This document shows positions 1 through 52,509 of a DNA stretch of 52,509 bases, in pieces. Every line of letters begins with the position of its first letter. Position 1 is the first letter of the stretch. The notes under the pieces are model-generated. The model did not search any database and was not told the origin of the DNA. It saw nothing but the letters and a program-made list of their open reading frames with translations. Origin of the DNA: a virus (taxonomy: Duplodnaviria > Caudoviricetes); IMG/VR virus record IMGVR_UViG_3300011403_000015, positions 1-52,509 of that record, one strand, 5' to 3'. The translations under genes and the position numbers were made by a program.

Positions 1-40
1 GGCAGGGCAGGCAGGGCAGGCAGGGCAGGCAGGGGCAAGG
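1..40 (+). repeat. 9-bp tandem repeat (GGGCAGGCA)n at the left end, matching a G-quadruplex pattern
   Basis: GGG-CAGGCA-GGG-CAGGCA-GGG-CAGGCA-GGGG read directly at 5-35. Confidence 0.85.
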
Positions 41-61
41 CAAACCAACACGGCAGGCAAA

Positions 62-215
62 ATAAGAAAATTTGCATAGCAGTTTTGCAAAAACAAATTT
101 CGTTGCAGTTTTTGCAAAACAAATCTCGTGGCAAAAAACCACAAACAAATCTCGTAAGCAAAAACCAAAACCAAAATCTGGTAGCAGTTTTTGTAAAACA
201 AATCTCAAGCAAAGG
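62..215 (+). repeat. Array of ~6 degenerate 26-27-bp direct repeats (consensus ~AAAACAAATCTCGTAGCAGTTTTTGC)
   Basis: AAAT(C/T)T cores start at 68, 95, 121, 147, 174 and 200 (spacing 27, 26, 26, 27, 26). Confidence 0.75.
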
Positions 216-221
216 TAAAAC

Positions 222-458
222 ATGAAACGCAAAAATATGTACGTAGGTAAGCAAGTTCAGATTAATGTTAACGGCACACTTACCACAGGTATAATCTCAC
301 ACCTGTACCCTAACCTTAAATCTGAACTACAGCAACAGGTAGAAATAGATGTACTGCACAATGGGCAATTCTTAAGCCTAACATTGTACGCCTATCAAAT
401 CTACGCTGTGCCACATATTACCACCAACAAATCTGACCCATACGTACAAATTGCCTAA
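222..458 (+). CDS. hypothetical early protein
   Basis: 78-aa ORF with AAAGG RBS upstream; followed by a double-hairpin element like the other early genes. Confidence 0.6.
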   Translation: MKRKNMYVGKQVQINVNGTLTTGIISHLYPNLKSELQQQVEIDVLHNGQFLSLTLYAYQIYAVPHITTNKSDPYVQIA

Positions 459-471
459 CAACAATCTGCAA

Positions 472-529
472 ACTAGGTTGCACAAATCTCGCAAGGTTTG
501 TGCAACATAGTGTGCAAATCTGTTGCACA
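472..529 (+). promoter_or_regulatory. Intergenic double-hairpin element, copy 1
   Basis: GTTGCACAAATCT-cgca-AGGTTTGTGCAAC, then after ATAG a second stem TGTGCAA-atctg-TTGCACA. Confidence 0.7.
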
Positions 530-556
530 ATAAACCAAAATCAAATCGGAGGCAAT

Positions 557-892
557 ATGTTTACATCTGAAGAGCAAGCGCAACACGCAATCAACAGCGC
601 AAAGTTGCACAATCTGCTTGCCCCTGTATATGCAGAATACGAACCCTACCTAGCGTATCTTCGGACTTTACCATTTTCCGAAATATGTGCTGCCGTAGGG
701 CAAGTAGTACCAGATTTTGTATATGCAGAATTTCTTGCCGCTATGGTACGTTGCTACCCAAAACAAGATGGTGGTACGTACACGCAAGAAGAAACGGTTA
801 ACCACCTACTTGCTTATCTGAGTGACTGGCTGGTTGACCTAGATTGTGATGCAACAGGCTTACTTACTTCCGAATTAGCTAAAAGGCAATAG
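557..892 (+). CDS. hypothetical early protein
   Basis: ORF 500..892; ATG at 557 follows GGAGG. Confidence 0.7.
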   Translation: MFTSEEQAQHAINSAKLHNLLAPVYAEYEPYLAYLRTLPFSEICAAVGQVVPDFVYAEFLAAMVRCYPKQDGGTYTQEETVNHLLAYLSDWLVDLDCDATGLLTSELAKRQ

Positions 893-896
893 GTAA

Positions 897-953
897 ACTA
901 GGCTACATCAGAAAGCAATACTGGTGTAGCATAGTGTACAGGATTGCTGTACA
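897..953 (+). promoter_or_regulatory. Intergenic double-hairpin element, copy 2
   Basis: GCTACATCAG...CTGGTGTAGC, ATAG, then TGTACAG-gattg-CTGTACA. Confidence 0.7.
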
Positions 954-985
954 ATAAAACAATTACAAATCAGAAAGGCAATATT

Positions 986-1468
986 ATGTACATGGATCTA
1001 TGGGTTGCTACCGATGGGATTACTACGGTACGCTTTTCCGACCGCCAAAGCGCAGAAGTTTACTGCGCCCAAACAGGATGGCAAACATCTGACCTTTGGT
1101 GTATACGGCAGCAACTAATCGTAACACCAGATGGGGAAAGCGCAACAGTAGAACCCTGGTGCAGTCGGATGGACCCAGATGTAGATACAGAAGTACAGGG
1201 TACATGGCTAGATCATGTGTTTGTACCGCCTGCAAATTCTGTAGCAGAAGGCATGAGCGAAGATGATCTACCTGTAACCTACAGTTCTGAATATCTACGC
1301 CAGCTAGGTAGCATATCGGAAAGGCTAGGTTGGGATTTTCGTGACCTGGCTGCAACAGAACCCACTATTTACAACAATCTAGTGGCTTACGTTAAAAAGT
1401 GCGATGCAAAGAGCAAGAAACCTACACTAAAAGAAGCAGAAAAAATTGTGGGTAGGTACGCTAGTTAA
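986..1468 (+). CDS. hypothetical early protein
   Basis: ORF 944..1468; ATG at 986 follows AGAAAGG RBS. Confidence 0.7.
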   Translation: MYMDLWVATDGITTVRFSDRQSAEVYCAQTGWQTSDLWCIRQQLIVTPDGESATVEPWCSRMDPDVDTEVQGTWLDHVFVPPANSVAEGMSEDDLPVTYSSEYLRQLGSISERLGWDFRDLAATEPTIYNNLVAYVKKCDAKSKKPTLKEAEKIVGRYAS

Positions 1469-1480
1469 TCAGATTGCCAG

Positions 1481-1543
1481 GTAAGGGTACGGCACACAAT
1501 CAGAAGGGTGTGCCGTTACCTTACTTTACAATCGGTAAAGTAA
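1481..1543 (+). promoter_or_regulatory. Intergenic double-hairpin element, copy 3
   Basis: GTAAGGGTACGGCACAC...GTGTGCCGTTACCTTAC overlapping TTACTTTAC-aatcg-GTAAAGTAA. Confidence 0.7.
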
Positions 1544-1573
1544 CACAAACAAAAGTCAGAAAGGCTTACAAAT

Positions 1574-1921
1574 ATGAATCAAATAGCAAGATGTAGGGCT
1601 GCTGCCGTTCGCTTTGTTGCGCCACAGGTACAAGAAAAGTTAAATCTTTCACCTGCTACGTTCGCAACACAGCTACCACCAGATTTTAGGCGGCAATTCG
1701 GACGGTACATAATCACAATTGAACCTATCCGATATGTGCAAGGCATAGAATGTGGTGGGCATTTTATAGCAGAACGCTACTATCCAGGTTCTAATTGGCC
1801 TACTAACCCAATCTTTGCAGATACATTAGGCGAGATTTGCGCCTACATCAAGTTTCGTAGTTTGTATTACCGTACAATAGATGCACGCCACCGCTGGCTT
1901 CTAGATGTATACCCCGCATAA
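1574..1921 (+). CDS. hypothetical early protein
   Basis: 115-aa ORF, AGAAAGG RBS. Confidence 0.7.
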   Translation: MNQIARCRAAAVRFVAPQVQEKLNLSPATFATQLPPDFRRQFGRYIITIEPIRYVQGIECGGHFIAERYYPGSNWPTNPIFADTLGEICAYIKFRSLYYRTIDARHRWLLDVYPA

Positions 1922-1935
1922 ATAAGATTGCAGGC

Positions 1936-1991
1936 AAAGGGTACGGCACACAATCAGATGTGCCGTTACCTTTATCTACAATTGTAGGTAA
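1936..1991 (+). promoter_or_regulatory. Intergenic double-hairpin element, copy 4
   Basis: Shares AGGGTACGGCACACAATCAGA and TGTGCCGTTACCTT with copy 3; second stem ATCTAC-aatt-GTAGGT. Confidence 0.7.
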
Positions 1992-2025
1992 TAACACAAT
2001 CAAAGTTCAGAAAGGCTTTATACAA

Positions 2026-2301
2026 ATGTCAGAATATCCATTGGTTGCCGTACCCCACTTACATGAAGACCAATTCATGGAAGGGGATGGGGATATGGGT
2101 TTTGCCGTACATCCGATGGCTGGCTATGGTACAATCATAGTTAGCGTGGATGGATGGGATTGCCCGTTGCAATTCTTCCGAGTAGACGGCATGGGTAGCT
2201 ATCAGGTTTACGAATACGTAAACGAAGAGTTTGGTGTAATCTGCTACATGGTTAATCTATCAGAGTTTGCCACTGTAGTACCTGTATCGCAAGAAGTGTA
2301 A
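2026..2301 (+). CDS. hypothetical early protein (acidic)
   Basis: ORF 1960..2301; ATG at 2026 follows AGAAAGG. Confidence 0.7.
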   Translation: MSEYPLVAVPHLHEDQFMEGDGDMGFAVHPMAGYGTIIVSVDGWDCPLQFFRVDGMGSYQVYEYVNEEFGVICYMVNLSEFATVVPVSQEV

Positions 2302-2307
2302 TCACGC

Positions 2308-2369
2308 ACACGATACGGCACAACCCCCACATTCTGTTGTGCCGTATAGTGTACAGGATTGCTGTACAC
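2308..2369 (+). promoter_or_regulatory. Intergenic double-hairpin element, copy 5
   Basis: ATACGGCACAAC...GTTGTGCCGTAT; ATAGTGTACAGGATTGCTGTACA is identical to copy 2. Confidence 0.7.
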
Positions 2370-2402
2370 GATCTTTCCAACAAATCTCGAGAAAGGGATA
2401 CC

Positions 2403-2684
2403 ATGCACTACGTAATGTACAAAGAAGCTGATGGCAACAGTGAACCAGAAGTTCTGTTTGCAGGTTCACGAGACAAGGCTATCGGTTACTACGAAGGCTT
2501 TGTAGATGCAATCCAAAGGATGGGCAACCATACACCAGATTTTCGGTTGGTTAAAGACCCAGATGTTGATCTTCGGATAGCACGCATATACTTCTATGCT
2601 AAAGATAATCCTGGTTATGCCTTCAACTTATGGGTTAAGAATTTAGAACTTCCGCATTCTTATAAGTACCAACATAAGGAATAG
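2403..2684 (+). CDS. hypothetical protein, paralogue of 5422..5679
   Basis: ATG at 2403 follows GAAAGGG; YVMYK..VLFAGS..YEGFVDAI..LWV aligns with YDVLYK..TLYTGS..TQAYIDSV..LWI. Confidence 0.7.
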   Translation: MHYVMYKEADGNSEPEVLFAGSRDKAIGYYEGFVDAIQRMGNHTPDFRLVKDPDVDLRIARIYFYAKDNPGYAFNLWVKNLELPHSYKYQHKE

Positions 2685-2687
2685 GAA

Positions 2688-2765
2688 ATGCTTCCAATCC
2701 CGTGGGAATTTGCTGTAATCGTAATTGTAGTTATCTTATGTCTATTGTGGGGCCGTAAGGTTTAG
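2688..2765 (+). CDS. 25-aa single-TM membrane peptide (not in ORF track)
   Basis: MLPIPWEFAVIVIVVILCLLWGRKV*; AAGGA upstream; fills the gap between a gene and a hairpin element. Confidence 0.5.
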   Translation: MLPIPWEFAVIVIVVILCLLWGRKV

Positions 2766-2771
2766 GCGCAA

Positions 2772-2826
2772 ACTAGATGCTATCACCTGATCAGATGGTA
2801 GCATTTAGTGTGCGAATAGACGCACA
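2772..2826 (+). promoter_or_regulatory. Intergenic double-hairpin element, copy 6
   Basis: CTAGATGCTATCA...TGGTAGCATTTAG then TGTGCG-aataga-CGCACA. Confidence 0.7.
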
Positions 2827-2842
2827 ATATCTTATTAGCTAG

Positions 2843-2858
2843 GTTTCAAGAAAGGAAC
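2843..2858 (+). promoter_or_regulatory. Start-associated sequence GTTTCAAGAAAGGAAC (extended RBS), also at ~4683 and ~5750
   Basis: Identical 16-mer 4-7 nt upstream of ATGs at 2864, 4703 and 5772. Confidence 0.7.
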
Positions 2859-2863
2859 CAAAC

Positions 2864-3367
2864 ATGAACGCCAACACCACCACGATCAAGTTCCCTCGCT
2901 TCAAGAAGGATGGGATCGTCGCCAATGCCGTTAAAAACCATGAAGATTATATGGCTCGGCAGAAGGTACGGTTCTCGTTCATCAAGCAAGCGGCACGCAT
3001 GATCGATGAGAGCTGGTTGCCTGAAGATAGCCGTTTCTACGTAGAAACCTACGGCATGACCATCTACATTCCTTGGTCAAAGGCTAATCTTATTAAGGCA
3101 CGCAAGGCTATCGGAGCTGGCTGGAAGTACGATAGCCAATACCAGAACGATAATGGTACGCTGACCAAGAATTATCATATGTACTTGGAAAGCGAATACA
3201 TTAGCTTGACTCTGGTAATGGATGCAGAGAAGTTGGTCGAAGGTACTTGCAAGAAGGTCTTAGTGGAAAGCAAGACCGAGATGGTGCAAGTCACACGGCA
3301 GACCTACAAAGTCATCTGCGAAGATGGCACGGAAATGATGGAAGTAGAAACAGAACGCAACGTGTAG
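2864..3367 (+). CDS. hypothetical protein
   Basis: 167-aa ORF with strong RBS. Confidence 0.8.
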   Translation: MNANTTTIKFPRFKKDGIVANAVKNHEDYMARQKVRFSFIKQAARMIDESWLPEDSRFYVETYGMTIYIPWSKANLIKARKAIGAGWKYDSQYQNDNGTLTKNYHMYLESEYISLTLVMDAEKLVEGTCKKVLVESKTEMVQVTRQTYKVICEDGTEMMEVETERNV

Positions 3368-3373
3368 CAGAGG

Positions 3374-3447
3374 ACGGCACACCCATGATCTCGTGGGTGG
3401 GCCGTAATGCGCCTTCCACTCGGAAGCTGGTTCCAAGTCCAGGCACA
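3374..3447 (+). promoter_or_regulatory. Intergenic hairpin element, copy 7 (second domain expanded and branched)
   Basis: ACGGCACACCCATGA-tc-TCGTGGGTGGGCCGT then TGCGCCT...AGGCACA enclosing two small stems. Confidence 0.55.
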
Positions 3448-3469
3448 TTATTACCCAGAAAGGTATAAC

Positions 3470-3724
3470 ATGAAAGAAGAAGAAGGTACGTATCTTCTGC
3501 AATTCCAGTTCGATGAGGCAATAGACATGGAAACAGAATGGTTCTACCATTTGCAACATGCTCTGGTACGCCTTACTCGCTTGAGTCAGATGCACCCTAA
3601 CTATCTGGTAGCTTGTATCTTGTTCCAGGCTAGGGATGGTGCGCTATTCGATGTATGTGAATTTAATGTTCGGATAGGCTATGGCTTTGAAACTGAAAGG
3701 ATCCCCTATGCTACGGAATTGTAG
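3470..3724 (+). CDS. hypothetical protein
   Basis: ORF 3407..3724; ATG at 3470 follows AGAAAGG. Confidence 0.65.
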   Translation: MKEEEGTYLLQFQFDEAIDMETEWFYHLQHALVRLTRLSQMHPNYLVACILFQARDGALFDVCEFNVRIGYGFETERIPYATEL

Positions 3725-3989
3725 TGCAGATACGCTGTACGGCAAAGCGGATGATAGGCTTTCTCGCATCTCTTCAGCGATGCTGCATTTAGCACAAGCA
3801 GAGCAGCAAAGTTGGGAAGATCACCGTTTAATGCAAGCTCCAGCGGAATGTTGGGTAAGCGTAAAACGAGATTACGAAAGCAAGAAAACTCTAATCTTCT
3901 TTGCAGTAGGGTTGGATGAAACCGAATGGCTTGTTGCCGTAAGGGAACGCACCAGTGAACGATGGGTCTATTACAACTTACCATTTTAG
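3708..3989 (+). CDS. hypothetical protein
   Basis: ORF 3681..3989; ATG at 3708 follows GAAAGGA. Confidence 0.6.
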   Translation: MLRNCSADTLYGKADDRLSRISSAMLHLAQAEQQSWEDHRLMQAPAECWVSVKRDYESKKTLIFFAVGLDETEWLVAVRERTSERWVYYNLPF

Positions 3990-4001
3990 GAGATTACAAT
4001 C

Positions 4002-4283
4002 ATGGCAGAAGTACAGGAAATGGATCAGTGGGAACGGGATGACCTACGAAAAGCAGCCCGACAGGAATACGAGAATAATATTCTCAAGAATCTACGGGAT
4101 GCAGTAGCAGATGCCTACGTACCTCTCTTCCCGCCGATGGCCCCGACCAATGTAAGCCCAAAAATCGAAAGATTGCTGGCTTACCTTACCTATGCGATCA
4201 CCTTGCACTTAGATGATCATGAGGATGGTTGGTGGGAAGATGAGGATACCATTCAGGAATTTGACACGCTGTTCTTAGGATAA
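4002..4283 (+). CDS. hypothetical acidic protein
   Basis: AGGAG RBS, 93 aa. Confidence 0.7.
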   Translation: MAEVQEMDQWERDDLRKAARQEYENNILKNLRDAVADAYVPLFPPMAPTNVSPKIERLLAYLTYAITLHLDDHEDGWWEDEDTIQEFDTLFLG

Positions 4284-4295
4284 TGAGGGTCTAAA

Positions 4296-4568
4296 ATGTT
4301 CTTGTTTCTCGGTCTAGCTCTGTGGCTGCTCTGCGCCAAGATCTGCTCAGTGTTGGCAAGTAATCGTGGAAGAGACCCAGTTCTATGGTTTTTCTTGGGA
4401 CTCTTCTTCGGTATATTTCCAATATTTGCGCTGCTGATCATGGCAGAAAATGAAGATAGGCTGGCTTCGCAAGCGGCGGTAGTTCGATCTTTATCTGCGC
4501 CACGAGAACCCCAACCCGTAAAGAAGAAAAGCTATACTCCTGTTTCTAGCCCACGCTGGCCTGAATAG
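4296..4568 (+). CDS. membrane protein with two TM helices
   Basis: Hydrophobic segments flanking ASNRGRDPVLWFFLGLFFG. Confidence 0.7.
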   Translation: MFLFLGLALWLLCAKICSVLASNRGRDPVLWFFLGLFFGIFPIFALLIMAENEDRLASQAAVVRSLSAPREPQPVKKKSYTPVSSPRWPE

Positions 4569-4604
4569 GATGCAGAGTCCGGCAGCACATCCTAAAAGAT
4601 GTGT

Positions 4605-4633
4605 TTGCCGTAATGCAGGTCTCGTGGTATAAT
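4605..4633 (+). promoter_or_regulatory. sigma70-type promoter
   Basis: TTGCCG-N17-TATAAT with TG extended -10. Confidence 0.7.
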
Positions 4634-4702
4634 GAGTCTACGGGACAAGGTGACAACTCCTTAAGAAGCATAGTCTTAGCTAGTTTCAAGAAAGGAACTA
4701 CA

Positions 4703-5014
4703 ATGTTTAATCCCAAGATCCAAAAGTTAATTAAGGATCAAATGGCTGCGGATGATCATCTTCCTGCCTACGCTTGGCCTGGAGGCTATCCATTGTTCTA
4801 TATGGATGAGGAGAACAATGTTCTCTGCCCTAGATGTGCGTGGAAAGACAAAGATGATGAATACCGCATCATTACAGATTACGAAATTAACTGGGAAGAT
4901 TCTACTTTGTACTGCGAAGAATGCAACGATCTCATAGAAAGTGCTTACGGCACAGACGATGAGGAAGAGCAAACCGCAGAATGGAATGATATGCACATGG
5001 CGGAGGACGACTAA
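4703..5014 (+). CDS. hypothetical protein with CxxC pairs and acidic C-terminus
   Basis: AYAWPGGYPLFY...LCPRCA...YCEECND; ATG at 4703 follows the extended RBS. Confidence 0.75.
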   Translation: MFNPKIQKLIKDQMAADDHLPAYAWPGGYPLFYMDEENNVLCPRCAWKDKDDEYRIITDYEINWEDSTLYCEECNDLIESAYGTDDEEEQTAEWNDMHMAEDD

Positions 5015-5015
5015 A

Positions 5016-5429
5016 ATGCGAAAGGTCGCTATCCACCCAACATATCGCAACATGACGGATGCACAACTTAAAGAGTATATCCGCCACAAACTTGAATCCC
5101 ATCCACATTGGGCAAGACGTGCGCTCTTAGCGTTATATGATGAGCAAACGGATGCTGAAAAGGAAGATCCCACCGTCCACGAAAGTAACGGTTACGGATT
5201 TTCCCCACAGGATCAGGAATTTCTCACATCCCTAGCGCAGCAAGCTCTGCGAGAGCAAACCTTCTCGATGAAGCAATTGGGTTGGCTCTACACTCTTCTT
5301 CCTAAGTATTCGGGTCAGTTAGTAAAACTGATACGGCAGCAACAAACGGAAGAAGAAATAGAAATAGATCTTAATCGTGAAAGACAATGGGAAAAACAAG
5401 ATGATGACGAGGGAAATGCAAATGTCTAA
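5016..5429 (+). CDS. hypothetical phage protein
   Basis: ORF 4941..5429; ATG at 5016 follows GGAGGA, just after the previous stop. Confidence 0.7.
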   Translation: MRKVAIHPTYRNMTDAQLKEYIRHKLESHPHWARRALLALYDEQTDAEKEDPTVHESNGYGFSPQDQEFLTSLAQQALREQTFSMKQLGWLYTLLPKYSGQLVKLIRQQQTEEEIEIDLNRERQWEKQDDDEGNANV

Positions 5430-5679
5430 TCCAACACCTTACGATGTACTGTATAAGTCAGACAAAGACGACAGTACAGAAACTCTGTATACGGGAAGTT
5501 GGGATGAATGCTGTGTCTATACGCAAGCCTATATAGATTCAGTTATAACTCATACTAGCTATAAGTATCTAAGCACAGAAGATGTAACTGTACCAACAGA
5601 ATACGATGTAGTGTTAATGTTCCGCTCACCTTTGGTATCACAACCTGATTTCTTCCTTTGGATAGATCAGGCAGCATAG
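5422..5679 (+). CDS. hypothetical protein, paralogue of 2403..2684
   Basis: ORF 5377..5679, likely start 5422; similarity visible by eye. Confidence 0.65.
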   Translation: MSNPTPYDVLYKSDKDDSTETLYTGSWDECCVYTQAYIDSVITHTSYKYLSTEDVTVPTEYDVVLMFRSPLVSQPDFFLWIDQAA

Positions 5680-5685
5680 TTCCAC

Positions 5686-5735
5686 ATAGGTTGCATCAGG
5701 ATCTGGTGCAACTTATTGTGTAGATATGCTACACA
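5686..5735 (+). promoter_or_regulatory. Intergenic double-hairpin element, copy 8
   Basis: ATAGGTTGCATCAG-gat-CTGGTGCAACTTAT then TGTGTAG-atatg-CTACACA. Confidence 0.7.
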
Positions 5736-5771
5736 TCAAAAACTATTTGGTTTCAAGAAAGGAACTACATC

Positions 5772-6803
5772 ATGGCACACAATCTTTTCAACGAACGCTT
5801 CTACTCCCTTCGCCAACCTGCTTGGCACGGACTAGGGAAGATCGGTGAAGAGGAACAGACGGCAACGGAGATCTTCAATGGGATGCAACCATACATTGTG
5901 ACTCTGGAACCTGTCTTCACAAAGGTTGGCAACATCAAGTTAGAGTTGCCTAATCGCGTGATCACTCGCCACCCGCTTCCTGACGACAACAACTTCCGCA
6001 GTTTTGGGATTGTTGGGCCGGAGTACACAATGGTAGATCCACTTCGCACTTGCGAAATCTGGGATGAATCTACCAAGAAGCCCGTTGAAACGCTCGGTGT
6101 TCTGGGGCAAGGTGAAAGCATCTTCATCACCACAAAGCTACCTTCTTTCCAGATTATGGGAAATGGTAGCGTAGCGGATGAGGTGGATAGCTATCTTCTC
6201 CTGCACAGTCCATATGGTGATGGCGCAATTCAAGTTCGTGTTACGCCAGTACGTGTGGTCTGTCAGAATACGTTGATTGCAGCGAAATCTGCCAGCACCG
6301 AGAGTTTCAGAATCATCCACGATAAGGACGTAGAAACACGTCTGTCTGGTTGGATGGAGGGCATTGTGCAACGTGCCGAGAAGAAGAGCGAATATCTAGC
6401 CGAATGCTTCAATTACATGGCTTCCACTACCATCGATGATGAGCAAGCAGAAGATGCTCTCAAGCGTATCTACGTGGATCCCCGTAAGCCTTCTTACGTT
6501 CCTGATCAAAGCGTTATGGAACGGCGGGAAAAGGCTTACGAAGCCAATCTAAAAGCGAACATCGGCTGGCGGGAGCGTGTTATGGAAGATTGGCAAGGTG
6601 AGGGCATGGGCATGGACTCAGACGTGCTGAAGGGTACGGTATGGGGTCTGTATAACGCTGTAGTGGAGATTGAAGACTATCGTCCTACAGTTGGCCCTAT
6701 CGGGGACAGTCGTCAGTGGAATACGCTTTTTGGAGATCGTAGCAAGACCAAAGAGCTGGCTTACGAGCAACTGTTCCAATACTCCATCGAGGCGAATACC
6801 TAA
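5772..6803 (+). CDS. DUF932 / TIGR03299-like phage-plasmid protein
   Basis: MAHN..AWHGLG N-terminus, TPVRVVCQNTL, GTVWGLYNAVVE motifs. Confidence 0.85.
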   Translation: MAHNLFNERFYSLRQPAWHGLGKIGEEEQTATEIFNGMQPYIVTLEPVFTKVGNIKLELPNRVITRHPLPDDNNFRSFGIVGPEYTMVDPLRTCEIWDESTKKPVETLGVLGQGESIFITTKLPSFQIMGNGSVADEVDSYLLLHSPYGDGAIQVRVTPVRVVCQNTLIAAKSASTESFRIIHDKDVETRLSGWMEGIVQRAEKKSEYLAECFNYMASTTIDDEQAEDALKRIYVDPRKPSYVPDQSVMERREKAYEANLKANIGWRERVMEDWQGEGMGMDSDVLKGTVWGLYNAVVEIEDYRPTVGPIGDSRQWNTLFGDRSKTKELAYEQLFQYSIEANT

Positions 6804-6804
6804 T

Positions 6805-7062
6805 ATGCCACGCTCAGGAACCCCACCACGCAAAAGTCACTACAGTCCACTAGAAATCAAGTACAAGTATGTCTTGGCTTGGTGCGTATTCGTGGATTCT
6901 CATGACTACTTTATCAAAAAGCAACTTACGGCAGCAGAGGAATCTAATGCGCCGAAGGATGCTTATTCCCAACGTCCGGATGGTACATGGCGCACATTGG
7001 ATGATATGCCTGACCAGAAGACGGCACAAGCTCTCAAGGAATGGGCTGCTTACGTCAAATAG
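6805..7062 (+). CDS. hypothetical protein
   Basis: ORF 6670..7062; ATG at 6805 directly after the DUF932 stop. Confidence 0.6.
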   Translation: MPRSGTPPRKSHYSPLEIKYKYVLAWCVFVDSHDYFIKKQLTAAEESNAPKDAYSQRPDGTWRTLDDMPDQKTAQALKEWAAYVK

Positions 7063-7072
7063 TTTGTAAGTT

Positions 7073-7130
7073 CAAACAGATAGCTCTCATGAAAATGGGA
7101 GCTATTTGTTTGCACTATACAATGTGCAAA
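7073..7130 (+). promoter_or_regulatory. Intergenic double-hairpin element, copy 9
   Basis: CAAACAGATAGCTCTCAT-gaaa-ATGGGAGCTATTTGTTTG overlapping TTGCAC-tatacaat-GTGCAA. Confidence 0.65.
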
Positions 7131-7278
7131 TTATAGCGTAGGGTATAGGCAAAACACCCGTTTTAAGGTTTTATACGCCTACAGTGTACGCTATAAAAAC
7201 ACCTATAGGGTGTTTTAAGTAGTACCCTACATAAAACACCTATACCCCTATTTTTACCCTTAAATAAAGGGTATAAAT
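7101..7278. other. GA/TC-free non-coding island with nested inverted repeats and 4 AAAACACC motifs (candidate origin or control region)
   Basis: No GA or TC in 178 bp; motif copies at 7151, 7196, 7209 (reverse) and 7233. Confidence 0.75.
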
Positions 7279-7300
7279 CTTTCCAAGAAAGGAAGCTAAA

Positions 7301-7633
7301 GTGCAATGGCATGATATAGAAGGGTATGAGGGACTCTACCAAATTTCGGAGGAAGGTGATATTAGGTCTATCAAATATAGTCCTAGACTTGTAGAAGCTC
7401 CTGCTAATGAGCAGGGATACAAGGTTGCTAATCTCTCGAGAAAAGGTAAGATGAGAAGACATAAAGTTCACCGTTTACTGTACGAGTCTTTCGTCGGTAA
7501 GATTCCGGAAGGGTATGTAGTTCACCATCTAGACCGGAATAGGCAAAACAATGTAATCTCTAACTTGATTCTTATGGAATTTGTAGAACATCAAAAATTC
7601 CATAGAAATCTAAGAAAAGAGTTCCTAAGATGA
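7301..7633 (+). CDS. NUMOD4-HNH homing endonuclease
   Basis: WHDIEGYEGLYQISEEG (NUMOD4), VHRLL..F and VVHHLDRNRQNNVISNL (HNH). Confidence 0.9.
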   Translation: MQWHDIEGYEGLYQISEEGDIRSIKYSPRLVEAPANEQGYKVANLSRKGKMRRHKVHRLLYESFVGKIPEGYVVHHLDRNRQNNVISNLILMEFVEHQKFHRNLRKEFLR

Positions 7634-8538
7634 AGCTCATCCGGGATCGCTGGATGCCTATGTTTGCGCTCGCTAGACAACTGGAACCGAGGGTTCGCCA
7701 TTTGGAACCCGAAACGTTTTCAGACGTAGTAGAGCAAGGCATGAAGGCGGATTATCGTGCGGCAGAAGCATTGATGGCAATGTCAGAAACTATTGTGCTG
7801 CCGTCACAGATCATGCTTGATATGGTTCATAATATCGACAGGATCGATACTCGTGGATGGATTAGGTTGCCGTATCCTTATGTTATCATACAATTCACCC
7901 ACTCAATTCTTGAAACAGATCTCATGGCACATGAGGAAAAGAATGACCTCATGACAACATTTGGTCTTGAAGATGATTTGGTGGAAGGGATTGTAATCGG
8001 TAACGCAGATCAGGACAAGCGTCCGTTCCCACCTCAGCATGTGTTCAATATGATGAACTGCTGTATCTTGTTCCGCAGTACATCGGTAAACCGTGTAGCA
8101 TGGTTAGGAACAGATAAACCTGCTCATCCACACTGGCAGAATAGCACTTTCCAAGAAGCTAATCTGCCACCCAATGCTAGAGAAAATAAGTACAGGATGA
8201 TAGCATTGTGTTACGCGATCAATCTGTTCTTAAATGCTCCCAACGTCATCGTAGTAAAAGAGAAGCCTGATCCTCAGATCAACGCAAAACGTGAACGTAA
8301 GGGGAAGGCTATCCTGCCGGAATACCATACGGTGACAATTCAGAAGGTACAAGTGAAGTACGCAGAACCTAGCGGGAAGACCGGAACGGCCCACACACGT
8401 ATGTATCCTGTGAGGGGTCACTTCCGTAAACTTGCACAGTTTGAAGACCCAATCTGGGTGCATAATCACTTCCGTGGGCTCAAACATGGCGAAGAAAGCC
8501 TTGTCAAAGAGATCTACAGAATTGCGCCCAAGAAGTAG
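7630..8538 (+). CDS. hypothetical phage protein with C-terminal VRGHFR motif
   Basis: 302-aa ORF overlapping the HNH stop by 4 nt. Confidence 0.8.
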   Translation: MKLIRDRWMPMFALARQLEPRVRHLEPETFSDVVEQGMKADYRAAEALMAMSETIVLPSQIMLDMVHNIDRIDTRGWIRLPYPYVIIQFTHSILETDLMAHEEKNDLMTTFGLEDDLVEGIVIGNADQDKRPFPPQHVFNMMNCCILFRSTSVNRVAWLGTDKPAHPHWQNSTFQEANLPPNARENKYRMIALCYAINLFLNAPNVIVVKEKPDPQINAKRERKGKAILPEYHTVTIQKVQVKYAEPSGKTGTAHTRMYPVRGHFRKLAQFEDPIWVHNHFRGLKHGEESLVKEIYRIAPKK

Positions 8539-8566
8539 GTAATAGCGGATTGGTCGGTACGGAAAT

Positions 8567-8595
8567 TTGCCTTGCCGACCCATTCGTGTTACAAT
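8567..8595 (+). promoter_or_regulatory. sigma70-type promoter
   Basis: TTGCCT-N17-TACAAT with TG extended -10. Confidence 0.65.
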
Positions 8596-8646
8596 AAATC
8601 GTGTAGTTATTGCAGTCCCCACACAAACCAAGAAAGGTTTTACATC

Positions 8647-9687
8647 ATGGAAGACCAAGTTCAGCCCAGCATCGCCAGTCAAATCGAGGCCCTCGTTGCC
8701 GCTAAGAATGCGGAAGGTGAGTACGTCACCGTCCGTACCGTATCCAAGCAACTGGGAATCAAGCAAGCCGATGTACGGCCAAACCTTCCGGCAGGAGCTA
8801 CGCTTCTTCCCTCCAAGAATGGGACAATCGGCGAAAGCCGTATTCAATTGTCAACTGGAGAGGAGGAAGAGTATGTAGACGCAGATACTCTGCCCTCTAC
8901 TGACTCCAGCGACGAAGAGGAAGTCGTTCAGGTAATGCTACCAAGAAAGACGAGGCGTGTTAAAGTGGAAACTGAACCGAAGGTACAAGAGCTCGATGAG
9001 CAGGGCAACCCCATTCCGGAAGCGGAAAAGGTAATCTGCACCATCTGCGGAAATCCCGTTCGCAAGAATACCATTGTGCGACGTGGGATTTGTCCTCTCT
9101 GCTTCCGTCAGCTTGCCAAGAATGTAGGCATGAATGCTACGAAGTTGGAAAGCCTTACGGATGAGGAGTTCGACATCGTAACTGGTGAAGAGCTGAGCCG
9201 TCGCCGTCATCTGGAAGAGTACAAAGCCAGCCGTATTCTTACCGATGAGCAGTTCAAGGCGATGGAAGGCACGATTATCCCCGTTAAGGAAGTCTTTGCT
9301 GCCGCTAAAGCTGCGGGATACGGCCCAGGTCGTGTCGCTCAAGCAATGGGTGGCGATCGCTTCCGGCACGAGCCTCTGGGTGGTTTTGACTCGGTGTGGA
9401 CGCCCTACTTCGTAGGCGCACGCAAGGGATGGTACTTCAACATCGATATTCTCAATCACTTCGATGACCTTGCCAAGCCTGTGAAGGAAAAGAAAGCCAA
9501 GAGCGCAGGAACCCGTTCGGCAGGAGCAGGTCGTAAGGGAGCTCGTGGTGCAGCCATGACGCCAGTCGTGGAAGGTGACGAGGAAATCACTGCATTTATG
9601 GAGACTGAGGATTGGCAAGAAACAGATGAGGTTTACGAAGAAGAGCAGGATGAGGATTACGTCGACGAAGTAGAAGAGCAGGTTTAA
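8647..9687 (+). CDS. putative DNA-binding protein (HTH-like segment, C4 zinc finger, acidic tail)
   Basis: TVRTVSKQLGIKQADV; CTIC...CPLC; D/E-rich C-terminus; ATG at 8647 follows AGAAAGG. Confidence 0.7.
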   Translation: MEDQVQPSIASQIEALVAAKNAEGEYVTVRTVSKQLGIKQADVRPNLPAGATLLPSKNGTIGESRIQLSTGEEEEYVDADTLPSTDSSDEEEVVQVMLPRKTRRVKVETEPKVQELDEQGNPIPEAEKVICTICGNPVRKNTIVRRGICPLCFRQLAKNVGMNATKLESLTDEEFDIVTGEELSRRRHLEEYKASRILTDEQFKAMEGTIIPVKEVFAAAKAAGYGPGRVAQAMGGDRFRHEPLGGFDSVWTPYFVGARKGWYFNIDILNHFDDLAKPVKEKKAKSAGTRSAGAGRKGARGAAMTPVVEGDEEITAFMETEDWQETDEVYEEEQDEDYVDEVEEQV

Positions 9688-9702
9688 TCTTCACACTAAA
9701 CT

Positions 9703-9737
9703 GGAATCCCTGGAGCAATCCAGGGATTTCTTTATTT
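9703..9737 (+). terminator. intrinsic terminator
   Basis: GGAATCCCTGGA-GCAA-TCCAGGGATTTC followed by TTTATTT. Confidence 0.8.
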
Positions 9738-9806
9738 GTAGGGCAAATTGCCTATCTTAACTTTCTTGACCAGAGCAAGTCGTAAAACTGCTCAGGAGAA
9801 TATACC

Positions 9807-10031
9807 ATGAACTGCAATTTTGACATCCTGATCAACCAGCTTGAGAAGCGTGCTGCCGAGTCCCGAGCGCAGATTGGCAAAACCCGCACCAAGTTGGAAA
9901 GTCATGAGTTGAAGGGCGAAGTCTATGCCATCAACGAGGTGATCTATATGGTCAAGGAATTTGCCAAAGCACAGGAGAACGGCAATGGATCCGCAAGTTC
10001 GGTGGAACCTGTGGATGCTGCTGCATCTTAG
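9807..10031 (+). CDS. small helical protein, paralogue of 10083..10250
   Basis: AGGAG RBS; LEKR.AE...G....IN..I...KE shared with the next gene. Confidence 0.7.
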   Translation: MNCNFDILINQLEKRAAESRAQIGKTRTKLESHELKGEVYAINEVIYMVKEFAKAQENGNGSASSVEPVDAAAS

Positions 10032-10082
10032 TCTTTGGGTTGGTTTGATGGTAATTGTACTTTTGAAGATCTGGAGTGGATC

Positions 10083-10250
10083 ATGAACAAAGAAGAGCAG
10101 AAGAAACTGCTAGAAGAATTGGAAAAGCGTAAAGCTGAGATTCTGGCAGAGCAGATCAAAGAAACTTTCGCTTATAAGAAAGGCTTGAATACAGGAGCTA
10201 TCCTTGGAATCAATGATGCCATTAAATTGATCAAGGAAGCAACTAAGTAG
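10083..10250 (+). CDS. small helical protein
   Basis: ORF 10035..10250; ATG at 10083 follows GGAG. Confidence 0.65.
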   Translation: MNKEEQKKLLEELEKRKAEILAEQIKETFAYKKGLNTGAILGINDAIKLIKEATK

Positions 10251-10263
10251 AGTCCGGCCCCAC

Positions 10264-10294
10264 ATCCCCAGGAGCAATCCTGGGGATTTTTTTT
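10264..10294 (+). terminator. intrinsic terminator at the convergence of the early and structural blocks
   Basis: ATCCCCAGGA-GCAA-TCCTGGGGAT followed by a T run. Confidence 0.85.
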
Positions 10295-10298
10295 GATC

Positions 10299-10496
10299 TT
10301 ATCCTATTAGAATGAATCCTGGGGTACTGATAGGAAAGTCGATCAGACCTAAAAGGCTCAGAAGCCATAAGATCAGAACCAAGACCACCACCCCCAATGA
10401 TATCAGACGCCAGGGTGGGGGAAATCCACGAGAGAGATACTCGATTCCCGTCACCAATAAGATTCCGATAATGATGTAAATAATCCAGGTTCCCAT
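10299..10496 (-). CDS. small two-TM membrane protein (holin candidate)
   Basis: Two hydrophobic helices; last gene of the structural operon. Confidence 0.55.
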   Translation of the reverse strand: MGTWIIYIIIGILLVTGIEYLSRGFPPPWRLISLGVVVLVLILWLLSLLGLIDFPISTPGFILIG

Positions 10497-10590
10497 AGCA
10501 GATTTCCCCTATCAGATCAGCAACTTCACAACTTCAGATCTTGAGATCTTGATCTTCAATCCCCACCAAAAGCAGATTTTGATTTTCAGA

Positions 10591-10821
10591 TCAGACGTCT
10601 GTTCGCAATCTTGCAATCGTAGCCATGCGTTCCGGCGTCAGAAATTCTTTGAGATCATTGCTAATATATACGATCTCCAGCGCATCGTTGCCAAAGACAG
10701 GTGCGCCTCCCCGCTGCTCAAAACTGGCTGACCAACGGCGAAGCTGTTCATCGGCTTGCGCCAAAATGGTTAAGGCCGACTGTCCTGTATTTAAGAACTG
10801 GTCAATTTGAGGCTGTTCCAT
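10591..10821 (-). CDS. hypothetical protein downstream of the tail fibre gene
   Basis: AGGAG RBS, 76 aa. Confidence 0.7.
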   Translation of the reverse strand: MEQPQIDQFLNTGQSALTILAQADEQLRRWSASFEQRGGAPVFGNDALEIVYISNDLKEFLTPERMATIARLRTDV

Positions 10822-10840
10822 AGAAGCTATCTCCTAAACT

Positions 10841-11557
10841 TTAAGTGGTTTCATAGCAGAAATTGACGTACAGTACCGATGAATTGGTAAAAGCGGCATT
10901 GGTAAGATTGGCTGCAACGCCGTTGGTAATGAGTTGCAGAATTAGATCAGTAGTGTTGTGGACAGTAATAGCGACTATTGTTCCTGTAAAACTCATCCCG
11001 CCCATAGCAAGAGTGGCTGGCGGTCGAAAATTGAAGAGGTTGAGGGTAGGAAAGGGCAAATTTGCGACGGTGGCATTGCCGACCGAACTTCCTACGTTTG
11101 AAAGACGAAGGGTCGCCCAAACGGTCACCATCTTGTTGACTCGAATAAAGCGACCGATCAAGCCCTGTGACGCATAGGTCAGACCGTTGGATGCGCCGCC
11201 AAACTGCAAGGCCGGAGTCCATGTTCCTTCTTCGTAATAATTCAGTGTTGTTGGGGAAGCCCCTAGTTTGATCCCCGCACTAAACGTAGCGAGTGCCGTA
11301 TAGCTCTGTGCAGTACCCAGACGAGCAACATCTAAATAGTGAATCCCACTTCCTTTGATCGTGTTGTCATCGTGGAATTGCGGTAGATGACCGACAGTAG
11401 TCAGTGTGCCGATGCGCTTCACCATATCCGTACCCATTAGATTCAGGCGACTGATGCGCTTATCTCTATTGACCACGTCGGACGTATCGCTGACTAGGAA
11501 CATATCGGCATTATCTATGGTGGTCAGTTCCGACAGATCACGAACTGTACTTGGCAT
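10841..11557 (-). CDS. tail fibre / receptor-binding protein
   Basis: YEEGTWTP...GRFIRVNKMVTV...NLPF C-terminal fibre-head pattern; position in the tail module. Confidence 0.75.
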   Translation of the reverse strand: MPSTVRDLSELTTIDNADMFLVSDTSDVVNRDKRISRLNLMGTDMVKRIGTLTTVGHLPQFHDDNTIKGSGIHYLDVARLGTAQSYTALATFSAGIKLGASPTTLNYYEEGTWTPALQFGGASNGLTYASQGLIGRFIRVNKMVTVWATLRLSNVGSSVGNATVANLPFPTLNLFNFRPPATLAMGGMSFTGTIVAITVHNTTDLILQLITNGVAANLTNAAFTNSSVLYVNFCYETT

Positions 11558-11558
11558 C

Positions 11559-11930
11559 CTAGCCTCCCGTTCCGTTCCTCTGAAGTTCCTTCGTATCTCG
11601 TACTTCTTCTCTCACAGCTTCCGGCCCCACAATCGCAGGGGTAGGAGAAGCTTCAGGTGGGAAGTTCCGCACAAAGCACATCAACTGCTCATCAAAACGC
11701 CATTGCCCATCATCAAATGTGATCTTATGCTCTAACCCACAGTAACGCAGGAAGGCATTAGCGTTCATCTGTGCCGCATCGAATTCTTTCTGTGCGGATT
11801 CAATCTGCGCTTCCATGATACTTTTAGAAGCATCTAACTTCGCATTTGCAACTCGCATATCAGCGATCAGTTGCATCAGATGCTGCCGTTGCGCTTCCGA
11901 TAGTGGTCGTCCTACTTCTTGCTTACTCAT
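11559..11930 (-). CDS. hypothetical coiled-coil protein
   Basis: GGAGAG RBS; abuts neighbouring genes. Confidence 0.7.
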   Translation of the reverse strand: MSKQEVGRPLSEAQRQHLMQLIADMRVANAKLDASKSIMEAQIESAQKEFDAAQMNANAFLRYCGLEHKITFDDGQWRFDEQLMCFVRNFPPEASPTPAIVGPEAVREEVRDTKELQRNGTGG

Positions 11931-11938
11931 GCTCTCTC

Positions 11939-14900
11939 CTATAAGGGTTCAAGTAATATCTTTGACCAAAAGTTGGTTGCCGTACAGATGTAGAGATAGG
12001 TTCCATTCCAACAAATTTCCCCTACGTTTCCCGATGATGTGCGACTAGGAGGTGTTCTACTTCCGGCAATTCTGAATGTATTGCCGGAGTTGATTACAGA
12101 AGCAGCGATCATCGAGACGCCAGCCGTTATATTGCCGTTGAACGAGATTGTTCCAGTAGAACCCACATAGTCCAGTGTATTGCCATAGCTAGTACCGCTT
12201 TCAAAGCGCATGGCTGTAAAGTTTCCTCCCGATTGCTTGGCGACGAATACATCAGATTCTAAATTGATGAAGCTGCCATAAACACCACTTAGTCTGCTAG
12301 AAGTAAGCCAGTCTGTGCCGTCTGGACTCCAGTAGGCTCCTATATCTACCACGCGAGATGGGACTGTGGGATGCTCTATATAAAAGACAGTCCCCGTACC
12401 AGAAGGGATTAATTTTAGAGGTTCCGTAAACTTGGCGATGAAGTTATTGCCATCCCATTTGAAGTAATTCGCACTATCTCCCAGAGCAAATTTATAGGCA
12501 CTTACAGATTCTGAGGTATCCCACCCCACGAAGAAGCCAGCTACCGCAGATGAATAGGTACTTTTAGTAGATGAATATATCTTTGCTGCCGTACTGTTCA
12601 TGTTGAGATAGCCAGTTACCGAGAGATTACCAGTAGTAGCCTTGACAGCTTGTAGATTAGCCGCTGTCAACCTGTCCGCATTTAACGTATTCGCTGTAAT
12701 CTTATCTCCGTGTAACGTGGAACCTGAGATTCTATCGCCATGTACGGAATTCGCCAGGATTTCTGTACCTGTGATGCTATTGGCATGGATATGATTGCCT
12801 GAGATAATCACACCACCATAGGTCATCGTAACTGAAGTGTGTGATTCACCACGCTCTGCTACGCCGATAATGATGCCATTAACCGGAACAACGGTAGAAG
12901 TCGTAGTCCCATGTAATGTAGTAGAAGCAAGTTCTCCAGGTTCTATCCAAAAATAACCTCTAGCTCCAACGGGACTTATCTGATGAAAAACGGTAGCAGT
13001 AGAAGCTGGAACTACTCTAGTCGTATTATTGGCGAATTTAATTGTAAGAGCAGGCCAGGTGATCTTCCCGTTGGTATTTGGATCAGCTACCAAAGTTCCG
13101 CTACAAGATACAATTGTATTCTTATATAATTCTGCGTTAGATTGATTTACAGCATCAACAACTGCATTATCCACCATAGTGACAGTAGAATTGAAGAAGT
13201 TAGCATCTACCTTATCTGCGCTAATGGTTCCACCATTGATCTGCGTGGCCGTAATGCTCCCTGCCACGATGCTGTTGCCCGAAATCACCACCCCACCATA
13301 GACCATCGTTACGGATGATGCTACGGTTTGCCGTTCCCCCACAGCGATGATGATGTTGCCGACAGGAACATCCGAAAGCACTTCATCCATTATCATGGCT
13401 GTAGAAGCAAGGTCAGGGTCTATGCTGAAGTAAACTCTGGTCGTAGATGCAGTTCCTAGCATATTGTAGGGAGAACCAACGGTTGTGATGCTGCTGGTTC
13501 GTCCTGTCTTATATCTAACGGTAAGTGCCGGCCAGGAGAATCTACCCACAACAGGCGTAGGAACTGTACCATCGGCGGAAATCTTGCCCGACATACCCAC
13601 AATGGTATCCAAGTCCATTGCTTGGATGGCAGCGTTGGTAGCATTATCTTCCACATCGTCGAAGACATTATCTGCAAGCTCATCCGTTCCGACGGCATTT
13701 AACGCTATAAGACCTGCGGTAATAGAACGTGCTTTGATTTGGGTTGCCGTAATGCTATCAGCAATGATGTTGCTACCTGAGATTATGACGCCACCATTAA
13801 CCATCACGGCAGTAGCCGCTTCCGGCCCCGACTGGCAGACGGCAATCACAACAGCGTTGGAAGGCAAGGTATCGATTGCTGCTTCTAGCGGGTCATACCA
13901 GAGCATAGCAACCGTAGCATTGGATGTTCTATTCAGAACATAAGCATATTCTAATCCCGTGATCGTACGACTTCCTGCTGTTACAGTAATCACGACATTA
14001 TTAGCAAGAGTAACCCGAAGATTGTTACCTACGCCACCCCAAGATACCGAGTTCGTAGCCGCTTGCCCTTCTATTCGAGCCGCCGAAAGAAGGACTCCCT
14101 CGATACGCTGTATCTTCGTGCCGTTGATGGTACTGAGTGTGTTCACATCAATTTCGTTAGCGGTCACTGCTCCGGCAGCAAGCCATCCTGTGTCTATCGC
14201 ATTGGCAGCGATATTACTAGCTAAGATGCTACCTGTGAAGATGTTTGCGCCTGTGATGTAGGTGCTACCTACAATCACGTTGATGGAAGCTTTTGCCGTT
14301 AACGCTTGACTGGTTCCTACATCTGCTACAGCAATCACCACATAGCTCGGCTGGATCAGGGTAGCTGCACTCTGGACGGGTACAATGGTGAGACTGCCGA
14401 CCTGGTCTAAATTCACGTACAGATAGGTACGGCCCACAGGTAACGTGATGCCACCAGCTACACTGTTCGTGATCGTACGTGTCGTGTTGTTGGCAAAATA
14501 AGCCTTTGCACTACTCCAGGCGACCTTATTGTAGGCAGCACTAGACCATACGCCATCCACAGCTACCATGCGACGGCTATCGGAATAGGTATTATTGACT
14601 CCTGAAATCTTGCCGATCTCAGTTGTGGTGAAGGTGTTGGCTGTCGTGACGGCCTCGCCCATCTTGCCATCGACATAGGTCGTGGTGGCATATCCGGCCC
14701 CACCACCCACTTGCAAACTTCCTGTAACCAACAGCGTTCCGGCAGAAGCATCCCAGTGTAGATAGTGTGTACCATTCCGATTGCCAATGTACACATCGCC
14801 TTCTTCGGGGTCTCCTGCCGCAGTGACAACCTCAAAGCTCCTCGTTGTCTTTTGCCCTACATTCTTACCGAGCTTGAAGTTACCGTTTTGGTCCCACTCA

Positions 14901-17425
14901 CCCGTCAAATTTGCGCCATTGTGCATACGGATTACGCCTCGATAGAGGTCAACTCCTTCTCCAGAAGCGACAAAGTAGGAACTGTTGGGGTCAGAAAGAT
15001 TGGGACCAGCCAGAAGACCGAAGCGACTGATGCCGCTAATCCCAGGAATCCCCACACCCGAAAGTTGTCCCAAGCGTACATGCGGGATGATAGCCCCTGC
15101 CAATCCTGACCAGGGCTGCTCACCAGTTGTGAAGATGTCGATATAGGGGGTATCTTCTCCTACAACATCCCCCTCATCTCGCCAGTCTGAGGTCATCAGA
15201 ATTGCGCCATCTCCTGGTCTGCCGTAGGTCACAATGGCTGTACCCTTCGGGATCACGCAATCGCTGCCGCTTTTCTTAGTAACACTGTAGATACCGTACT
15301 CTTCGTTACTGGCGTCTCCTTGATTCACCTCCACCCACACATCAGCCAATCGTACAATCTTGCCTTGACCATCATAAACAGGATTGTCGTGGTTGTAGAT
15401 TTCAGTTTTTACTCTAAGAATTTCTCCTGGCTGGAAGTAAATAGCTGGCCCTGAAGGTGGATGATTTAGTTTGAGGAAGTTTCCGGCAGAAAAGGTACGA
15501 AGCGTGTTTCCTACAAAAGTAGGACTGGTCGTCACAATCTGCAACGGCCCTTCGCCATCTGGTATGATGCTGTTATTATCTACCCAAAGCTCGCTTTCTC
15601 CGATACCTGCGCTACTGATAACCGTATCTTCAAAGAAAGTTGCTGCCGTAGCCACCATGAAGGTTCCACCTGTGGCATGGATTTCGTCCTTAACAAATAC
15701 AGTAGCGTGAAGCTCACCTCTGGCCCAGATATTATTGAACTCGGCATTGCCAGTATGGGATATCTGCCAACCTGTAAGACCACTAACAAAGCCAGGATTA
15801 CCACTTTGTAGATTACCTACAGAATCCAAGACAATTAGCTCTTGCCCTACAGAATCTTCCACACGCCAGATACGGCCCCGCTGTCCCGTCTTCTGCCGCA
15901 GACGTTGCGTGATATCATCTAAGTTATCTACCAGTACATCTAATGCGGCAGCACCAACCAAGTTCTCAGGAACTGTGTTGATTCCTATACGATCATTTGC
16001 TGCATCTATAACTAATAAGCTAGTGTCAAAGATAAAGCCACCATTAAAATCGGTAGCCATGATTGCTTCATTAGGGCCAGGATCACTAGAAGTAGCAACG
16101 TGATGATAATGCGTATCATCAATGAGAATACTTTCTGAGTATACAGTAAGATCTCCTGGTTCACCAAGCTCTAGCTTGCCGGAAGAAAGGTTGTAGCGAA
16201 GACCTGAATTTGGTTCTAGCTCTACTACTAAATTATTTAGACCATCATGTCCAATACCATATACATTAGGACTGATAAGTTCCACTACATCTACAGCTAC
16301 GGCCCCCTCACTGATATTGATACCATCTCCATCTCCGATAAAGAGACCACCTTCAGCATCAAATTGCAAGCCGTCTAGCTCAATAGTAGATAGCTTCACT
16401 TCCAAGTGATCATCGTAAACGAGGATACCATTACCCCCACCCACGTAGACCCCACCGTAGCTACCGTAACCCATTCCGGCGGGAGGATATTCTGAGAATA
16501 GAACTTTGAAGTTGTTGCTGCCGTCATTGACAAGCCCCAATCCCATAAGCTCATCTACTACAACATCAGTGACGTTGCCCGTAGTTAGCAAGCCATCCCC
16601 ATCCGAAAATACTAATCCACCACTACCATCAAAATCTAATCCACTATTTGTACCTAATTTAATTTCAAGATCACCGCCTACATCAGTAAGGCCAGCCATA
16701 GGATTGTAGATCTGAGATACGTTCACCGCAACAGTAGAACCGCTAACCGTGATCCCATCCCCTGCACCTACCCGCAGACCATTGGAATCTACACTAAGAC
16801 CGCTGGCCGTAGAATGGAGATTAATTCTAAGCCCTGTATGTCCTACAAGATCAGCTTCAATACCGCCATTAACGCTGGCAAGGACGCCGATACCTGTGGA
16901 ATCTACAATAATACCACGATCTACATTTTCTTTAGCGTTGATGACATTACCAGAGAACTGGATACCATCACCAGGAAGATAGGATCCACCCCCTTCCCCA
17001 TAACCACCAGGAAGAAGCGGCTTAAAAGTTCCAGTAGCTACATCCCAAGTAGGTACTTCACCATTATCCCAATCATTGGGATCTACTTCTTCCAGATCAA
17101 AGAAGCTGGTGACGCCCCCTGTTCCTCCACCATTCCCTGCGCCGCCTTGATAGCTGGCAGCTTCGTAGATGACAAGCTCACCAAGTTCACGGCGCATCTT
17201 AACTTGCTGGAAAAGGGTACGAGCAACACCTACTTTATCTTTGGCGATGTTAAGCCCCTGATCGCCAAGATCACCTACAGATACATACACATAGCCAGGA
17301 CGACCACGCACTTCAATATCTTCTACTGTGCCGTTCTGCCTACCTAATCTACCATAGATCGTAGTACGTACATTGCTGCGTTCCCAGATACGATCTAAGG
17401 CTTTTAAGATCTCAGATTCGCTCAT
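11939..17425 (-). CDS. large tail tip / central fibre (host-specificity) protein with internal repeats
   Basis: ~1830 aa, Gly/Thr/Val-rich; GDG(I/L)-type repeats and repeated GGV(I/V)ISGNxIxAxSITxTxI modules; ATG at 17425 overlaps the previous stop. Confidence 0.8.
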   Translation of the reverse strand: MSESEILKALDRIWERSNVRTTIYGRLGRQNGTVEDIEVRGRPGYVYVSVGDLGDQGLNIAKDKVGVARTLFQQVKMRRELGELVIYEAASYQGGAGNGGGTGGVTSFFDLEEVDPNDWDNGEVPTWDVATGTFKPLLPGGYGEGGGSYLPGDGIQFSGNVINAKENVDRGIIVDSTGIGVLASVNGGIEADLVGHTGLRINLHSTASGLSVDSNGLRVGAGDGITVSGSTVAVNVSQIYNPMAGLTDVGGDLEIKLGTNSGLDFDGSGGLVFSDGDGLLTTGNVTDVVVDELMGLGLVNDGSNNFKVLFSEYPPAGMGYGSYGGVYVGGGNGILVYDDHLEVKLSTIELDGLQFDAEGGLFIGDGDGINISEGAVAVDVVELISPNVYGIGHDGLNNLVVELEPNSGLRYNLSSGKLELGEPGDLTVYSESILIDDTHYHHVATSSDPGPNEAIMATDFNGGFIFDTSLLVIDAANDRIGINTVPENLVGAAALDVLVDNLDDITQRLRQKTGQRGRIWRVEDSVGQELIVLDSVGNLQSGNPGFVSGLTGWQISHTGNAEFNNIWARGELHATVFVKDEIHATGGTFMVATAATFFEDTVISSAGIGESELWVDNNSIIPDGEGPLQIVTTSPTFVGNTLRTFSAGNFLKLNHPPSGPAIYFQPGEILRVKTEIYNHDNPVYDGQGKIVRLADVWVEVNQGDASNEEYGIYSVTKKSGSDCVIPKGTAIVTYGRPGDGAILMTSDWRDEGDVVGEDTPYIDIFTTGEQPWSGLAGAIIPHVRLGQLSGVGIPGISGISRFGLLAGPNLSDPNSSYFVASGEGVDLYRGVIRMHNGANLTGEWDQNGNFKLGKNVGQKTTRSFEVVTAAGDPEEGDVYIGNRNGTHYLHWDASAGTLLVTGSLQVGGGAGYATTTYVDGKMGEAVTTANTFTTTEIGKISGVNNTYSDSRRMVAVDGVWSSAAYNKVAWSSAKAYFANNTTRTITNSVAGGITLPVGRTYLYVNLDQVGSLTIVPVQSAATLIQPSYVVIAVADVGTSQALTAKASINVIVGSTYITGANIFTGSILASNIAANAIDTGWLAAGAVTANEIDVNTLSTINGTKIQRIEGVLLSAARIEGQAATNSVSWGGVGNNLRVTLANNVVITVTAGSRTITGLEYAYVLNRTSNATVAMLWYDPLEAAIDTLPSNAVVIAVCQSGPEAATAVMVNGGVIISGSNIIADSITATQIKARSITAGLIALNAVGTDELADNVFDDVEDNATNAAIQAMDLDTIVGMSGKISADGTVPTPVVGRFSWPALTVRYKTGRTSSITTVGSPYNMLGTASTTRVYFSIDPDLASTAMIMDEVLSDVPVGNIIIAVGERQTVASSVTMVYGGVVISGNSIVAGSITATQINGGTISADKVDANFFNSTVTMVDNAVVDAVNQSNAELYKNTIVSCSGTLVADPNTNGKITWPALTIKFANNTTRVVPASTATVFHQISPVGARGYFWIEPGELASTTLHGTTTSTVVPVNGIIIGVAERGESHTSVTMTYGGVIISGNHIHANSITGTEILANSVHGDRISGSTLHGDKITANTLNADRLTAANLQAVKATTGNLSVTGYLNMNSTAAKIYSSTKSTYSSAVAGFFVGWDTSESVSAYKFALGDSANYFKWDGNNFIAKFTEPLKLIPSGTGTVFYIEHPTVPSRVVDIGAYWSPDGTDWLTSSRLSGVYGSFINLESDVFVAKQSGGNFTAMRFESGTSYGNTLDYVGSTGTISFNGNITAGVSMIAASVINSGNTFRIAGSRTPPSRTSSGNVGEICWNGTYLYICTATNFWSKILLEPL

Positions 17426-19314
17426 ACAGTCCCTTCTCCTGGTACGTCCGGCCACAAAGTAACTTCAATAGCAGGATAACCACTGGTTTCCATTTCCCAC
17501 GTTATAGTAATAGTACGAGTTAATCCTGTATCTGTATAATCATACTGAATATTAAGTTCAGTGACTACACCCCGCAATTGGGAAAAGCCAGTAGCTTCAC
17601 GAATAGGATGCAAACCATCGCCGATAGTAAGATGAAGCCACTTAGCTTCCCCTACATCTACATCAGGATCTAAGAGGGTATAGGGCATCGTAATAGTAAA
17701 AGGTTCATACGGTCTATTGAGCTTGGCAAAGCGATGACCTTCGGTAACTTGCAGATCATAGGCATTGAACGTAATCATCTCGCCTGTTTCTATGAGTTGC
17801 TCACCTTGTCCGTACTGCGTACTAGCGGCAACACAGGCTATGACCGTTAAGGTTTCAATATCATCTACCATGACGTAGCCATGAGATGAAATCAAGGATT
17901 TAGTTTGGATTTGCCCTATCTTGGGTTGATGAGAATAGCTCCAGGTAATGCTCGTCCACATAGCATCTGTAATGCCATCCATCACAGCAGTAGGACGATC
18001 AATCGTATTTATCAGATTAAGATCAGGGATCATCTTCAACTGTCCCCGCCGATTGCAAACCATGCGATAGTCAGGTGACACTCTGGCAGCAAGCTCTTGT
18101 ATTTGTGCCGAAACATTCTGCTTATCACTACCCAAAACGGTGAAGTCGAATACGGCAAGACTGTGGGTATAGTCATAGAAATCAGCTACTTCCAGCACCG
18201 TTGAATGGAAGTGTAGCAAGAACCAGATATAATACAAGATGTTAGCAAATTGACTCTGCGCCCAATCTGTTCCTACGGTAGACGAATACTCCATAACCAT
18301 TGTGAAGCCAGGTAGAGTTGTCAGACGTTTACCTGCATCATAGAAGCGCAATTTAGTATCATCGAAAGTTGCCGTAGCTTCTGCGCTCAGATTCACTTCA
18401 TCTGATTGATGCCATCCTATAAAGAGCATGTGACGGCGCATCAAAGGGACATACACAACATCATCATCCCACAGCATAATTAGGAAGCCATCATAATAGG
18501 TAGTACGGGGAAGATCGCTAGGTAAATCTATGATTAGCTCTTGCCCAATAGCATCCTGCGTATGTGATGTTATCTTAAATTTAGTAGTGGATAGATCATT
18601 GGCAGGATCACGAGCAAAAATGGGAATCTTCTGCGTTTCAGAGTGGTTCAGTCCCCAATTGTGTACAGTCAGATACACGTAATAAAAGCCAGGAAGAAAG
18701 CGCACCGTGACCGTAGGGGTAGTGATGCTGCCAGATACCACCAATGCAGTTCCAGGAAATTCCCAAATAAAGTTCTGAGGAACGGATACGGCAGGAGACA
18801 TCGCTAAGTCGTGGATCCAAGATTGTGCATCGAAAGCTACTTCCAGCCTACCCGTTACAGGATCTATTGTTCCTGCCGTACCTGGCCCACCGTTGGGAAC
18901 GGCAGCGGGTTTGCCGTTGTTCAGCAAAGAACCAATATCATCATCCTTCCACATTGCACCACCAGACATAGAAGGAATCTTCGCCCATACCCGATAGTCT
19001 TCTAGCACCGTGATATAAGAATTATCTACGATGTTCGCTTCCCCAATACCTTTACCTTGTGAGTAACTATTTACGTGCATCTGCGTAGTGGGAAAATCTG
19101 GATCCATATATCTGTAACGAAGCGTGCCGTAATCATTTTTATCTGGCGCAGAACCTATCAATACCGTCATGCTCTCTTTGAGCAGCGTTACATTTCCTAC
19201 GGTTACAGTATCAAATTGTAGAGTAGGTTGTGGATACACAAGACCAGCCGGATTCTGATTCATCCTGGCTCGCATGATGACTTTGGGTTTGTTCATGTAA
19301 AGACGTAGCGTCAC
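17422..19314 (-). CDS. tail / baseplate hub protein
   Basis: 630 aa; two genes after the tape measure; PKD-like segment. Confidence 0.65.
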   Translation of the reverse strand: MTLRLYMNKPKVIMRARMNQNPAGLVYPQPTLQFDTVTVGNVTLLKESMTVLIGSAPDKNDYGTLRYRYMDPDFPTTQMHVNSYSQGKGIGEANIVDNSYITVLEDYRVWAKIPSMSGGAMWKDDDIGSLLNNGKPAAVPNGGPGTAGTIDPVTGRLEVAFDAQSWIHDLAMSPAVSVPQNFIWEFPGTALVVSGSITTPTVTVRFLPGFYYVYLTVHNWGLNHSETQKIPIFARDPANDLSTTKFKITSHTQDAIGQELIIDLPSDLPRTTYYDGFLIMLWDDDVVYVPLMRRHMLFIGWHQSDEVNLSAEATATFDDTKLRFYDAGKRLTTLPGFTMVMEYSSTVGTDWAQSQFANILYYIWFLLHFHSTVLEVADFYDYTHSLAVFDFTVLGSDKQNVSAQIQELAARVSPDYRMVCNRRGQLKMIPDLNLINTIDRPTAVMDGITDAMWTSITWSYSHQPKIGQIQTKSLISSHGYVMVDDIETLTVIACVAASTQYGQGEQLIETGEMITFNAYDLQVTEGHRFAKLNRPYEPFTITMPYTLLDPDVDVGEAKWLHLTIGDGLHPIREATGFSQLRGVVTELNIQYDYTDTGLTRTITITWEMETSGYPAIEVTLWPDVPGEGTV

Positions 19315-19682
19315 GGCAAGACCGCCAAGTTTCTAATGACGATGGTAATGTTACGAGCGAAATAGTTTTCCCAATTAGCTTCTGGACGGATCGCTATGCC
19401 ATTGTATCTTTTATATACATAAAGCTGATTGCGGGTGTTGATGGTTACGGCAGCAGATTGTGCGGTCATCAATCCCATTGGCGTTAGAATAGAAGATAGC
19501 TGTGCGGCATCTTCCACCACATTATAAACCCACTCTACATATAATCCCTGATCCAATACAGAACCATCTCCCATAAAGAACCTACGGGTGACCTGAACAC
19601 CTGGACTCATAGGTTGTGGCTTCATCAAAGCCAGAGAAGCTAATGCAACATCATGACCTAAAGCTACGCTATAGTTGCTCAT
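19311..19682 (-). CDS. distal tail protein (putative)
   Basis: Immediately downstream of the tape measure gene. Confidence 0.55.
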   Translation of the reverse strand: MSNYSVALGHDVALASLALMKPQPMSPGVQVTRRFFMGDGSVLDQGLYVEWVYNVVEDAAQLSSILTPMGLMTAQSAAVTINTRNQLYVYKRYNGIAIRPEANWENYFARNITIVIRNLAVLP

Positions 19683-22600
19683 CCTACTTGTGCTACCTTC
19701 CTCAGAACTTGCAACAATCGTGTTTCAAATTCAGTTCCCAAACTAGCAGTAGACATGCCTGGTGGAGCATGGATCACAATCGCACCTTGATCTACTCGTA
19801 TGTTGGAAGTTTTCGATACGGCCCCACCAGTCATAGAGGATGGCGTGATGGTGTAGCTACTTCCCTCTGCTTTGATAATGGGTTCCGTAATGGTACTACC
19901 TGTCAGAACATTGCGCTCAACCTTTGCATCCTGCGGTTTGGGCAAAGCATCAATCACAGTTTGCTGGTCTGAGATTTCACCCGTAAGCCCTAAGACGGTA
20001 GCATTTACTGCATTTAGAGCATCTTGTAACGGCCCCAAATCAGCTCCGATTGCAATGGCTTCTGCCATCTTAGCTTTGATATCAGCGGCACGTTGCTCTG
20101 CACTTAATTTTCTATCTTCCAGCAAAAACTTCTTATGCTCTGCAAGTGCAATCGCTTGAGCACGCTTTTCTGCCATTGTCCATTCTTGATTTTCATAGCC
20201 CATTTCCAACATTCTAGCTTTGTGGGCCGTTTCCAGTTCCGTTAGTTCCTGACCAGCGTGGGTTCCAATCTGCGTGAGGCGTTCGCCATGCACCCTATCC
20301 ATTTCCAATAGTTGTGCATTGTGCTGCGTCGCATCTTTACCTAATCTAATCCCACGATCAATATCTTCCTCTGACTGGCGCAGGATATGAGCATCCTTCA
20401 TATCCTGTAAACGTTCAGCATCTTCTAGATCTTGTTCATGCAATCTTTCTGCGGCAGCAGCTTGTTGATCTGCGAGTTGCAGAGCATGGGCTTCATTGGC
20501 ATCCTTTACTCTTTCCTGATGCGCTTTGTTCTGCTCTTCAATTTCGTCTGCTAAATTTTCTTTTATCTCAGATAGCGTTTCAGCGTGCGCTTCCGCATTC
20601 TCGGCTAATTCTTCAGTGAGCTTTTCTTTTTCCTTCGCGATAGCCAGAGCTTGGTCTTCCTCTGCTTGCCGCTTCTTACGTGCATAAGATTTTTGTTCGG
20701 CATATACGGCAGCAGCATCAAGATGAGAAGCAGCATCTAGTATGGCATCGTTATGATCTTCAGCGGCACGTTTCTGTTGTCGCTTGAAGTCCTCTTCCAT
20801 TTCAAGGATTTGCTTGCCGCTGTCTTCCCTAGCTTCGGCTTGCTTTTCGTTGAAGTCTTCAATAGCTTCTTCGGTACGTTCGGCAGCATCCTTACGGGAA
20901 TCTGCAATATTTTCTTCTAAGTCTTCTTGATATTTAGCAAGCTGTCGGTTATGATCCCGATTCGCACGAGCAATAGATTTGGCTAAGTCTTCCTGAACAT
21001 CCAGTCTATCCTTCGCCATATCCCGTTCAGCATCAGCCAGGTCTGCCGCAAAATGGGCATTATCTCTAGCACGCTGACGAGCAAAATCTGCCGCTTCTTC
21101 TGTAAGATTCTGCTGATAATCCCGCTCTAAATTATTTCTAGACTGGAAGTAACTACGGTTCTCGGCCAGCGCATCTGAGTTAGCTTGTGCCATGATTGCA
21201 TTGCGCTCAGTAGTGAAGCTAACCATCTCATCTATTTGGTCTGCCGTTGGGCCTTTGGCTTTCCCTGCCATAGCGTAGGGATCATTGCTCAAGCCCATTG
21301 TAGGAGAAAGCCCACCCGTATCTAGCATATGTTGAGCGTTCAAGGCAGCAACAGAACGGCCAGCCTTCAGAAGTTCTCCATTCACTTTAGCGAAGGCATC
21401 CGCTAATTGCTCTGCGGTGGGTACAGTCCCCAAGACTGCGGAATTAAAGTTCCCAGCTTCTAGACTAGCTTTCTCCATCTCTAAGCCGATCTTAATGGCT
21501 TGCGCTTCCGCTAGATTATGGGAACCTTTTTGCCCTTCCCAAATACCACCAGGAACATCTCCTGTTCTGCGGATTTCATTGGGAGTTACTCTGTTGATGG
21601 CATCTGCGGCGGCTTGTATCTTATTAACATCTTTATTCAAGAAAGCTGCAATGTTATCAATCGGAACCTTAAAAGCCTGAGCAATTGCCAGACCTAGATC
21701 TTCATAGTCAGCGGCTAACTTCTCGGTTGCCGTAGCTTGTCCAGCGGCACTATCCGCAAGAGCACCATAGCGTTCTTCGGCATGTTCCAGTACAGCGTTC
21801 TGATAGGCTTGCTGTTTGGTCAGGGATGAATTGGCATCCATCATTTCTTCTTGCTTTTCACGCACTACATCGTATTGCAAGCCAAGCTGATCCAAACGCT
21901 GACCACGTTGCGTGAACATTTCCAAGATTAGATCATTTTGTACCGCATCAGGATCCCTACCTGTTGCCAGCGAGATCCCACGAATTCCCTTAGCAGCTTT
22001 TTGAAGTTCATCAGAAGTATCGGCAAAGCCTACACTCAGGAGCTTAGTGACGCCTTCTAGTTGCTTCTGCTTCCCTAACACACCACCTGTAGCTTCATCG
22101 TATTCTGTCAGAAAGCGATTAACTTGCGATTGACTTCCGGCTAAGGTTCTGGCCGCAACAGCTTGACGAGCATAAGCAGCGGTCATCGCATCGGCAGCAC
22201 CAGCCGCATCTACCATGCTCTTTACGATAGCTGTGATCTGCCCTACAATCGCACCTGCAACAAATCCTGCCGCAGCTAATCCAACGAAGCCACCTAACAA
22301 TCCGGCCGCACCACTACACGCTAAGGCTTTACCGACCGTCCCTGCCCCTTGCAAAAGACCGCTAGTACCCCATGCCGCACCCCAACCACCACCACCACCA
22401 CCACCACCACCACCACGCCCACCACCACCACCCGCTTGACGCTGTTGTGCTAACGCCATGCGATTCTGTTGCTGGAGAGCGGCTACCGCAATACGTTGCT
22501 GATGATTCTGTAATGATATCGCCTGTGCCGCTGCCGCTTGAGCAGCTTTGCTATTAGAATTGATAATCGCTGTTTGCACCTTGCCCGTAGCGATAATAGA

Positions 22601-23146
22601 ATTCTGAATAGTTTTCTGAGTTGCTACAGCTACCTTCGCATTAGCTGTGTGTGCCGCTGTCGTACTCTTAGCAGCTTGCATCTGCTGCTGATGTACGATG
22701 CTATTGCCTTGCAGAATAATCTTATTAGCTTGATTATTGTTGGCTACACGGATACGCTGATTGGCTTCATTCGTCTTAGTAAGACGTCGCTGATTACCTT
22801 CTATCTTAGCAGTAGCTTGATCTGAAAGAGCGATAGCTGCTTTGGAATCTGCTCTAGCCTGTAAGATCGCAACACTCTTATTTGTATCTGCTTTAGCAAC
22901 ACGTACCTTAGCATCTGCTTGAGCCTTCGCTGTGGCGGCACGCATCTGCTCCAGATTAGTTCTGGCATTGGCAATCATAACCTGTAGGCTACGATAGACC
23001 AACTTCACAGAAGCATCGGCTTCAGACATGCTCTTCTTGACACTATTGCCAAGAGCCGTCATATCGATGATAGCTTGCTTGGAATCAGTAGTATCGATTA
23101 CAAATTTAATTTTGGGATTTTCACCACCACCAAAGTCATCGCTCAT
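19679..23146 (-). CDS. tail tape measure protein
   Basis: 1155 aa, Ala/Gln-rich coiled coil with a Gly tract and hydrophobic patch; follows the tail chaperones. Confidence 0.9.
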   Translation of the reverse strand: MSDDFGGGENPKIKFVIDTTDSKQAIIDMTALGNSVKKSMSEADASVKLVYRSLQVMIANARTNLEQMRAATAKAQADAKVRVAKADTNKSVAILQARADSKAAIALSDQATAKIEGNQRRLTKTNEANQRIRVANNNQANKIILQGNSIVHQQQMQAAKSTTAAHTANAKVAVATQKTIQNSIIATGKVQTAIINSNSKAAQAAAAQAISLQNHQQRIAVAALQQQNRMALAQQRQAGGGGGRGGGGGGGGGGWGAAWGTSGLLQGAGTVGKALACSGAAGLLGGFVGLAAAGFVAGAIVGQITAIVKSMVDAAGAADAMTAAYARQAVAARTLAGSQSQVNRFLTEYDEATGGVLGKQKQLEGVTKLLSVGFADTSDELQKAAKGIRGISLATGRDPDAVQNDLILEMFTQRGQRLDQLGLQYDVVREKQEEMMDANSSLTKQQAYQNAVLEHAEERYGALADSAAGQATATEKLAADYEDLGLAIAQAFKVPIDNIAAFLNKDVNKIQAAADAINRVTPNEIRRTGDVPGGIWEGQKGSHNLAEAQAIKIGLEMEKASLEAGNFNSAVLGTVPTAEQLADAFAKVNGELLKAGRSVAALNAQHMLDTGGLSPTMGLSNDPYAMAGKAKGPTADQIDEMVSFTTERNAIMAQANSDALAENRSYFQSRNNLERDYQQNLTEEAADFARQRARDNAHFAADLADAERDMAKDRLDVQEDLAKSIARANRDHNRQLAKYQEDLEENIADSRKDAAERTEEAIEDFNEKQAEAREDSGKQILEMEEDFKRQQKRAAEDHNDAILDAASHLDAAAVYAEQKSYARKKRQAEEDQALAIAKEKEKLTEELAENAEAHAETLSEIKENLADEIEEQNKAHQERVKDANEAHALQLADQQAAAAERLHEQDLEDAERLQDMKDAHILRQSEEDIDRGIRLGKDATQHNAQLLEMDRVHGERLTQIGTHAGQELTELETAHKARMLEMGYENQEWTMAEKRAQAIALAEHKKFLLEDRKLSAEQRAADIKAKMAEAIAIGADLGPLQDALNAVNATVLGLTGEISDQQTVIDALPKPQDAKVERNVLTGSTITEPIIKAEGSSYTITPSSMTGGAVSKTSNIRVDQGAIVIHAPPGMSTASLGTEFETRLLQVLRKVAQVG

Positions 23147-23526
23147 TAGTTTGGTTTATACTCCCATTTCTTAACTCTGCTTCCATGCGCTCCTGCCAAT
23201 GCTAATACGGCAGCAAGACCACCACCCGCAAATGGATCATTGCTTCTACCTTTTACAATTTCATCTTTATCTGTAGGTAGCTTGAAGCTACTATCCAAAA
23301 GCTGATGAAGCGTATACTTCTGCTTCCATTCCTTCTTGTCCCCCATGCCAACTTCAATGCGCTCCTGCACAGCGTTCTCTATGATGTTACCAAAGGTCAC
23401 TACGGCAGCATCAAATAGATAGGCTACTAGGGGATCTTCTACGCATAGAAGTTCAGACGGTCGGCTGTGGGTCTGCTGCACCGTCTGCCACAACGTCCAC
23501 ATTTGATGGCGGTTGGTAACGAAACC
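23146..23526 (-). CDS. tail assembly chaperone, second (G-T type) frame, probably reached by frameshift
   Basis: Part of ORF 23146..23610; overlaps the TAC end in the +1 frame; no evident own RBS. Confidence 0.6.
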   Translation of the reverse strand, partial: GFVTNRHQMWTLWQTVQQTHSRPSELLCVEDPLVAYLFDAAVVTFGNIIENAVQERIEVGMGDKKEWKQKYTLHQLLDSSFKLPTDKDEIVKGRSNDPFAGGGLAAVLALAGAHGSRVKKWEYKPN

Positions 23527-23941
23527 TATGCAATGCTTCGGAAGGTGCGAACACCAGCCGGAAGATGTAGGCTCTATCTGACAAGTCAATGTCATCGATA
23601 GATATTTCATTGTCTTTTGTAGGATTATCTACAACCTTCGGTTCCACCATTCCGGCCACACACACTACTCGCAAGGATTCCAGCATCGCCATTGCCTCCT
23701 CTGGCGTTTCTGAATCTGAGAGGAACTTCTCAAATTTATTATCCTCGCCCTTGCCATAGATTTCTTCCAGCAACAGAGTAGTTAAGACCTGCGGAATCTT
23801 CCCCAACTTCAATAGTTGGTCTGGCCGTACTGTACGAATCCGCACAATATAACCACCGTAGGGGAGCTGAACCAACTCCCCCCGTTCACGTTTATTACGC
23901 CATTCCAAACCAGAACTTACGGGCAATTCGTTCTCGTTCAT
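23453..23941 (-). CDS. tail assembly chaperone
   Basis: ATG at 23941 follows AGGAG; lies between major tail and tape measure genes. Confidence 0.75.
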   Translation of the reverse strand: MNENELPVSSGLEWRNKRERGELVQLPYGGYIVRIRTVRPDQLLKLGKIPQVLTTLLLEEIYGKGEDNKFEKFLSDSETPEEAMAMLESLRVVCVAGMVEPKVVDNPTKDNEISIDDIDLSDRAYIFRLVFAPSEALHRFRYQPPSNVDVVADGAADPQPTV

Positions 23942-23952
23942 AATATCTCCTA

Positions 23953-24525
23953 CTAAGTTGCGACGAGTCCTGCGGGCGGGAAGGCTGTGATAGGCACATC
24001 GGTAGGATGTGTAATCACGTTGATTGCACCCCATTGCAAATCATCTACAACTTGCATGGTAACTTCCGGAATAGTGAACGCACCATACTCCATCTGTGCC
24101 AGCGTGAAGCCAGATGTAATCTTGGTCTTGGGCAAGAAGAGCCAGGTATCCCCTGCTTCTGCCGAGAGTGCCTTGAGGATGATTCCCACATAGGGCATCT
24201 TCTGACCACCTGCAATACGGATGCTCTTCATGCTGGATGTACCCGAAGTCACGGTACGACCAGTCAGAATAGCCAGCATATCCAAATTCAAACCACCCCA
24301 TCGCAACTGCAACGTACCACCGATAGAAGCAGCAGAAATTGCGGTCTGTGTGTCATCCCCCGTTAAGATCGCAGAGATGACTTCCATTGCTACGTTACCC
24401 ATCTGGATAGACATAATGTCTGTACCACCGACAGGCGCATAGCTAGTAATCGTACCATTGCTACTCCACGTAGCAATCTTCCCATCATTAAGTCCAAATT
24501 GTGGTGATCCCTGATCGAACGGCAT
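23953..24525 (-). CDS. major tail (tube) protein
   Basis: 190 aa, FGLNDGKIA N-terminus, synteny. Confidence 0.8.
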   Translation of the reverse strand: MPFDQGSPQFGLNDGKIATWSSNGTITSYAPVGGTDIMSIQMGNVAMEVISAILTGDDTQTAISAASIGGTLQLRWGGLNLDMLAILTGRTVTSGTSSMKSIRIAGGQKMPYVGIILKALSAEAGDTWLFLPKTKITSGFTLAQMEYGAFTIPEVTMQVVDDLQWGAINVITHPTDVPITAFPPAGLVAT

Positions 24526-24526
24526 C

Positions 24527-24934
24527 TTATTCTTCCTCTCCTAATGTTACATATCCTAAGTTTGCTAATCTCTGCAAAGATACTCGAATCTTTGGCCCCC
24601 AATAATCACGAGCTGGAGTTAAGATGGCATAACGTCCCTGATGCGCTAATTCTAACCAAATGGTATAATGCAGCTCTGGATTGTGCTGTAGTACAATCGT
24701 ACCGATTGGCCCACCAGAAGGATCTACCCAACCCTTCAGACCTTCACGAGCTTTACCAGTCACATTTTGCCAGGGTGCGTTATCCTTCGCCCATAGCTCC
24801 ATTTCAGAGGCTAACCGTATAGCTTCTTTCCTACCCGCTACGAAGGTCGCTTGCAAGAACAGCTCGGTTGTCTCTCCCATTTTGGTTAGAGACTTGGGAT
24901 TCTCTACGTACACGCCGGATCGCCCCGCCATCAT
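24527..24934 (-). CDS. HK97 gp10-like tail completion protein
   Basis: WAKDNAPWQNVTGKAREGL...YTIWLELAHQGRYAILTPA; AAGGAGG RBS. Confidence 0.75.
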   Translation of the reverse strand: MMAGRSGVYVENPKSLTKMGETTELFLQATFVAGRKEAIRLASEMELWAKDNAPWQNVTGKAREGLKGWVDPSGGPIGTIVLQHNPELHYTIWLELAHQGRYAILTPARDYWGPKIRVSLQRLANLGYVTLGEEE

Positions 24935-25973
24935 ACCCTCCTTGTTCGTGGATCAACTCTATGAGTCCGGCAGCAGCATCTCGGTAAGTTTGATGTCCAG
25001 ATAGCCAAGCTCTTGCTTCCTTGCCTATCAGCGCAGCTTTATCAGGCGCATGATAGCAGAACTGCATAGCATCTGCTACCTTATGCTCATCCGCTACCAT
25101 CCACTCCCCGCTATCTCCCCGACCAGACGGCAGCACAGGCTTAATCTTACCACCTCGCACGATGATGGCCCACTTATTCGTGTTGCCGTCATCTAACCCT
25201 GCATACTGTTGCACAATCACGGGAAGGCCCATCATCGCAGCTTCACGATGAGGCATCCCCCATCCTTCGCAACGGGAAGGCAATGCAAGACAATCCCCCT
25301 GTGCGTAGAAGTCAGCCATATCCTCATAGATCCCTATATCAATTACAATGCGAGGATCCCAATCCTTTGCCCTGCGTAGAAGTTGCAACAAAGGATTGCC
25401 TCTAGGAGTGCTTTTAATGATGAGCCGTACATTCTGCTCTCCGGCACTTTTGCTGCCGAAGGCTTTGTAGAAAGCCCCGTAAACTTCCTGCCAACCCTTA
25501 CGAGTTCCTCGATCTGCTATGGTAAGGAAGGTATAGGGTCTTTCAGGGATCTGCTTTCCTACAGGAAATTCATCTGGATCTGTACCTAACGGCACAACCG
25601 ATATAGGAACCTTCACGCCACTATTGGTAAAGGCTTCCAAGTTATGCTGACACGGCACAAGAATCCTATCCAAACCGCAACGATTCAATAGCTTCACCGT
25701 ACTCTTGGGAATAGTGGTAGTTTCACACATAGTATAGAGCCAGTGTGTTCCCTTACCAGGAATCTTCCGCACGAATCTAGGAAGATGACAGGTGATGGTA
25801 AAGTTATCCCAATTTACACCCATCTGGTTCAGCATCCATTGCGGTCTGTCGATATCTTCGCAGAGCAACGGCAGCACATCCATTCCCCACTGTTGCATCT
25901 CACGCACTAAGCGACTGGAAAATCTACCATAGCCATCATGATTCAGATAGTAACTAATCCAGTTCACTCTCAT
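24831..25973 (-). CDS. GT-B fold glycosyltransferase (GT4-like)
   Basis: DGYGR N-terminus, RKG motif, LPSRCEGWGMPHREAAMMGLPVI (EX7E signature). Confidence 0.9.
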   Translation of the reverse strand: MRVNWISYYLNHDGYGRFSSRLVREMQQWGMDVLPLLCEDIDRPQWMLNQMGVNWDNFTITCHLPRFVRKIPGKGTHWLYTMCETTTIPKSTVKLLNRCGLDRILVPCQHNLEAFTNSGVKVPISVVPLGTDPDEFPVGKQIPERPYTFLTIADRGTRKGWQEVYGAFYKAFGSKSAGEQNVRLIIKSTPRGNPLLQLLRRAKDWDPRIVIDIGIYEDMADFYAQGDCLALPSRCEGWGMPHREAAMMGLPVIVQQYAGLDDGNTNKWAIIVRGGKIKPVLPSGRGDSGEWMVADEHKVADAMQFCYHAPDKAALIGKEARAWLSGHQTYRDAAAGLIELIHEQGGYDGGAIRRVRRESQVSNQNGRDNRAVLASDLRSG

Positions 25974-26464
25974 GGTTTACGTAACTTCCTCGTTAAGTAA
26001 TCAGAGCGCATCATGGAAGCACCGTTAAGACTTCCTGGATCTACCAGCAATCCTGTGGTATACATCCATTGCGTAGGATAGTAATTGGGGAATTTGTAGC
26101 TTTGCATGATAGTAAAGATGTAGTTATCCATGACTTCAATAATATCATAGCCTACCCATTGATACATCCAAAACTCTACTACCCTGCTCTGACCTACCAC
26201 ACGATCTATTGGATCGTAGATAGCTGGACTAGGGATTGGGCTTCGGGCTTTGCATATAATGATCGGCAGCAAATAGCCATCCACATCATAGGCTTCTGGC
26301 GTAGCATCCCGATGTATGCCCTGATGACCTAAGGATGTATAAGCGTAGATTCCCCCCAACGCTACCGCTTCCAGCGCAATATCTTCTTGCAAGCGTGTTA
26401 CGAACATCGCTTCAATAGCAATGGCTGGAGCTGGAGCTTCCCTACTGCTCAGTGTCTCTATCAT
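25970..26464 (-). CDS. tail terminator / head-tail joining protein (putative)
   Basis: ORF 25970..26497, start uncertain; synteny. Confidence 0.5.
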   Translation of the reverse strand: MIETLSSREAPAPAIAIEAMFVTRLQEDIALEAVALGGIYAYTSLGHQGIHRDATPEAYDVDGYLLPIIICKARSPIPSPAIYDPIDRVVGQSRVVEFWMYQWVGYDIIEVMDNYIFTIMQSYKFPNYYPTQWMYTTGLLVDPGSLNGASMMRSDYLTRKLRKP

Positions 26465-26615
26465 CACGCCCATCCAGCATATCTTGCACGAACACAATTA
26501 GATCTTTGATATAGGCATCCGTTACTTCAAAACCATAGTCCTGAAATATTAACTCACGGATTACCGCAATATCCTGACTTTCTACTAAGATCTCAAACTT
26601 GGTACGCTCATCCAT
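26442..26615 (-). CDS. 57-aa acidic hypothetical protein (not in ORF track)
   Basis: MDERTKFEILVESQDIAVIRELIFQDYGFEVTDAYIKDLIVFVQDMLDGRDDRDTEQ*; fills the gap in the operon. Confidence 0.6.
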   Translation of the reverse strand: MDERTKFEILVESQDIAVIRELIFQDYGFEVTDAYIKDLIVFVQDMLDGRDDRDTEQ

Positions 26616-26618
26616 GTC

Positions 26619-27002
26619 TTAGCCTGTAGCTTCCCAAATACCCTGTATCTCGCCTCTGGTCGTAATGACATCTACGCACTTATACTCATCGCCTTCATAT
26701 ACGAACACATAACCTTCCTTCATGTTTGTATCTGGAAGGGTAGGATGGTTCTTAATACCGAATATGATGACCTTGCGTACAGGTGCGCTTCCTGCGGTGC
26801 TTTCTCCTGGGGTTGCCGTATTGTCAGATTCAATCCTTACGGTTTGTGCGGCGAGTCTTGTACCGCTGGGAGTACGGAATACTGCCTGAGAGGGTCTTGC
26901 GGATATCCTCCGCAATGCCTCTGCCGCTTTCATCCCAGTATCTAGCTCGTTCGACCTCGTCGTCTTCCCCAACTTCGATATCCAGGTCGTCAAGTCTACC
27001 AT
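26619..27002 (-). CDS. head closure / head-tail adaptor protein
   Basis: 127 aa, beta-rich C-terminal half, synteny. Confidence 0.6.
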   Translation of the reverse strand: MVDLTTWISKLGKTTRSNELDTGMKAAEALRRISARPSQAVFRTPSGTRLAAQTVRIESDNTATPGESTAGSAPVRKVIIFGIKNHPTLPDTNMKEGYVFVYEGDEYKCVDVITTRGEIQGIWEATG

Positions 27003-27379
27003 ACATAGCCTCTTGGATATTCCTTAACTCTAGGAGGATTCTGCATAGGCTTCCCGGATCTGACCGCTCCCGCTTCGGCGGAGACGGCGTCTTCAAGCAA
27101 GTTCTCCCATCTACGCAGTTCACGCACGAGATGATCGTAGCGTTGAGACGCCTTCTCGGTTGTGTTGTTCTGCGTATAATCTACTTCATTAGCCGCTTGC
27201 ATCACCATGCGCCGCAACGTTATCACACGAGTGCTAATCAAGATAGAAGCAGGATCACCAAACCTCTCCCCTGCTTCTACGAAGATAGCATCTATGGTTG
27301 CATCAGATAGCGAGAGAACGTCATCCGGCGCAAAGCCTACATCCATACGAAGCCGTTGCTGCTCTAGTGCTGTAGCCAT
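26996..27379 (-). CDS. head-tail connector protein
   Basis: LRMDVG..LSDATIDAIF helical pattern directly after the capsid gene. Confidence 0.65.
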   Translation of the reverse strand: MATALEQQRLRMDVGFAPDDVLSLSDATIDAIFVEAGERFGDPASILISTRVITLRRMVMQAANEVDYTQNNTTEKASQRYDHLVRELRRWENLLEDAVSAEAGAVRSGKPMQNPPRVKEYPRGYVW

Positions 27380-27387
27380 ATGTCCTC

Positions 27388-28398
27388 TTAGACAGGCCAG
27401 GTAATCTCTTCAACGGAACGCAGCGGATTGGCATAGATCCCCAACCACACATCCCATACGATTTGATCCATAATGAAGCGACTCACATCAGCGTTACCTT
27501 GTGCTGATTCTAGCGGTTGCTTCACCAGAGAAACAAAGTCATCCGAGCGATACGTGGTGCTGATGAGGTAAGATTTGCCAAGCGTCACGCCAGGATAGGT
27601 AACTGTCTTCTTACCACGAGTACCAGACCAACCCGAATATCCGATGACCGCCCCAATCTGTGAGGAAGCCGAAGAATCCAGCGCAAAGCCTTCCTGCGGT
27701 ACACGATTTAACATACGTTGGATCATGAACATCTGTGCAGGATGGCAGAGCAGCACATACGGGCCTGGTCGTGGATTCACTGTATCAGCTTGTGCCGCCA
27801 CGATTGCCGATTCCAAAGTAAGGAACCAGTCTTCAGTTGTCGTAACACCTGTCGTCACGGCAGCAGATTGGTTGGCAGCAAGATATGTATAGTTCAGGAT
27901 TGGCTGCAAGTGCATGTGATTGAGCAAGGCATTATGCGCTTCCCCAACGGCACGCTCAATGCGAGCAATCTGCCAAAGCTGATTGAACATCATCAGCTTC
28001 TTGCTATACTCTAGCCCAACGCCAAACTGACGTTGTGAAACCGACACTTCCGCTGTGGTGATGTGTCCAAACTTAACTTCACCACCTTCGAAGACTTCCT
28101 CGAATACGAAGCCACCTGGCCCCCAATTCTTAAGATTAAGGGTTTCCGGCAGCGAGCTATCTACGATGATGTCATAGATTGGTTCGTATACTGTAGGAAC
28201 ACGAGTACGGCCAGCATTGACTTCATAGGTAATGCGGGTGTACCAATCGGCAGCAAAGTCATCTGAGCCAATGAACTCATAAACTGTCTGTCCATTGACA
28301 CGTACTTCCTTGAGGCTTTTGCCGAGATCAAAGCCCTTCTCAAATTGATAATACGGTAGCTCCTTGCGAGCATTAGCCCCGTTGTAGATTACGCCCAT
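27388..28398 (-). CDS. major capsid protein
   Basis: 336 aa; EEVFEGGEVKFG HK97-like segment; follows protease and decoration genes. Confidence 0.85.
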   Translation of the reverse strand: MGVIYNGANARKELPYYQFEKGFDLGKSLKEVRVNGQTVYEFIGSDDFAADWYTRITYEVNAGRTRVPTVYEPIYDIIVDSSLPETLNLKNWGPGGFVFEEVFEGGEVKFGHITTAEVSVSQRQFGVGLEYSKKLMMFNQLWQIARIERAVGEAHNALLNHMHLQPILNYTYLAANQSAAVTTGVTTTEDWFLTLESAIVAAQADTVNPRPGPYVLLCHPAQMFMIQRMLNRVPQEGFALDSSASSQIGAVIGYSGWSGTRGKKTVTYPGVTLGKSYLISTTYRSDDFVSLVKQPLESAQGNADVSRFIMDQIVWDVWLGIYANPLRSVEEITWPV

Positions 28399-28438
28399 TT
28401 CTTCCTCTCCTATAAAACTATTGTGAATGAGTTGCGAA

Positions 28439-28819
28439 CTACGAAGCTAATGAGTTGGCAGCGAGCAATCTACCAATCACAACATTGTTGGCGTCTTTGG
28501 CTTCCATCGCCTTGAAGAACGCCACCGTTCCGGCAGCAGGTGCAAGAACATAAGCTGCATCCTGGGGTGTATGACCAGTCACCGAAGCCAGTGTAAGATA
28601 CACGATGGTTCCCTTCGGTACGGCCAGCGCAGCAGGAACAGTAATCTGATAGGCACGATCATCAATAGCAATGGCAATAGTTTCACCGATTGCCCCTGCA
28701 CTTTCAGCAATACCTACCCATCCTTGTGCGACTACAACTTGCCCCTTAGCGACCGCAGCCGTAAGAGTGACGTTGACAGCCTTGCCATCATTGTCAAAGT
28801 ATGAAAGTAATCCGGACAT
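28439..28819 (-). CDS. capsid decoration / cement protein (DUF2190-like)
   Basis: GKAVNVT..AVAKGQVVVAQGWVGIA pattern. Confidence 0.75.
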   Translation of the reverse strand: MSGLLSYFDNDGKAVNVTLTAAVAKGQVVVAQGWVGIAESAGAIGETIAIAIDDRAYQITVPAALAVPKGTIVYLTLASVTGHTPQDAAYVLAPAAGTVAFFKAMEAKDANNVVIGRLLAANSLAS

Positions 28820-28853
28820 TTTCTTCTCTCCCTGTATCTATTGAACTACCGCT

Positions 28854-29996
28854 CTAGTTGCTTGCCGCATTCTGTGAGGGTGGAAGAACAAACCATTTGC
28901 CCTTCATCTTCGGGTCTGTTCCTGCCGTAGTCCCAGTCTGTTGCTGAACAGGTGTGGTTTGCGACGGCCCCATGCTTTCCTGCAATGCCAGATCAAGGGC
29001 TTTCTTCACTGAAGGCTTTTCCAAGACTTCAGCGTAAGCCTTCTCTGCATCTGCCACTGTGAGCGGATTCTTGGCTTCCACCATGTCAATGACCATTTCC
29101 CGCACAGCCTCAATCTTGATTGCCTTGTCACCCGTAGTAGCCATCTCAGTAATACGGGATGATACCGCTGCCTTCTCACGAGCAGCATCCTTCGCCTGGA
29201 TACTTTTCACCGCATCCAAGATGTTCCCGTCTGTCAAGCCAAGAGCTTCCTTGATTTCTTTAGAGTACTCTTGGATGATAGCGGCACGTACTGATTCCGG
29301 CAGCACACTAGCATCTGCTGCTGTCATCTCCAACATGGCTTGCTTCTTTTCTTCTTCGGTCACTTTCTTACTCTCCTTGATTGGTCTAACAACAATGATG
29401 CCACTTTGTGTAGCCATCTCTTGTGTTAGCAACGGTACGGCAGACAGATCCGATATTCCTGCTCTATCAGCGGGTGCAATATCAATCTGATTAAGCACCA
29501 ACGTAGAGGCTATCATCTTGTAAGCCCCCAACTGCTCACTCCAGACGCCATCACCTCTAGCATCTATACTGGTAGCAATCTTCTTCTGAGTTGCACGATA
29601 CCTCTGCAACCTGTTACGGCTATCACCCGAAGGCACGTAGCCCTTCCCTATAAGATATTCCTTGACTCGCATTGTACCAATCCAATGCACAGCTTCGGCA
29701 GGGAAAGCAAAAGCACGCTGATCCTCAGAAAGATGCCCCATCAATCCTATGGGCTTGTTATCACGAACTTGCTTTTCCAATTCGGTAATGAAGGCTTCAT
29801 CGTAGAACCTTTGGTTCCCTGATTTAGCATTTGCTTTACCGATTGGTAATGTGACGAAGACAGGTTTATCTTCTCCGCCTGTAAGCTCCCTGAGGTCAAT
29901 GTCCCTGAAAATAGGCACTTCAGGAAACGCTCCGGTGAACTCCGAGATGAGCAAAGTATCATGAAAACTTCCCTTGAGCTCTTCTCCATCTTCCAT
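28854..29996 (-). CDS. prohead protease-scaffold fusion (putative)
   Basis: N-terminal SGNQRFY..MGH..SID protease-like region, helical C-terminal half. Confidence 0.7.
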   Translation of the reverse strand: MEDGEELKGSFHDTLLISEFTGAFPEVPIFRDIDLRELTGGEDKPVFVTLPIGKANAKSGNQRFYDEAFITELEKQVRDNKPIGLMGHLSEDQRAFAFPAEAVHWIGTMRVKEYLIGKGYVPSGDSRNRLQRYRATQKKIATSIDARGDGVWSEQLGAYKMIASTLVLNQIDIAPADRAGISDLSAVPLLTQEMATQSGIIVVRPIKESKKVTEEEKKQAMLEMTAADASVLPESVRAAIIQEYSKEIKEALGLTDGNILDAVKSIQAKDAAREKAAVSSRITEMATTGDKAIKIEAVREMVIDMVEAKNPLTVADAEKAYAEVLEKPSVKKALDLALQESMGPSQTTPVQQQTGTTAGTDPKMKGKWFVLPPSQNAASN

Positions 29997-30004
29997 AGCC
30001 CCTC

Positions 30005-30517
30005 CTACTGTGTAGGTCGTACCTGACGTGGTGGCGTGGAAGTAGAAGTCGATGAGCGTCCTTGCTGTTCACGTTGCTCACGCTGCTTCCTCTGCTCGTC
30101 AGTTTCTGGCTTGCTCTCAGCAGATTCCACTTCGGCGTCTGACTTCTCTTGTGCTTCCTTCTGCTTCTGCTCTTCCGTCTTGGGATTGTTCGGGTCTTCC
30201 GGCACAGGGGTCACAGGTGGCTTGATTGTGCTAGGATCTACAGGTTCAGCTTCTTCCTCCGCTGCCGCTTCCGCTACCGTCTTGCCTTCTGCCGGAACCA
30301 CAGGTGGTTCAATCGTACCTTCTGGCAGTTCCGCTTCCGGCTTGATTGCATAAGGTTGTGCAGATGATGCCATAGGTTCTGCTTCTGGCTTTGGCAAACG
30401 TACATCCTTTGCCCTATCGCCCAAGAGCGCATTAACTTTTGCATCCAAAGCGGCTACTGCATTTTGCACACGAACCAATCGTTGTTCCAGCTTAACATTT
30501 TCTTTTGATACAGTCAT
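30005..30517 (-). CDS. hypothetical Pro/Glu-rich disordered protein
   Basis: GGAGGGGGAG RBS; lies between portal and protease genes. Confidence 0.7.
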   Translation of the reverse strand: MTVSKENVKLEQRLVRVQNAVAALDAKVNALLGDRAKDVRLPKPEAEPMASSAQPYAIKPEAELPEGTIEPPVVPAEGKTVAEAAAEEEAEPVDPSTIKPPVTPVPEDPNNPKTEEQKQKEAQEKSDAEVESAESKPETDEQRKQREQREQQGRSSTSTSTPPRQVRPTQ

Positions 30518-30530
30518 TTCTCCCCCTCCA

Positions 30531-32027
30531 TTAAACTAATAATTCCAATTCTTCTTTTAGAGACTCATCCATTTCACCTAGTTTCTTCCCGCCATTGGGT
30601 GTTGGGCCAGGATCTGGGGCGTTCTCCTTTTGCATCTTCATCTGTCTTTCCATCTTAGCTTCGTCGTTGACTTGCCGCTTTTCCGCATCCCGCTTTGCTT
30701 GCTTCAATACTTCATCGGGATTCTCTATATCAATTGGAAGAAGAGTAAGTGCTGTCTTCTCATCCAGCAAGCCTTCCCCGAAAGCCCAATTCACAGCATC
30801 CAATACCATGCGGCCATTCTGTGTGAGCTTGTTCCATTGCAATATGGGATCCTCTCTGCGTTCCGGTGAGATGATTTCCTCATACGCCTGTACAATACGG
30901 CACACCTCTAGAATCCAGGGAGTGCAGCTTTTCTGCCTTGCCGTGATGAAGACTTCAAACACTGGCATTTGTGTTTCGGCAGAAGCCTTGCTTCCCTCGA
31001 TTGCATTACCGAACACGAACTCTGGCACTTCCAGATGCTCAATAATCAGGTAGAACAATAATCCCAGAATCCTCACAGCATCATCAGCGAAACTTCCTGG
31101 ACTTTTGTAATCCATCGTAGCCCCCGAAAGCGTTAGAACATCGCTCATGTCGATGCTAATACTCTCGGATTCCCTCGTTGTCCCATCGGGTAGCTTTGTA
31201 GAAGCCTTGCTGCCGTATCGACGCCAGAAAGCATTAAGATCTTGCACCGTGTTAAAAGCAATTACGGGTGTTGGTCTACCTTGCAAGATGTTCCCCTCCA
31301 CTGAGGCTTCCAAGATTTGTCCGTAACGATGTAGCAAATCAAGAAGAGCCTCAGCTTCAGGATGCCCGAACTGCTCACCTTCCCCAGGATGATTTGCTAC
31401 GTGAACTACGGGAATGATTCCTATAAGATTGGGGTAAGTTTTCGTTCGGATTGTGCCGTTGGAAAACTCTTCTCTATGCACTCGTCTATCTATATAGTAC
31501 TCATCCGTTACGGTCATCTTTAGCGATCCGTCCTCGGGATGGGCGAACACTTGACGAATGCGCCAGCCTATCCGTTTGCCGTAGTCATCAGGAGCAACGA
31601 TGGGATCTACGCAGTTAGGCGGCACAAGAGTCACACTACGATCTGAGTTGATTACGAAGAAAGCATCACCATGTTTCAACGAACCTTCGTAAGCACGCAT
31701 TATATCTTCATGATGCAGGGAAAACCATTCATCTAACTTCTTCTGCGTTCGCTTGCTTTTAAGCAGGAACACGGGAAGGCTCCCCAACACCCATGCGGGT
31801 ATCTTATGCACGATAGGTCTGATAAAGAGACCGGAGACTTCGAGTCCGGCCACCTTACAGTAGTAAGCTCTAGTCCAGAAGTCGTAGTCACTACGTCCCC
31901 AACTATAAGTAGGGGTTCTCCAGATCGTAGAACTTCTGCGGATGATAAGGCTGAAACTACGTCCCAAGTCACGGGAGACGTCAGCGAATATCTCATAGAA
32001 TCTATCCCAAATTTTCGGTAGGCGCAT
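30531..32027 (-). CDS. portal protein
   Basis: 498 aa directly after the terminase; GDAFF and IPVVHVAN..GE.FG motifs. Confidence 0.85.
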   Translation of the reverse strand: MRLPKIWDRFYEIFADVSRDLGRSFSLIIRRSSTIWRTPTYSWGRSDYDFWTRAYYCKVAGLEVSGLFIRPIVHKIPAWVLGSLPVFLLKSKRTQKKLDEWFSLHHEDIMRAYEGSLKHGDAFFVINSDRSVTLVPPNCVDPIVAPDDYGKRIGWRIRQVFAHPEDGSLKMTVTDEYYIDRRVHREEFSNGTIRTKTYPNLIGIIPVVHVANHPGEGEQFGHPEAEALLDLLHRYGQILEASVEGNILQGRPTPVIAFNTVQDLNAFWRRYGSKASTKLPDGTTRESESISIDMSDVLTLSGATMDYKSPGSFADDAVRILGLLFYLIIEHLEVPEFVFGNAIEGSKASAETQMPVFEVFITARQKSCTPWILEVCRIVQAYEEIISPERREDPILQWNKLTQNGRMVLDAVNWAFGEGLLDEKTALTLLPIDIENPDEVLKQAKRDAEKRQVNDEAKMERQMKMQKENAPDPGPTPNGGKKLGEMDESLKEELELLV

Positions 32028-33639
32028 GGACAGCCCTCGTTGATGTTCTGATTACCCGTACAGTACGAGTAAAATTAGATTGCCCACGCCGCACAGTAGA
32101 TACGGCCCCAACAGGTATTTCATCCCCCACAGGTTCCATTTCTGGTGCAGCACGTCGCCCCTCAACATGAGCAGAGGCCATCATCACGTCCCCACCAAGG
32201 ATGATGATGCGAGCACACTGAGCCAGCGCAAAGCTCGTAGCTCTGTCGTCATGCTCATGTTCAGGGGCTTTTAACGTGCTACCGACTATGGAGGCGAGTT
32301 GTTGATAAGTAGAAAAAGCATGTACAATCGCGTCTTTTTCTTGTATAACCTTTGTACAATGTGTATACATTATAGCCTTTCCCTTAGTGGTATTGAGCCA
32401 CCCAGGACGGCTATCCATACCATTCATCGTACCTTCAAAGCCATCCTCTGCCAGCTTGAGCAGCACAGCATGACCATGATTGTTGCGTTCCACTAACACA
32501 CTAGCCTCGTTATAGAAGCCAGCTAACTTCTCAATGTAATCTGCAAAGGTGTTCGGTTGCAGCCGTTCGGCTAACAACGCTACTTCCTCGCCTGTAGCCA
32601 CATCCATAACAGTTGCAGAGCTATCATCTGAGTTAGGATTTCCTTCTGCAGGATCCGCCCCAATGACGTAAATGTGGCCGTCTTCAGGTCGCTTAAACAC
32701 AGTAAGACCAGGAAGCCCAATATTATCATCCCCCTCAAGCTCCTCGTAAACTGCCGCAAGCCATTCATAGGGAATCCTCTTATCCATTGAGCGTGGCTTC
32801 AGTGCCTCAGAATCGGTCGCTGGATATTGCTCGTACAGGTCGTCAAGGCTTCCTGTACGAGATTCAATATCCACCTTCTCCTTCTCATACCATTCCGGAG
32901 TCCTACGAGGATGAACGTACCAGGGCAAGAAGATGTGCGCCCAAGCCGTCTTGCCAGCTTTGGCGTCAATGTAGATCTTTTTGAAGTCAGAGATGGGCTT
33001 GTCTTTATCGGCACGAGACAGCAGTATCATTTTCCCACCGTTTGCAATAGTGGGTTTAACTGCTCGGAGAAGCGAGTTTAGGTCAGGAGAGAGATCAGCC
33101 TCGTCGACAATAGCCAGAGTAGCAGTATAACTATCGCCAGCAGAAGTAGGAAAACTTCGGGCTGTGCTCGCATTTTCCATACTCCACTCATGAGCATTGT
33201 CAGTGAAGACGTCATGACCACCCTTCATCCATTCCGGCAAGCGGTCATACATCCCACGAAGACGGTCTTCGGAGAGCAGGTAGATTGCATCTATGTCCCG
33301 CTTACTAAATATCAACACAGATGCAATCGGCCTGAAAATCATGCACCATAAAGCATACGCAAGAACAAGCCAGGTGAGACCAATCTGCCTTGCCTTGAGT
33401 ACGATGGATAACTGATTATTATGGATAATGTCAAGTGCAGCCATCTGAGCAGGCCACAGCTCAAAGGGAACCCAACCTGCATCTACAGTATCGTAGATGT
33501 GACAATACGTCCTGATAAAATAAGCAGGACTTTGATAGCATTTTCCAAGCTCCTCAGCCTCCAATTGCGTTAAGCTAAAATCAGGAGATGCTGAGAAGGT
33601 TCCTTTCTTCAGAGACAGTTTCCTCTTTTTCATCGACAA
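32002..33639 (-). CDS. terL: terminase large subunit
   Basis: KARQIGLT Walker A, AIVDEAD Walker B, GADPAEG and HDDRATS nuclease motifs. Confidence 0.95.
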   Translation of the reverse strand: MSMKKRKLSLKKGTFSASPDFSLTQLEAEELGKCYQSPAYFIRTYCHIYDTVDAGWVPFELWPAQMAALDIIHNNQLSIVLKARQIGLTWLVLAYALWCMIFRPIASVLIFSKRDIDAIYLLSEDRLRGMYDRLPEWMKGGHDVFTDNAHEWSMENASTARSFPTSAGDSYTATLAIVDEADLSPDLNSLLRAVKPTIANGGKMILLSRADKDKPISDFKKIYIDAKAGKTAWAHIFLPWYVHPRRTPEWYEKEKVDIESRTGSLDDLYEQYPATDSEALKPRSMDKRIPYEWLAAVYEELEGDDNIGLPGLTVFKRPEDGHIYVIGADPAEGNPNSDDSSATVMDVATGEEVALLAERLQPNTFADYIEKLAGFYNEASVLVERNNHGHAVLLKLAEDGFEGTMNGMDSRPGWLNTTKGKAIMYTHCTKVIQEKDAIVHAFSTYQQLASIVGSTLKAPEHEHDDRATSFALAQCARIIILGGDVMMASAHVEGRRAAPEMEPVGDEIPVGAVSTVRRGQSNFTRTVRVIRTSTRAVHAPTENLG

Positions 33640-34030
33640 CGTAGATCCCTGTTCTCATGGCAGCTATCAACATCGCAGGCGACATACCAATAGATTCCCC
33701 ATCTTTACCTGTAATTTCTTGCCGTTCAGAATATCCTCTAGCTTTACCTAATCTACTAAGAAGCCACTTAGCATCTGTAGTATCTCCAAGATCCCCATTA
33801 CGCTGTACTTCCTGCGCTATCTGTACATTGCGAAATACTACAGATTCACACAGATCAACCATCGTTTCCCGCTCTGCTTCAAAAACAGCTTTTATCTCAG
33901 GATCATTCTGGATGTAGGCTTCGGCAACACGCCATTCACATCGCAATCTCTTGGCGATGGTACTGATGATACCACCACTTCCAGAGATAGCATCTAGAAT
34001 TTGTTGATCTACAATGGATTCTTTATTCAT
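33581..34030 (-). CDS. terminase small subunit-like HTH protein (copy A)
   Basis: GIISTIAKRL HTH, KARGYSERQEITGKDG; directly upstream of terL. Confidence 0.75.
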   Translation of the reverse strand: MNKESIVDQQILDAISGSGGIISTIAKRLRCEWRVAEAYIQNDPEIKAVFEAERETMVDLCESVVFRNVQIAQEVQRNGDLGDTTDAKWLLSRLGKARGYSERQEITGKDGESIGMSPAMLIAAMRTGIYVVDEKEETVSEERNLLSIS

Positions 34031-34886
34031 TGCAACCTACTAAAAGCGGTCGGGTCGGATTTGCACCGCCCTCTTCTGACTGGTAGTCAACTGCGTCCTG
34101 TGTCGCCTCGACCGCATGATAACGTTTAGGATAAGGTTGTCGCATCTTCTCTACCTTAGCAATCAACGCTTTATCTGTTTTATCTAAGATATATACATAT
34201 CTATACTTAGCATTACTTCGCTGTTCAGTCCATCCGGCAGCACGTAATTCTTCTACATATGAACTGCGAGGCTTCTTGAAGCCACCACGTCTTTGCAAGT
34301 CATATGGTAGTTTTTGATCATATACTCTACCCGTAGGTGCAATCCATTGAGTAGTTGAAGAACCTTTACCTACGCATATCCAATTACATGCTTGGTAGAT
34401 TGTGCCTATTTCACCTGCATCTGTATCAGAATATGCTATCAGCAATTTAGCCTTCGTATCTTTAGCCATTAGCTTGCACGTCCAAGATACTAATTTAGAA
34501 TTTGCACCTTTCGGTGACCAATGCGTATTAGCTCCACGAGCAAGGATTGCTAATTCACGCTTTTCTATACCCCATTCCATGTGCGTACTTACACCACCTG
34601 TAGCGAAGCCTGCGGCAACACAACATATACCCGCACAATAAGAACCAAAGAATATGCCGTAGTGATAAGTGGTCTGTGCCATTGTTCCCAACCATTCGTA
34701 TTTCAGAATGATCTGCTCTGCCAAATTCCTACTGACAGGTCGCACGATAGCACGCTTAACATCTAAATGCGGTACAGGTGGCACACCTTCAGATTGATAT
34801 CTATCCCGAAGCTGCTTTTGCCAAGCAACATCACTAACTGCATTACGAAATGTCGATCGTAACAGTTGCTCGCTTTGCCCACTCAT
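34023..34886 (-). CDS. Mom-like (GNAT-fold) DNA adenine-modification protein
   Basis: ANSKLVS..LIAYSDTDAGEIGTIYQACNW and KYRYVY resemble the Mom-family S(Y/F)AD..G..G.IYQA.N(F/W) motif. Confidence 0.7.
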   Translation of the reverse strand: MSGQSEQLLRSTFRNAVSDVAWQKQLRDRYQSEGVPPVPHLDVKRAIVRPVSRNLAEQIILKYEWLGTMAQTTYHYGIFFGSYCAGICCVAAGFATGGVSTHMEWGIEKRELAILARGANTHWSPKGANSKLVSWTCKLMAKDTKAKLLIAYSDTDAGEIGTIYQACNWICVGKGSSTTQWIAPTGRVYDQKLPYDLQRRGGFKKPRSSYVEELRAAGWTEQRSNAKYRYVYILDKTDKALIAKVEKMRQPYPKRYHAVEATQDAVDYQSEEGGANPTRPLLVGCNE

Positions 34887-35409
34887 CTAGCTTTCCCTGA
34901 AAATCTACTAGATCCCTTGTTGAACAGCGGATTTCAATTAACTGCTCACTGGCTAATTGCGGTTCTTCTCGGGGTTCTGCTTCTGGTGGATCATCACTTC
35001 TCTTAAACTCTACAGGTTCAAATCCCCAATTCAGAAGATCCTCTACCGAAAATCTATTAGTTAAAATTTCAAAATCCCATTCACCGCCGGCACGATTGGC
35101 AACAATATTCGCTTGCTCTGCCTGCCGTTCCGTCCAGCGTACTTGACGATAGGAATATTTTCTATCCTTCCAAACCACAAATCCAAAGCCAACCGTACCT
35201 TGCTCGTCAGCTTCTGGATATTCTTCCGTCATGATAACTTTGCAGGAATTTATATCAAAAATCTTACTACGCTGATTCCCGCCTATAATTTCATCGCTAT
35301 TAAGCTCATGAACAATACCCGACAAATCCCCTAACTCCAACAGCCAAGTAGCAAGATCCCCCTGCTGCTTATCGCTTATGCGTCTTGGGTTTTTGTGATA
35401 AGGTTTCAT
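34843..35409 (-). CDS. ParB/Srx N-terminal-domain protein
   Basis: PYHKNPRRI..IIGGNQR..NIVANRAGGEWD, the type usually paired with phage DNA-modification enzymes. Confidence 0.75.
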   Translation of the reverse strand: MKPYHKNPRRISDKQQGDLATWLLELGDLSGIVHELNSDEIIGGNQRSKIFDINSCKVIMTEEYPEADEQGTVGFGFVVWKDRKYSYRQVRWTERQAEQANIVANRAGGEWDFEILTNRFSVEDLLNWGFEPVEFKRSDDPPEAEPREEPQLASEQLIEIRCSTRDLVDFQGKLDEWAKRATVTIDIS

Positions 35410-35843
35410 GGATTTAGATTATCAACTAAACGAGCAGGAAAAAGAGGATGCTCTATAATTTCTTCTTGCTTGGGCTGGTCTGCTGCCTGTCGCATTGCAG
35501 CAATTAAGAACTTAGCATCTACCTTAACTTCTACTCTATTGGTAACATTAGCAGGAGCAGAGCTTAGATCATAACCTCTATCCCTAGCTTGAGTCTTCAG
35601 GAAGAACATAAGCAAAGTAGGATCATCTTGCATCTTCTGCACTAAAAGATCTTCTGCTTGATCTTTAACAAATTCCTTGATTTGTTTTTTAGTATCCATA
35701 ACGGATGGATGTCTTACCATGTAATCTACAAGCTCACCTCGACTCAATCCTAACTCTTTAGCAGCTAATCCCACATTTCCCATTTGATTGCGGATAGCGA
35801 GAATTACTATATTTTCTTCGAGGTACTCAGATTGTTTGGTCAT
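35406..35843 (-). CDS. terminase small subunit-like HTH protein (copy B)
   Basis: GNVGLAAKELGLSR HTH, FFLKTQARDRGY; LIAAMR shared with copy A. Confidence 0.7.
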   Translation of the reverse strand: MTKQSEYLEENIVILAIRNQMGNVGLAAKELGLSRGELVDYMVRHPSVMDTKKQIKEFVKDQAEDLLVQKMQDDPTLLMFFLKTQARDRGYDLSSAPANVTNRVEVKVDAKFLIAAMRQAADQPKQEEIIEHPLFPARLVDNLNP

Positions 35844-35862
35844 AAATATTTTCCTGTATAGA

Positions 35863-36013
35863 TTTACCCTATTAGGCTAACACAACATAACCTATTTGTA
35901 AAGCGGCAAAACACCTTATATTGTGGGGCATATGCCTTTATTTGCGCCATTATACAGCCTGTGCTATACTACTAAATACGTTGTGCGCCCAAGCACAATA
36001 AAATATTACAGCC
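35863..36013. promoter_or_regulatory. divergent control region between structural and replication operons; GA/TC-free
   Basis: No GA or TC over ~150 bp; GCAAAACACCTTA at 35906-35918. Confidence 0.75.
35942..35970 (+). promoter_or_regulatory. sigma70-type promoter for the replication operon
   Basis: TTGCGC-N17-TATACT with TG extended -10. Confidence 0.7.
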
Positions 36014-36031
36014 GAGAAAGGCCAAGACAGA

Positions 36032-37720
36032 ATGCCAGAAAAGCAACCGCCAGCTCCAGATGTTGGCAGAGTAACCTTCCTACCAGAGACAAAGCAAGAC
36101 TTTTTCTTCTTCGTCCCCACCAAAGTTAATCCCACCCTCAAACTACTAGACGGTAGCATGTGGTTCATAGCCAACAATCCTACGTTGGGTTTGTGCTATC
36201 GTGCTACAACTTCGCTTGAAGCTCTACACTGGTTACGGGATAGCTTAGGCCCACTGATGCTTGCGCCGGATGTAGCAAAATGGCGCAGAGAAGTTACCTT
36301 CGTTAACCCTATCCCTGAAATACGTAATCTACCTTTGTTCCCTTTCCAGCGTGAGGCTATTAGCTTTCTAGCTGATCGTCAGCGTGCCATGCTATCACTT
36401 AGTCCTGGATTAGGTAAAACGATTTGCAGCATTACGGCAGCGAACCTACTCGAAGATGTGGATACTGTACTGGTCATAGCTCCGCTTTCCCTACTGTATA
36501 TGTGGAAAAGCGAAATAGAGAAATGGGAACAGTTCCTACCCCGTAAGAGCAATGTGATTATCTATCACGGCAAGAAAGCCACATTGCAGGAAATGAACAA
36601 CAAGGTACGCAATCGCATGACCTGGGTAATTACTAATCCAGAGACCGCTATAAAAATTGTACCGACATTGCTGACCAAGCACTTTGACCTCATGGTACTA
36701 GACGAAAGCATCCTATACAAAAGCCGAACTTCTCTACGCACCAAAGGCGTAGTAAGATTAGCTAAGGGTATCCCCAGAGTATGGGAACTTACAGGCGCAC
36801 CAGCTAACCGTATGATTGATGATATATGGTCACAGTTCAATATCCTCAAGCCAAAAGCCTACAGTTCCTATTGGCGTTTTGCTCAGGAATACTGCATGGT
36901 GAACCCTACACCCTGGGGCAATCAAGTAGTTGCTAATAAAATGGATGCTGAATACGTCATAAAGAAACGCTTTGAAGATATATACTTTGCTCGTAGTCAA
37001 AGCGAAGTATTAGATATACCAGAGTGGATTTTTGAGGAAATAGATATACCCATGAAGCCTAAGCAAGAAAAGGCTTATCATGAGATGGCTGTAGACTTAG
37101 CCACCACGCTAGAGCAGGAAGACGATAGCGGCAACGTCACGGCCAGCACGAAGATCACAGTAGAGAACCATCTCAGTAAAGTAACCAGATTAATCCAACT
37201 TGCCAGCAATCCAATGCTGCTAGACGGCACAAACGAAAGCGGTAAATGGGATGCTCTGCCGGAGCTTATGGAAATCTACGATGGCCCCTGGCTCGTATGG
37301 GTGAGCTTCACCCGTACTGCCTACTATCTGGAAGAGTTCCTAGCTCGTAAGGTAGACCAGCGCATAGGTAAGATTATAGGCGCAACAGATACAGAAGAGC
37401 GTAACAATTGGATACGTAAGTTCCAAGAAGGCGAAACAAAGATTCTCATCCTAAACATGCAAACAGGTAGCTTCGGCCACACCCTCACGGCAGCAAGGAC
37501 AGCCTTCTACCCTGAAAGAAATTATGATAGCAACTACTTTCAGAGTCTTCATCGTTTCCGCCGCATCGGTACAGTTCATGCTCCTAACGTGGTTCATCTA
37601 CGATCTGTGTACCAAGATGGTTCACCTACTATTGATCATTTGGTTCACGGTCTTTTAGACTATAGAGTTGGGATGATCAAAGATTTAACTACTGGCATGT
37701 TAAAGGATATACTTAAATGA
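36032..37720 (+). CDS. SNF2-family helicase
   Basis: LFPFQ, SPGLGKT, VLDES, LTGAP, QSLHRFRRIG motifs. Confidence 0.9.
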   Translation: MPEKQPPAPDVGRVTFLPETKQDFFFFVPTKVNPTLKLLDGSMWFIANNPTLGLCYRATTSLEALHWLRDSLGPLMLAPDVAKWRREVTFVNPIPEIRNLPLFPFQREAISFLADRQRAMLSLSPGLGKTICSITAANLLEDVDTVLVIAPLSLLYMWKSEIEKWEQFLPRKSNVIIYHGKKATLQEMNNKVRNRMTWVITNPETAIKIVPTLLTKHFDLMVLDESILYKSRTSLRTKGVVRLAKGIPRVWELTGAPANRMIDDIWSQFNILKPKAYSSYWRFAQEYCMVNPTPWGNQVVANKMDAEYVIKKRFEDIYFARSQSEVLDIPEWIFEEIDIPMKPKQEKAYHEMAVDLATTLEQEDDSGNVTASTKITVENHLSKVTRLIQLASNPMLLDGTNESGKWDALPELMEIYDGPWLVWVSFTRTAYYLEEFLARKVDQRIGKIIGATDTEERNNWIRKFQEGETKILILNMQTGSFGHTLTAARTAFYPERNYDSNYFQSLHRFRRIGTVHAPNVVHLRSVYQDGSPTIDHLVHGLLDYRVGMIKDLTTGMLKDILK

Positions 37721-38118
37721 AGACTCAAGAGATGACTACAGAAGGTTTACAACGCTTAGAAAATCCAAAGTTCCACAAAGCCTTTTGCGGCAAACCTGGA
37801 TTCCGCCTACAAGCCCTGAAAGCCTATGCGGAGAAGGTAGAATTTATTACCGATGGTTACAGCACAGATGTTAATGAATTAGCGATGCAGGTGAATATCA
37901 ACCTTGCTACCTTCAATCCCCAAGAGGATTGCTTGATTCCGGCAGGGACTGGCATCATTAACATCATGGTAGGTTATTATCTAGCTAATCACTTCCCTAA
38001 AGAATCCATAGCTGTGGCGTTCTTCCAGCGTGAGATTACCAAACATGATAGAACGGTAATTCCAGAAAACTATGAGTTCTACCGTTTCTATCCCAATGCC
38101 CTTCTGGGTCTAATGTAA
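37717..38118 (+). CDS. hypothetical protein
   Basis: 133-aa ORF overlapping the helicase stop. Confidence 0.7.
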   Translation: MKTQEMTTEGLQRLENPKFHKAFCGKPGFRLQALKAYAEKVEFITDGYSTDVNELAMQVNINLATFNPQEDCLIPAGTGIINIMVGYYLANHFPKESIAVAFFQREITKHDRTVIPENYEFYRFYPNALLGLM

Positions 38119-38208
38119 GGAGGCAACATGGCGTGCAGATCACCGCCGATAAAAACATAACTTGCTGTATAAACCCGCATTCGTAGAAGTGAAACAGGAG
38201 ATAAACTA

Positions 38209-38985
38209 ATGGCAGATCCCGCAGAGAGGATCGCACAACCACCTTCCCTTGCAAGGGATATACCCTTCGGTACTTGGGATGATACTACAGCAGAAGATAA
38301 GGGTTGGAAAATACTTGTCTATGGCGACAGCGGTAGTGGTAAGACCTACTTCGCTGGTACTTTCCCTGATCCACTCTTCCTTGACTTAGAAGATGGTATG
38401 CGCTCACTTCTACCATTAAAGCGTAACATCAAACGATACCCCAAGAGTCCGGCCCAACAGATCACAACTTTGGATGAGGTGAAAGCCTTCTACCAAATTG
38501 TGAAGAAGATAAAACCAGAAGATGCACCGTTCAAGACCATTGTAATAGATAGCTTGAACGAACTGCAAATTCTGGTGCTAGAGAATTCGGTGAAGACAAA
38601 TCCAGCTCAGCGAATCTACGATGACCAACCTACGATGCAAGATTACGGAAAGTTAGCCCGTGATATGCAGACCTTAGTGCGGTTGTTCATCAAGCTACCC
38701 TACAACATCATCTTCGTTGCGGGATGCAAGGAACGTGAATTTCCTGAAGATAAGTTGCTGCCGTTGTTTTCCGGCAAGAAGACTGGGCCTGACGTCAGAA
38801 GGATCATTGAGCAAATCGGCTATTGCTATACTAAGCAAGCGGCGAAAGACCAACCCGCTGAGCATCTTATAGCATTTGCAGATACTCCGGCCTATATAGC
38901 CAAAGACCGGACGGGGAAGTTAAGCAGACCAATTCGTAACACCTATGAAGCATTGATGAGTGTAATCAACAAGGGGAAAGAATAA
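38209..38985 (+). CDS. AAA_24 / Sak4-like ATPase (single-strand annealing recombinase)
   Basis: LVYGDSGSGKT, FLDLEDG, TIVIDSL, AKDR; next to SSB. Confidence 0.85.
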   Translation: MADPAERIAQPPSLARDIPFGTWDDTTAEDKGWKILVYGDSGSGKTYFAGTFPDPLFLDLEDGMRSLLPLKRNIKRYPKSPAQQITTLDEVKAFYQIVKKIKPEDAPFKTIVIDSLNELQILVLENSVKTNPAQRIYDDQPTMQDYGKLARDMQTLVRLFIKLPYNIIFVAGCKEREFPEDKLLPLFSGKKTGPDVRRIIEQIGYCYTKQAAKDQPAEHLIAFADTPAYIAKDRTGKLSRPIRNTYEALMSVINKGKE

Positions 38986-38987
38986 CC

Positions 38988-39497
38988 ATGAAAATCGATC
39001 TAGAGCGTTCAACACTGTTGGCTGACGGCATTTACAAAGTGCGTATTATGGAGACCGAAGACCGCACAAGTGCCGCTGGCAATCCTTACGTCAATCTTAC
39101 CTGTGACGTATTGGACGAAGCAGGGAAGTCCACTGGCAACACCATCTGGCACACATTGACCATGACGCCAAAAGCTAAGTTCATGGTTGGTCGGTTCCTG
39201 GATGCGGTGGGTGCGCCCCTCACGGGTAGCCTGAATTCCCGCAGCCTGAAGAACAAGACCCTGTGGGCAAAGATCGGCAAGGACACCTATCAAGGCAAGA
39301 GCAAGAATGTAATCGTCGAACCGCTTACCCCAGAACAAGCAGGCAAGGACGCTGAAAGCGTCAACAATGTTTTTAACCTGGGTGACGATGCAGACACCAG
39401 CAACGGCTTTGAGGATGACATTGCCAGTTGGGAAACAGAGGAAGATGATTCCTTAGCAAATGTTCCCGACGAGATGAGTGAAGATTCCCGCTTCTAG
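38988..39497 (+). CDS. single-stranded DNA-binding protein (DUF669-like)
   Basis: DGIYKVRI..SAAGNPY OB-fold pattern, acidic tail ending in F. Confidence 0.8.
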   Translation: MKIDLERSTLLADGIYKVRIMETEDRTSAAGNPYVNLTCDVLDEAGKSTGNTIWHTLTMTPKAKFMVGRFLDAVGAPLTGSLNSRSLKNKTLWAKIGKDTYQGKSKNVIVEPLTPEQAGKDAESVNNVFNLGDDADTSNGFEDDIASWETEEDDSLANVPDEMSEDSRF

Positions 39498-39504
39498 TTA
39501 ATCC

Positions 39505-39531
39505 AGGGGGAGCAGAAATGCTCCCCCTTAT
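39505..39531 (+). terminator. stem-loop after ssb (weak terminator or mRNA stabiliser)
   Basis: AGGGGGAGCA-GAAA-TGCTCCCCCT with only a short T tract. Confidence 0.55.
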
Positions 39532-39533
39532 CT

Positions 39534-39947
39534 ATGGGAGACCAAGAAATGGTGAGCATCAGCCGTATACTAGCCTTTGACCCTGGTGAAAGCACAGGCA
39601 TTAGTTTTGTACAAGATGGTGAGTTTGTGTGGGGGATGGTGTGCCGTCCCGAAGCATTTGATAAGGAAGACTTCATCTTTGCGCTTACTAAGATGACAAA
39701 GCCTACCACCATCGTCATAGAATCACCACCCAACAGCACCCTCTTCTTCAACCAAGACCAGTTCCATATCTACGCTACACTGTGCCATTGCTATGAGACC
39801 GCTGGCTACAATGTAGTGAAGATGGGTCCAGGACGCTGGAAAAGTCTTACGACTAGAACTAAGATAGACAGTGGTCACGCCAGAGACGCTGCTGATATGG
39901 CGAAAGTACAGTATGCGATCGAGGTGAAAAATGGCGTGGGTAGATGA
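39534..39947 (+). CDS. RuvC-like Holliday junction resolvase
   Basis: ILAFDPGESTG, IVIES, HARDAA acidic motifs. Confidence 0.75.
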   Translation: MGDQEMVSISRILAFDPGESTGISFVQDGEFVWGMVCRPEAFDKEDFIFALTKMTKPTTIVIESPPNSTLFFNQDQFHIYATLCHCYETAGYNVVKMGPGRWKSLTTRTKIDSGHARDAADMAKVQYAIEVKNGVGR

Positions 39948-40377
39948 GCAAGATTTAGATCTTCTCCGCCAGAAAGAGTATATGTTCTGGAGAAGTATAT
40001 CTTTAGTCTCTGACCTAGAAGAAGATTGCTGGCTTTGGCACAAAAGTACCACTCCTAATGGCTATGGAAAAATTCACTTAGGATCCAATAGAGCCGGTAA
40101 GCAGATAATGATCTATGCTCATCGTTTTAGTTATCTGCTATTTAATGGATCTATTCCGCAAAATATGCTATGTTTGCACAAGTGCGATGAGCCTAGATGC
40201 TGCAATCCTCTGCATTTGTTTATAGGAAATAAAGCTGATAACTCTATAGACATGATGCAGAAGGGTAGAGGTAACGGGCAATTTCACCCAGAACATACAA
40301 CTTGGGTAGGAAAGCATCACACAGAAGAAACTAAGAGGAAGATATCAGAAGCCAAGAGGAAAGAAAATGGAACCTGA
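39931..40377 (+). CDS. HNH endonuclease with NUMOD3 motif
   Basis: CWLW..YAHRFSY..LHKCDEPRCCNPLHL; GKHHTEETKRKISEA. Confidence 0.9.
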   Translation: MAWVDEQDLDLLRQKEYMFWRSISLVSDLEEDCWLWHKSTTPNGYGKIHLGSNRAGKQIMIYAHRFSYLLFNGSIPQNMLCLHKCDEPRCCNPLHLFIGNKADNSIDMMQKGRGNGQFHPEHTTWVGKHHTEETKRKISEAKRKENGT

Positions 40378-41185
40378 CATTACCATCATAGGTGGCGGTT
40401 TGAGTGCTATCTACGCCTATTGGGGTTGCCGTGATGCTGGCTACGAAGCTGACCAGATAGAAGTGCTGGCTTCAAAGATGGCACTCCCCATAGGAGCTAT
40501 CTTCATGTATGAAAGCCCAATCCCCTGGATCGCTACACCCATCACCAGCATCTTGTTAGGTACGGCAGACCTGTACTCCATGAACCAATGGACAAAGGTA
40601 GTGAAGACTAGCGCACATACACGCTTCAATAACAGCCAGAAAACTGTTACCGATTACCTGTATATGTATGAGGAAATGGCGACAACGCTGTGGGGCATGA
40701 TGCCTGGTTTACGGGAAAGTAAACCGTTAAGCGCACGAGAAATAGAGCAACTCAAGAAAGAGCGCAAGGCGGTTATCTGCACCTTCGCTAATACCGAGTA
40801 CAGACAAGGCTATGCGGAAAAGGGTTATATCATAAACTTCCCTATCTACATCAGTAGGGTAGAAACAGATAAGCACATCGTACTGTACAATGGTCTAAAT
40901 ACAATCCCCTGGGTACGGCAGACAATGGTTCCAGGACACCAGTACACAGAGTATCCTAACCATATCATAGGGCCAACCATTACACAGTATGAAAACAACA
41001 GAGGCAACGCAGATGGACAGATACACTTTGCCCCTGACCTCATGCCCAACACCCCACCTCTAGCTTGGCATGAACGTATAGAAGATAACCTATTGCGTGT
41101 AGGTAGATTGGCTGCCTTCAAAACGGGCTACCTAAGCCATCATGCACGTATGGATACCAAACGGTTCCTAATGGAGTTAGTATGA
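40367..41185 (+). CDS. FAD/NAD-binding Rossmann-fold protein (putative oxidoreductase or mutase)
   Basis: ITIIGGGLSA dinucleotide-binding start; VGRLA near the C-terminus. Confidence 0.6.
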   Translation: MEPDITIIGGGLSAIYAYWGCRDAGYEADQIEVLASKMALPIGAIFMYESPIPWIATPITSILLGTADLYSMNQWTKVVKTSAHTRFNNSQKTVTDYLYMYEEMATTLWGMMPGLRESKPLSAREIEQLKKERKAVICTFANTEYRQGYAEKGYIINFPIYISRVETDKHIVLYNGLNTIPWVRQTMVPGHQYTEYPNHIIGPTITQYENNRGNADGQIHFAPDLMPNTPPLAWHERIEDNLLRVGRLAAFKTGYLSHHARMDTKRFLMELV

Positions 41186-42156
41186 GAAAGACCCTAGCGC
41201 AAGTATGGGACGAGCAGCAAGAATACAACGATAAGGTTAAACAGTTCCAAACACGTAGCAGCTCGGAATGGCTTATCAACTACATACTAGGCGCACATAG
41301 CGAGCTAAGTGAATTGCTAGATCAAACTCACTGGAAGACGCATCGTCTAGAAACTATGTGGCAGTTCGGCCCCAACATAAGCGAAGAACTAGCTGACCTT
41401 ACCAAGTATGTGTTCAGCATGTGGATTGAGATGGGCTACACAGAGCAGGATATGCTAGATTCCATGCACAGCAAGCATGAGATTCTTGAGCAGCTAATGT
41501 ATCAAGATACACGGCCACAACTACAAGAACGTAACATCCTCATGCTAGACCTGGATGGCGTAGTAGCGGACTTCCGCAAAGGCTTTATGCTGTGGCTCAA
41601 TAACACCAAGTGGCGTGACGTGCTCACGCTGGACGAGCGTGATATTGGTTTACACATGGACATCAACAATGGCTGGAACTACCATAGCTATCACCAAGCA
41701 AAGATGGAATTTGAGCGTGACGGTGGTTATGGCACACTCCCATCCATCACCCGTATTAAGAAGTGCGTTAATGCCTTACATCGGGTTGGCTGGTACATCA
41801 TTGTGTACACAGCACGTCCTTACCGCACCTATAAGCGCATCTGGAGCGACACTTGGCTATGGCTTAAGAACCATGACATTGAAGCAGATGAGCTACACTT
41901 CGGTTATGATGAGCGTGTAGTTGCGGCCAGCCAATACAAAGAAGAAAACCATGTGGTAGCCCTAGAGGATGATCCTACACTTATCAAGCGTTATGTAGGA
42001 TGTAACATCCCCGTCCTCTTATGCCCACAGCCGTACAATCAGAACATCTTCCTCAACAACAACTATCTAAGGTTAATACAAGATGAGCAAGAACACTGGG
42101 ACATCAGCAATGCAGTCCATGGAACAATTGAAACTGGAGCTTTCAATGCCGGATAG
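41182..42156 (+). CDS. all-alpha NTP pyrophosphatase (dUTPase/MazG-like) fused to HAD 5'-nucleotidase-like domain
   Basis: ELSELLD..WK.H and EELADLTKY; LDLDGVVADF, YTAR and LEDD HAD motifs. Confidence 0.8.
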   Translation: MRKTLAQVWDEQQEYNDKVKQFQTRSSSEWLINYILGAHSELSELLDQTHWKTHRLETMWQFGPNISEELADLTKYVFSMWIEMGYTEQDMLDSMHSKHEILEQLMYQDTRPQLQERNILMLDLDGVVADFRKGFMLWLNNTKWRDVLTLDERDIGLHMDINNGWNYHSYHQAKMEFERDGGYGTLPSITRIKKCVNALHRVGWYIIVYTARPYRTYKRIWSDTWLWLKNHDIEADELHFGYDERVVAASQYKEENHVVALEDDPTLIKRYVGCNIPVLLCPQPYNQNIFLNNNYLRLIQDEQEHWDISNAVHGTIETGAFNAG

Positions 42157-42514
42157 AGAAAAGGATACACTTGACGCCATGCGTGATTTAGTGAAGACCG
42201 TAACAGGATTGACTCCGGCAGAACAACAGCGTATGGAAGCTACCATTAAACTCTATCAGATAGAATATGAAGTCTGCAAAGATATATTTATGGATCGTAA
42301 TAAGATCTATAAAAATACCTTTGAACATCTGGGACTTATCGGTACAGTTATCACCCTCATAGGAGATACTTACCGCCTACGCAATATGATTGTACAAGAG
42401 CCAGATCACGGCAGAAAGTACAAAGAGCAAATCGAAGATAAGCTGCGTGATGTGGTCAACCAAGCCCTGATAAGCCTTATGATGCTACACGAAGACAACT
42501 ACGAGGGCAGATAA
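42146..42514 (+). CDS. DUF1599-like nucleotide-modification-associated protein
   Basis: IFMDRNKIYKNTF..RLRN..IEDKLRDVVNQALISL pattern; ATG at 42146 follows GGAG. Confidence 0.6.
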   Translation: MPDREKDTLDAMRDLVKTVTGLTPAEQQRMEATIKLYQIEYEVCKDIFMDRNKIYKNTFEHLGLIGTVITLIGDTYRLRNMIVQEPDHGRKYKEQIEDKLRDVVNQALISLMMLHEDNYEGR

Positions 42515-43413
42515 TGAGTACAATGGCAAGCCGTAGCGTCCATAAAGATGGCGGCAACAAAGCACCTGGTCAGTACGGACGCACCGATATCAACTATGAC
42601 AACCTCACGGTAGAGTGCATCTTGTGGCCTGAAGAGGAAGTCGTAAAGCGTGTTCTCAGTAAAGCTAGTGTTGCCGTCAAAGGCAGCATCGTTGGTAAAG
42701 ATGAAGTAGATGAGCGTAGCGTGCAAGATATGTTCAGGGGTGGCTTGAACCAAGCCTTAGAATGGTTCACGGTTGCTTTTGAATGTAGCGGCGTGACCAG
42801 AGGCGTCACGCACCAACTTGTAAGAACCCGCAAAGCCAGCTTCGCCCAACAAAGTATGCGATATGCAGACATGGGGAGCTTCAACGCACGTATGCCCAAA
42901 GCCATCGCAGAAAGCGAAGTAGATGCTGTACTAAGTGAATACAACTACCCCCATCTGTACAACTTACAATGGGATGAGGGTATGCACAGAGCTACCACAC
43001 CACAGAAGGTCTGGTTAGATGCAATAGCGGTTTCTCGGGAAGCCTATGCTTGGTTGGCCGAACATGACATACCCATGCAAGATGCACGCACCGTATGTCC
43101 CATCGCTACCGAAACCTACATTATCTGCGAATACCCACTTAGCGAGTTCATCGCTACCTATGCCTATCGTGCGTGCCAAATGTTCTACCCTGAAACAGTT
43201 GCGCTATTCGGGCTTATGCGTGAAGCCCTCTTAGAAAAGTGTGAATGGCTAGAACCCCATCTGCTGATAAGCTGCCAGAAGACCAGTGGTGGCATTAACG
43301 GATTGCCGCACAAATGCACCTATCAAGGATGGGAACAGGTAGAAGGTCAGTGTACCTTTGATTGGGCTTTAGAGGAGAACAGAATCTTCAAGAGCTCGAA
43401 AGTAGATAAGTGA
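42514..43413 (+). CDS. thyX: ThyX-like flavin-dependent thymidylate synthase with variant motif
   Basis: THQLVRTRKASFAQQSMRY (RHR->RTR), QDARTVCP. Confidence 0.8.
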   Translation: MSTMASRSVHKDGGNKAPGQYGRTDINYDNLTVECILWPEEEVVKRVLSKASVAVKGSIVGKDEVDERSVQDMFRGGLNQALEWFTVAFECSGVTRGVTHQLVRTRKASFAQQSMRYADMGSFNARMPKAIAESEVDAVLSEYNYPHLYNLQWDEGMHRATTPQKVWLDAIAVSREAYAWLAEHDIPMQDARTVCPIATETYIICEYPLSEFIATYAYRACQMFYPETVALFGLMREALLEKCEWLEPHLLISCQKTSGGINGLPHKCTYQGWEQVEGQCTFDWALEENRIFKSSKVDK

Positions 43414-43414
43414 G

Positions 43415-43696
43415 ATGTTAAGCCTACAATTCTTGCTGGAGCTGCATGGCGAAAGCCGCAAGTTTACAGCAGAAGAAGTTAATCAACTAGCCGCTGAAGT
43501 CAATGTCACCCTACGGGAAAACCGTAGGGTGGCAGAGCTAACAGAGAAAGAGGTACTATGGGGAAATAAGTTGTTGCTTCACCTATATGTGTTTTCCCGT
43601 GTCGATGAAAATCTTGAAGTAGATGTTACCCCTGAAGACATAGACTACATGATGGAAGAGACAAGCTACTTACAAATGGGCTACACAAGAAATTAG
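43415..43696 (+). CDS. hypothetical protein
   Basis: 93-aa ORF filling the thyX-pol gap. Confidence 0.6.
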   Translation: MLSLQFLLELHGESRKFTAEEVNQLAAEVNVTLRENRRVAELTEKEVLWGNKLLLHLYVFSRVDENLEVDVTPEDIDYMMEETSYLQMGYTRN

Positions 43697-43704
43697 AGGG
43701 AACA

Positions 43705-45738
43705 ATGGAATACCTAACGCTGGAGCAGATACGCTCCTGTAGAGGCCATACAGTCGTAGTGGATACAGAAACCACAGGCTTAGAATGGTGGAACCAAAGC
43801 ATCATAGGGGTAGGCATACATTGCGAAGAGCTTAATATCTCTGGTTATCTGCCTACTTGTACTTATGAAGACGTGGCTTACGGCACACCCACCAAGAAGA
43901 AGATGTGGTTGGGCAAGAAGGATTATTCACGAAGTAGTGTAGGCTGTAGGGTTTATGAGTACGTCATTACTCATAAAAAACGCCCTACAGCCATACCCGA
44001 TGAAGATCTAGTGGAAGAAGCCAAAGCCGCTGTGCATTACATGGCAGATGACCCCGATACCACCATTATCGGCCACAACCTAAAGTTCGATGCACATTTT
44101 CTGGATTTGCTGCTATATGAACTTCCTTGCCGTATATATGATACTACAGTGTTAGTGCATCTGTACGATAGCCGCTTAAAGAAGAGCCTTGAGAAGTCAG
44201 AAGAGTACTTCCTCAATACTTCCAGCAAGCGTGGCTATGTAGAATTAGGCAAGGGTGAGGGCAAGCTCATGCCCTGGAACTGGTCACTACCTAATTTAGC
44301 TGCATACTGTACTAATGACTGTATTGTAACATACCAACTGTACGAGACCCTAATGCCACAAATGGAAAAGTACAAGTTGAAAAACTTGCTGGCATTGCAG
44401 ATGAAGTTCTTACGGGTGTTGCAGAAGATGGAACGGCGGGGTCTTGCGCTAAACTATCCCTACATGGTAGAATCCAAAGCCATACTAGAAAAGAACCTAG
44501 TTGCGCTAGAACAGGATTTATATGAGGCTTGCGGACAGGTCTTCAACTGGCGTTCCGGCCCACAGCTCAGTAAGGCAATATACGAAGGCTTGGGAATACC
44601 AAAACCCGAGAATCCCTTTGCTGACCCTGACGGTGTGGATAGATCCAGAATGGCGCACGTCAACAAGTACAACAAGTATCGCACTTCTTCATTTATCCTT
44701 ATGGAAAAGGGAGCCCATCCATTGGGAGGACTTATCCTAGAAATGCGGGAATGCGACAAGCTAATTGGATTCCTAGACAACTACAAGGAATTAGCAGATG
44801 ACGATAGAATTGTGCATGGCACTTTCAATATCACTGGAACCAGAACAGGTAGACTTTCGTCTTCCCGACCTAACCTTCAAAATATCCCATCCTCACATAG
44901 AGCTAGAGAAGACACTGGCGTCTTTAGCGGCGGGGGAGTTCGTGAAGGTGAGTACAATCTACGCCAAGCTATCATCTCAAAGCCTGGATATACCCTGGTC
45001 AGTATTGATCACCGACAGCAAGAAATGCGAATGTTTGGTATCCTGGCACAAGAACCCGTAATGATGGAAGCTCTTAAGAATCGTGAAGATATCCATATGC
45101 GGGTAGCTCTTTCAGTATGGGGGGATTGTGGGCCGGAACTCAATGACCTGCATCGTGAATGGTCGAAGGCTATTGGCTTCGGACTTATCTACGGCATGAC
45201 CACTGGTTCCTTGCAATACAAGCTCAACAAAACACCAGAGGAAGCTCAGAAGATTGCACAGCAGTATTGGGCAACCTTTCCCCGAATCCAGCCCTGGCTG
45301 AACGAGGTTATCAAAAAGGGAACCAAGCAAGGCTACATCCGTTATTGGGATGGGCGCATATGGCGTGAGGATGATAATCTAAAGATGTACAAAGGCGCAA
45401 ATGCTCAGATTCAGGGGGGTGCTGCCGGAATCATGTCCCTTGCTATTGTACGGGCAGATAAGGTAGTGACCACCCAAGATTGGGGTGGCGCACTAAGCAT
45501 TGTACATGACGAGGCTATCTTTGAGATACGTGACGAATGCGTAGATGAAGCTGTACCAGTTCTACTACGTGTGATGGAAGTGGAAGATATCTTTAACCTA
45601 CCCTTCAACGCTGAAGCTAAAGTGGGCAAGAGTTACGGCACACTACAGAAGATCAAGGTTACGGCAGACATATCCGCCATCGATTGGAAACGATATACCG
45701 AAGATAAGGTTACTAACACAATCCTTGAGGTGGCGTAA
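43705..45738 (+). CDS. polA: family A DNA polymerase with 3'-5' exonuclease
   Basis: VDTETTG, GHNLKFD, TGRLSSSRPNLQNIP, KAIGFGLIYG, IVHDE. Confidence 0.95.
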   Translation: MEYLTLEQIRSCRGHTVVVDTETTGLEWWNQSIIGVGIHCEELNISGYLPTCTYEDVAYGTPTKKKMWLGKKDYSRSSVGCRVYEYVITHKKRPTAIPDEDLVEEAKAAVHYMADDPDTTIIGHNLKFDAHFLDLLLYELPCRIYDTTVLVHLYDSRLKKSLEKSEEYFLNTSSKRGYVELGKGEGKLMPWNWSLPNLAAYCTNDCIVTYQLYETLMPQMEKYKLKNLLALQMKFLRVLQKMERRGLALNYPYMVESKAILEKNLVALEQDLYEACGQVFNWRSGPQLSKAIYEGLGIPKPENPFADPDGVDRSRMAHVNKYNKYRTSSFILMEKGAHPLGGLILEMRECDKLIGFLDNYKELADDDRIVHGTFNITGTRTGRLSSSRPNLQNIPSSHRAREDTGVFSGGGVREGEYNLRQAIISKPGYTLVSIDHRQQEMRMFGILAQEPVMMEALKNREDIHMRVALSVWGDCGPELNDLHREWSKAIGFGLIYGMTTGSLQYKLNKTPEEAQKIAQQYWATFPRIQPWLNEVIKKGTKQGYIRYWDGRIWREDDNLKMYKGANAQIQGGAAGIMSLAIVRADKVVTTQDWGGALSIVHDEAIFEIRDECVDEAVPVLLRVMEVEDIFNLPFNAEAKVGKSYGTLQKIKVTADISAIDWKRYTEDKVTNTILEVA

Positions 45739-48359
45739 TGCCCAGTCTGTCCGACCTTTTATTCAAGCGTTTTTACACGGGAAATAACTACTACGCCATA
45801 GGAGGAAAACGCACCAACAGCAACGGCAAAGAAGAGTCCATCTATAACCCTATCATGACTTCTCCTACCGTAGCCATGATAGATCAACATTTAGAAGGGG
45901 ATACTGTTCTAGGTACATACACACTTCGCCAAGACAATACTATACTATGGATGTGCTTCGACGTAGATAGTAGTGATCTAACACTGGCGAAAGATCTAGC
46001 TCTAAAACTAACTACTCTTCTGAAGGGGATTCCTCATGCCGTAGAATTTAGCGGCAACAAAGGCTATCATATATGGGTATTCTTCGCCAAACCTGTTCCC
46101 GCAGAAAACGTAAGAACCATAGCTGCGGAAATGCGAGAATTTGTAGGCGGCAAGGTAGGAGGAGACCCCCATATAGAAATATTTCCCAAGCAAGATAAGC
46201 TCACAAAAAGTAATCCTCTAGGGAACTTGGTAAAGTTACCACTAGGACTACATCCCGTGAGCAAAAACCGCAGTATGTTTATTTCACCAGAAGAAGGATG
46301 GGAAAACGGCACAGCTTTAGATCCCGTAGAAATTCTGAGCCTCACTACAACACTAGAAGACTTCGCTAGTGTCTTAGAGCAAGAGCAAGAAGAAGACCCT
46401 ATTGAGGTTATCGTGCAGACCTTATCCGGCTACTGGCTGGAAGGCCAGCGGCATGACCTTTCACTATTCCTATCCGGCTGGTTAGCTACAGCCGGATGGG
46501 AAAAGGAAGATGCAGTACAAGCCATCGAGAGATTACATGCAGCGGCAGGAGGTGATCTTACCAATCAACTCCAATGCGTACATGATACCTATCAAAAGCA
46601 TGAGGATGGCTTGCAGATATTAGGTTTACAAGCTCTTACTGATCGCTTACCAGGAACGGTAATACGCAAGTTAGCAGACGCTATAGCCAAGCAAACTGTA
46701 ACGCCCATCATGACCTTAATTGACCAGATACGCTTAGGTAAAGGCGTCACCTACCTAAAAAGTAGAAGTGCAGCTACAGCTATCCTAAGTTTTCTGAAAG
46801 AAAAAGGGAGGGTTGTTGTAGACATCGCCAGCGAAAAGCTCTATTGGCTAGATAAGACCAGCCATCATCTATACAGCATGGAAGATAGTCTATGGGATAG
46901 TATATTGTACAATACCTTTGGATTGAACACAGCCGACAGCTTCGGTGCAAGTACAGCCAAAGGCGTTTTTCATAGCGCAAGGGAAAGTGCAAATAAGATT
47001 AAAGCATACAATCGTAGTTATTGGTCAGGGGATAAGCTATACCTAAATTTAGGAACAGCTTACAACTATGTACTTACAGGAGAAGATAGCGGACCAACTA
47101 TCTGGAATAGTAAACACCTCAACGGCGAGGAAGATATTATCTTCAGGAATAGGGATAGTAGTTTACATATAGATTTAGACCAAGCAAGGGATAAAGGGAT
47201 TAAGGCATTAAATCCCTGGAACTTTTTAGTGAATGACCTCAGCTTTGGCATTGGGGCTACAGGCGTATCTCCAGGACAGCAAAAGGAACTAATCAAGGCT
47301 TGGTTCCTTAGTACCTTCTTTCCTGACATTATGCCTACTCGTCCCCTACTGACCATTATTGCTGATCCAGGTGCGGGCAAGACTACGGCAGCACGTAGAT
47401 TCCTGTACATACTGGAAGGACCGCATTCCAACGTGAACGGTGTAGTGGCAGATAAGCCCGATTCGCTGAGAGCTTCGATGGGCGCACATAAGTTCATTGT
47501 GTTGGATAACCTAGAGAAGAACAAGAGCTACTGGCTCGTAGATCTGCTCAATAGAATTTCAACAGGTACACACATTGAACTACGAAAACTGCACACAACC
47601 AACGAAATTCAGAGAATACTACCTGATTGCTTTGTTATCCTCACGGCAACGAGTTTACCCTTTTCAGAGGAAAGTCTATTCACCAGACTATTACCAATCG
47701 AACTTGCTGCGATCCAAAAACCCACGCCAGAATACTCCATGCAGAACAAGATTCTTCACAACATCGACGGTATATGGATGGGGATCATGGGTATGCTCAA
47801 CCAGACAGTTGCAGAGCTTAGAAGGGTGAAGACAGCACCAGCTCCTACTGAAAGTAGGCTTGCAGACTTTACTGTTTTTTGCAATAGGATTAGAGGCATG
47901 ACCAACGGCAGCGAAGGTGTCATCAACGGAGAACTTCTGATAAAGGGTTTGGAGCAGATGACCAACCGTCAGAAAATATTACTCCATGAATCCAGCCCTA
48001 TGATTGCTGTATTAGATATGTGGTTGCGACAAGACCGTGAAGCAGGGGAACGGCAGGGCAGGGGAAGTGAAGGTATAGAAGCGCACCGATGGCACACAGC
48101 TACCGAGCTGAACGGAATCTTCCAGCAAATTGCCGCAAAGATGCACTATCAGTGGATTTGGGAAAGCGGTCAGAGCTTGGGGAAACATATCCAAGCATTG
48201 GAAGCTAATCTTATCCGCAACTACGGGATGCAAATTGTAGCGGCGACCAACAACAGCCCTAAGAAGTTCCGCTTTGTAATTGAGATGATAGAATACGGTG
48301 ATGACCGTAGAAGCGATGTAGAACACATCATTGACCTTAACAGAGAAGAGGAAGAATAG
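45738..48359 (+). CDS. AEP primase-polymerase fused to a P-loop helicase/ATPase
   Basis: CFDVD, EFSGNKGYHIW, GNLVKLPLG; ADPGAGKTT, VLDN. Confidence 0.85.
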   Translation: MPSLSDLLFKRFYTGNNYYAIGGKRTNSNGKEESIYNPIMTSPTVAMIDQHLEGDTVLGTYTLRQDNTILWMCFDVDSSDLTLAKDLALKLTTLLKGIPHAVEFSGNKGYHIWVFFAKPVPAENVRTIAAEMREFVGGKVGGDPHIEIFPKQDKLTKSNPLGNLVKLPLGLHPVSKNRSMFISPEEGWENGTALDPVEILSLTTTLEDFASVLEQEQEEDPIEVIVQTLSGYWLEGQRHDLSLFLSGWLATAGWEKEDAVQAIERLHAAAGGDLTNQLQCVHDTYQKHEDGLQILGLQALTDRLPGTVIRKLADAIAKQTVTPIMTLIDQIRLGKGVTYLKSRSAATAILSFLKEKGRVVVDIASEKLYWLDKTSHHLYSMEDSLWDSILYNTFGLNTADSFGASTAKGVFHSARESANKIKAYNRSYWSGDKLYLNLGTAYNYVLTGEDSGPTIWNSKHLNGEEDIIFRNRDSSLHIDLDQARDKGIKALNPWNFLVNDLSFGIGATGVSPGQQKELIKAWFLSTFFPDIMPTRPLLTIIADPGAGKTTAARRFLYILEGPHSNVNGVVADKPDSLRASMGAHKFIVLDNLEKNKSYWLVDLLNRISTGTHIELRKLHTTNEIQRILPDCFVILTATSLPFSEESLFTRLLPIELAAIQKPTPEYSMQNKILHNIDGIWMGIMGMLNQTVAELRRVKTAPAPTESRLADFTVFCNRIRGMTNGSEGVINGELLIKGLEQMTNRQKILLHESSPMIAVLDMWLRQDREAGERQGRGSEGIEAHRWHTATELNGIFQQIAAKMHYQWIWESGQSLGKHIQALEANLIRNYGMQIVAATNNSPKKFRFVIEMIEYGDDRRSDVEHIIDLNREEEE

Positions 48360-50267
48360 ATGACACAGTTCATACACGGTACACATGATGTAGATGGGCA
48401 TGTTCACATGCTCAACAAACCAGGATGGCTAGTGATCACCGAATCTTTAGGAAGTGATCCCAATGATCATCGAGGTAGAGATTATAACTACTGGACGAGA
48501 TTAGGCTTCAGTATCATAGTACGCCTGAACAACGGCTACCATCCCGTAGGTACAATCCCACAAAACAATGAATACGAAGATTTCGCACAAAGATGTGCGA
48601 ACTTCGTTGCTTCTTCATCCGGCATCACGGTAGCCATCATAGGTAACGAACCCAATCACGAGAACGAAAGACCTTACGGCCAGCTCATTATCCCAACACA
48701 GTATGCCAAGTGTTTTGATATGTGCTATGACCGCATCCATGATGTAGCTCCCACCATCCAAGTAGCCACCTCAGCGGTGGCTCCTTGGGATGCCACTACC
48801 AAGTATCCTGGTAATGAGAAGGGGGATTGGGTGCAGTATTGGATTGAGATGCTGAACGCCATAAAGAAGGCCGATGCCATCACACTCCATACCTACACAC
48901 ACGGCACAGACCCCGCTCTCATCACAAACATGCAACGTATGGATCCACCCTTCCAATCCTATCACTACCACTTTCCCGCTTACCTAGACTTCATGGATAG
49001 GATGCCCACACGCTTCCGTTACTTACCCGTATATATCACCGAAACAGACCAAGTCATCCCCTGGGCTGACCAGAACACAGGATGGGTGCAAGAAGCATAT
49101 AGTGAAATTGACTACTGGAATCACAACAATACACAGAAGATACATTGTCTCGCTCTCTATCGCTCAAGTAAAGCTGATATATGGAGCTTCACCGATAAAC
49201 AAGGAGTTATCGCAGACTTTAAGGAAGCCGTTCAAGCCGGACACCGCTTTCCCATTATTGATGCCCTCCCACCTACGACGCCACAACCGCCAGAAGAGAT
49301 TACGCCATCCCCTCCGCAACCCACTCCCCCCGCACCTGATGTAATAAGGGATATAGATCCTATGCTCATAGTGAGAGGTGTAGAGTTCCATTACGCCACA
49401 CCACCAGAGGGGATATGGTACTGGAAGATTACAAAGGCGCAATGGATGGAGAATGCGGCAGCAACCGTAGGACCAGACCATCATATATTGGGACGAGTGC
49501 TACAAGACGGCAAGGAAGTTGCTGGCATCAAGTTGGAAGTGACCTGGCCTTCCGGCAGCACAGAGATCACGAGCAAAGAAGACCAAGCATCTGCGCTATA
49601 TAACTATGACTTTCCAATGAGCGCATCCCTAAATGAGTATTCTATTCGTGTAGGAGATGGGCCATCCGATAGAGCATCTGGAATTGGAATGGGGAAGAAC
49701 GGCAACCCCAGAGAACATACTTCCACATGGATCACGTGGGAATGGGTAATGGCGAAGGGCATCCCATCTATCCCACCTACCCCACCTATAGATCCAATAG
49801 AGCCAGCTCCCGAAGACTTATCGCATCCATTATCTGGAAGCATTATCACGCAACACTTCTATCAAAATCCCGAAAACTATAGACAGTTCGGTCTAATAGG
49901 GCATAACGGAACGGACTTCGGTGGGAAGAGATTAGGAACACCCGTGAAGTGCATAGCGGGTGGGATTGTAGCGTTCGTAGGGAATGATGTAGCTTACGGG
50001 AACTACGTGCGGGTGAAGCATGGTGGATGGTTGAACTGTTACACTTTCTTCGCGCATTTGGATTCCGTTTCGGTAGCGGCGGGACAAGTAATAGAAGCGG
50101 GACAGGAAGTGGGGAAGTTGGGAACAACGGGGAACAGTACGGGTGTACATCTACACTTGGAAGTACGGTTGATGAATGTGGATGGTACGTATCTGGAAGG
50201 TTGTCCCATGTCGAAGGGGAGAGTAGATCCACAAACGTTCTTCGCAGAGCGCGGATTAAGATTGTGA
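48360..50267 (+). CDS. endolysin: GH-A-like TIM-barrel domain, Pro-rich linkers, C-terminal M23 peptidase
   Basis: IGNEPN and YITET catalytic-Glu motifs; HNGTDFG, FAHL and STGVHLHLEVR M23 motifs. Confidence 0.85.
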   Translation: MTQFIHGTHDVDGHVHMLNKPGWLVITESLGSDPNDHRGRDYNYWTRLGFSIIVRLNNGYHPVGTIPQNNEYEDFAQRCANFVASSSGITVAIIGNEPNHENERPYGQLIIPTQYAKCFDMCYDRIHDVAPTIQVATSAVAPWDATTKYPGNEKGDWVQYWIEMLNAIKKADAITLHTYTHGTDPALITNMQRMDPPFQSYHYHFPAYLDFMDRMPTRFRYLPVYITETDQVIPWADQNTGWVQEAYSEIDYWNHNNTQKIHCLALYRSSKADIWSFTDKQGVIADFKEAVQAGHRFPIIDALPPTTPQPPEEITPSPPQPTPPAPDVIRDIDPMLIVRGVEFHYATPPEGIWYWKITKAQWMENAAATVGPDHHILGRVLQDGKEVAGIKLEVTWPSGSTEITSKEDQASALYNYDFPMSASLNEYSIRVGDGPSDRASGIGMGKNGNPREHTSTWITWEWVMAKGIPSIPPTPPIDPIEPAPEDLSHPLSGSIITQHFYQNPENYRQFGLIGHNGTDFGGKRLGTPVKCIAGGIVAFVGNDVAYGNYVRVKHGGWLNCYTFFAHLDSVSVAAGQVIEAGQEVGKLGTTGNSTGVHLHLEVRLMNVDGTYLEGCPMSKGRVDPQTFFAERGLRL

Positions 50268-50273
50268 TATGAT

Positions 50274-50465
50274 ATGATCACGGCAGGAAGGATGATGACC
50301 TACCCAGGCGAGTTCTGGGTAGGAATGGGAATCTTTGCCATCGTATCTTTTTTGGCTTTGATGACGGAGATATACTGGCGTAAGAGGATAGAATGGGAAC
50401 AGGAGGATATTGCGATTTGGGAGGATTTGTTCTATGCTTTGGAGGGGGAGGGGATAGGGGATTGA
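50274..50465 (+). CDS. small single-TM protein
   Basis: Hydrophobic FWVGMGIFAIVSFLALM; follows the endolysin. Confidence 0.5.
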   Translation: MITAGRMMTYPGEFWVGMGIFAIVSFLALMTEIYWRKRIEWEQEDIAIWEDLFYALEGEGIGD

Positions 50466-50466
50466 C

Positions 50467-50643
50467 ATGACTGGAACTATCTTCGTAGTTAGTATCTTCG
50501 TACTGGCTACCCTTCTTAGTTTGTTCATAGATTACATCGGTGAGCAATATAGGGTGAAGTGGTGGATAAGAGGTGTGATATGGATTGGAAGTCTATCGGT
50601 GATGCTATATGGGATCTTATGGGTTTTAGGGGTGTGGGATTAA
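50467..50643 (+). CDS. 58-aa two-TM protein, holin candidate (not in ORF track)
   Basis: MTGTIFVVSIFVLATLLSLFIDYIGEQYRVKWWIRGVIWIGSLSVMLYGILWVLGVWD*; overlaps the 5' part of ORF 50559. Confidence 0.45.
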   Translation: MTGTIFVVSIFVLATLLSLFIDYIGEQYRVKWWIRGVIWIGSLSVMLYGILWVLGVWD

Positions 50644-50882
50644 AAGATGAACGAGAACTTGAACGGCTTCATAATTGGATTCTGGCGTGGATGCTTTCTG
50701 GGAATGTTGTTCGTGATGGGAGGAGGGTGTATTATCGTGATGGTGGGGATGATGTTAGCGGTGGGGATTGGTATCCTTCCGTGATGTTGGGTGGGGGAGG
50801 TGATGGGAAGGGCGGCGGGGATACGGCAGCACAGATGAGAGAATTGGATTGGATGATGTTAGGTCATGGAAAGGGAGTGGTG

Positions 50883-51308
50883 ATGATGACGAAAGTTAAG
50901 ATGGGGGATCTTACGTTGGAAGAGCGGGAAACTGCGATTGTAGGGAATGCGGGGGATCGTGGAGTGTGGAGAATCTATTCAGATGACCCCGTTATGATTG
51001 GGAGGCTGGAGAAGTTGGGGATGAAGGGAGTGGAGAGGGAGGATGGGATTGGAAAGGAATTTTTAGTGACGGCCAACCAAGTATCATTTAGAAGGGAACG
51101 TATTATGACGGAGGAGGAGAGGAGGATACGAGGAGATAGAGCAAGAGCGGCCTTCGGACACGGCCAGCCGAAGAGTACGGCCCAACCTGTGAGGGAGGTG
51201 GAGAAGTGCGAATATTGCGATGGAACTGGATGGGAAGATGGATTGGTGGAAGGGGAAGATAGGGTGGTGTGTTCGGTATGTGGCGGCACAGGCACTAAAG
51301 ATGACTAA
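50883..51308 (+). CDS. hypothetical protein with C-terminal DnaJ-type zinc finger
   Basis: Part of ORF 50559..51308; GAAAGGGAG RBS before ATG at 50883; CEYCDGTG...CSVCGGTG. Confidence 0.65.
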   Translation: MMTKVKMGDLTLEERETAIVGNAGDRGVWRIYSDDPVMIGRLEKLGMKGVEREDGIGKEFLVTANQVSFRRERIMTEEERRIRGDRARAAFGHGQPKSTAQPVREVEKCEYCDGTGWEDGLVEGEDRVVCSVCGGTGTKDD

Positions 51309-51321
51309 TTGATAGGTTTGA

Positions 51322-52509
51322 GGCATTGTGGCTGTGCGTGCGGTTTAGGCGTACAGCTACAATGCCTTGTGGGGTTTTATTTTGCCTGCGTGTAGGCGTT
51401 TTAAGCGTGTTATGGGTTGTTTAGGTAGTTTGCTATGCTTTATGGGTTTTAAGGGCTTGCGGTGGCTTAATTTTAGGGTAAATTATCATATTTTGACAAA
51501 AATTGACAAAAAAATAAAAATTTTTAGATTATTTTTTGCAAATTTGAGCAGTTTTTATTGCGTATAGTAATATGCCTTACGATTTTTGCTTTTTTTTTGG
51601 GCGTTGGGGGCAAACAATCCTTTTCATTCCCTTATTTTTTCAAAATCTAAAAAAAATAATTTGGAAAATGGGCGTTTTTATCGGAGATGGTTCGGCCGGT
51701 TGGCGGCATTTAGCAACAAAAGATGCAATGCCGCAAGTACCTAGCAAATTTTGTTGCAAAACGGGCTTGCACCAAAAGTTGCAAAGCGGGGGGTAAAATA
51801 CACGTAATTTGTTTGCCAACATTGCCCCTAAACCTTTTGCCGTATTGCAACGTAATATGCTAAAAATAGGGGGTGCGGCGGGCAGGCAGGCAATAGCACA
51901 TATGGGCTACATAGCACATATGTGCTAGGGGGTGCGGTAGTTAACATAATAATAAAATGCCGTGTACCCCCTTTATTTTGGCCTACAAAGGCGGGTTGCC
52001 TTTGCAGGTATAAACTAGCATGGTGGGTAATTATAACCGTGTTGCGGTACTTACCCTTATTATTACACTGGTAATACTGCCTTTGCAGGTAAAATGGCGG
52101 GTTACCCAAATTATTGTGCAACAAAAATTGTAAACTGTTAAAAGGTGTTTTAACAGTTAGGGGGGTAAGGTGTTTTGCGGTATACCGCACCCCAAAATGG
52201 GGGGCGCAGGCAGTACCCCCACGGGGGGTAGGCCCCCTAAAAGGCAGGGGGTTAGTGTAGCGCACACCCATACCCATTGCACATTATATTGCGGCGGGGG
52301 GTAAGGTATAAAGGCAAAGGGATTGCCCTTTTTATTTATTGCCTATATACCCCCCCCCTATATATACCCTATACAAATTTTTATATTATTATAAAACCTT
52401 TGTATAACCTTAATACCTTACATTACCTTACACCTGCCGTAAACCTGCCCACCCCATTACCAACCCGCCCCCCGCACAATACCTTAATACCTTACGCCAA
52501 ACCCCCAAA
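51322..52509. other. right-end non-coding region, largely GA/TC-free, with short direct and inverted repeats
   Basis: No GA/TC in 51322-51485; a single GA (52321) in 51724-52509; TGCCTTTGCAGGTA at 51997 and 52078; inverted repeat at 52133-52158; TACCTTA repeats near the end. Confidence 0.8.

What the first reader, a model, noticed from the sequence alone, without database searches (positions are those of the whole stretch)
35863..36013. GA/TC-free island exactly covering the divergent promoter region
Seen: the gap between the structural (-) and replication (+) operons is GA/TC-free almost from one RBS to the other and contains a TTGCGC-N17-TATACT promoter. It lies in the genome interior, so a 'first-injected DNA avoids restriction' explanation does not cover it. 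Inference: this favours the idea that the modification would block RNA polymerase or regulator binding here.
Basis: partly seen in the sequence, partly recalled or inferred. Interest (0 to 1): 0.8.

Follow-up and report, generated by a model that had tools for sequence, protein, structure and literature searches.

The report
GA/TC-free promoter island in a phage
The DNA between two back-to-back phage operons contains no GA or TC step on either strand; it is one of several such stretches in this phage family, including whole genes whose proteins lack aspartate and glutamate, so something in the infected cell must read or mark that two-letter step.

Summary
Bases 35862-36014 hold no GA or TC, against about 18 expected; 0 of 200,000 shuffles reach zero. 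No other dinucleotide class has outlier gaps. The stretch holds two conserved divergent sigma-70-type promoters with extended -10 elements.

In 12 of the 14 related loci that include this intergenic region it is also GA/TC-free, although the sequence has diverged (61% mean column identity).

It is one part of a larger pattern:
- There are other islands at 7099-7278 and 51320-51486.
- A tract is cut by the contig ends. In relatives it is 4.7 kb with zero GA/TC (about 570 expected). It carries at least three conserved gene families whose proteins have no Asp or Glu.
- GA/TC recovers gradually over the first 3 kb of the early operon.

The Mom/ParB cassette is an insertion that is absent from five relatives which keep the islands, and 47 other Mom-bearing loci have no islands.

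My best reading (confidence 0.4) is that these are exempt islands for an unidentified DNA-level mark or reader specific for GA/TC. Two characterised phages with context-specific DNA modification (CAjan, M6) have no such islands.

This scan has noted the same phenomenon before in other phage genomes. My paper searches found no published description.

The parts
35862..36014 (.). GA/TC-free island b, the finding: the intergenic DNA between the leftward packaging/structural operon and the rightward replication operon
   Evidence: conserved in 12 of 14 related loci
35942..35970 (+). Predicted rightward promoter: -35 TTGCGC (35942-47), 17-nt spacer ending in TGc, -10 TATACT (35965-70)
   Evidence: In the 9-sequence alignment TTTGC, the TG and T-A-.-A-.-T of the -10 are invariant. 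No start-site data.
35874..35902 (-). Predicted leftward promoter: -35 TTTACA (35897-35902), 17-nt spacer ending in TGt, -10 TAGCCT (35874-79)
   Evidence: The block TTGTAAAG (reverse complement CTTTACAA) and the ACCACA/ACACA block are invariant in 9 of 9 sequences. No start-site data.
35981..35998 (+). Inverted repeat TTGTGC-N6-GCACAA in the rightward 5' leader; possible operator or leader hairpin
   Evidence: listed as a hairpin on the - strand; conserved in the close relatives only
36014..36034 (+). Ribosome-binding site GAGAAAGG and ATG of the SNF2-type helicase gene (36032-37720); the first GA after the island
   Evidence: GAAAGG invariant
35406..35843 (-). First gene of the leftward operon, an HTH/small-terminase-like protein of 145 aa
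7099..7278 (.). GA/TC-free island a, between a terminator-like hairpin and the RBS of the next rightward genes. Present in G002 and L068, absent in G001 and G004.
51320..51486 (.). GA/TC-free island c, directly after the last gene of the rightward operon; holds a conserved hairpin
   Evidence: A 166-172 bp equivalent occurs in G001, G003, G004 and G005.
51487..51722 (.). AT-rich segment that does contain GA/TC: two TTGACA hexamers, phased T-tracts and iteron-like repeats ending in a conserved ATCGG(A/G)GATGG..TCGG motif. Candidate origin or packaging site.
51723..52509 (.). Start of the large GA/TC-free tract (one GA at 52321), cut off by the contig end. It continues at 1-65.
   Evidence: Full tract in relatives: G003 4783 bp and G004 4721 bp with zero sites, G001 4624 bp with 3.
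66..225 (+). Leader in which GA/TC occurs almost only inside a 26-bp-periodic repeat, AAATCTC(G)
   Evidence: same arrangement in L067 2167-2330
222..2684 (+). First six early genes with graded, partial GA/TC avoidance
   Evidence: Per 300 bp: 14, 20, 22, 25, 27, 23, 25, 32, 33 against a median of 38. GA/TC-containing synonymous codons 17.6% against 29.8% in later genes; codon-junction observed/expected 0.68 against 0.99.
33570..35568 (-). Strain-specific cassette: 149-aa paralogue of the HTH protein, Mom family protein (34023-34886), ParB-like protein (34843-35409)
40367..41185 (+). Conserved compact flavoprotein (GGGxxA Rossmann start) with a flavin-monooxygenase/UDP-galactopyranose-mutase-like fold; candidate base- or nucleotide-modifying enzyme
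   Evidence: pLDDT 94.6; TM about 0.5 to StyA, UGM, UbiI, VioD
41182..43413 (+). Conserved nucleotide-metabolism genes: an all-alpha NTP pyrophosphatase fused to a HAD nucleotidase-like domain, and a ThyX-like protein (RTR in place of the recalled RHR motif)
24831..25973 (-). Conserved GT4 glycosyltransferase; passes the cut-off of the Pfam family GT4-conflict

Best explanation
Island b is the control region of two back-to-back operons. It carries two outward-facing sigma-70-type promoters whose weak, GA-free -35 boxes (TTGCGC, TTTACA) are backed by extended -10 elements. The consensus -35 box TTGACA itself contains GA (recalled).

The island is one member of a set of stretches in this phage family that selection keeps free of the step 5'-GA-3'/5'-TC-3' on both strands. 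The most likely reason is that something in the infected cell marks or reads that two-letter step on DNA. The best candidate is a phage-directed base modification with dinucleotide specificity. DNA that sequence-specific proteins must read (RNA polymerase sigma, regulators), or that must work first (the 'pioneer' genes of the 4.7-kb tract), is kept as ordinary, unmarked DNA.

Shown: the purge, its specificity, its conservation, that it acts at the DNA level, that it extends into genes, and that it does not depend on Mom. Inferred: that a mark exists, that the phage makes it, and that it hinders promoter recognition.
For: (1) Zero GA/TC in 153 nt, with 0 of 200,000 shuffles reaching zero, and only this dinucleotide class has outlier gaps.
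(2) 12 of 14 related loci keep a 144-172 bp GA/TC-free island at the same place, with 61% mean column identity. Each has 18-21 sites expected and 0 observed.
(3) The effect is at the DNA level: GA and TC are both absent, including between the two predicted start sites.
(4) It is not a mutational or genome-wide bias. GA is 0.997 and TC 0.975 of expectation overall, codon-junction values are 0.98 and 0.98, and many other intergenic regions are normal.
(5) The same purge covers 4.7 kb in relatives: 0 of about 570 expected sites in G003 and G004. That tract includes genes whose 19 of 19 family-A products have no Asp or Glu. Substitutions there concentrate at third codon positions, for example 31/22/72.
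(6) Inside the tract, restriction-type words are avoided more strongly than outside, as expected for unprotected DNA. In G001, GGCC is 6 observed against 61 expected inside and 77 against 119 outside. In G004, CGCG is 0/32 and CCGG 0/13 inside.
(7) Two-base specificity has precedents among phage DNA-modifying enzymes: DpdA of phage iggy, GA (PMC10484667, passages read); 5mYOX97, NTC (PMC13229309, sections 8 and 12 read); thymidine hypermodification at TG/TC (PMC6449724, passages read).
(8) Candidate enzymes are conserved in all five relatives: the GT4-conflict glycosyltransferase, the compact flavoprotein, the NTP pyrophosphatase/nucleotidase fusion and the ThyX-like protein.
Against: No modification has been measured. 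No known dinucleotide-specific modifier was found. Tet_JBP matched 0 of 5 records. No TGT/DpdA, 5-hmdU kinase or pyrophosphorylase family appeared among the 56 of 58 window ORFs scanned against Pfam.

The two characterised comparators have no islands. CAjan has a longest GA/TC gap of 81 against about 77 expected by chance. M6 has 51 against about 60 for GA/TC and 79 against about 71 for CA/TG.

A promoter argument does not explain why whole genes are purged, or why avoidance fades gradually along the early operon. The replication genes behind island b have normal GA/TC, so any block to elongation cannot be severe. Some promoter-like sites elsewhere in the window contain GA/TC. L009 and L010 tolerate 3 sites in the island.
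Confidence: 0.4

Rival explanations
1. A host factor attacks or marks GA/TC on incoming DNA. Examples would be a TC-preferring DNA deaminase or an ADP-ribosyltransferase acting on a TC-containing motif. The 4.7-kb tract is then the first DNA to enter. Its pioneer genes must be expressed before the factor is neutralised, and promoters are kept free so that operons can still be switched on.
For: The tract has a sharp upstream border and a gradual downstream recovery over about 3 kb in G000, G001 and G002, and more weakly in G004. Avoidance at synonymous sites is seen in the first six early genes only. The tract starts beside a conserved iteron-like, possibly packaging, motif. Restriction-type words are avoided more strongly inside the tract. 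The classical T5 first-step-transfer precedent is recalled, not read.
Against: The rest of the genome carries about 6,400 sites with no depletion, so a damaging factor would still hit every essential gene. Interior islands a and b have sharp edges and sit at operon starts, not at a genome end. No physical genome end has been mapped.
Confidence: 0.2
2. A phage-encoded early DNA-binding protein reads GA/TC steps and silences promoters that contain them, as a host shut-off. It could be one of the basic, acid-free proteins of the tract. Phage promoters and the genes for the silencer itself lack the step and so escape.
For: The tract encodes conserved basic proteins without acidic residues: family B has 29-52 Lys+Arg in the three full-length members printed (176-309 aa), and family A has no Asp or Glu in 19 of 19 members. 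The consensus -35 TTGACA contains GA, while both island-b promoters avoid it.
Against: No DNA-binding domain was detected. The family A model is of low confidence (pLDDT 63.9). No protein is known to read a bare 2-bp step. The idea does not explain the extra restriction-word avoidance in the tract.
Confidence: 0.1
3. One reading: the phage's Mom-like enzyme (with the glycosyltransferase) modifies GA, and the island avoids Mom sites so that RNA polymerase can bind.
For: A Mom family protein is encoded 1 kb away (PF25680, 89.6 bits against a cut-off of 27.1). The preference of Mu Mom for adenines preceded by G or C is recalled, not tested.
Against: Mom and the ParB-like gene are absent from 5 of 5 related records that keep the islands. 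The cassette is an insertion/deletion relative to L011 and L003. None of 47 other Mom-bearing loci has a GA/TC outlier gap; the best is 120 bp, with a log10 expected number of -1.8.
Confidence: 0.05
4. An RNA-level purge: 5' leaders and early mRNAs avoid GA to escape a GA-specific RNA-modifying defence (CmdT-like) or a ribonuclease.
For: CmdT ADP-ribosylates adenine in GA dinucleotides of single-stranded RNA and blocks translation (PMC11618068, abstract and passages read). Early genes are the most strongly purged.
Against: TC is purged as completely as GA on the same strand: 0 GA and 0 TC in 4.7 kb. The spacer between the two divergent predicted start sites is also free. The Shine-Dalgarno sequences keep their GA.
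Confidence: 0.05

Closest known systems
Dinucleotide-context DNA hypermodification in phages: DpdA/dPreQ0 at GA in phage iggy and at GA+GGC in CAjan; T-dioxygenase 5mYOX97 at NTC; 5hmdU-derived thymidine hypermodification at TG/TC in M6, ViI and PhiW-14; dapT at TG
   Same: These are the only known phage systems with a two-base specificity, and two of them have exactly the GA or TC step (PMC10484667, PMC7544227, PMC13229309, PMC6449724, PMC13458397; abstracts, passages or sections read). They act on both strands of double-stranded DNA.
   Different: None of their defining enzymes was found here. CAjan and M6 show no dinucleotide-free islands. The passages I searched in the iggy paper contain no mention of exempt islands or acid-free genes.
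Restriction-site avoidance, and restriction-site-free first-step-transfer DNA of phage T5 (recalled, no paper read)
   Same: Selection removes a short DNA word, most strictly from DNA that must function before protection is in place. This family also shows ordinary site avoidance: CGCG is 7 observed against 86-87 expected.
   Different: The word here is a 2-bp non-palindromic step, far too frequent to be a restriction site. It is removed absolutely, but only from islands, including interior promoter regions, and at the cost of all Asp and Glu codons.
Mom of phage Mu (adenine N6 modification)
   Same: A Mom family gene lies next to the island. The Mom modification is context-dependent and protects against restriction (abstracts of PMC3299994 and PMC6483171 seen in a search listing).
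   Different: The islands occur without Mom, and Mom occurs without islands.
CmdTAC defence (GA-specific ADP-ribosylation of mRNA)
   Same: The same dinucleotide, GA, is the target (PMC11618068).
   Different: It acts on single-stranded RNA, whereas the purge here is strand-symmetric and covers DNA that is not expected to be transcribed.
Dinucleotide purging in eukaryotic viruses (CpG against ZAP, TC against APOBEC3; recalled)
   Same: A virus loses one dinucleotide because a cellular factor reads it.
   Different: Those cases are statistical depletions of RNA or single-stranded DNA targets. This one is a total, island-confined purge in double-stranded phage DNA.

Membership tests
Sigma-70-type bacterial promoter with extended -10 | -10 hexamer TAnnnT preceded by TGn | tested here: met
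   TGcTATACT (+) and TGtTAGCCT (-). T, A, A, T of the rightward -10 and the TG are invariant in 9 of 9 aligned relatives.
Sigma-70-type bacterial promoter with extended -10 | -35 hexamer close to TTGACA at a 16-18 bp spacing | tested here: inconclusive
   The spacing is 17 for both. TTTACA matches 5 of 6 and TTGCGC only 3 of 6. The consensus scan did not list either promoter. TTTGC and TTGTAAAG are invariant in relatives.
Sigma-70-type bacterial promoter with extended -10 | Mapped transcription start | not testable with these tools
   No RNA data were available for this phage.
Mom-dependent DNA modification as the cause of the purge | Mom gene present wherever the islands are present | tested here: not met
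   Mom is present in the window (PF25680). It is found in 0 of 5 related records that keep the islands, and the cassette is replaced by about 160 bp in L011 and L003.
Mom-dependent DNA modification as the cause of the purge | Other Mom-bearing phages show the same purge | tested here: not met
   0 of 47 other Mom loci (4-21 kb each) have a GA/TC outlier gap. These loci are fragments, so promoter regions may be missing.
Known dinucleotide-specific phage DNA modification pathways | Signature enzyme (DpdA/TGT, Tet_JBP 5mYOX, 5-hmdU DNA kinase, pyrophosphorylase) | tested here: not met
   Tet_JBP matched 0 of 5 records at E<=1. No such family appeared among the Pfam hits of 56 of 58 window ORFs or among the PHROG hits. 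Divergent enzymes could be missed.
Known dinucleotide-specific phage DNA modification pathways | Modified base present at GA/TC in virion DNA | not testable with these tools
   Only assembled contigs of short-read runs were available.
Known dinucleotide-specific phage DNA modification pathways | Characterised members show target-free islands | tested here: not met
   CAjan: longest GA/TC gap 81 against about 77 expected. M6: 51 against about 60 for GA/TC and 79 against about 71 for CA/TG.
Restriction-site avoidance / first-injected site-free DNA | The avoided word is a restriction-type site (4-8 bp, usually palindromic) | tested here: not met
   The avoided word is the 2-bp step GA/TC. All its longer contexts are absent from the islands, and it is not depleted elsewhere.
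Restriction-site avoidance / first-injected site-free DNA | Located at the genome end that enters first | tested here: not met
   Island b lies between operons in the interior, in all contigs that span it. For the 4.7-kb tract the physical ends are unknown.
Evasion of GA-specific RNA modification (CmdT-like) | Avoidance limited to GA on the transcribed sense strand | tested here: not met
   TC is equally absent (0 GA and 0 TC in 4.7 kb). The spacer between the divergent promoters is also free.

The most novel reading that the evidence does not exclude
A family of freshwater-sediment phages partitions its genome into ordinary DNA and 'exempt' DNA written without the step GA/TC. The exempt DNA comprises every major operon start and a 4.7-kb leading tract, with at least three conserved genes whose proteins are built without aspartate or glutamate. 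This would be the footprint of an undescribed dinucleotide-specific DNA marking system, possibly using the conserved compact flavoprotein, the GT4 glycosyltransferase and the ThyX-like or nucleotidase genes. The mark would interfere with promoter recognition and with first-round expression, so the phage has to keep pioneer genes and promoters unmarked. Similar islands noted by this scan in unrelated phages would make it a widespread, unrecognised principle of phage genome design.
Probability: 0.35. Interest if true: 0.9.

Novelty: new variant of a known kind. Interest (0 to 1): 0.78.

Why it matters
If the purge marks DNA that must stay free of a base modification or invisible to a reader, sequence alone would reveal three things:
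- the target motif of an unknown DNA-marking system;
- which parts of a phage genome must be read as native DNA;
- a class of 'pioneer' genes expressed first.

Acid-free proteins conserved over long evolutionary distances show how strong this DNA-level constraint is: it overrides protein chemistry.

It also offers a practical handle. Scanning viral metagenomes for dinucleotide-free islands could find new modification or defence systems and predict their specificity. The promoters of island b are ready-made test objects for how DNA modification affects transcription.

Tried and rejected
Searches and tools that led nowhere:
- Megablast of 34000-38000 against the GenBank phage collection gave no match.
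- The relatives search with gene 50559-51308 found none. The major capsid protein found no relative in bacterial genomes, so there is no host clue.
- Rfam (0 matches) and tRNA (0 genes) searches of the whole window found nothing.
- Sequencing runs: no RNA holder was listed. Contigs of four DNA runs laid on 35500-36400 showed variants only in the helicase gene and none in the island. They gave no information on transcript starts.
- The consensus promoter scan did not list either island-b promoter. Its single hit (35784-35813) lies inside a gene.
- The sequence search of the flavoprotein against solved structures gave only chance-level hits (E >= 0.22).
- The AlphaFold model of acid-free family A was too uncertain to search with (pLDDT 63.9).
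- The homologue search with family B found only a fragment of itself.
- A distant flavoprotein-bearing contig (L090, 23% identity) has no islands in the 20.8 kb seen.
- Earlier-findings look-ups by place and by sequence returned nothing.

Explanations rejected:
- Chance.
- A general property of non-coding DNA: many intergenic regions have normal GA/TC.
- Mutational bias: codon-junction GA and TC are both at 0.98 of expectation.
- An RNA-level cause and Mom as the cause (see rival explanations).
- Cleavage by a GA-specific nuclease: 6,400 sites elsewhere would be lethal unless they were modified, which leads back to the modification reading.

Paper searches for a published description of dinucleotide-free islands or acid-free phage proteins found none. 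These searches match literal words only and cover open-access papers only. I did not read any supplementary files, and those of the iggy, CAjan and 5mYOX papers may hold genome-wide maps that bear on this.

Full report
WHAT THE WINDOW IS. The window is one linear viral metagenome contig of 52,509 bp. It has no close match in the GenBank phage collection. Gene content is that of a tailed phage:
- a rightward block of small early genes (222-7069), followed by 7301-10250;
- a leftward tail, head and packaging block (10299-35843; large terminase 32002-33639, portal, capsid 27388-28398);
- a rightward replication and lysis block (36032-51308): SNF2 helicase, Sak4-like ATPase, SSB-like protein, RuvC-like protein, a flavoprotein, a nucleotide pyrophosphatase/nucleotidase fusion, a ThyX-like protein, DNA polymerase A, a primase and an M23 peptidase protein.
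The finding sits between the leftward and rightward blocks.

THE OBSERVATION. GA or TC dinucleotides start at 35861 and next at 36014, so 35862-36014 (153 nt) has none on either strand. At the genome rate of 0.1226 per position, the expected number of such gaps in the window is 1.7e-5. Shuffling the island's own letters gives 17.8 sites on average, and 0 of 200,000 shuffles reach zero. Among the ten strand-symmetric dinucleotide classes only GA/TC has outlier gaps. The gaps are 599, 188 (to the contig end), 179, 166 and 153 bp, then an 81-bp coding ACC repeat, then 41 bp. GA and TC are not depleted overall (0.997 and 0.975 of expectation) or at codon junctions (0.98 and 0.98). Many other intergenic stretches have normal counts, for example 47 sites in 42157-42513 and 33 in 23147-23452. 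The purge is therefore real, specific to this step, confined to a few places, and not a mutational bias.

WHAT IS IN THE ISLAND. On the other strand TTTACA-N17-TAGCCT, again with TG, lies at 35902-35874. I aligned nine distinct versions of this intergenic region from relatives (mean column identity 61%). The invariant blocks are exactly these elements: TTGTAAAG (the reverse complement contains TTTACA), ACCACA/ACACA, TTTGC, the TG, T-A-.-A-.-T of the rightward -10, and the GAAAGG ribosome-binding site. The simple consensus scan did not list them, because TTGCGC matches only 3 of 6 positions of TTGACA. The consensus -35 box contains GA, so a GA-free promoter cannot have it, and both promoters instead rely on an extended -10. 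An inverted repeat, TTGTGC-N6-GCACAA (35981-35998), lies in the rightward leader. No transcript data exist, so the promoters are predictions supported by conservation.

CONSERVATION. The helicase protein found 16 related loci (67-100% identity). Two of them start inside the gene. Of the 14 that include the upstream region, 12 have a GA/TC-free gap of 144-172 bp ending at the helicase ribosome-binding site. The other two, L009 and L010 (the same sequence type), carry three sites. For each distinct island, shuffles predict 18-21 sites, and none is observed. Several of these loci are near-identical copies, giving about nine distinct sequences.

THE LARGER PATTERN. The window has further islands at 7099-7278 (a) and 51320-51486 (c), and from 51722 to the contig end. 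That last stretch has a single GA at 52321 and continues at 1-65.

I fetched five related records whole. They show that the terminal stretch is the stump of a much larger tract:
- G003 has 4,783 bp with zero GA and zero TC (577 expected from base composition).
- G004 has 4,721 bp with zero (565 expected).
- G001 has 4,624 bp with 3 sites.
- G002 has 2,167 bp with 1 site, up to its contig end.

Four of the six contigs break in or at this tract. The order of elements is conserved in the records that span them:
1. the last gene of the rightward block;
2. island c (166-172 bp, with a hairpin);
3. an AT-rich segment with GA/TC, TTGACA boxes and iteron-like repeats, ending in a conserved ATCGG(A/G)GATGG..TCGG motif;
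4. the tract;
5. a leader in which GA/TC occurs almost only inside a 26-bp-periodic AAATCTC(G) repeat;
6. the early genes.

The upstream border of the tract is sharp: 52-55 sites per 300 bp, then none. Downstream the density recovers gradually: 14, 20, 22, 25, 27, 23, 25, 32, 33, 34, 39, 40 per 300 bp in the window, against a median of 38. G001 and G002 show the same recovery, and G004 a weaker one. In the first six early genes, GA/TC-containing synonymous codons make up 17.6% against 29.8% in later genes. Codon-junction GA/TC is 0.68 of expectation against 0.99.

GENES WRITTEN WITHOUT GA/TC. The tract is not all non-coding. Its downstream third carries forward-strand reading frames that are conserved as proteins even where the DNA no longer aligns:
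- family A, 129-169 aa;
- family B, 145-309 aa, basic;
- family C, 164-209 aa.

Family A has 15 database relatives. All 15, and the 4 from my loci, contain no Asp and no Glu. Differences between members concentrate at third codon positions, for example 31/22/72, as in genes under purifying selection. None of the families matches a Pfam family above its cut-off. The first 2.8 kb or so of the tract has no conserved frames and is not alignable even between phages whose flanking genes are 85-90% identical.

A Mom family protein (34023-34886; 89.6 bits against a cut-off of 27.1) and a ParB-like protein (34843-35409) lie 1 kb from the island. In relatives L011 and L003, however, window 33570-35568 is replaced by about 160 bp. 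In the window the cassette sits between two paralogues of an HTH/small-terminase-like gene that is single in relatives. Mom matched 0 of 5 related records (tblastn), and all five keep the islands. Conversely, 47 other Mom-bearing loci from other phages show no GA/TC outlier gap; the best is 120 bp, with a log10 expected number of -1.8. These records and loci are fragments, so absence is not proven for whole genomes. Together, though, G001 and G002 cover the whole gene order. Mom is therefore an accessory of this strain and not the cause.

WHAT ELSE COULD MARK GA/TC. Two-base specificity is known from phage DNA-modifying enzymes:
- DpdA of phage iggy replaces G in GA with dPreQ0 at 97% of sites (PMC10484667, passages read).
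- CAjan does so at GA and GGC (PMC7544227, title and abstract seen in a search listing).
- The phage thymine dioxygenase 5mYOX97 prefers NTC, and such pathways often sit beside glycosyltransferases, ParB-like genes and terminases (PMC13229309, abstract and sections 8 and 12 read).
- Thymidine hypermodifications favour TG/TC (PMC6449724, passages read) or TG (PMC13458397, passages read).

None of their signature enzymes was found here. Tet_JBP matched 0 of 5 records. No such family appeared among the Pfam hits of 56 of 58 ORFs.

Four candidates are conserved in all five relatives:
- a GT4 glycosyltransferase that passes the cut-off of the family 'GT4 in conflict systems';
- a 272-aa flavoprotein found widely in phages, with a confident model (pLDDT 94.6) that resembles flavin monooxygenases and UDP-galactopyranose mutase (TM about 0.5);
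- a pyrophosphatase/nucleotidase fusion;
- a ThyX-like protein with RTR where I recall RHR.
These are leads, not evidence of modification.

CONTROLS AGAINST THE LEADING IDEA. I applied the same gap test to two characterised phages. CAjan has a longest GA/TC gap of 81 bp, against about 77 expected by chance. M6 has 51 against about 60 for GA/TC and 79 against about 71 for CA/TG. A dinucleotide-specific modification therefore does not by itself produce exempt islands. If the idea holds here, the mark must be more disruptive than dPreQ0 or an aminoethyl group. That glucosylated hydroxymethyluracil (base J) stops transcription in trypanosomatids is a recalled precedent, not one I read.

A POINT IN ITS FAVOUR. 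Restriction-type words are avoided more strongly inside the tract than outside it:
- In G001, GGCC is 6 observed against 61 expected inside, and 77 against 119 outside.
- In G004, CGCG is 0 against 32 and CCGG 0 against 13 inside.
This fits DNA that lacks whatever protects the rest of the genome. It would equally fit DNA that enters the cell first.

WEIGHING.
- An RNA-level cause fails. An example is evasion of the GA-specific mRNA ADP-ribosyltransferase CmdT (PMC11618068, abstract and passages read). TC is purged as fully as GA, and the spacer between the divergent start sites is purged too.
- A GA-specific nuclease or a damaging host enzyme does not explain why 6,400 sites elsewhere are tolerated.
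- A first-entry argument explains the tract, its one-sided gradient and its extra site avoidance. It does not explain the sharp-edged interior islands at operon starts.
- The exempt-island reading explains the promoters, through sequence-specific recognition. With an added assumption about first-round expression, it also explains the pioneer genes. I give it 0.4.
- The host-reader and first-entry reading gets 0.2, a phage silencer that reads GA/TC 0.1, Mom 0.05 and RNA-level causes 0.05. The rest is unknown.

RELATION TO EARLIER NOTES OF THIS SCAN. A word look-up returned eight notes on other phage genomes that describe GA/TC-free (or VGA/TCB-free) islands at control regions and whole acid-free genes. 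Most attribute them to thymidine hypermodification. These notes are unchecked, I did not test their genomes, and none overlaps this family. They gave me the lead to the 5mYOX paper and to the CAjan and M6 comparisons. Here those comparisons came out negative for islands.

VERDICT. The region is a conserved divergent promoter region. The purge is a selected, DNA-level, family-wide feature that also covers genes. The Mom link is not supported. The agent remains unidentified.

Noticed in passing
window 51722-52509 and 1-65; G003:39-4822; G004:24152-28873; G001:27776-32400: A tract of about 4.7 kb with no GA/TC at all, cut by the window's contig ends. Four of the six related contigs break in or at it. 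Its first 2.8 kb or so is not alignable even between close relatives.
   Followed up: yes
L070:11331-11744, L072:1266-1655, L075:817-1224(-), L078:7933-8442, and L070:10287-11216, L075:1530-2261(-): Conserved protein families encoded inside the tract have no aspartate or glutamate: family A in 19 of 19 members, while family B is basic and Lys/Ala/Pro-rich. No known domain was found.
   Followed up: yes
window 66-225 (also L067:2167-2330): Five or so copies of a 26-bp-periodic repeat, AAATCTC(G), carry nearly all the GA/TC of the early-operon leader. They could be operators, or deliberate target sites at the border of the tract.
   Followed up: partly
window 51487-51722 and equivalents in G001, G003, G004, G005: An AT-rich segment with two perfect TTGACA boxes, phased T-tracts and iteron-like repeats ends in a conserved ATCGG(A/G)GATGG..TCGG motif exactly where the tract begins. 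It is a candidate replication origin or packaging site.
   Followed up: partly
window 33570-35568: The Mom/ParB-like cassette is an insertion flanked by two paralogues of an HTH/small-terminase-like gene (33581-34030 and 35406-35843), and relatives have one such gene. The ParB-like partner next to Mom recalls the ParB activators of phage thymine dioxygenases.
   Followed up: partly
whole window: Strong avoidance of CGCG: 7 observed against 86-87 expected. G001, G002 and G004 share it but G003 does not (41 against 42). Other 4-bp palindromes are moderately low (GATC 232 against 340, CTAG 133 against 220).
   Followed up: partly
window 7301-7633 and 39931-40377: Two HNH homing-endonuclease genes are absent from all five related records.
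   Followed up: no
window 40367-41185: A compact 272-aa flavoprotein with a monooxygenase/UGM-like fold sits in the nucleotide-metabolism cluster. It belongs to a large, almost purely viral, unannotated family.
   Followed up: partly
L055:7106-7333 and L056:15810-16037: In an unrelated Mom-bearing phage (37-38% G+C) there is a 227-bp stretch without any TA dinucleotide (log10 expected number about -5.3). I did not examine it.
   Followed up: no
window 22385-22432: An (ACC)16 repeat lies inside the 1155-aa putative tape-measure gene (a glycine run in the protein). It accounts for the 81-bp GA/TC gap there.
   Followed up: no

What the first reader, a model, noticed from the sequence alone, without database searches (positions are those of the whole stretch)
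51724..52509. Non-coding DNA purged of the GA/TC dinucleotide: footprint of a sequence-specific DNA modification system
Seen: reading base by base, 51724-52320 (~600 bp) has no GA and no TC, and 52323-52509 has none either; the one exception is the GA at 52321. The same holds for 51322-51485, 7101-7278, 35863-36013 and 1-65. The reverse dinucleotides AG/CT are plentiful in these tracts and GA/TC is abundant in the genes, so base composition does not explain it. A rough estimate at uniform composition is (7/8)^600, about 1e-35. The islands coincide with the big cis-acting regions: the genome ends, the divergent promoter and an inverted-repeat region. Inference: virion DNA carries a bulky modification at GA (or TC on the other strand), installed by the Mom-like enzyme or the glycosyltransferase, and sites that proteins must read just after injection or during packaging have lost the target. 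Alternative: avoidance of a host system that targets GA/TC-containing motifs (DarT-type TNTC ADP-ribosylation, Dnd GAAC/GTTC, GA-containing R-M sites). Caveat: the promoters at 4605 and 8567 do contain TC, so not every promoter is purged.
Basis: partly seen in the sequence, partly recalled or inferred. Interest (0 to 1): 0.92.

Follow-up and report, generated by a model that had tools for sequence, protein, structure and literature searches.

The report
Phage DNA segment lacking GA/TC dinucleotides
A group of uncultured phages keeps one segment of about 4.7 kb, genes included, and three promoter-sized islands completely free of the two-letter word GA on either strand, so the proteins encoded there have no aspartate or glutamate, which points to an unidentified process that acts on GA/TC across the rest of the genome.

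Summary
In the window, GA/TC-free tracts of 598, 188, 178, 165, 152 and 65 nt stand far outside chance (expected counts 7e-31 to 1.5e-5). No other dinucleotide class has a comparable tract.

The window's two ends are the edges of one zone. That zone is complete in relatives: 4782, 4720 and about 4620 nt, with 0, 0 and 3 GA/TC.

The zone and three intergenic islands stay GA/TC-free in relatives even though their sequences have diverged to 42-86% identity. That shows selection, not shared ancestry.

The zone is not purely non-coding. It holds a gene with a clear coding signature (ORF A; 21 homologues, 2820 residues, 1 Asp, 0 Glu) and two more probable genes.

The Mom/ParB cassette is an accessory insertion. 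It is absent from 7 relatives that have the tracts (complete in six, relaxed in G008), so it is not the cause.

Best reading (about 0.4): these regions are exempt from a GA/TC-directed DNA transaction, probably a phage-directed dinucleotide-specific base modification. Enzymes with exactly this specificity exist (DpdA at GA, a T-dioxygenase at NTC), but no such enzyme was recognised here.

Main rival (about 0.25): a first-expressed segment kept immune to a TC/GA-directed nuclease, deaminase or similar enzyme. The mechanism remains unproven.

The parts
51723..52509 (.). Proximal part of the GA/TC-free zone (787 nt, one GA at 52321). Holds short repeats and a patch conserved with G003. The contig breaks inside the zone.
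   Evidence: The single GA lies in the loop of a terminator-like hairpin at 52313-52331. An X3 contig runs about 4.27 kb beyond 52509.
1..66 (.). Distal end of the same zone. Begins with a (GGCAG)n simple repeat, the likely cause of the assembly break.
   Evidence: G005 and G009 join the two window ends through a complete zone.
51487..51722 (.). Spacer between island 3 and the zone. AT-rich, with normal GA/TC content. Has two sigma-70-like TTGACA sites pointing into the zone and a conserved TCGGA...TCGG element at about 51681-51696.
   Evidence: A spacer of 96-354 nt is present in 6 of 6 relatives compared.
51321..51486 (.). Island 3: 165-nt GA/TC-free tract after the last + strand gene. Begins with a conserved hairpin followed by a T-run.
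   Evidence: 42-70% identity to 4 relatives, all with 0 GA/TC; no covariation support for a structured RNA.
35862..36014 (.). Island 2: 152-nt GA/TC-free tract filling the divergent intergenic region between terS (-) and the SNF2 helicase (+), except the two ribosome-binding sites.
   Evidence: 50-81% identity to 6 relatives, all with 0 GA/TC.
7100..7278 (.). Island 1: 178-nt GA/TC-free tract running from a terminator hairpin to the ribosome-binding site of the next + strand gene.
   Evidence: 70-86% identity to G001 and G002, 0 GA/TC. It is kept in G001, which lacks the adjacent HNH gene.
67..521 (+). Early regulatory region next to the zone that is NOT purged. Seven CAAATCT repeats, each containing TC.
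   Evidence: 7 of the 12 window matches lie at 120-521.
33581..35409 (-). Accessory cassette: 149-aa ORF, Mom-family protein (34023-34886), ParB-like protein (34843-35409). Tested and excluded as the cause of the tracts.
   Evidence: PF25680 2.8e-25; phrog_1384; phrog_498/620. Absent from 7 of 7 relatives.
24831..25973 (-). GT4-type glycosyltransferase in the structural module. Conserved candidate only.
   Evidence: PF13692 1.2e-9; GT4-conflict 6e-7. Present in 7 of 7 relatives at 51-87% identity. The substrate (DNA or virion protein) is unknown.
40367..43413 (+). Conserved nucleotide-metabolism cluster: FAD/NAD-binding 272-aa protein, dUTPase_2 + NT5C fusion, 143-aa ORF, divergent ThyX-family enzyme. 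Candidate source of a non-canonical pyrimidine (inference).
   Evidence: ThyX equivalog 60 bits against a cut-off of 87.9; motif RTR in place of RHR. Conserved in all relatives that cover it.
22358..22438 (-). (GGT)n poly-glycine repeat in the tape-measure gene. A trivial GA/TC-free tract, not part of the phenomenon.

Best explanation
SHOWN
- The window's two ends are the edges of one zone of about 4.7 kb, lying between the late + strand genes and the early genes.
- That zone, plus three intergenic islands of 150-180 nt, is kept free of GA on both strands by purifying selection throughout a clade of uncultured tailed phages.
- The distal 1.5-2 kb of the zone carries a + strand operon. ORF A is certainly coding; ORFs B and D are probably coding. 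Its proteins therefore lack Asp and Glu.
- The proximal part, about 3 kb, is made of lineage-specific short repeats.

INFERRED
- These regions are exempt from a DNA transaction that acts on every GA:TC step elsewhere in the genome.
- I favour a phage-directed, post-replicative, dinucleotide-specific base hypermodification of virion DNA.
- The exempt parts would be those the host transcription machinery must read on fully modified, infecting DNA: a hard-wired first transcription unit and the promoters of the middle and late operons.
- The enzyme is not identified. Mom is not it.
- Candidates are the conserved GT4 glycosyltransferase and the ThyX-like / dUTPase-nucleotidase / FAD cluster.
For: Statistics.

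Extent in relatives:
- Complete zones: G003 4782 nt with 0 GA/TC, G009 4720 nt with 0, G005 about 4620 nt with 3.
- Partial zones: L049 at least 3676 nt with 0, G001 at least 2167 nt with 1, L052 at least 1201 nt.

Selection rather than inheritance:
- Zones align only in patches.
- Islands are 42-86% identical to the window's, yet 0 GA/TC in 12 of 12 relative islands.
- The same numbers of random substitutions kept an island clean in 0-2 of 20000 trials.

The constraint overrides coding:
- ORF A differences by codon position are 31/22/72 for G001 against G005, with 52 synonymous and 35 non-synonymous codon changes.
- 0 of 553 F/L/I/V/G/R/S codons in the zone genes use a GA/TC-containing codon (log10 P = -79).
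- 0 of 1826 codons are Asp or Glu, against 12.7% in ordinary genes.
- 21 ORF A homologues total 2820 residues with 1 Asp and 0 Glu.

Both GA and TC are absent whatever the direction of transcription. One motif read on duplex DNA explains that.

Precedents for this exact specificity:
- Phage iggy DpdA modifies 97% of GA sites (PMC10484667, passages read).
- Phage T-dioxygenase 5mYOX97 prefers NTC. Such pathways co-occur with glycosyltransferases (31%), ParB (27%) and terminases (19%) (PMC13229309, sections 8 and 12 read).

Other support:
- iggy has four GA/TC-free tracts of 151-170 nt (expected counts 2e-4 to 1e-3), more extreme than any other class in that genome.
- The gene set resembles thymidine-replacement pathways (dTTPase, dTMPase, thymidylate synthase homologue, FAD enzyme; PMC8989533, passages read).
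Against: - No recognisable dinucleotide-specific modifier in the conserved core. Tet_JBP was found in 0 of 5 records. DpdA by tblastn had a best E of 1.1 across 8 genomes, with a working control.
- The Pfam TGT search also missed iggy's own DpdA, so it carries no information.
- CAjan, which is modified at GA, has no GA/TC-free tract beyond chance (longest 80, expected count 0.7).
- Three of iggy's four tracts lie in low-complexity annotated CDS.
- The early regulatory region beside the zone is full of TC (CAAATCT repeated 7 times), as is the spacer that carries the best sigma-70-like sites. So not every site read early is purged.
- GA/TC is at exactly the expected frequency in ordinary genes, so the supposed modification costs nothing there.
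- Lineage G008 has a relaxed constraint (61 sites in 2420 nt, 3 sites in island 2) with no gene loss in the 29 kb its contig covers.
- No physical evidence for any modified base was available.
Confidence: 0.4

Rival explanations
1. Immunity of a first-expressed (possibly first-entering) segment. The zone is an analogue of the phage T5 first-step-transfer region. It must work while a TC/GA-directed DNA-damaging activity is present, before the rest of the genome is exposed or protected. That activity could come from the host or the phage: a low-specificity nuclease, a dsDNA cytosine deaminase with 5'-TC preference, or a DarT-like ADP-ribosyltransferase.
For: - The zone lies directly upstream of the early genes and carries its own + strand operon with a terminator.
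- Its length is conserved (4782, 4720, about 4620 nt) although its sequence is not. That fits a physical or quantitative role.
- About 3 kb of the zone is repeat-built filler, as is recalled for the T5 first-step-transfer DNA.
- A 5'-nucleotidase domain is present.
- All elements relax together in G008 without visible gene loss, as a change of host would produce.
- From my own knowledge, not a call: T5 first-step-transfer DNA lacks EcoRI sites; T4 endonuclease IV prefers T-C(A) in single-stranded DNA; DddA prefers 5'-TC.
Against: - The three internal islands gain nothing from being immune if thousands of sites around them are hit.
- The large terminase is T4-like at about 25% identity, which suggests headful packaging without a fixed leading end.
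- Contigs in two relatives read straight through the zone.
- No nuclease or deaminase with such specificity was recognised.
- The spacer and the early promoters next to the zone are not purged.
Confidence: 0.25
2. RNA-level constraint. The zone and islands are transcribed, and the RNAs must lack GA and UC, for example to escape a ribonuclease.
For: - The zone begins just downstream of sigma-70-like sites in the unpurged spacer.
- Islands 1 and 2 include 5' leaders.
- Promoter DNA in the spacer is allowed to contain GA/TC.
Against: - It needs one agent that recognises two unrelated RNA dinucleotides, whereas a single motif on duplex DNA explains both.
- Island 2 is purged across the whole divergent intergenic region.
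- No Rfam family or tRNA was found in the window or in two relatives' zones.
- There is no covariation support for a structured RNA in island 3.
Confidence: 0.07
3. A no-priming zone. The phage's AEP primase-helicase starts at a template dinucleotide such as 5'-TC, and these regions are kept free of initiation sites on both strands.
For: - A conserved AEP primase-helicase is present (75-85% identity in relatives).
- Primases with di- or trinucleotide recognition are known. T7's 5'-GTC contains TC (recalled, not from a call).
Against: - There is no evident benefit to excluding priming at promoters or in a gene operon.
- The primase specificity is unknown.
- Nothing links the islands to replication origins.
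Confidence: 0.05
4. Local hypermutation. A TC-specific deaminase has erased TC (and GA on the other strand) wherever the DNA is most exposed.
For: AA and TT are over-represented in the zones (observed/expected 1.15-2.06).
Against: - Edges are sharp and sit at gene boundaries.
- Island lengths are conserved.
- The adjacent AT-rich, promoter-like spacer is unpurged.
- ORF A is under purifying selection with many synonymous changes, none of which makes GA/TC.
- Any purge of GA and TC inflates the other xA and Tx words anyway.
Confidence: 0.04
5. One reading: the Mom-like enzyme, with its ParB-like neighbour, installs a bulky adduct at GA, and the islands are its footprint.
For: - A Mom-family protein scoring above the Pfam cut-off is present.
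- Mu Mom acts at S-A-S, which includes GAG and GAC (PMC13219725, passages read).
Against: - The cassette is absent from 7 of 7 relatives that have the islands or the zone (complete in six, relaxed in G008).
- Mu Mom's motif also includes CAS, and CA is not depleted. CA/TG is the most frequent class in the window.
Confidence: 0.03

Closest known systems
GA-specific 7-deazaguanine (dPreQ0) modification by DpdA in Pseudomonas phage iggy, and GA/GGC in phage CAjan
   Same: - A phage-encoded post-replicative system that targets exactly the GA dinucleotide on both strands and modifies about 97% of sites (PMC10484667, passages read).
- The replication module is similar in make-up: helicase, Sak4, DUF669, PolA, primase.
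- iggy has four GA/TC-free tracts of 151-170 nt.
   Different: - No DpdA or preQ0 synthesis genes here.
- CAjan shows no such tracts.
- Nothing resembling a zone of about 4.7 kb with embedded genes is seen in either genome.
- The passages read from the iggy paper do not mention GA-free regions. Its supplements could not be opened.
Phage thymine dioxygenases (5mYOX97, NTC preference) with ParB activators and glycosyltransferases
   Same: - Post-replicative modification of T in the TC context, which is the same duplex dinucleotide.
- The pathways often sit beside terminase genes and include a glycosyltransferase and ParB (PMC13229309, sections 8 and 12 read).
- This window has a ParB-like gene and a glycosyltransferase.
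   Different: - No Tet_JBP-type protein found (0 of 5 records).
- The ParB-like gene belongs to the accessory Mom cassette.
- The paper itself reports that thousands of the contigs its phage-specific profiles retrieved carry no TET/JBP Pfam annotation, so a negative search with that Pfam model is weak evidence.
Phage T5 first-step-transfer DNA and other leading regions purged of restriction sites
   Same: A defined several-kb segment beside the earliest genes, rich in repeats and carrying a few small genes, that avoids a target sequence abundant in the rest of the genome. The T5 facts are recalled; only the abstract of bioRxiv 10.64898/2026.04.02.716235 was seen, in a search listing.
   Different: - What is avoided is a dinucleotide rather than a 6-bp site.
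- Avoidance is absolute over 4.7 kb and is imposed on coding sequence.
- Three internal promoter-sized islands share it.
- Fixed termini or two-step entry have not been shown here.
Phage Mu Mom (adenine N6 glycinamide modification at S-A-S)
   Same: A Mom-family GNAT-like protein is encoded at 34023-34886 in a late operon.
   Different: - It is accessory in this clade.
- The target motif of Mu Mom is not GA-specific (PMC13219725).
- It is not correlated with the GA/TC-free tracts.

Membership tests
Mom family (PF25680) | Sequence match to the family model above the curated cut-off | tested here: met
   89.6 bits against a cut-off of 27.1; phrog_1384, 2.3e-28; 90.4 bits in G000.
Mom family (PF25680) | Modifies adenine in a defined context (S-A-S in Mu) using Gly-tRNA | not testable with these tools
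   Needs biochemistry. The Mu data come from PMC13219725 (passages read).
   0 of 7 relatives have Mom, and all 7 have the islands or the zone: complete in six, relaxed in G008.
DpdA / 7-deazaguanine DNA modification system | A DpdA transglycosylase plus preQ0 synthesis genes (FolE, QueC, QueD, QueE) | tested here: not met
   tblastn with the iggy and CAjan DpdA against 8 genomes, best E 1.1; the control found each DpdA in the other phage at 3e-157. No Que genes in the Pfam/PHROG scans of 53 window ORFs. (Pfam TGT) carries no information because it missed iggy's own DpdA.
5mYOX (TET/JBP) thymine dioxygenase pathway | An Fe(II)/2OG dioxygenase of the TET_JBP family | tested here: not met
   0 of 5 records at E <= 0.1. 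This is weak evidence because divergent members escape this model (PMC13229309, section 12).
5mYOX (TET/JBP) thymine dioxygenase pathway | An associated glycosyltransferase and/or ParB activator | tested here: met
   GT4 at 24831-25973. ParB-like at 34843-35409, but in the accessory cassette only.
Pre-replicative thymidine replacement (SPO1 / M6 / ViI type) | A thymidylate synthase homologue, a dTTPase/dUTPase and a dTMP nucleotidase | tested here: inconclusive
   A ThyX-family protein scores below the equivalog cut-off (60 against 87.9 bits). A dUTPase_2 + NT5C fusion is present. The known dUMP hydroxymethylases are ThyA-type (PMC8989533). No 5-hmdU DNA kinase or amino acid:DNA transferase was recognised.
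T5-type first-step-transfer region | Lies at a fixed genome end or terminal repeat and enters first | tested here: inconclusive
   Contigs G005 and G009 read through the zone. The large terminase is T4-like at about 25% identity. No raw reads were available to map termini.
T5-type first-step-transfer region | Carries genes and avoids a target site that is common elsewhere in the genome | tested here: met
Structured non-coding RNA gene (for the islands) | A match to a known family, or a conserved structure with covariation | tested here: not met
   0 Rfam matches; 0 tRNAs; covariation term +0.67, which gives no support.

The most novel reading that the evidence does not exclude
Every GA:TC step of this clade's virion DNA carries a bulky base modification that host RNA polymerase cannot initiate on or read through. 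The only part of the infecting genome that can be expressed is a GA/TC-null cassette of about 4.7 kb, whose genes are written in an alphabet without Asp or Glu. GA/TC-null promoters then keep the middle and late operons readable whatever the modification state. DNA modification would therefore serve both as armour and as a hard-wired temporal switch. The zone proteins ORF A, B and D would be a new class of acid-free immediate-early effectors.
Probability: 0.18. Interest if true: 0.95.

Novelty: new variant of a known kind. Interest (0 to 1): 0.87.

Why it matters
Avoidance of target sites is known for 4-6 bp restriction sites, and for the first-entering DNA of T5. Here the avoided word is a single dinucleotide. 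The avoidance is absolute over kilobases. It is maintained in lineages whose sequence has otherwise diverged beyond alignment, and it is strong enough to remove two amino acids from real proteins.

Such a footprint can be read from sequence alone. It could be used to predict dinucleotide-specific DNA modification, or dinucleotide-specific defence, in uncultured phages.

It also makes two open questions testable. One is why post-replicative, context-specific hypermodification exists at all. The other is how the earliest genes of a heavily modified, or heavily attacked, genome get expressed.

The acid-free proteins are a natural experiment in a reduced amino-acid alphabet.

Four literature searches found no description of such zones. 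This covers only the held library and my choice of terms.

Tried and rejected
- DNA similarity to cultured phages: none. Protein-level relatives reach only about 25% identity, so no cultured model exists.
- Pattern scan for relatives of the last gene, 50559-51308: none.
- Scan with the ORF A alignment returned only the three loci already held, because the patterns used were low-complexity.
- Pfam and PHROGs on five zone proteins: nothing significant.
- AlphaFold2 of ORF A with 20 sequences: mean pLDDT 51, three helices. Too poor for a fold search, so none was run.
- PDB sequence searches for the 272-aa and 302-aa proteins: nothing useful.
- The ESM Atlas placed the 272-aa protein among small viral FAD/NAD-binding proteins. 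This is a lead only.
- NCBIfam added only the sub-threshold ThyX score.
- Rfam and tRNA scans: empty.
- Island 3 consensus fold: no covariation.
- Context-dependent mismatch rates between close relatives showed no excess at GA/TC. The measure is confounded by codon structure and is not informative.
- iggy relatives are more than 90% identical in the region tested, so they cannot show whether iggy's tracts are selected.
- Sequencing runs: 24 holders, all DNA contigs, and no RNA holder listed.
- Laying four runs showed no variant in 51300-52509. Contig depth cannot test for a terminal repeat.
- Sigma-70 consensus scans: 7 sites against 3.0 +/- 1.8 expected around the spacer, and nothing notable in island 2. 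The extended -10 promoters I read by eye in island 2 are therefore unconfirmed.
- Gene-by-gene comparison found no gene missing only from the relaxed lineage G008. Its contig lacks the early region.
- L009 is 100% identical to part of G008 and is not an independent case.
- Explanations considered and set aside without a test: CRISPR PAM avoidance, Dnd phosphorothioation motifs, GATC/GANTC methylation sites, Chi sites, Shine-Dalgarno avoidance. Each needs only a subset of GA/TC words, or one strand.
- Supplements of the iggy, 5mYOX and Mom papers were not opened. They may hold per-site modification maps or contig lists that bear on this.
Full report
OBSERVATION

A count of all dinucleotides confirms the finding to the base. 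The window has GA/TC-free tracts of 598 nt (51723-52321), 188 (52322-52509), 178 (7100-7278), 165 (51321-51486), 152 (35862-36014) and 65 (1-66). The GA at 52321 is the only exception in the last 787 nt.

GA and TC occur at exactly the expected frequency over the whole window (observed/expected 1.00 and 0.98), and at 0.126 per base in genes. No other two-word class has a free tract longer than 97 nt.

Under a geometric model with each class's own frequency, the expected numbers of such tracts are 7e-31, 1.4e-7, 5e-7, 2.7e-6 and 1.5e-5. The best value for any other class is 9e-3. Phages T1 and lambda, analysed the same way, have no GA/TC-free tract beyond chance (longest 66 and 61).

A seventh tract, 22358-22438, is a (GGT)n poly-glycine repeat in the tape-measure gene and is trivial. 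Most intergenic regions are not purged.

WHAT THE GENOME IS

The window is an entire IMG/VR virus record, classed as linear. It has no DNA-level relative among 50,697 phage records. Its polymerase and large terminase are only about 25% identical to those of cultured phages.

Gene layout:
- Early genes lie on the + strand (222-10250).
- The structural and packaging module lies on the - strand (10841-35843).
- A replication, nucleotide-metabolism and lysis module lies on the + strand (36032-51308). It includes an SNF2 helicase, Sak4, a DUF669 protein, a FAD/NAD-binding protein, a dUTPase_2 + NT5C fusion, a divergent ThyX-family enzyme, PolA, an AEP primase-helicase and an M23 peptidase.
- A Mom-family protein and a ParB-like protein sit between terS and terL.
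- A GT4 glycosyltransferase sits in the structural module.

The phage is present in contigs of at least 24 public runs from freshwater sediment, sediment and groundwater.

THE TRACTS IN RELATIVES

Searches with the terminase, an early protein and the primase-helicase brought in relatives from viral and metagenome collections. Seven whole records were fetched.

Relative G005 is colinear with window 23009-51524. It then has about 4.6 kb with only three GA/TC, and then continues with window 970-9382. G009 does the same with 4720 nt free of any GA/TC. So the window's right and left ends are the two edges of one zone, and the contig broke inside it at a (GGCAG)n repeat.

Other zones:
- G003: 4782 nt with no GA/TC.
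- L049: at least 3676 nt with none, to the contig end.
- G001: at least 2167 nt with one.
- L052: at least 1201 nt.

One run's contig extends about 4.27 kb beyond the window's right end. The three complete zones are nearly the same length, yet they align with each other only in patches. Each lineage's zone is built from its own short repeated words.

The architecture is the same in 6 of 6 relatives compared: island 3, then a spacer of 96-354 nt with normal GA/TC, then the zone.

SELECTION, NOT INHERITANCE

The three islands are present at the same places in every relative of the strict lineages that covers them.
- Island 1: 2 relatives, 70-86% identity to the window.
- Island 2: 6 relatives, 50-81% identity.
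- Island 3: 4 relatives, 42-70% identity.

All 12 have zero GA/TC. Putting the observed numbers of substitutions at random into the window's islands left them GA/TC-free in 0 to 2 of 20000 trials.

THE ZONE IS PARTLY CODING

The distal 1.5-2 kb of the zone holds + strand ORFs conserved in G001, G003, G005 and G009.

ORF A has a clear coding signature. Differences at codon positions 1/2/3 are 31/22/72 between G001 and G005, with 52 synonymous and 35 non-synonymous codon changes. In G009 it is followed by a strong terminator hairpin. ORFs B and D are less certain. They have conserved cores, and ORF B has lysine/proline/alanine-rich tails.

Across the ten ORFs:
- None of 553 Phe, Leu, Ile, Val, Gly, Arg or Ser codons is a GA/TC-containing codon. 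Given the genome's normal usage, log10 P = -79.
- None of 1826 codons is Asp or Glu, against 12.7% in ordinary genes.

A search of 5.8 billion proteins found 21 ORF A homologues at 60-81% identity. Together they have 2820 residues with one Asp and no Glu.

The zone proteins match no Pfam or PHROG family, and a structure prediction of ORF A was of low confidence. The constraint therefore acts on the nucleic acid and overrides protein coding.

THE MOM CASSETTE IS NOT THE CAUSE

The block 33563-35568 (149-aa ORF, Mom, ParB-like) is missing from all seven relatives. A family search finds Mom in G000 and in a near-identical fragment, which is the positive control, but not in G001-G005, G007 or G008. 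Mu Mom acts at S-A-S (PMC13219725, passages read), which is not GA-specific.

A RELAXED LINEAGE

In G008 (L009 is an identical piece):
- The zone has 61 GA/TC in 2420 nt, which is 2.5% against about 12%.
- 50 of the 61 are in a GCNGA context, mostly inside that lineage's own repeated words.
- Island 2 has three sites and island 3 has one.

All genes in the 29 kb that G008 covers are present, so the determinant is either outside that contig or outside the phage.

WHAT IT MOST LIKELY IS

Both GA and TC are absent whatever the direction of transcription. One motif read on duplex DNA explains that most simply. Sites are neutral in ordinary genes and apparently intolerable in the zone and islands. 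So these regions must be exempt from something that happens at GA:TC steps elsewhere.

Enzymes with exactly this specificity are known in phages. DpdA of phage iggy replaces G in 97% of GA sites with dPreQ0 (PMC10484667). The thymine dioxygenase 5mYOX97 prefers NTC and belongs to pathways that often include glycosyltransferases and ParB and sit near terminase genes (PMC13229309, sections 8 and 12).

As a control I analysed iggy. It has four GA/TC-free tracts of 151-170 nt, more extreme than any other class in that genome. However, three of them lie in low-complexity annotated CDS. CAjan, also modified at GA, has none.

The conserved ThyX-like enzyme, the dUTPase-nucleotidase fusion and the FAD protein recall thymidine-replacement pathways (PMC8989533), but no defining enzyme of those pathways was recognised. 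No DpdA and no Tet_JBP protein was found.

I therefore favour, at about 0.4, a phage-directed GA/TC-specific base modification, with the zone and islands as the parts that host machinery must read on modified DNA.

RIVALS AND UNEXPLAINED POINTS

- At about 0.25, a T5-like first-expressed segment kept immune to a TC/GA-directed damaging enzyme.
- Lower: an RNA-level constraint, a no-priming zone, local hypermutation, and the Mom version.

Points no reading explains well:
- the TC-rich CAAATCT repeats and the unpurged spacer directly beside the zone;
- the conserved length of the zone;
- the relaxed lineage G008.

COMPARISON AND NOVELTY

In principle this is target-site avoidance. It is closest to the restriction-site-free first-step-transfer DNA of T5 (recalled) and to the GA- or TC-specific modification systems named above.

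It differs in four ways:
- the avoided word is a dinucleotide;
- the avoidance is absolute over about 4.7 kb;
- it extends through real genes, producing proteins without acidic residues;
- it is shared by three promoter-sized islands.

Four full-text searches found no description of such zones.

Noticed in passing
L058/L059 (phage iggy MN029011): 42700-42870, 27694-27854, 39300-39456, 60074-60225: Phage iggy has experimentally shown GA-specific dPreQ0 modification. It has four GA/TC-free tracts of 151-170 nt (expected counts 2e-4 to 1e-3), more extreme than any other dinucleotide class in its genome. Three lie in low-complexity annotated CDS and one is intergenic. The passages read from its paper do not mention this.
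   Followed up: partly
window 120-521: Seven copies of CAAATCT on the + strand cluster in the early regulatory region directly downstream of the zone (7 of 12 matches in the window). This looks like an operator or promoter motif that needs a TC, beside DNA that forbids TC.
   Followed up: partly
window 51681-51696, and the same place in G003, G005, G009 and L049: A conserved element with two TCGG(A) half-sites about 11 nt apart sits at the end of the spacer, 30-70 nt before the zone begins. It may be a protein-binding or cleavage site.
   Followed up: no
G003 40-4822; G009 24153-28873; G005 27777-32400: The zone length is conserved (4782, 4720 and about 4620 nt), although the sequences are mostly unalignable and are built from lineage-specific 8-12-mers repeated 10-30 times.
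   Followed up: partly
L040 (G008) 2643-3113, - strand: In the relaxed lineage the spacer carries a 156-aa ORF rich in Asp and Glu that looks by eye like a GIY-YIG homing endonuclease. This was not tested against a family library.
   Followed up: no
window 7301-7633 and 39931-40377: Two HNH endonuclease genes are present or absent among close relatives (absent from G001 and from most others), as expected of mobile homing endonucleases. Island 1 persists without the adjacent one.
   Followed up: partly
window 42514-43413: The ThyX-family protein scores below the NCBIfam ThyX equivalog cut-off (60 against 87.9 bits) and has RTR where ThyX has RHR in its signature motif. Together with a dUTPase_2 + NT5C fusion (41182-42156) and a small viral FAD/NAD-binding protein (40367-41185), this suggests non-standard pyrimidine metabolism.
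   Followed up: partly
L063 (phage lambda) 20019-20611: The control genome lambda has a 592-nt TA-free tract (expected count 4e-9), where orf-401 and the oppositely oriented orf206b overlap. Long single-word gaps can arise from overlapping reading frames.
   Followed up: no
G001 1248; G005 31313 and 31960: Three of the rare GA/TC exceptions inside zones lie 4-5 nt downstream of the same motif, AACTTTACATAA. Two of them are upstream of ORF A. CTTTACAA is also invariant in island 2 (alignment A1). It may be a shared promoter element.
   Followed up: no
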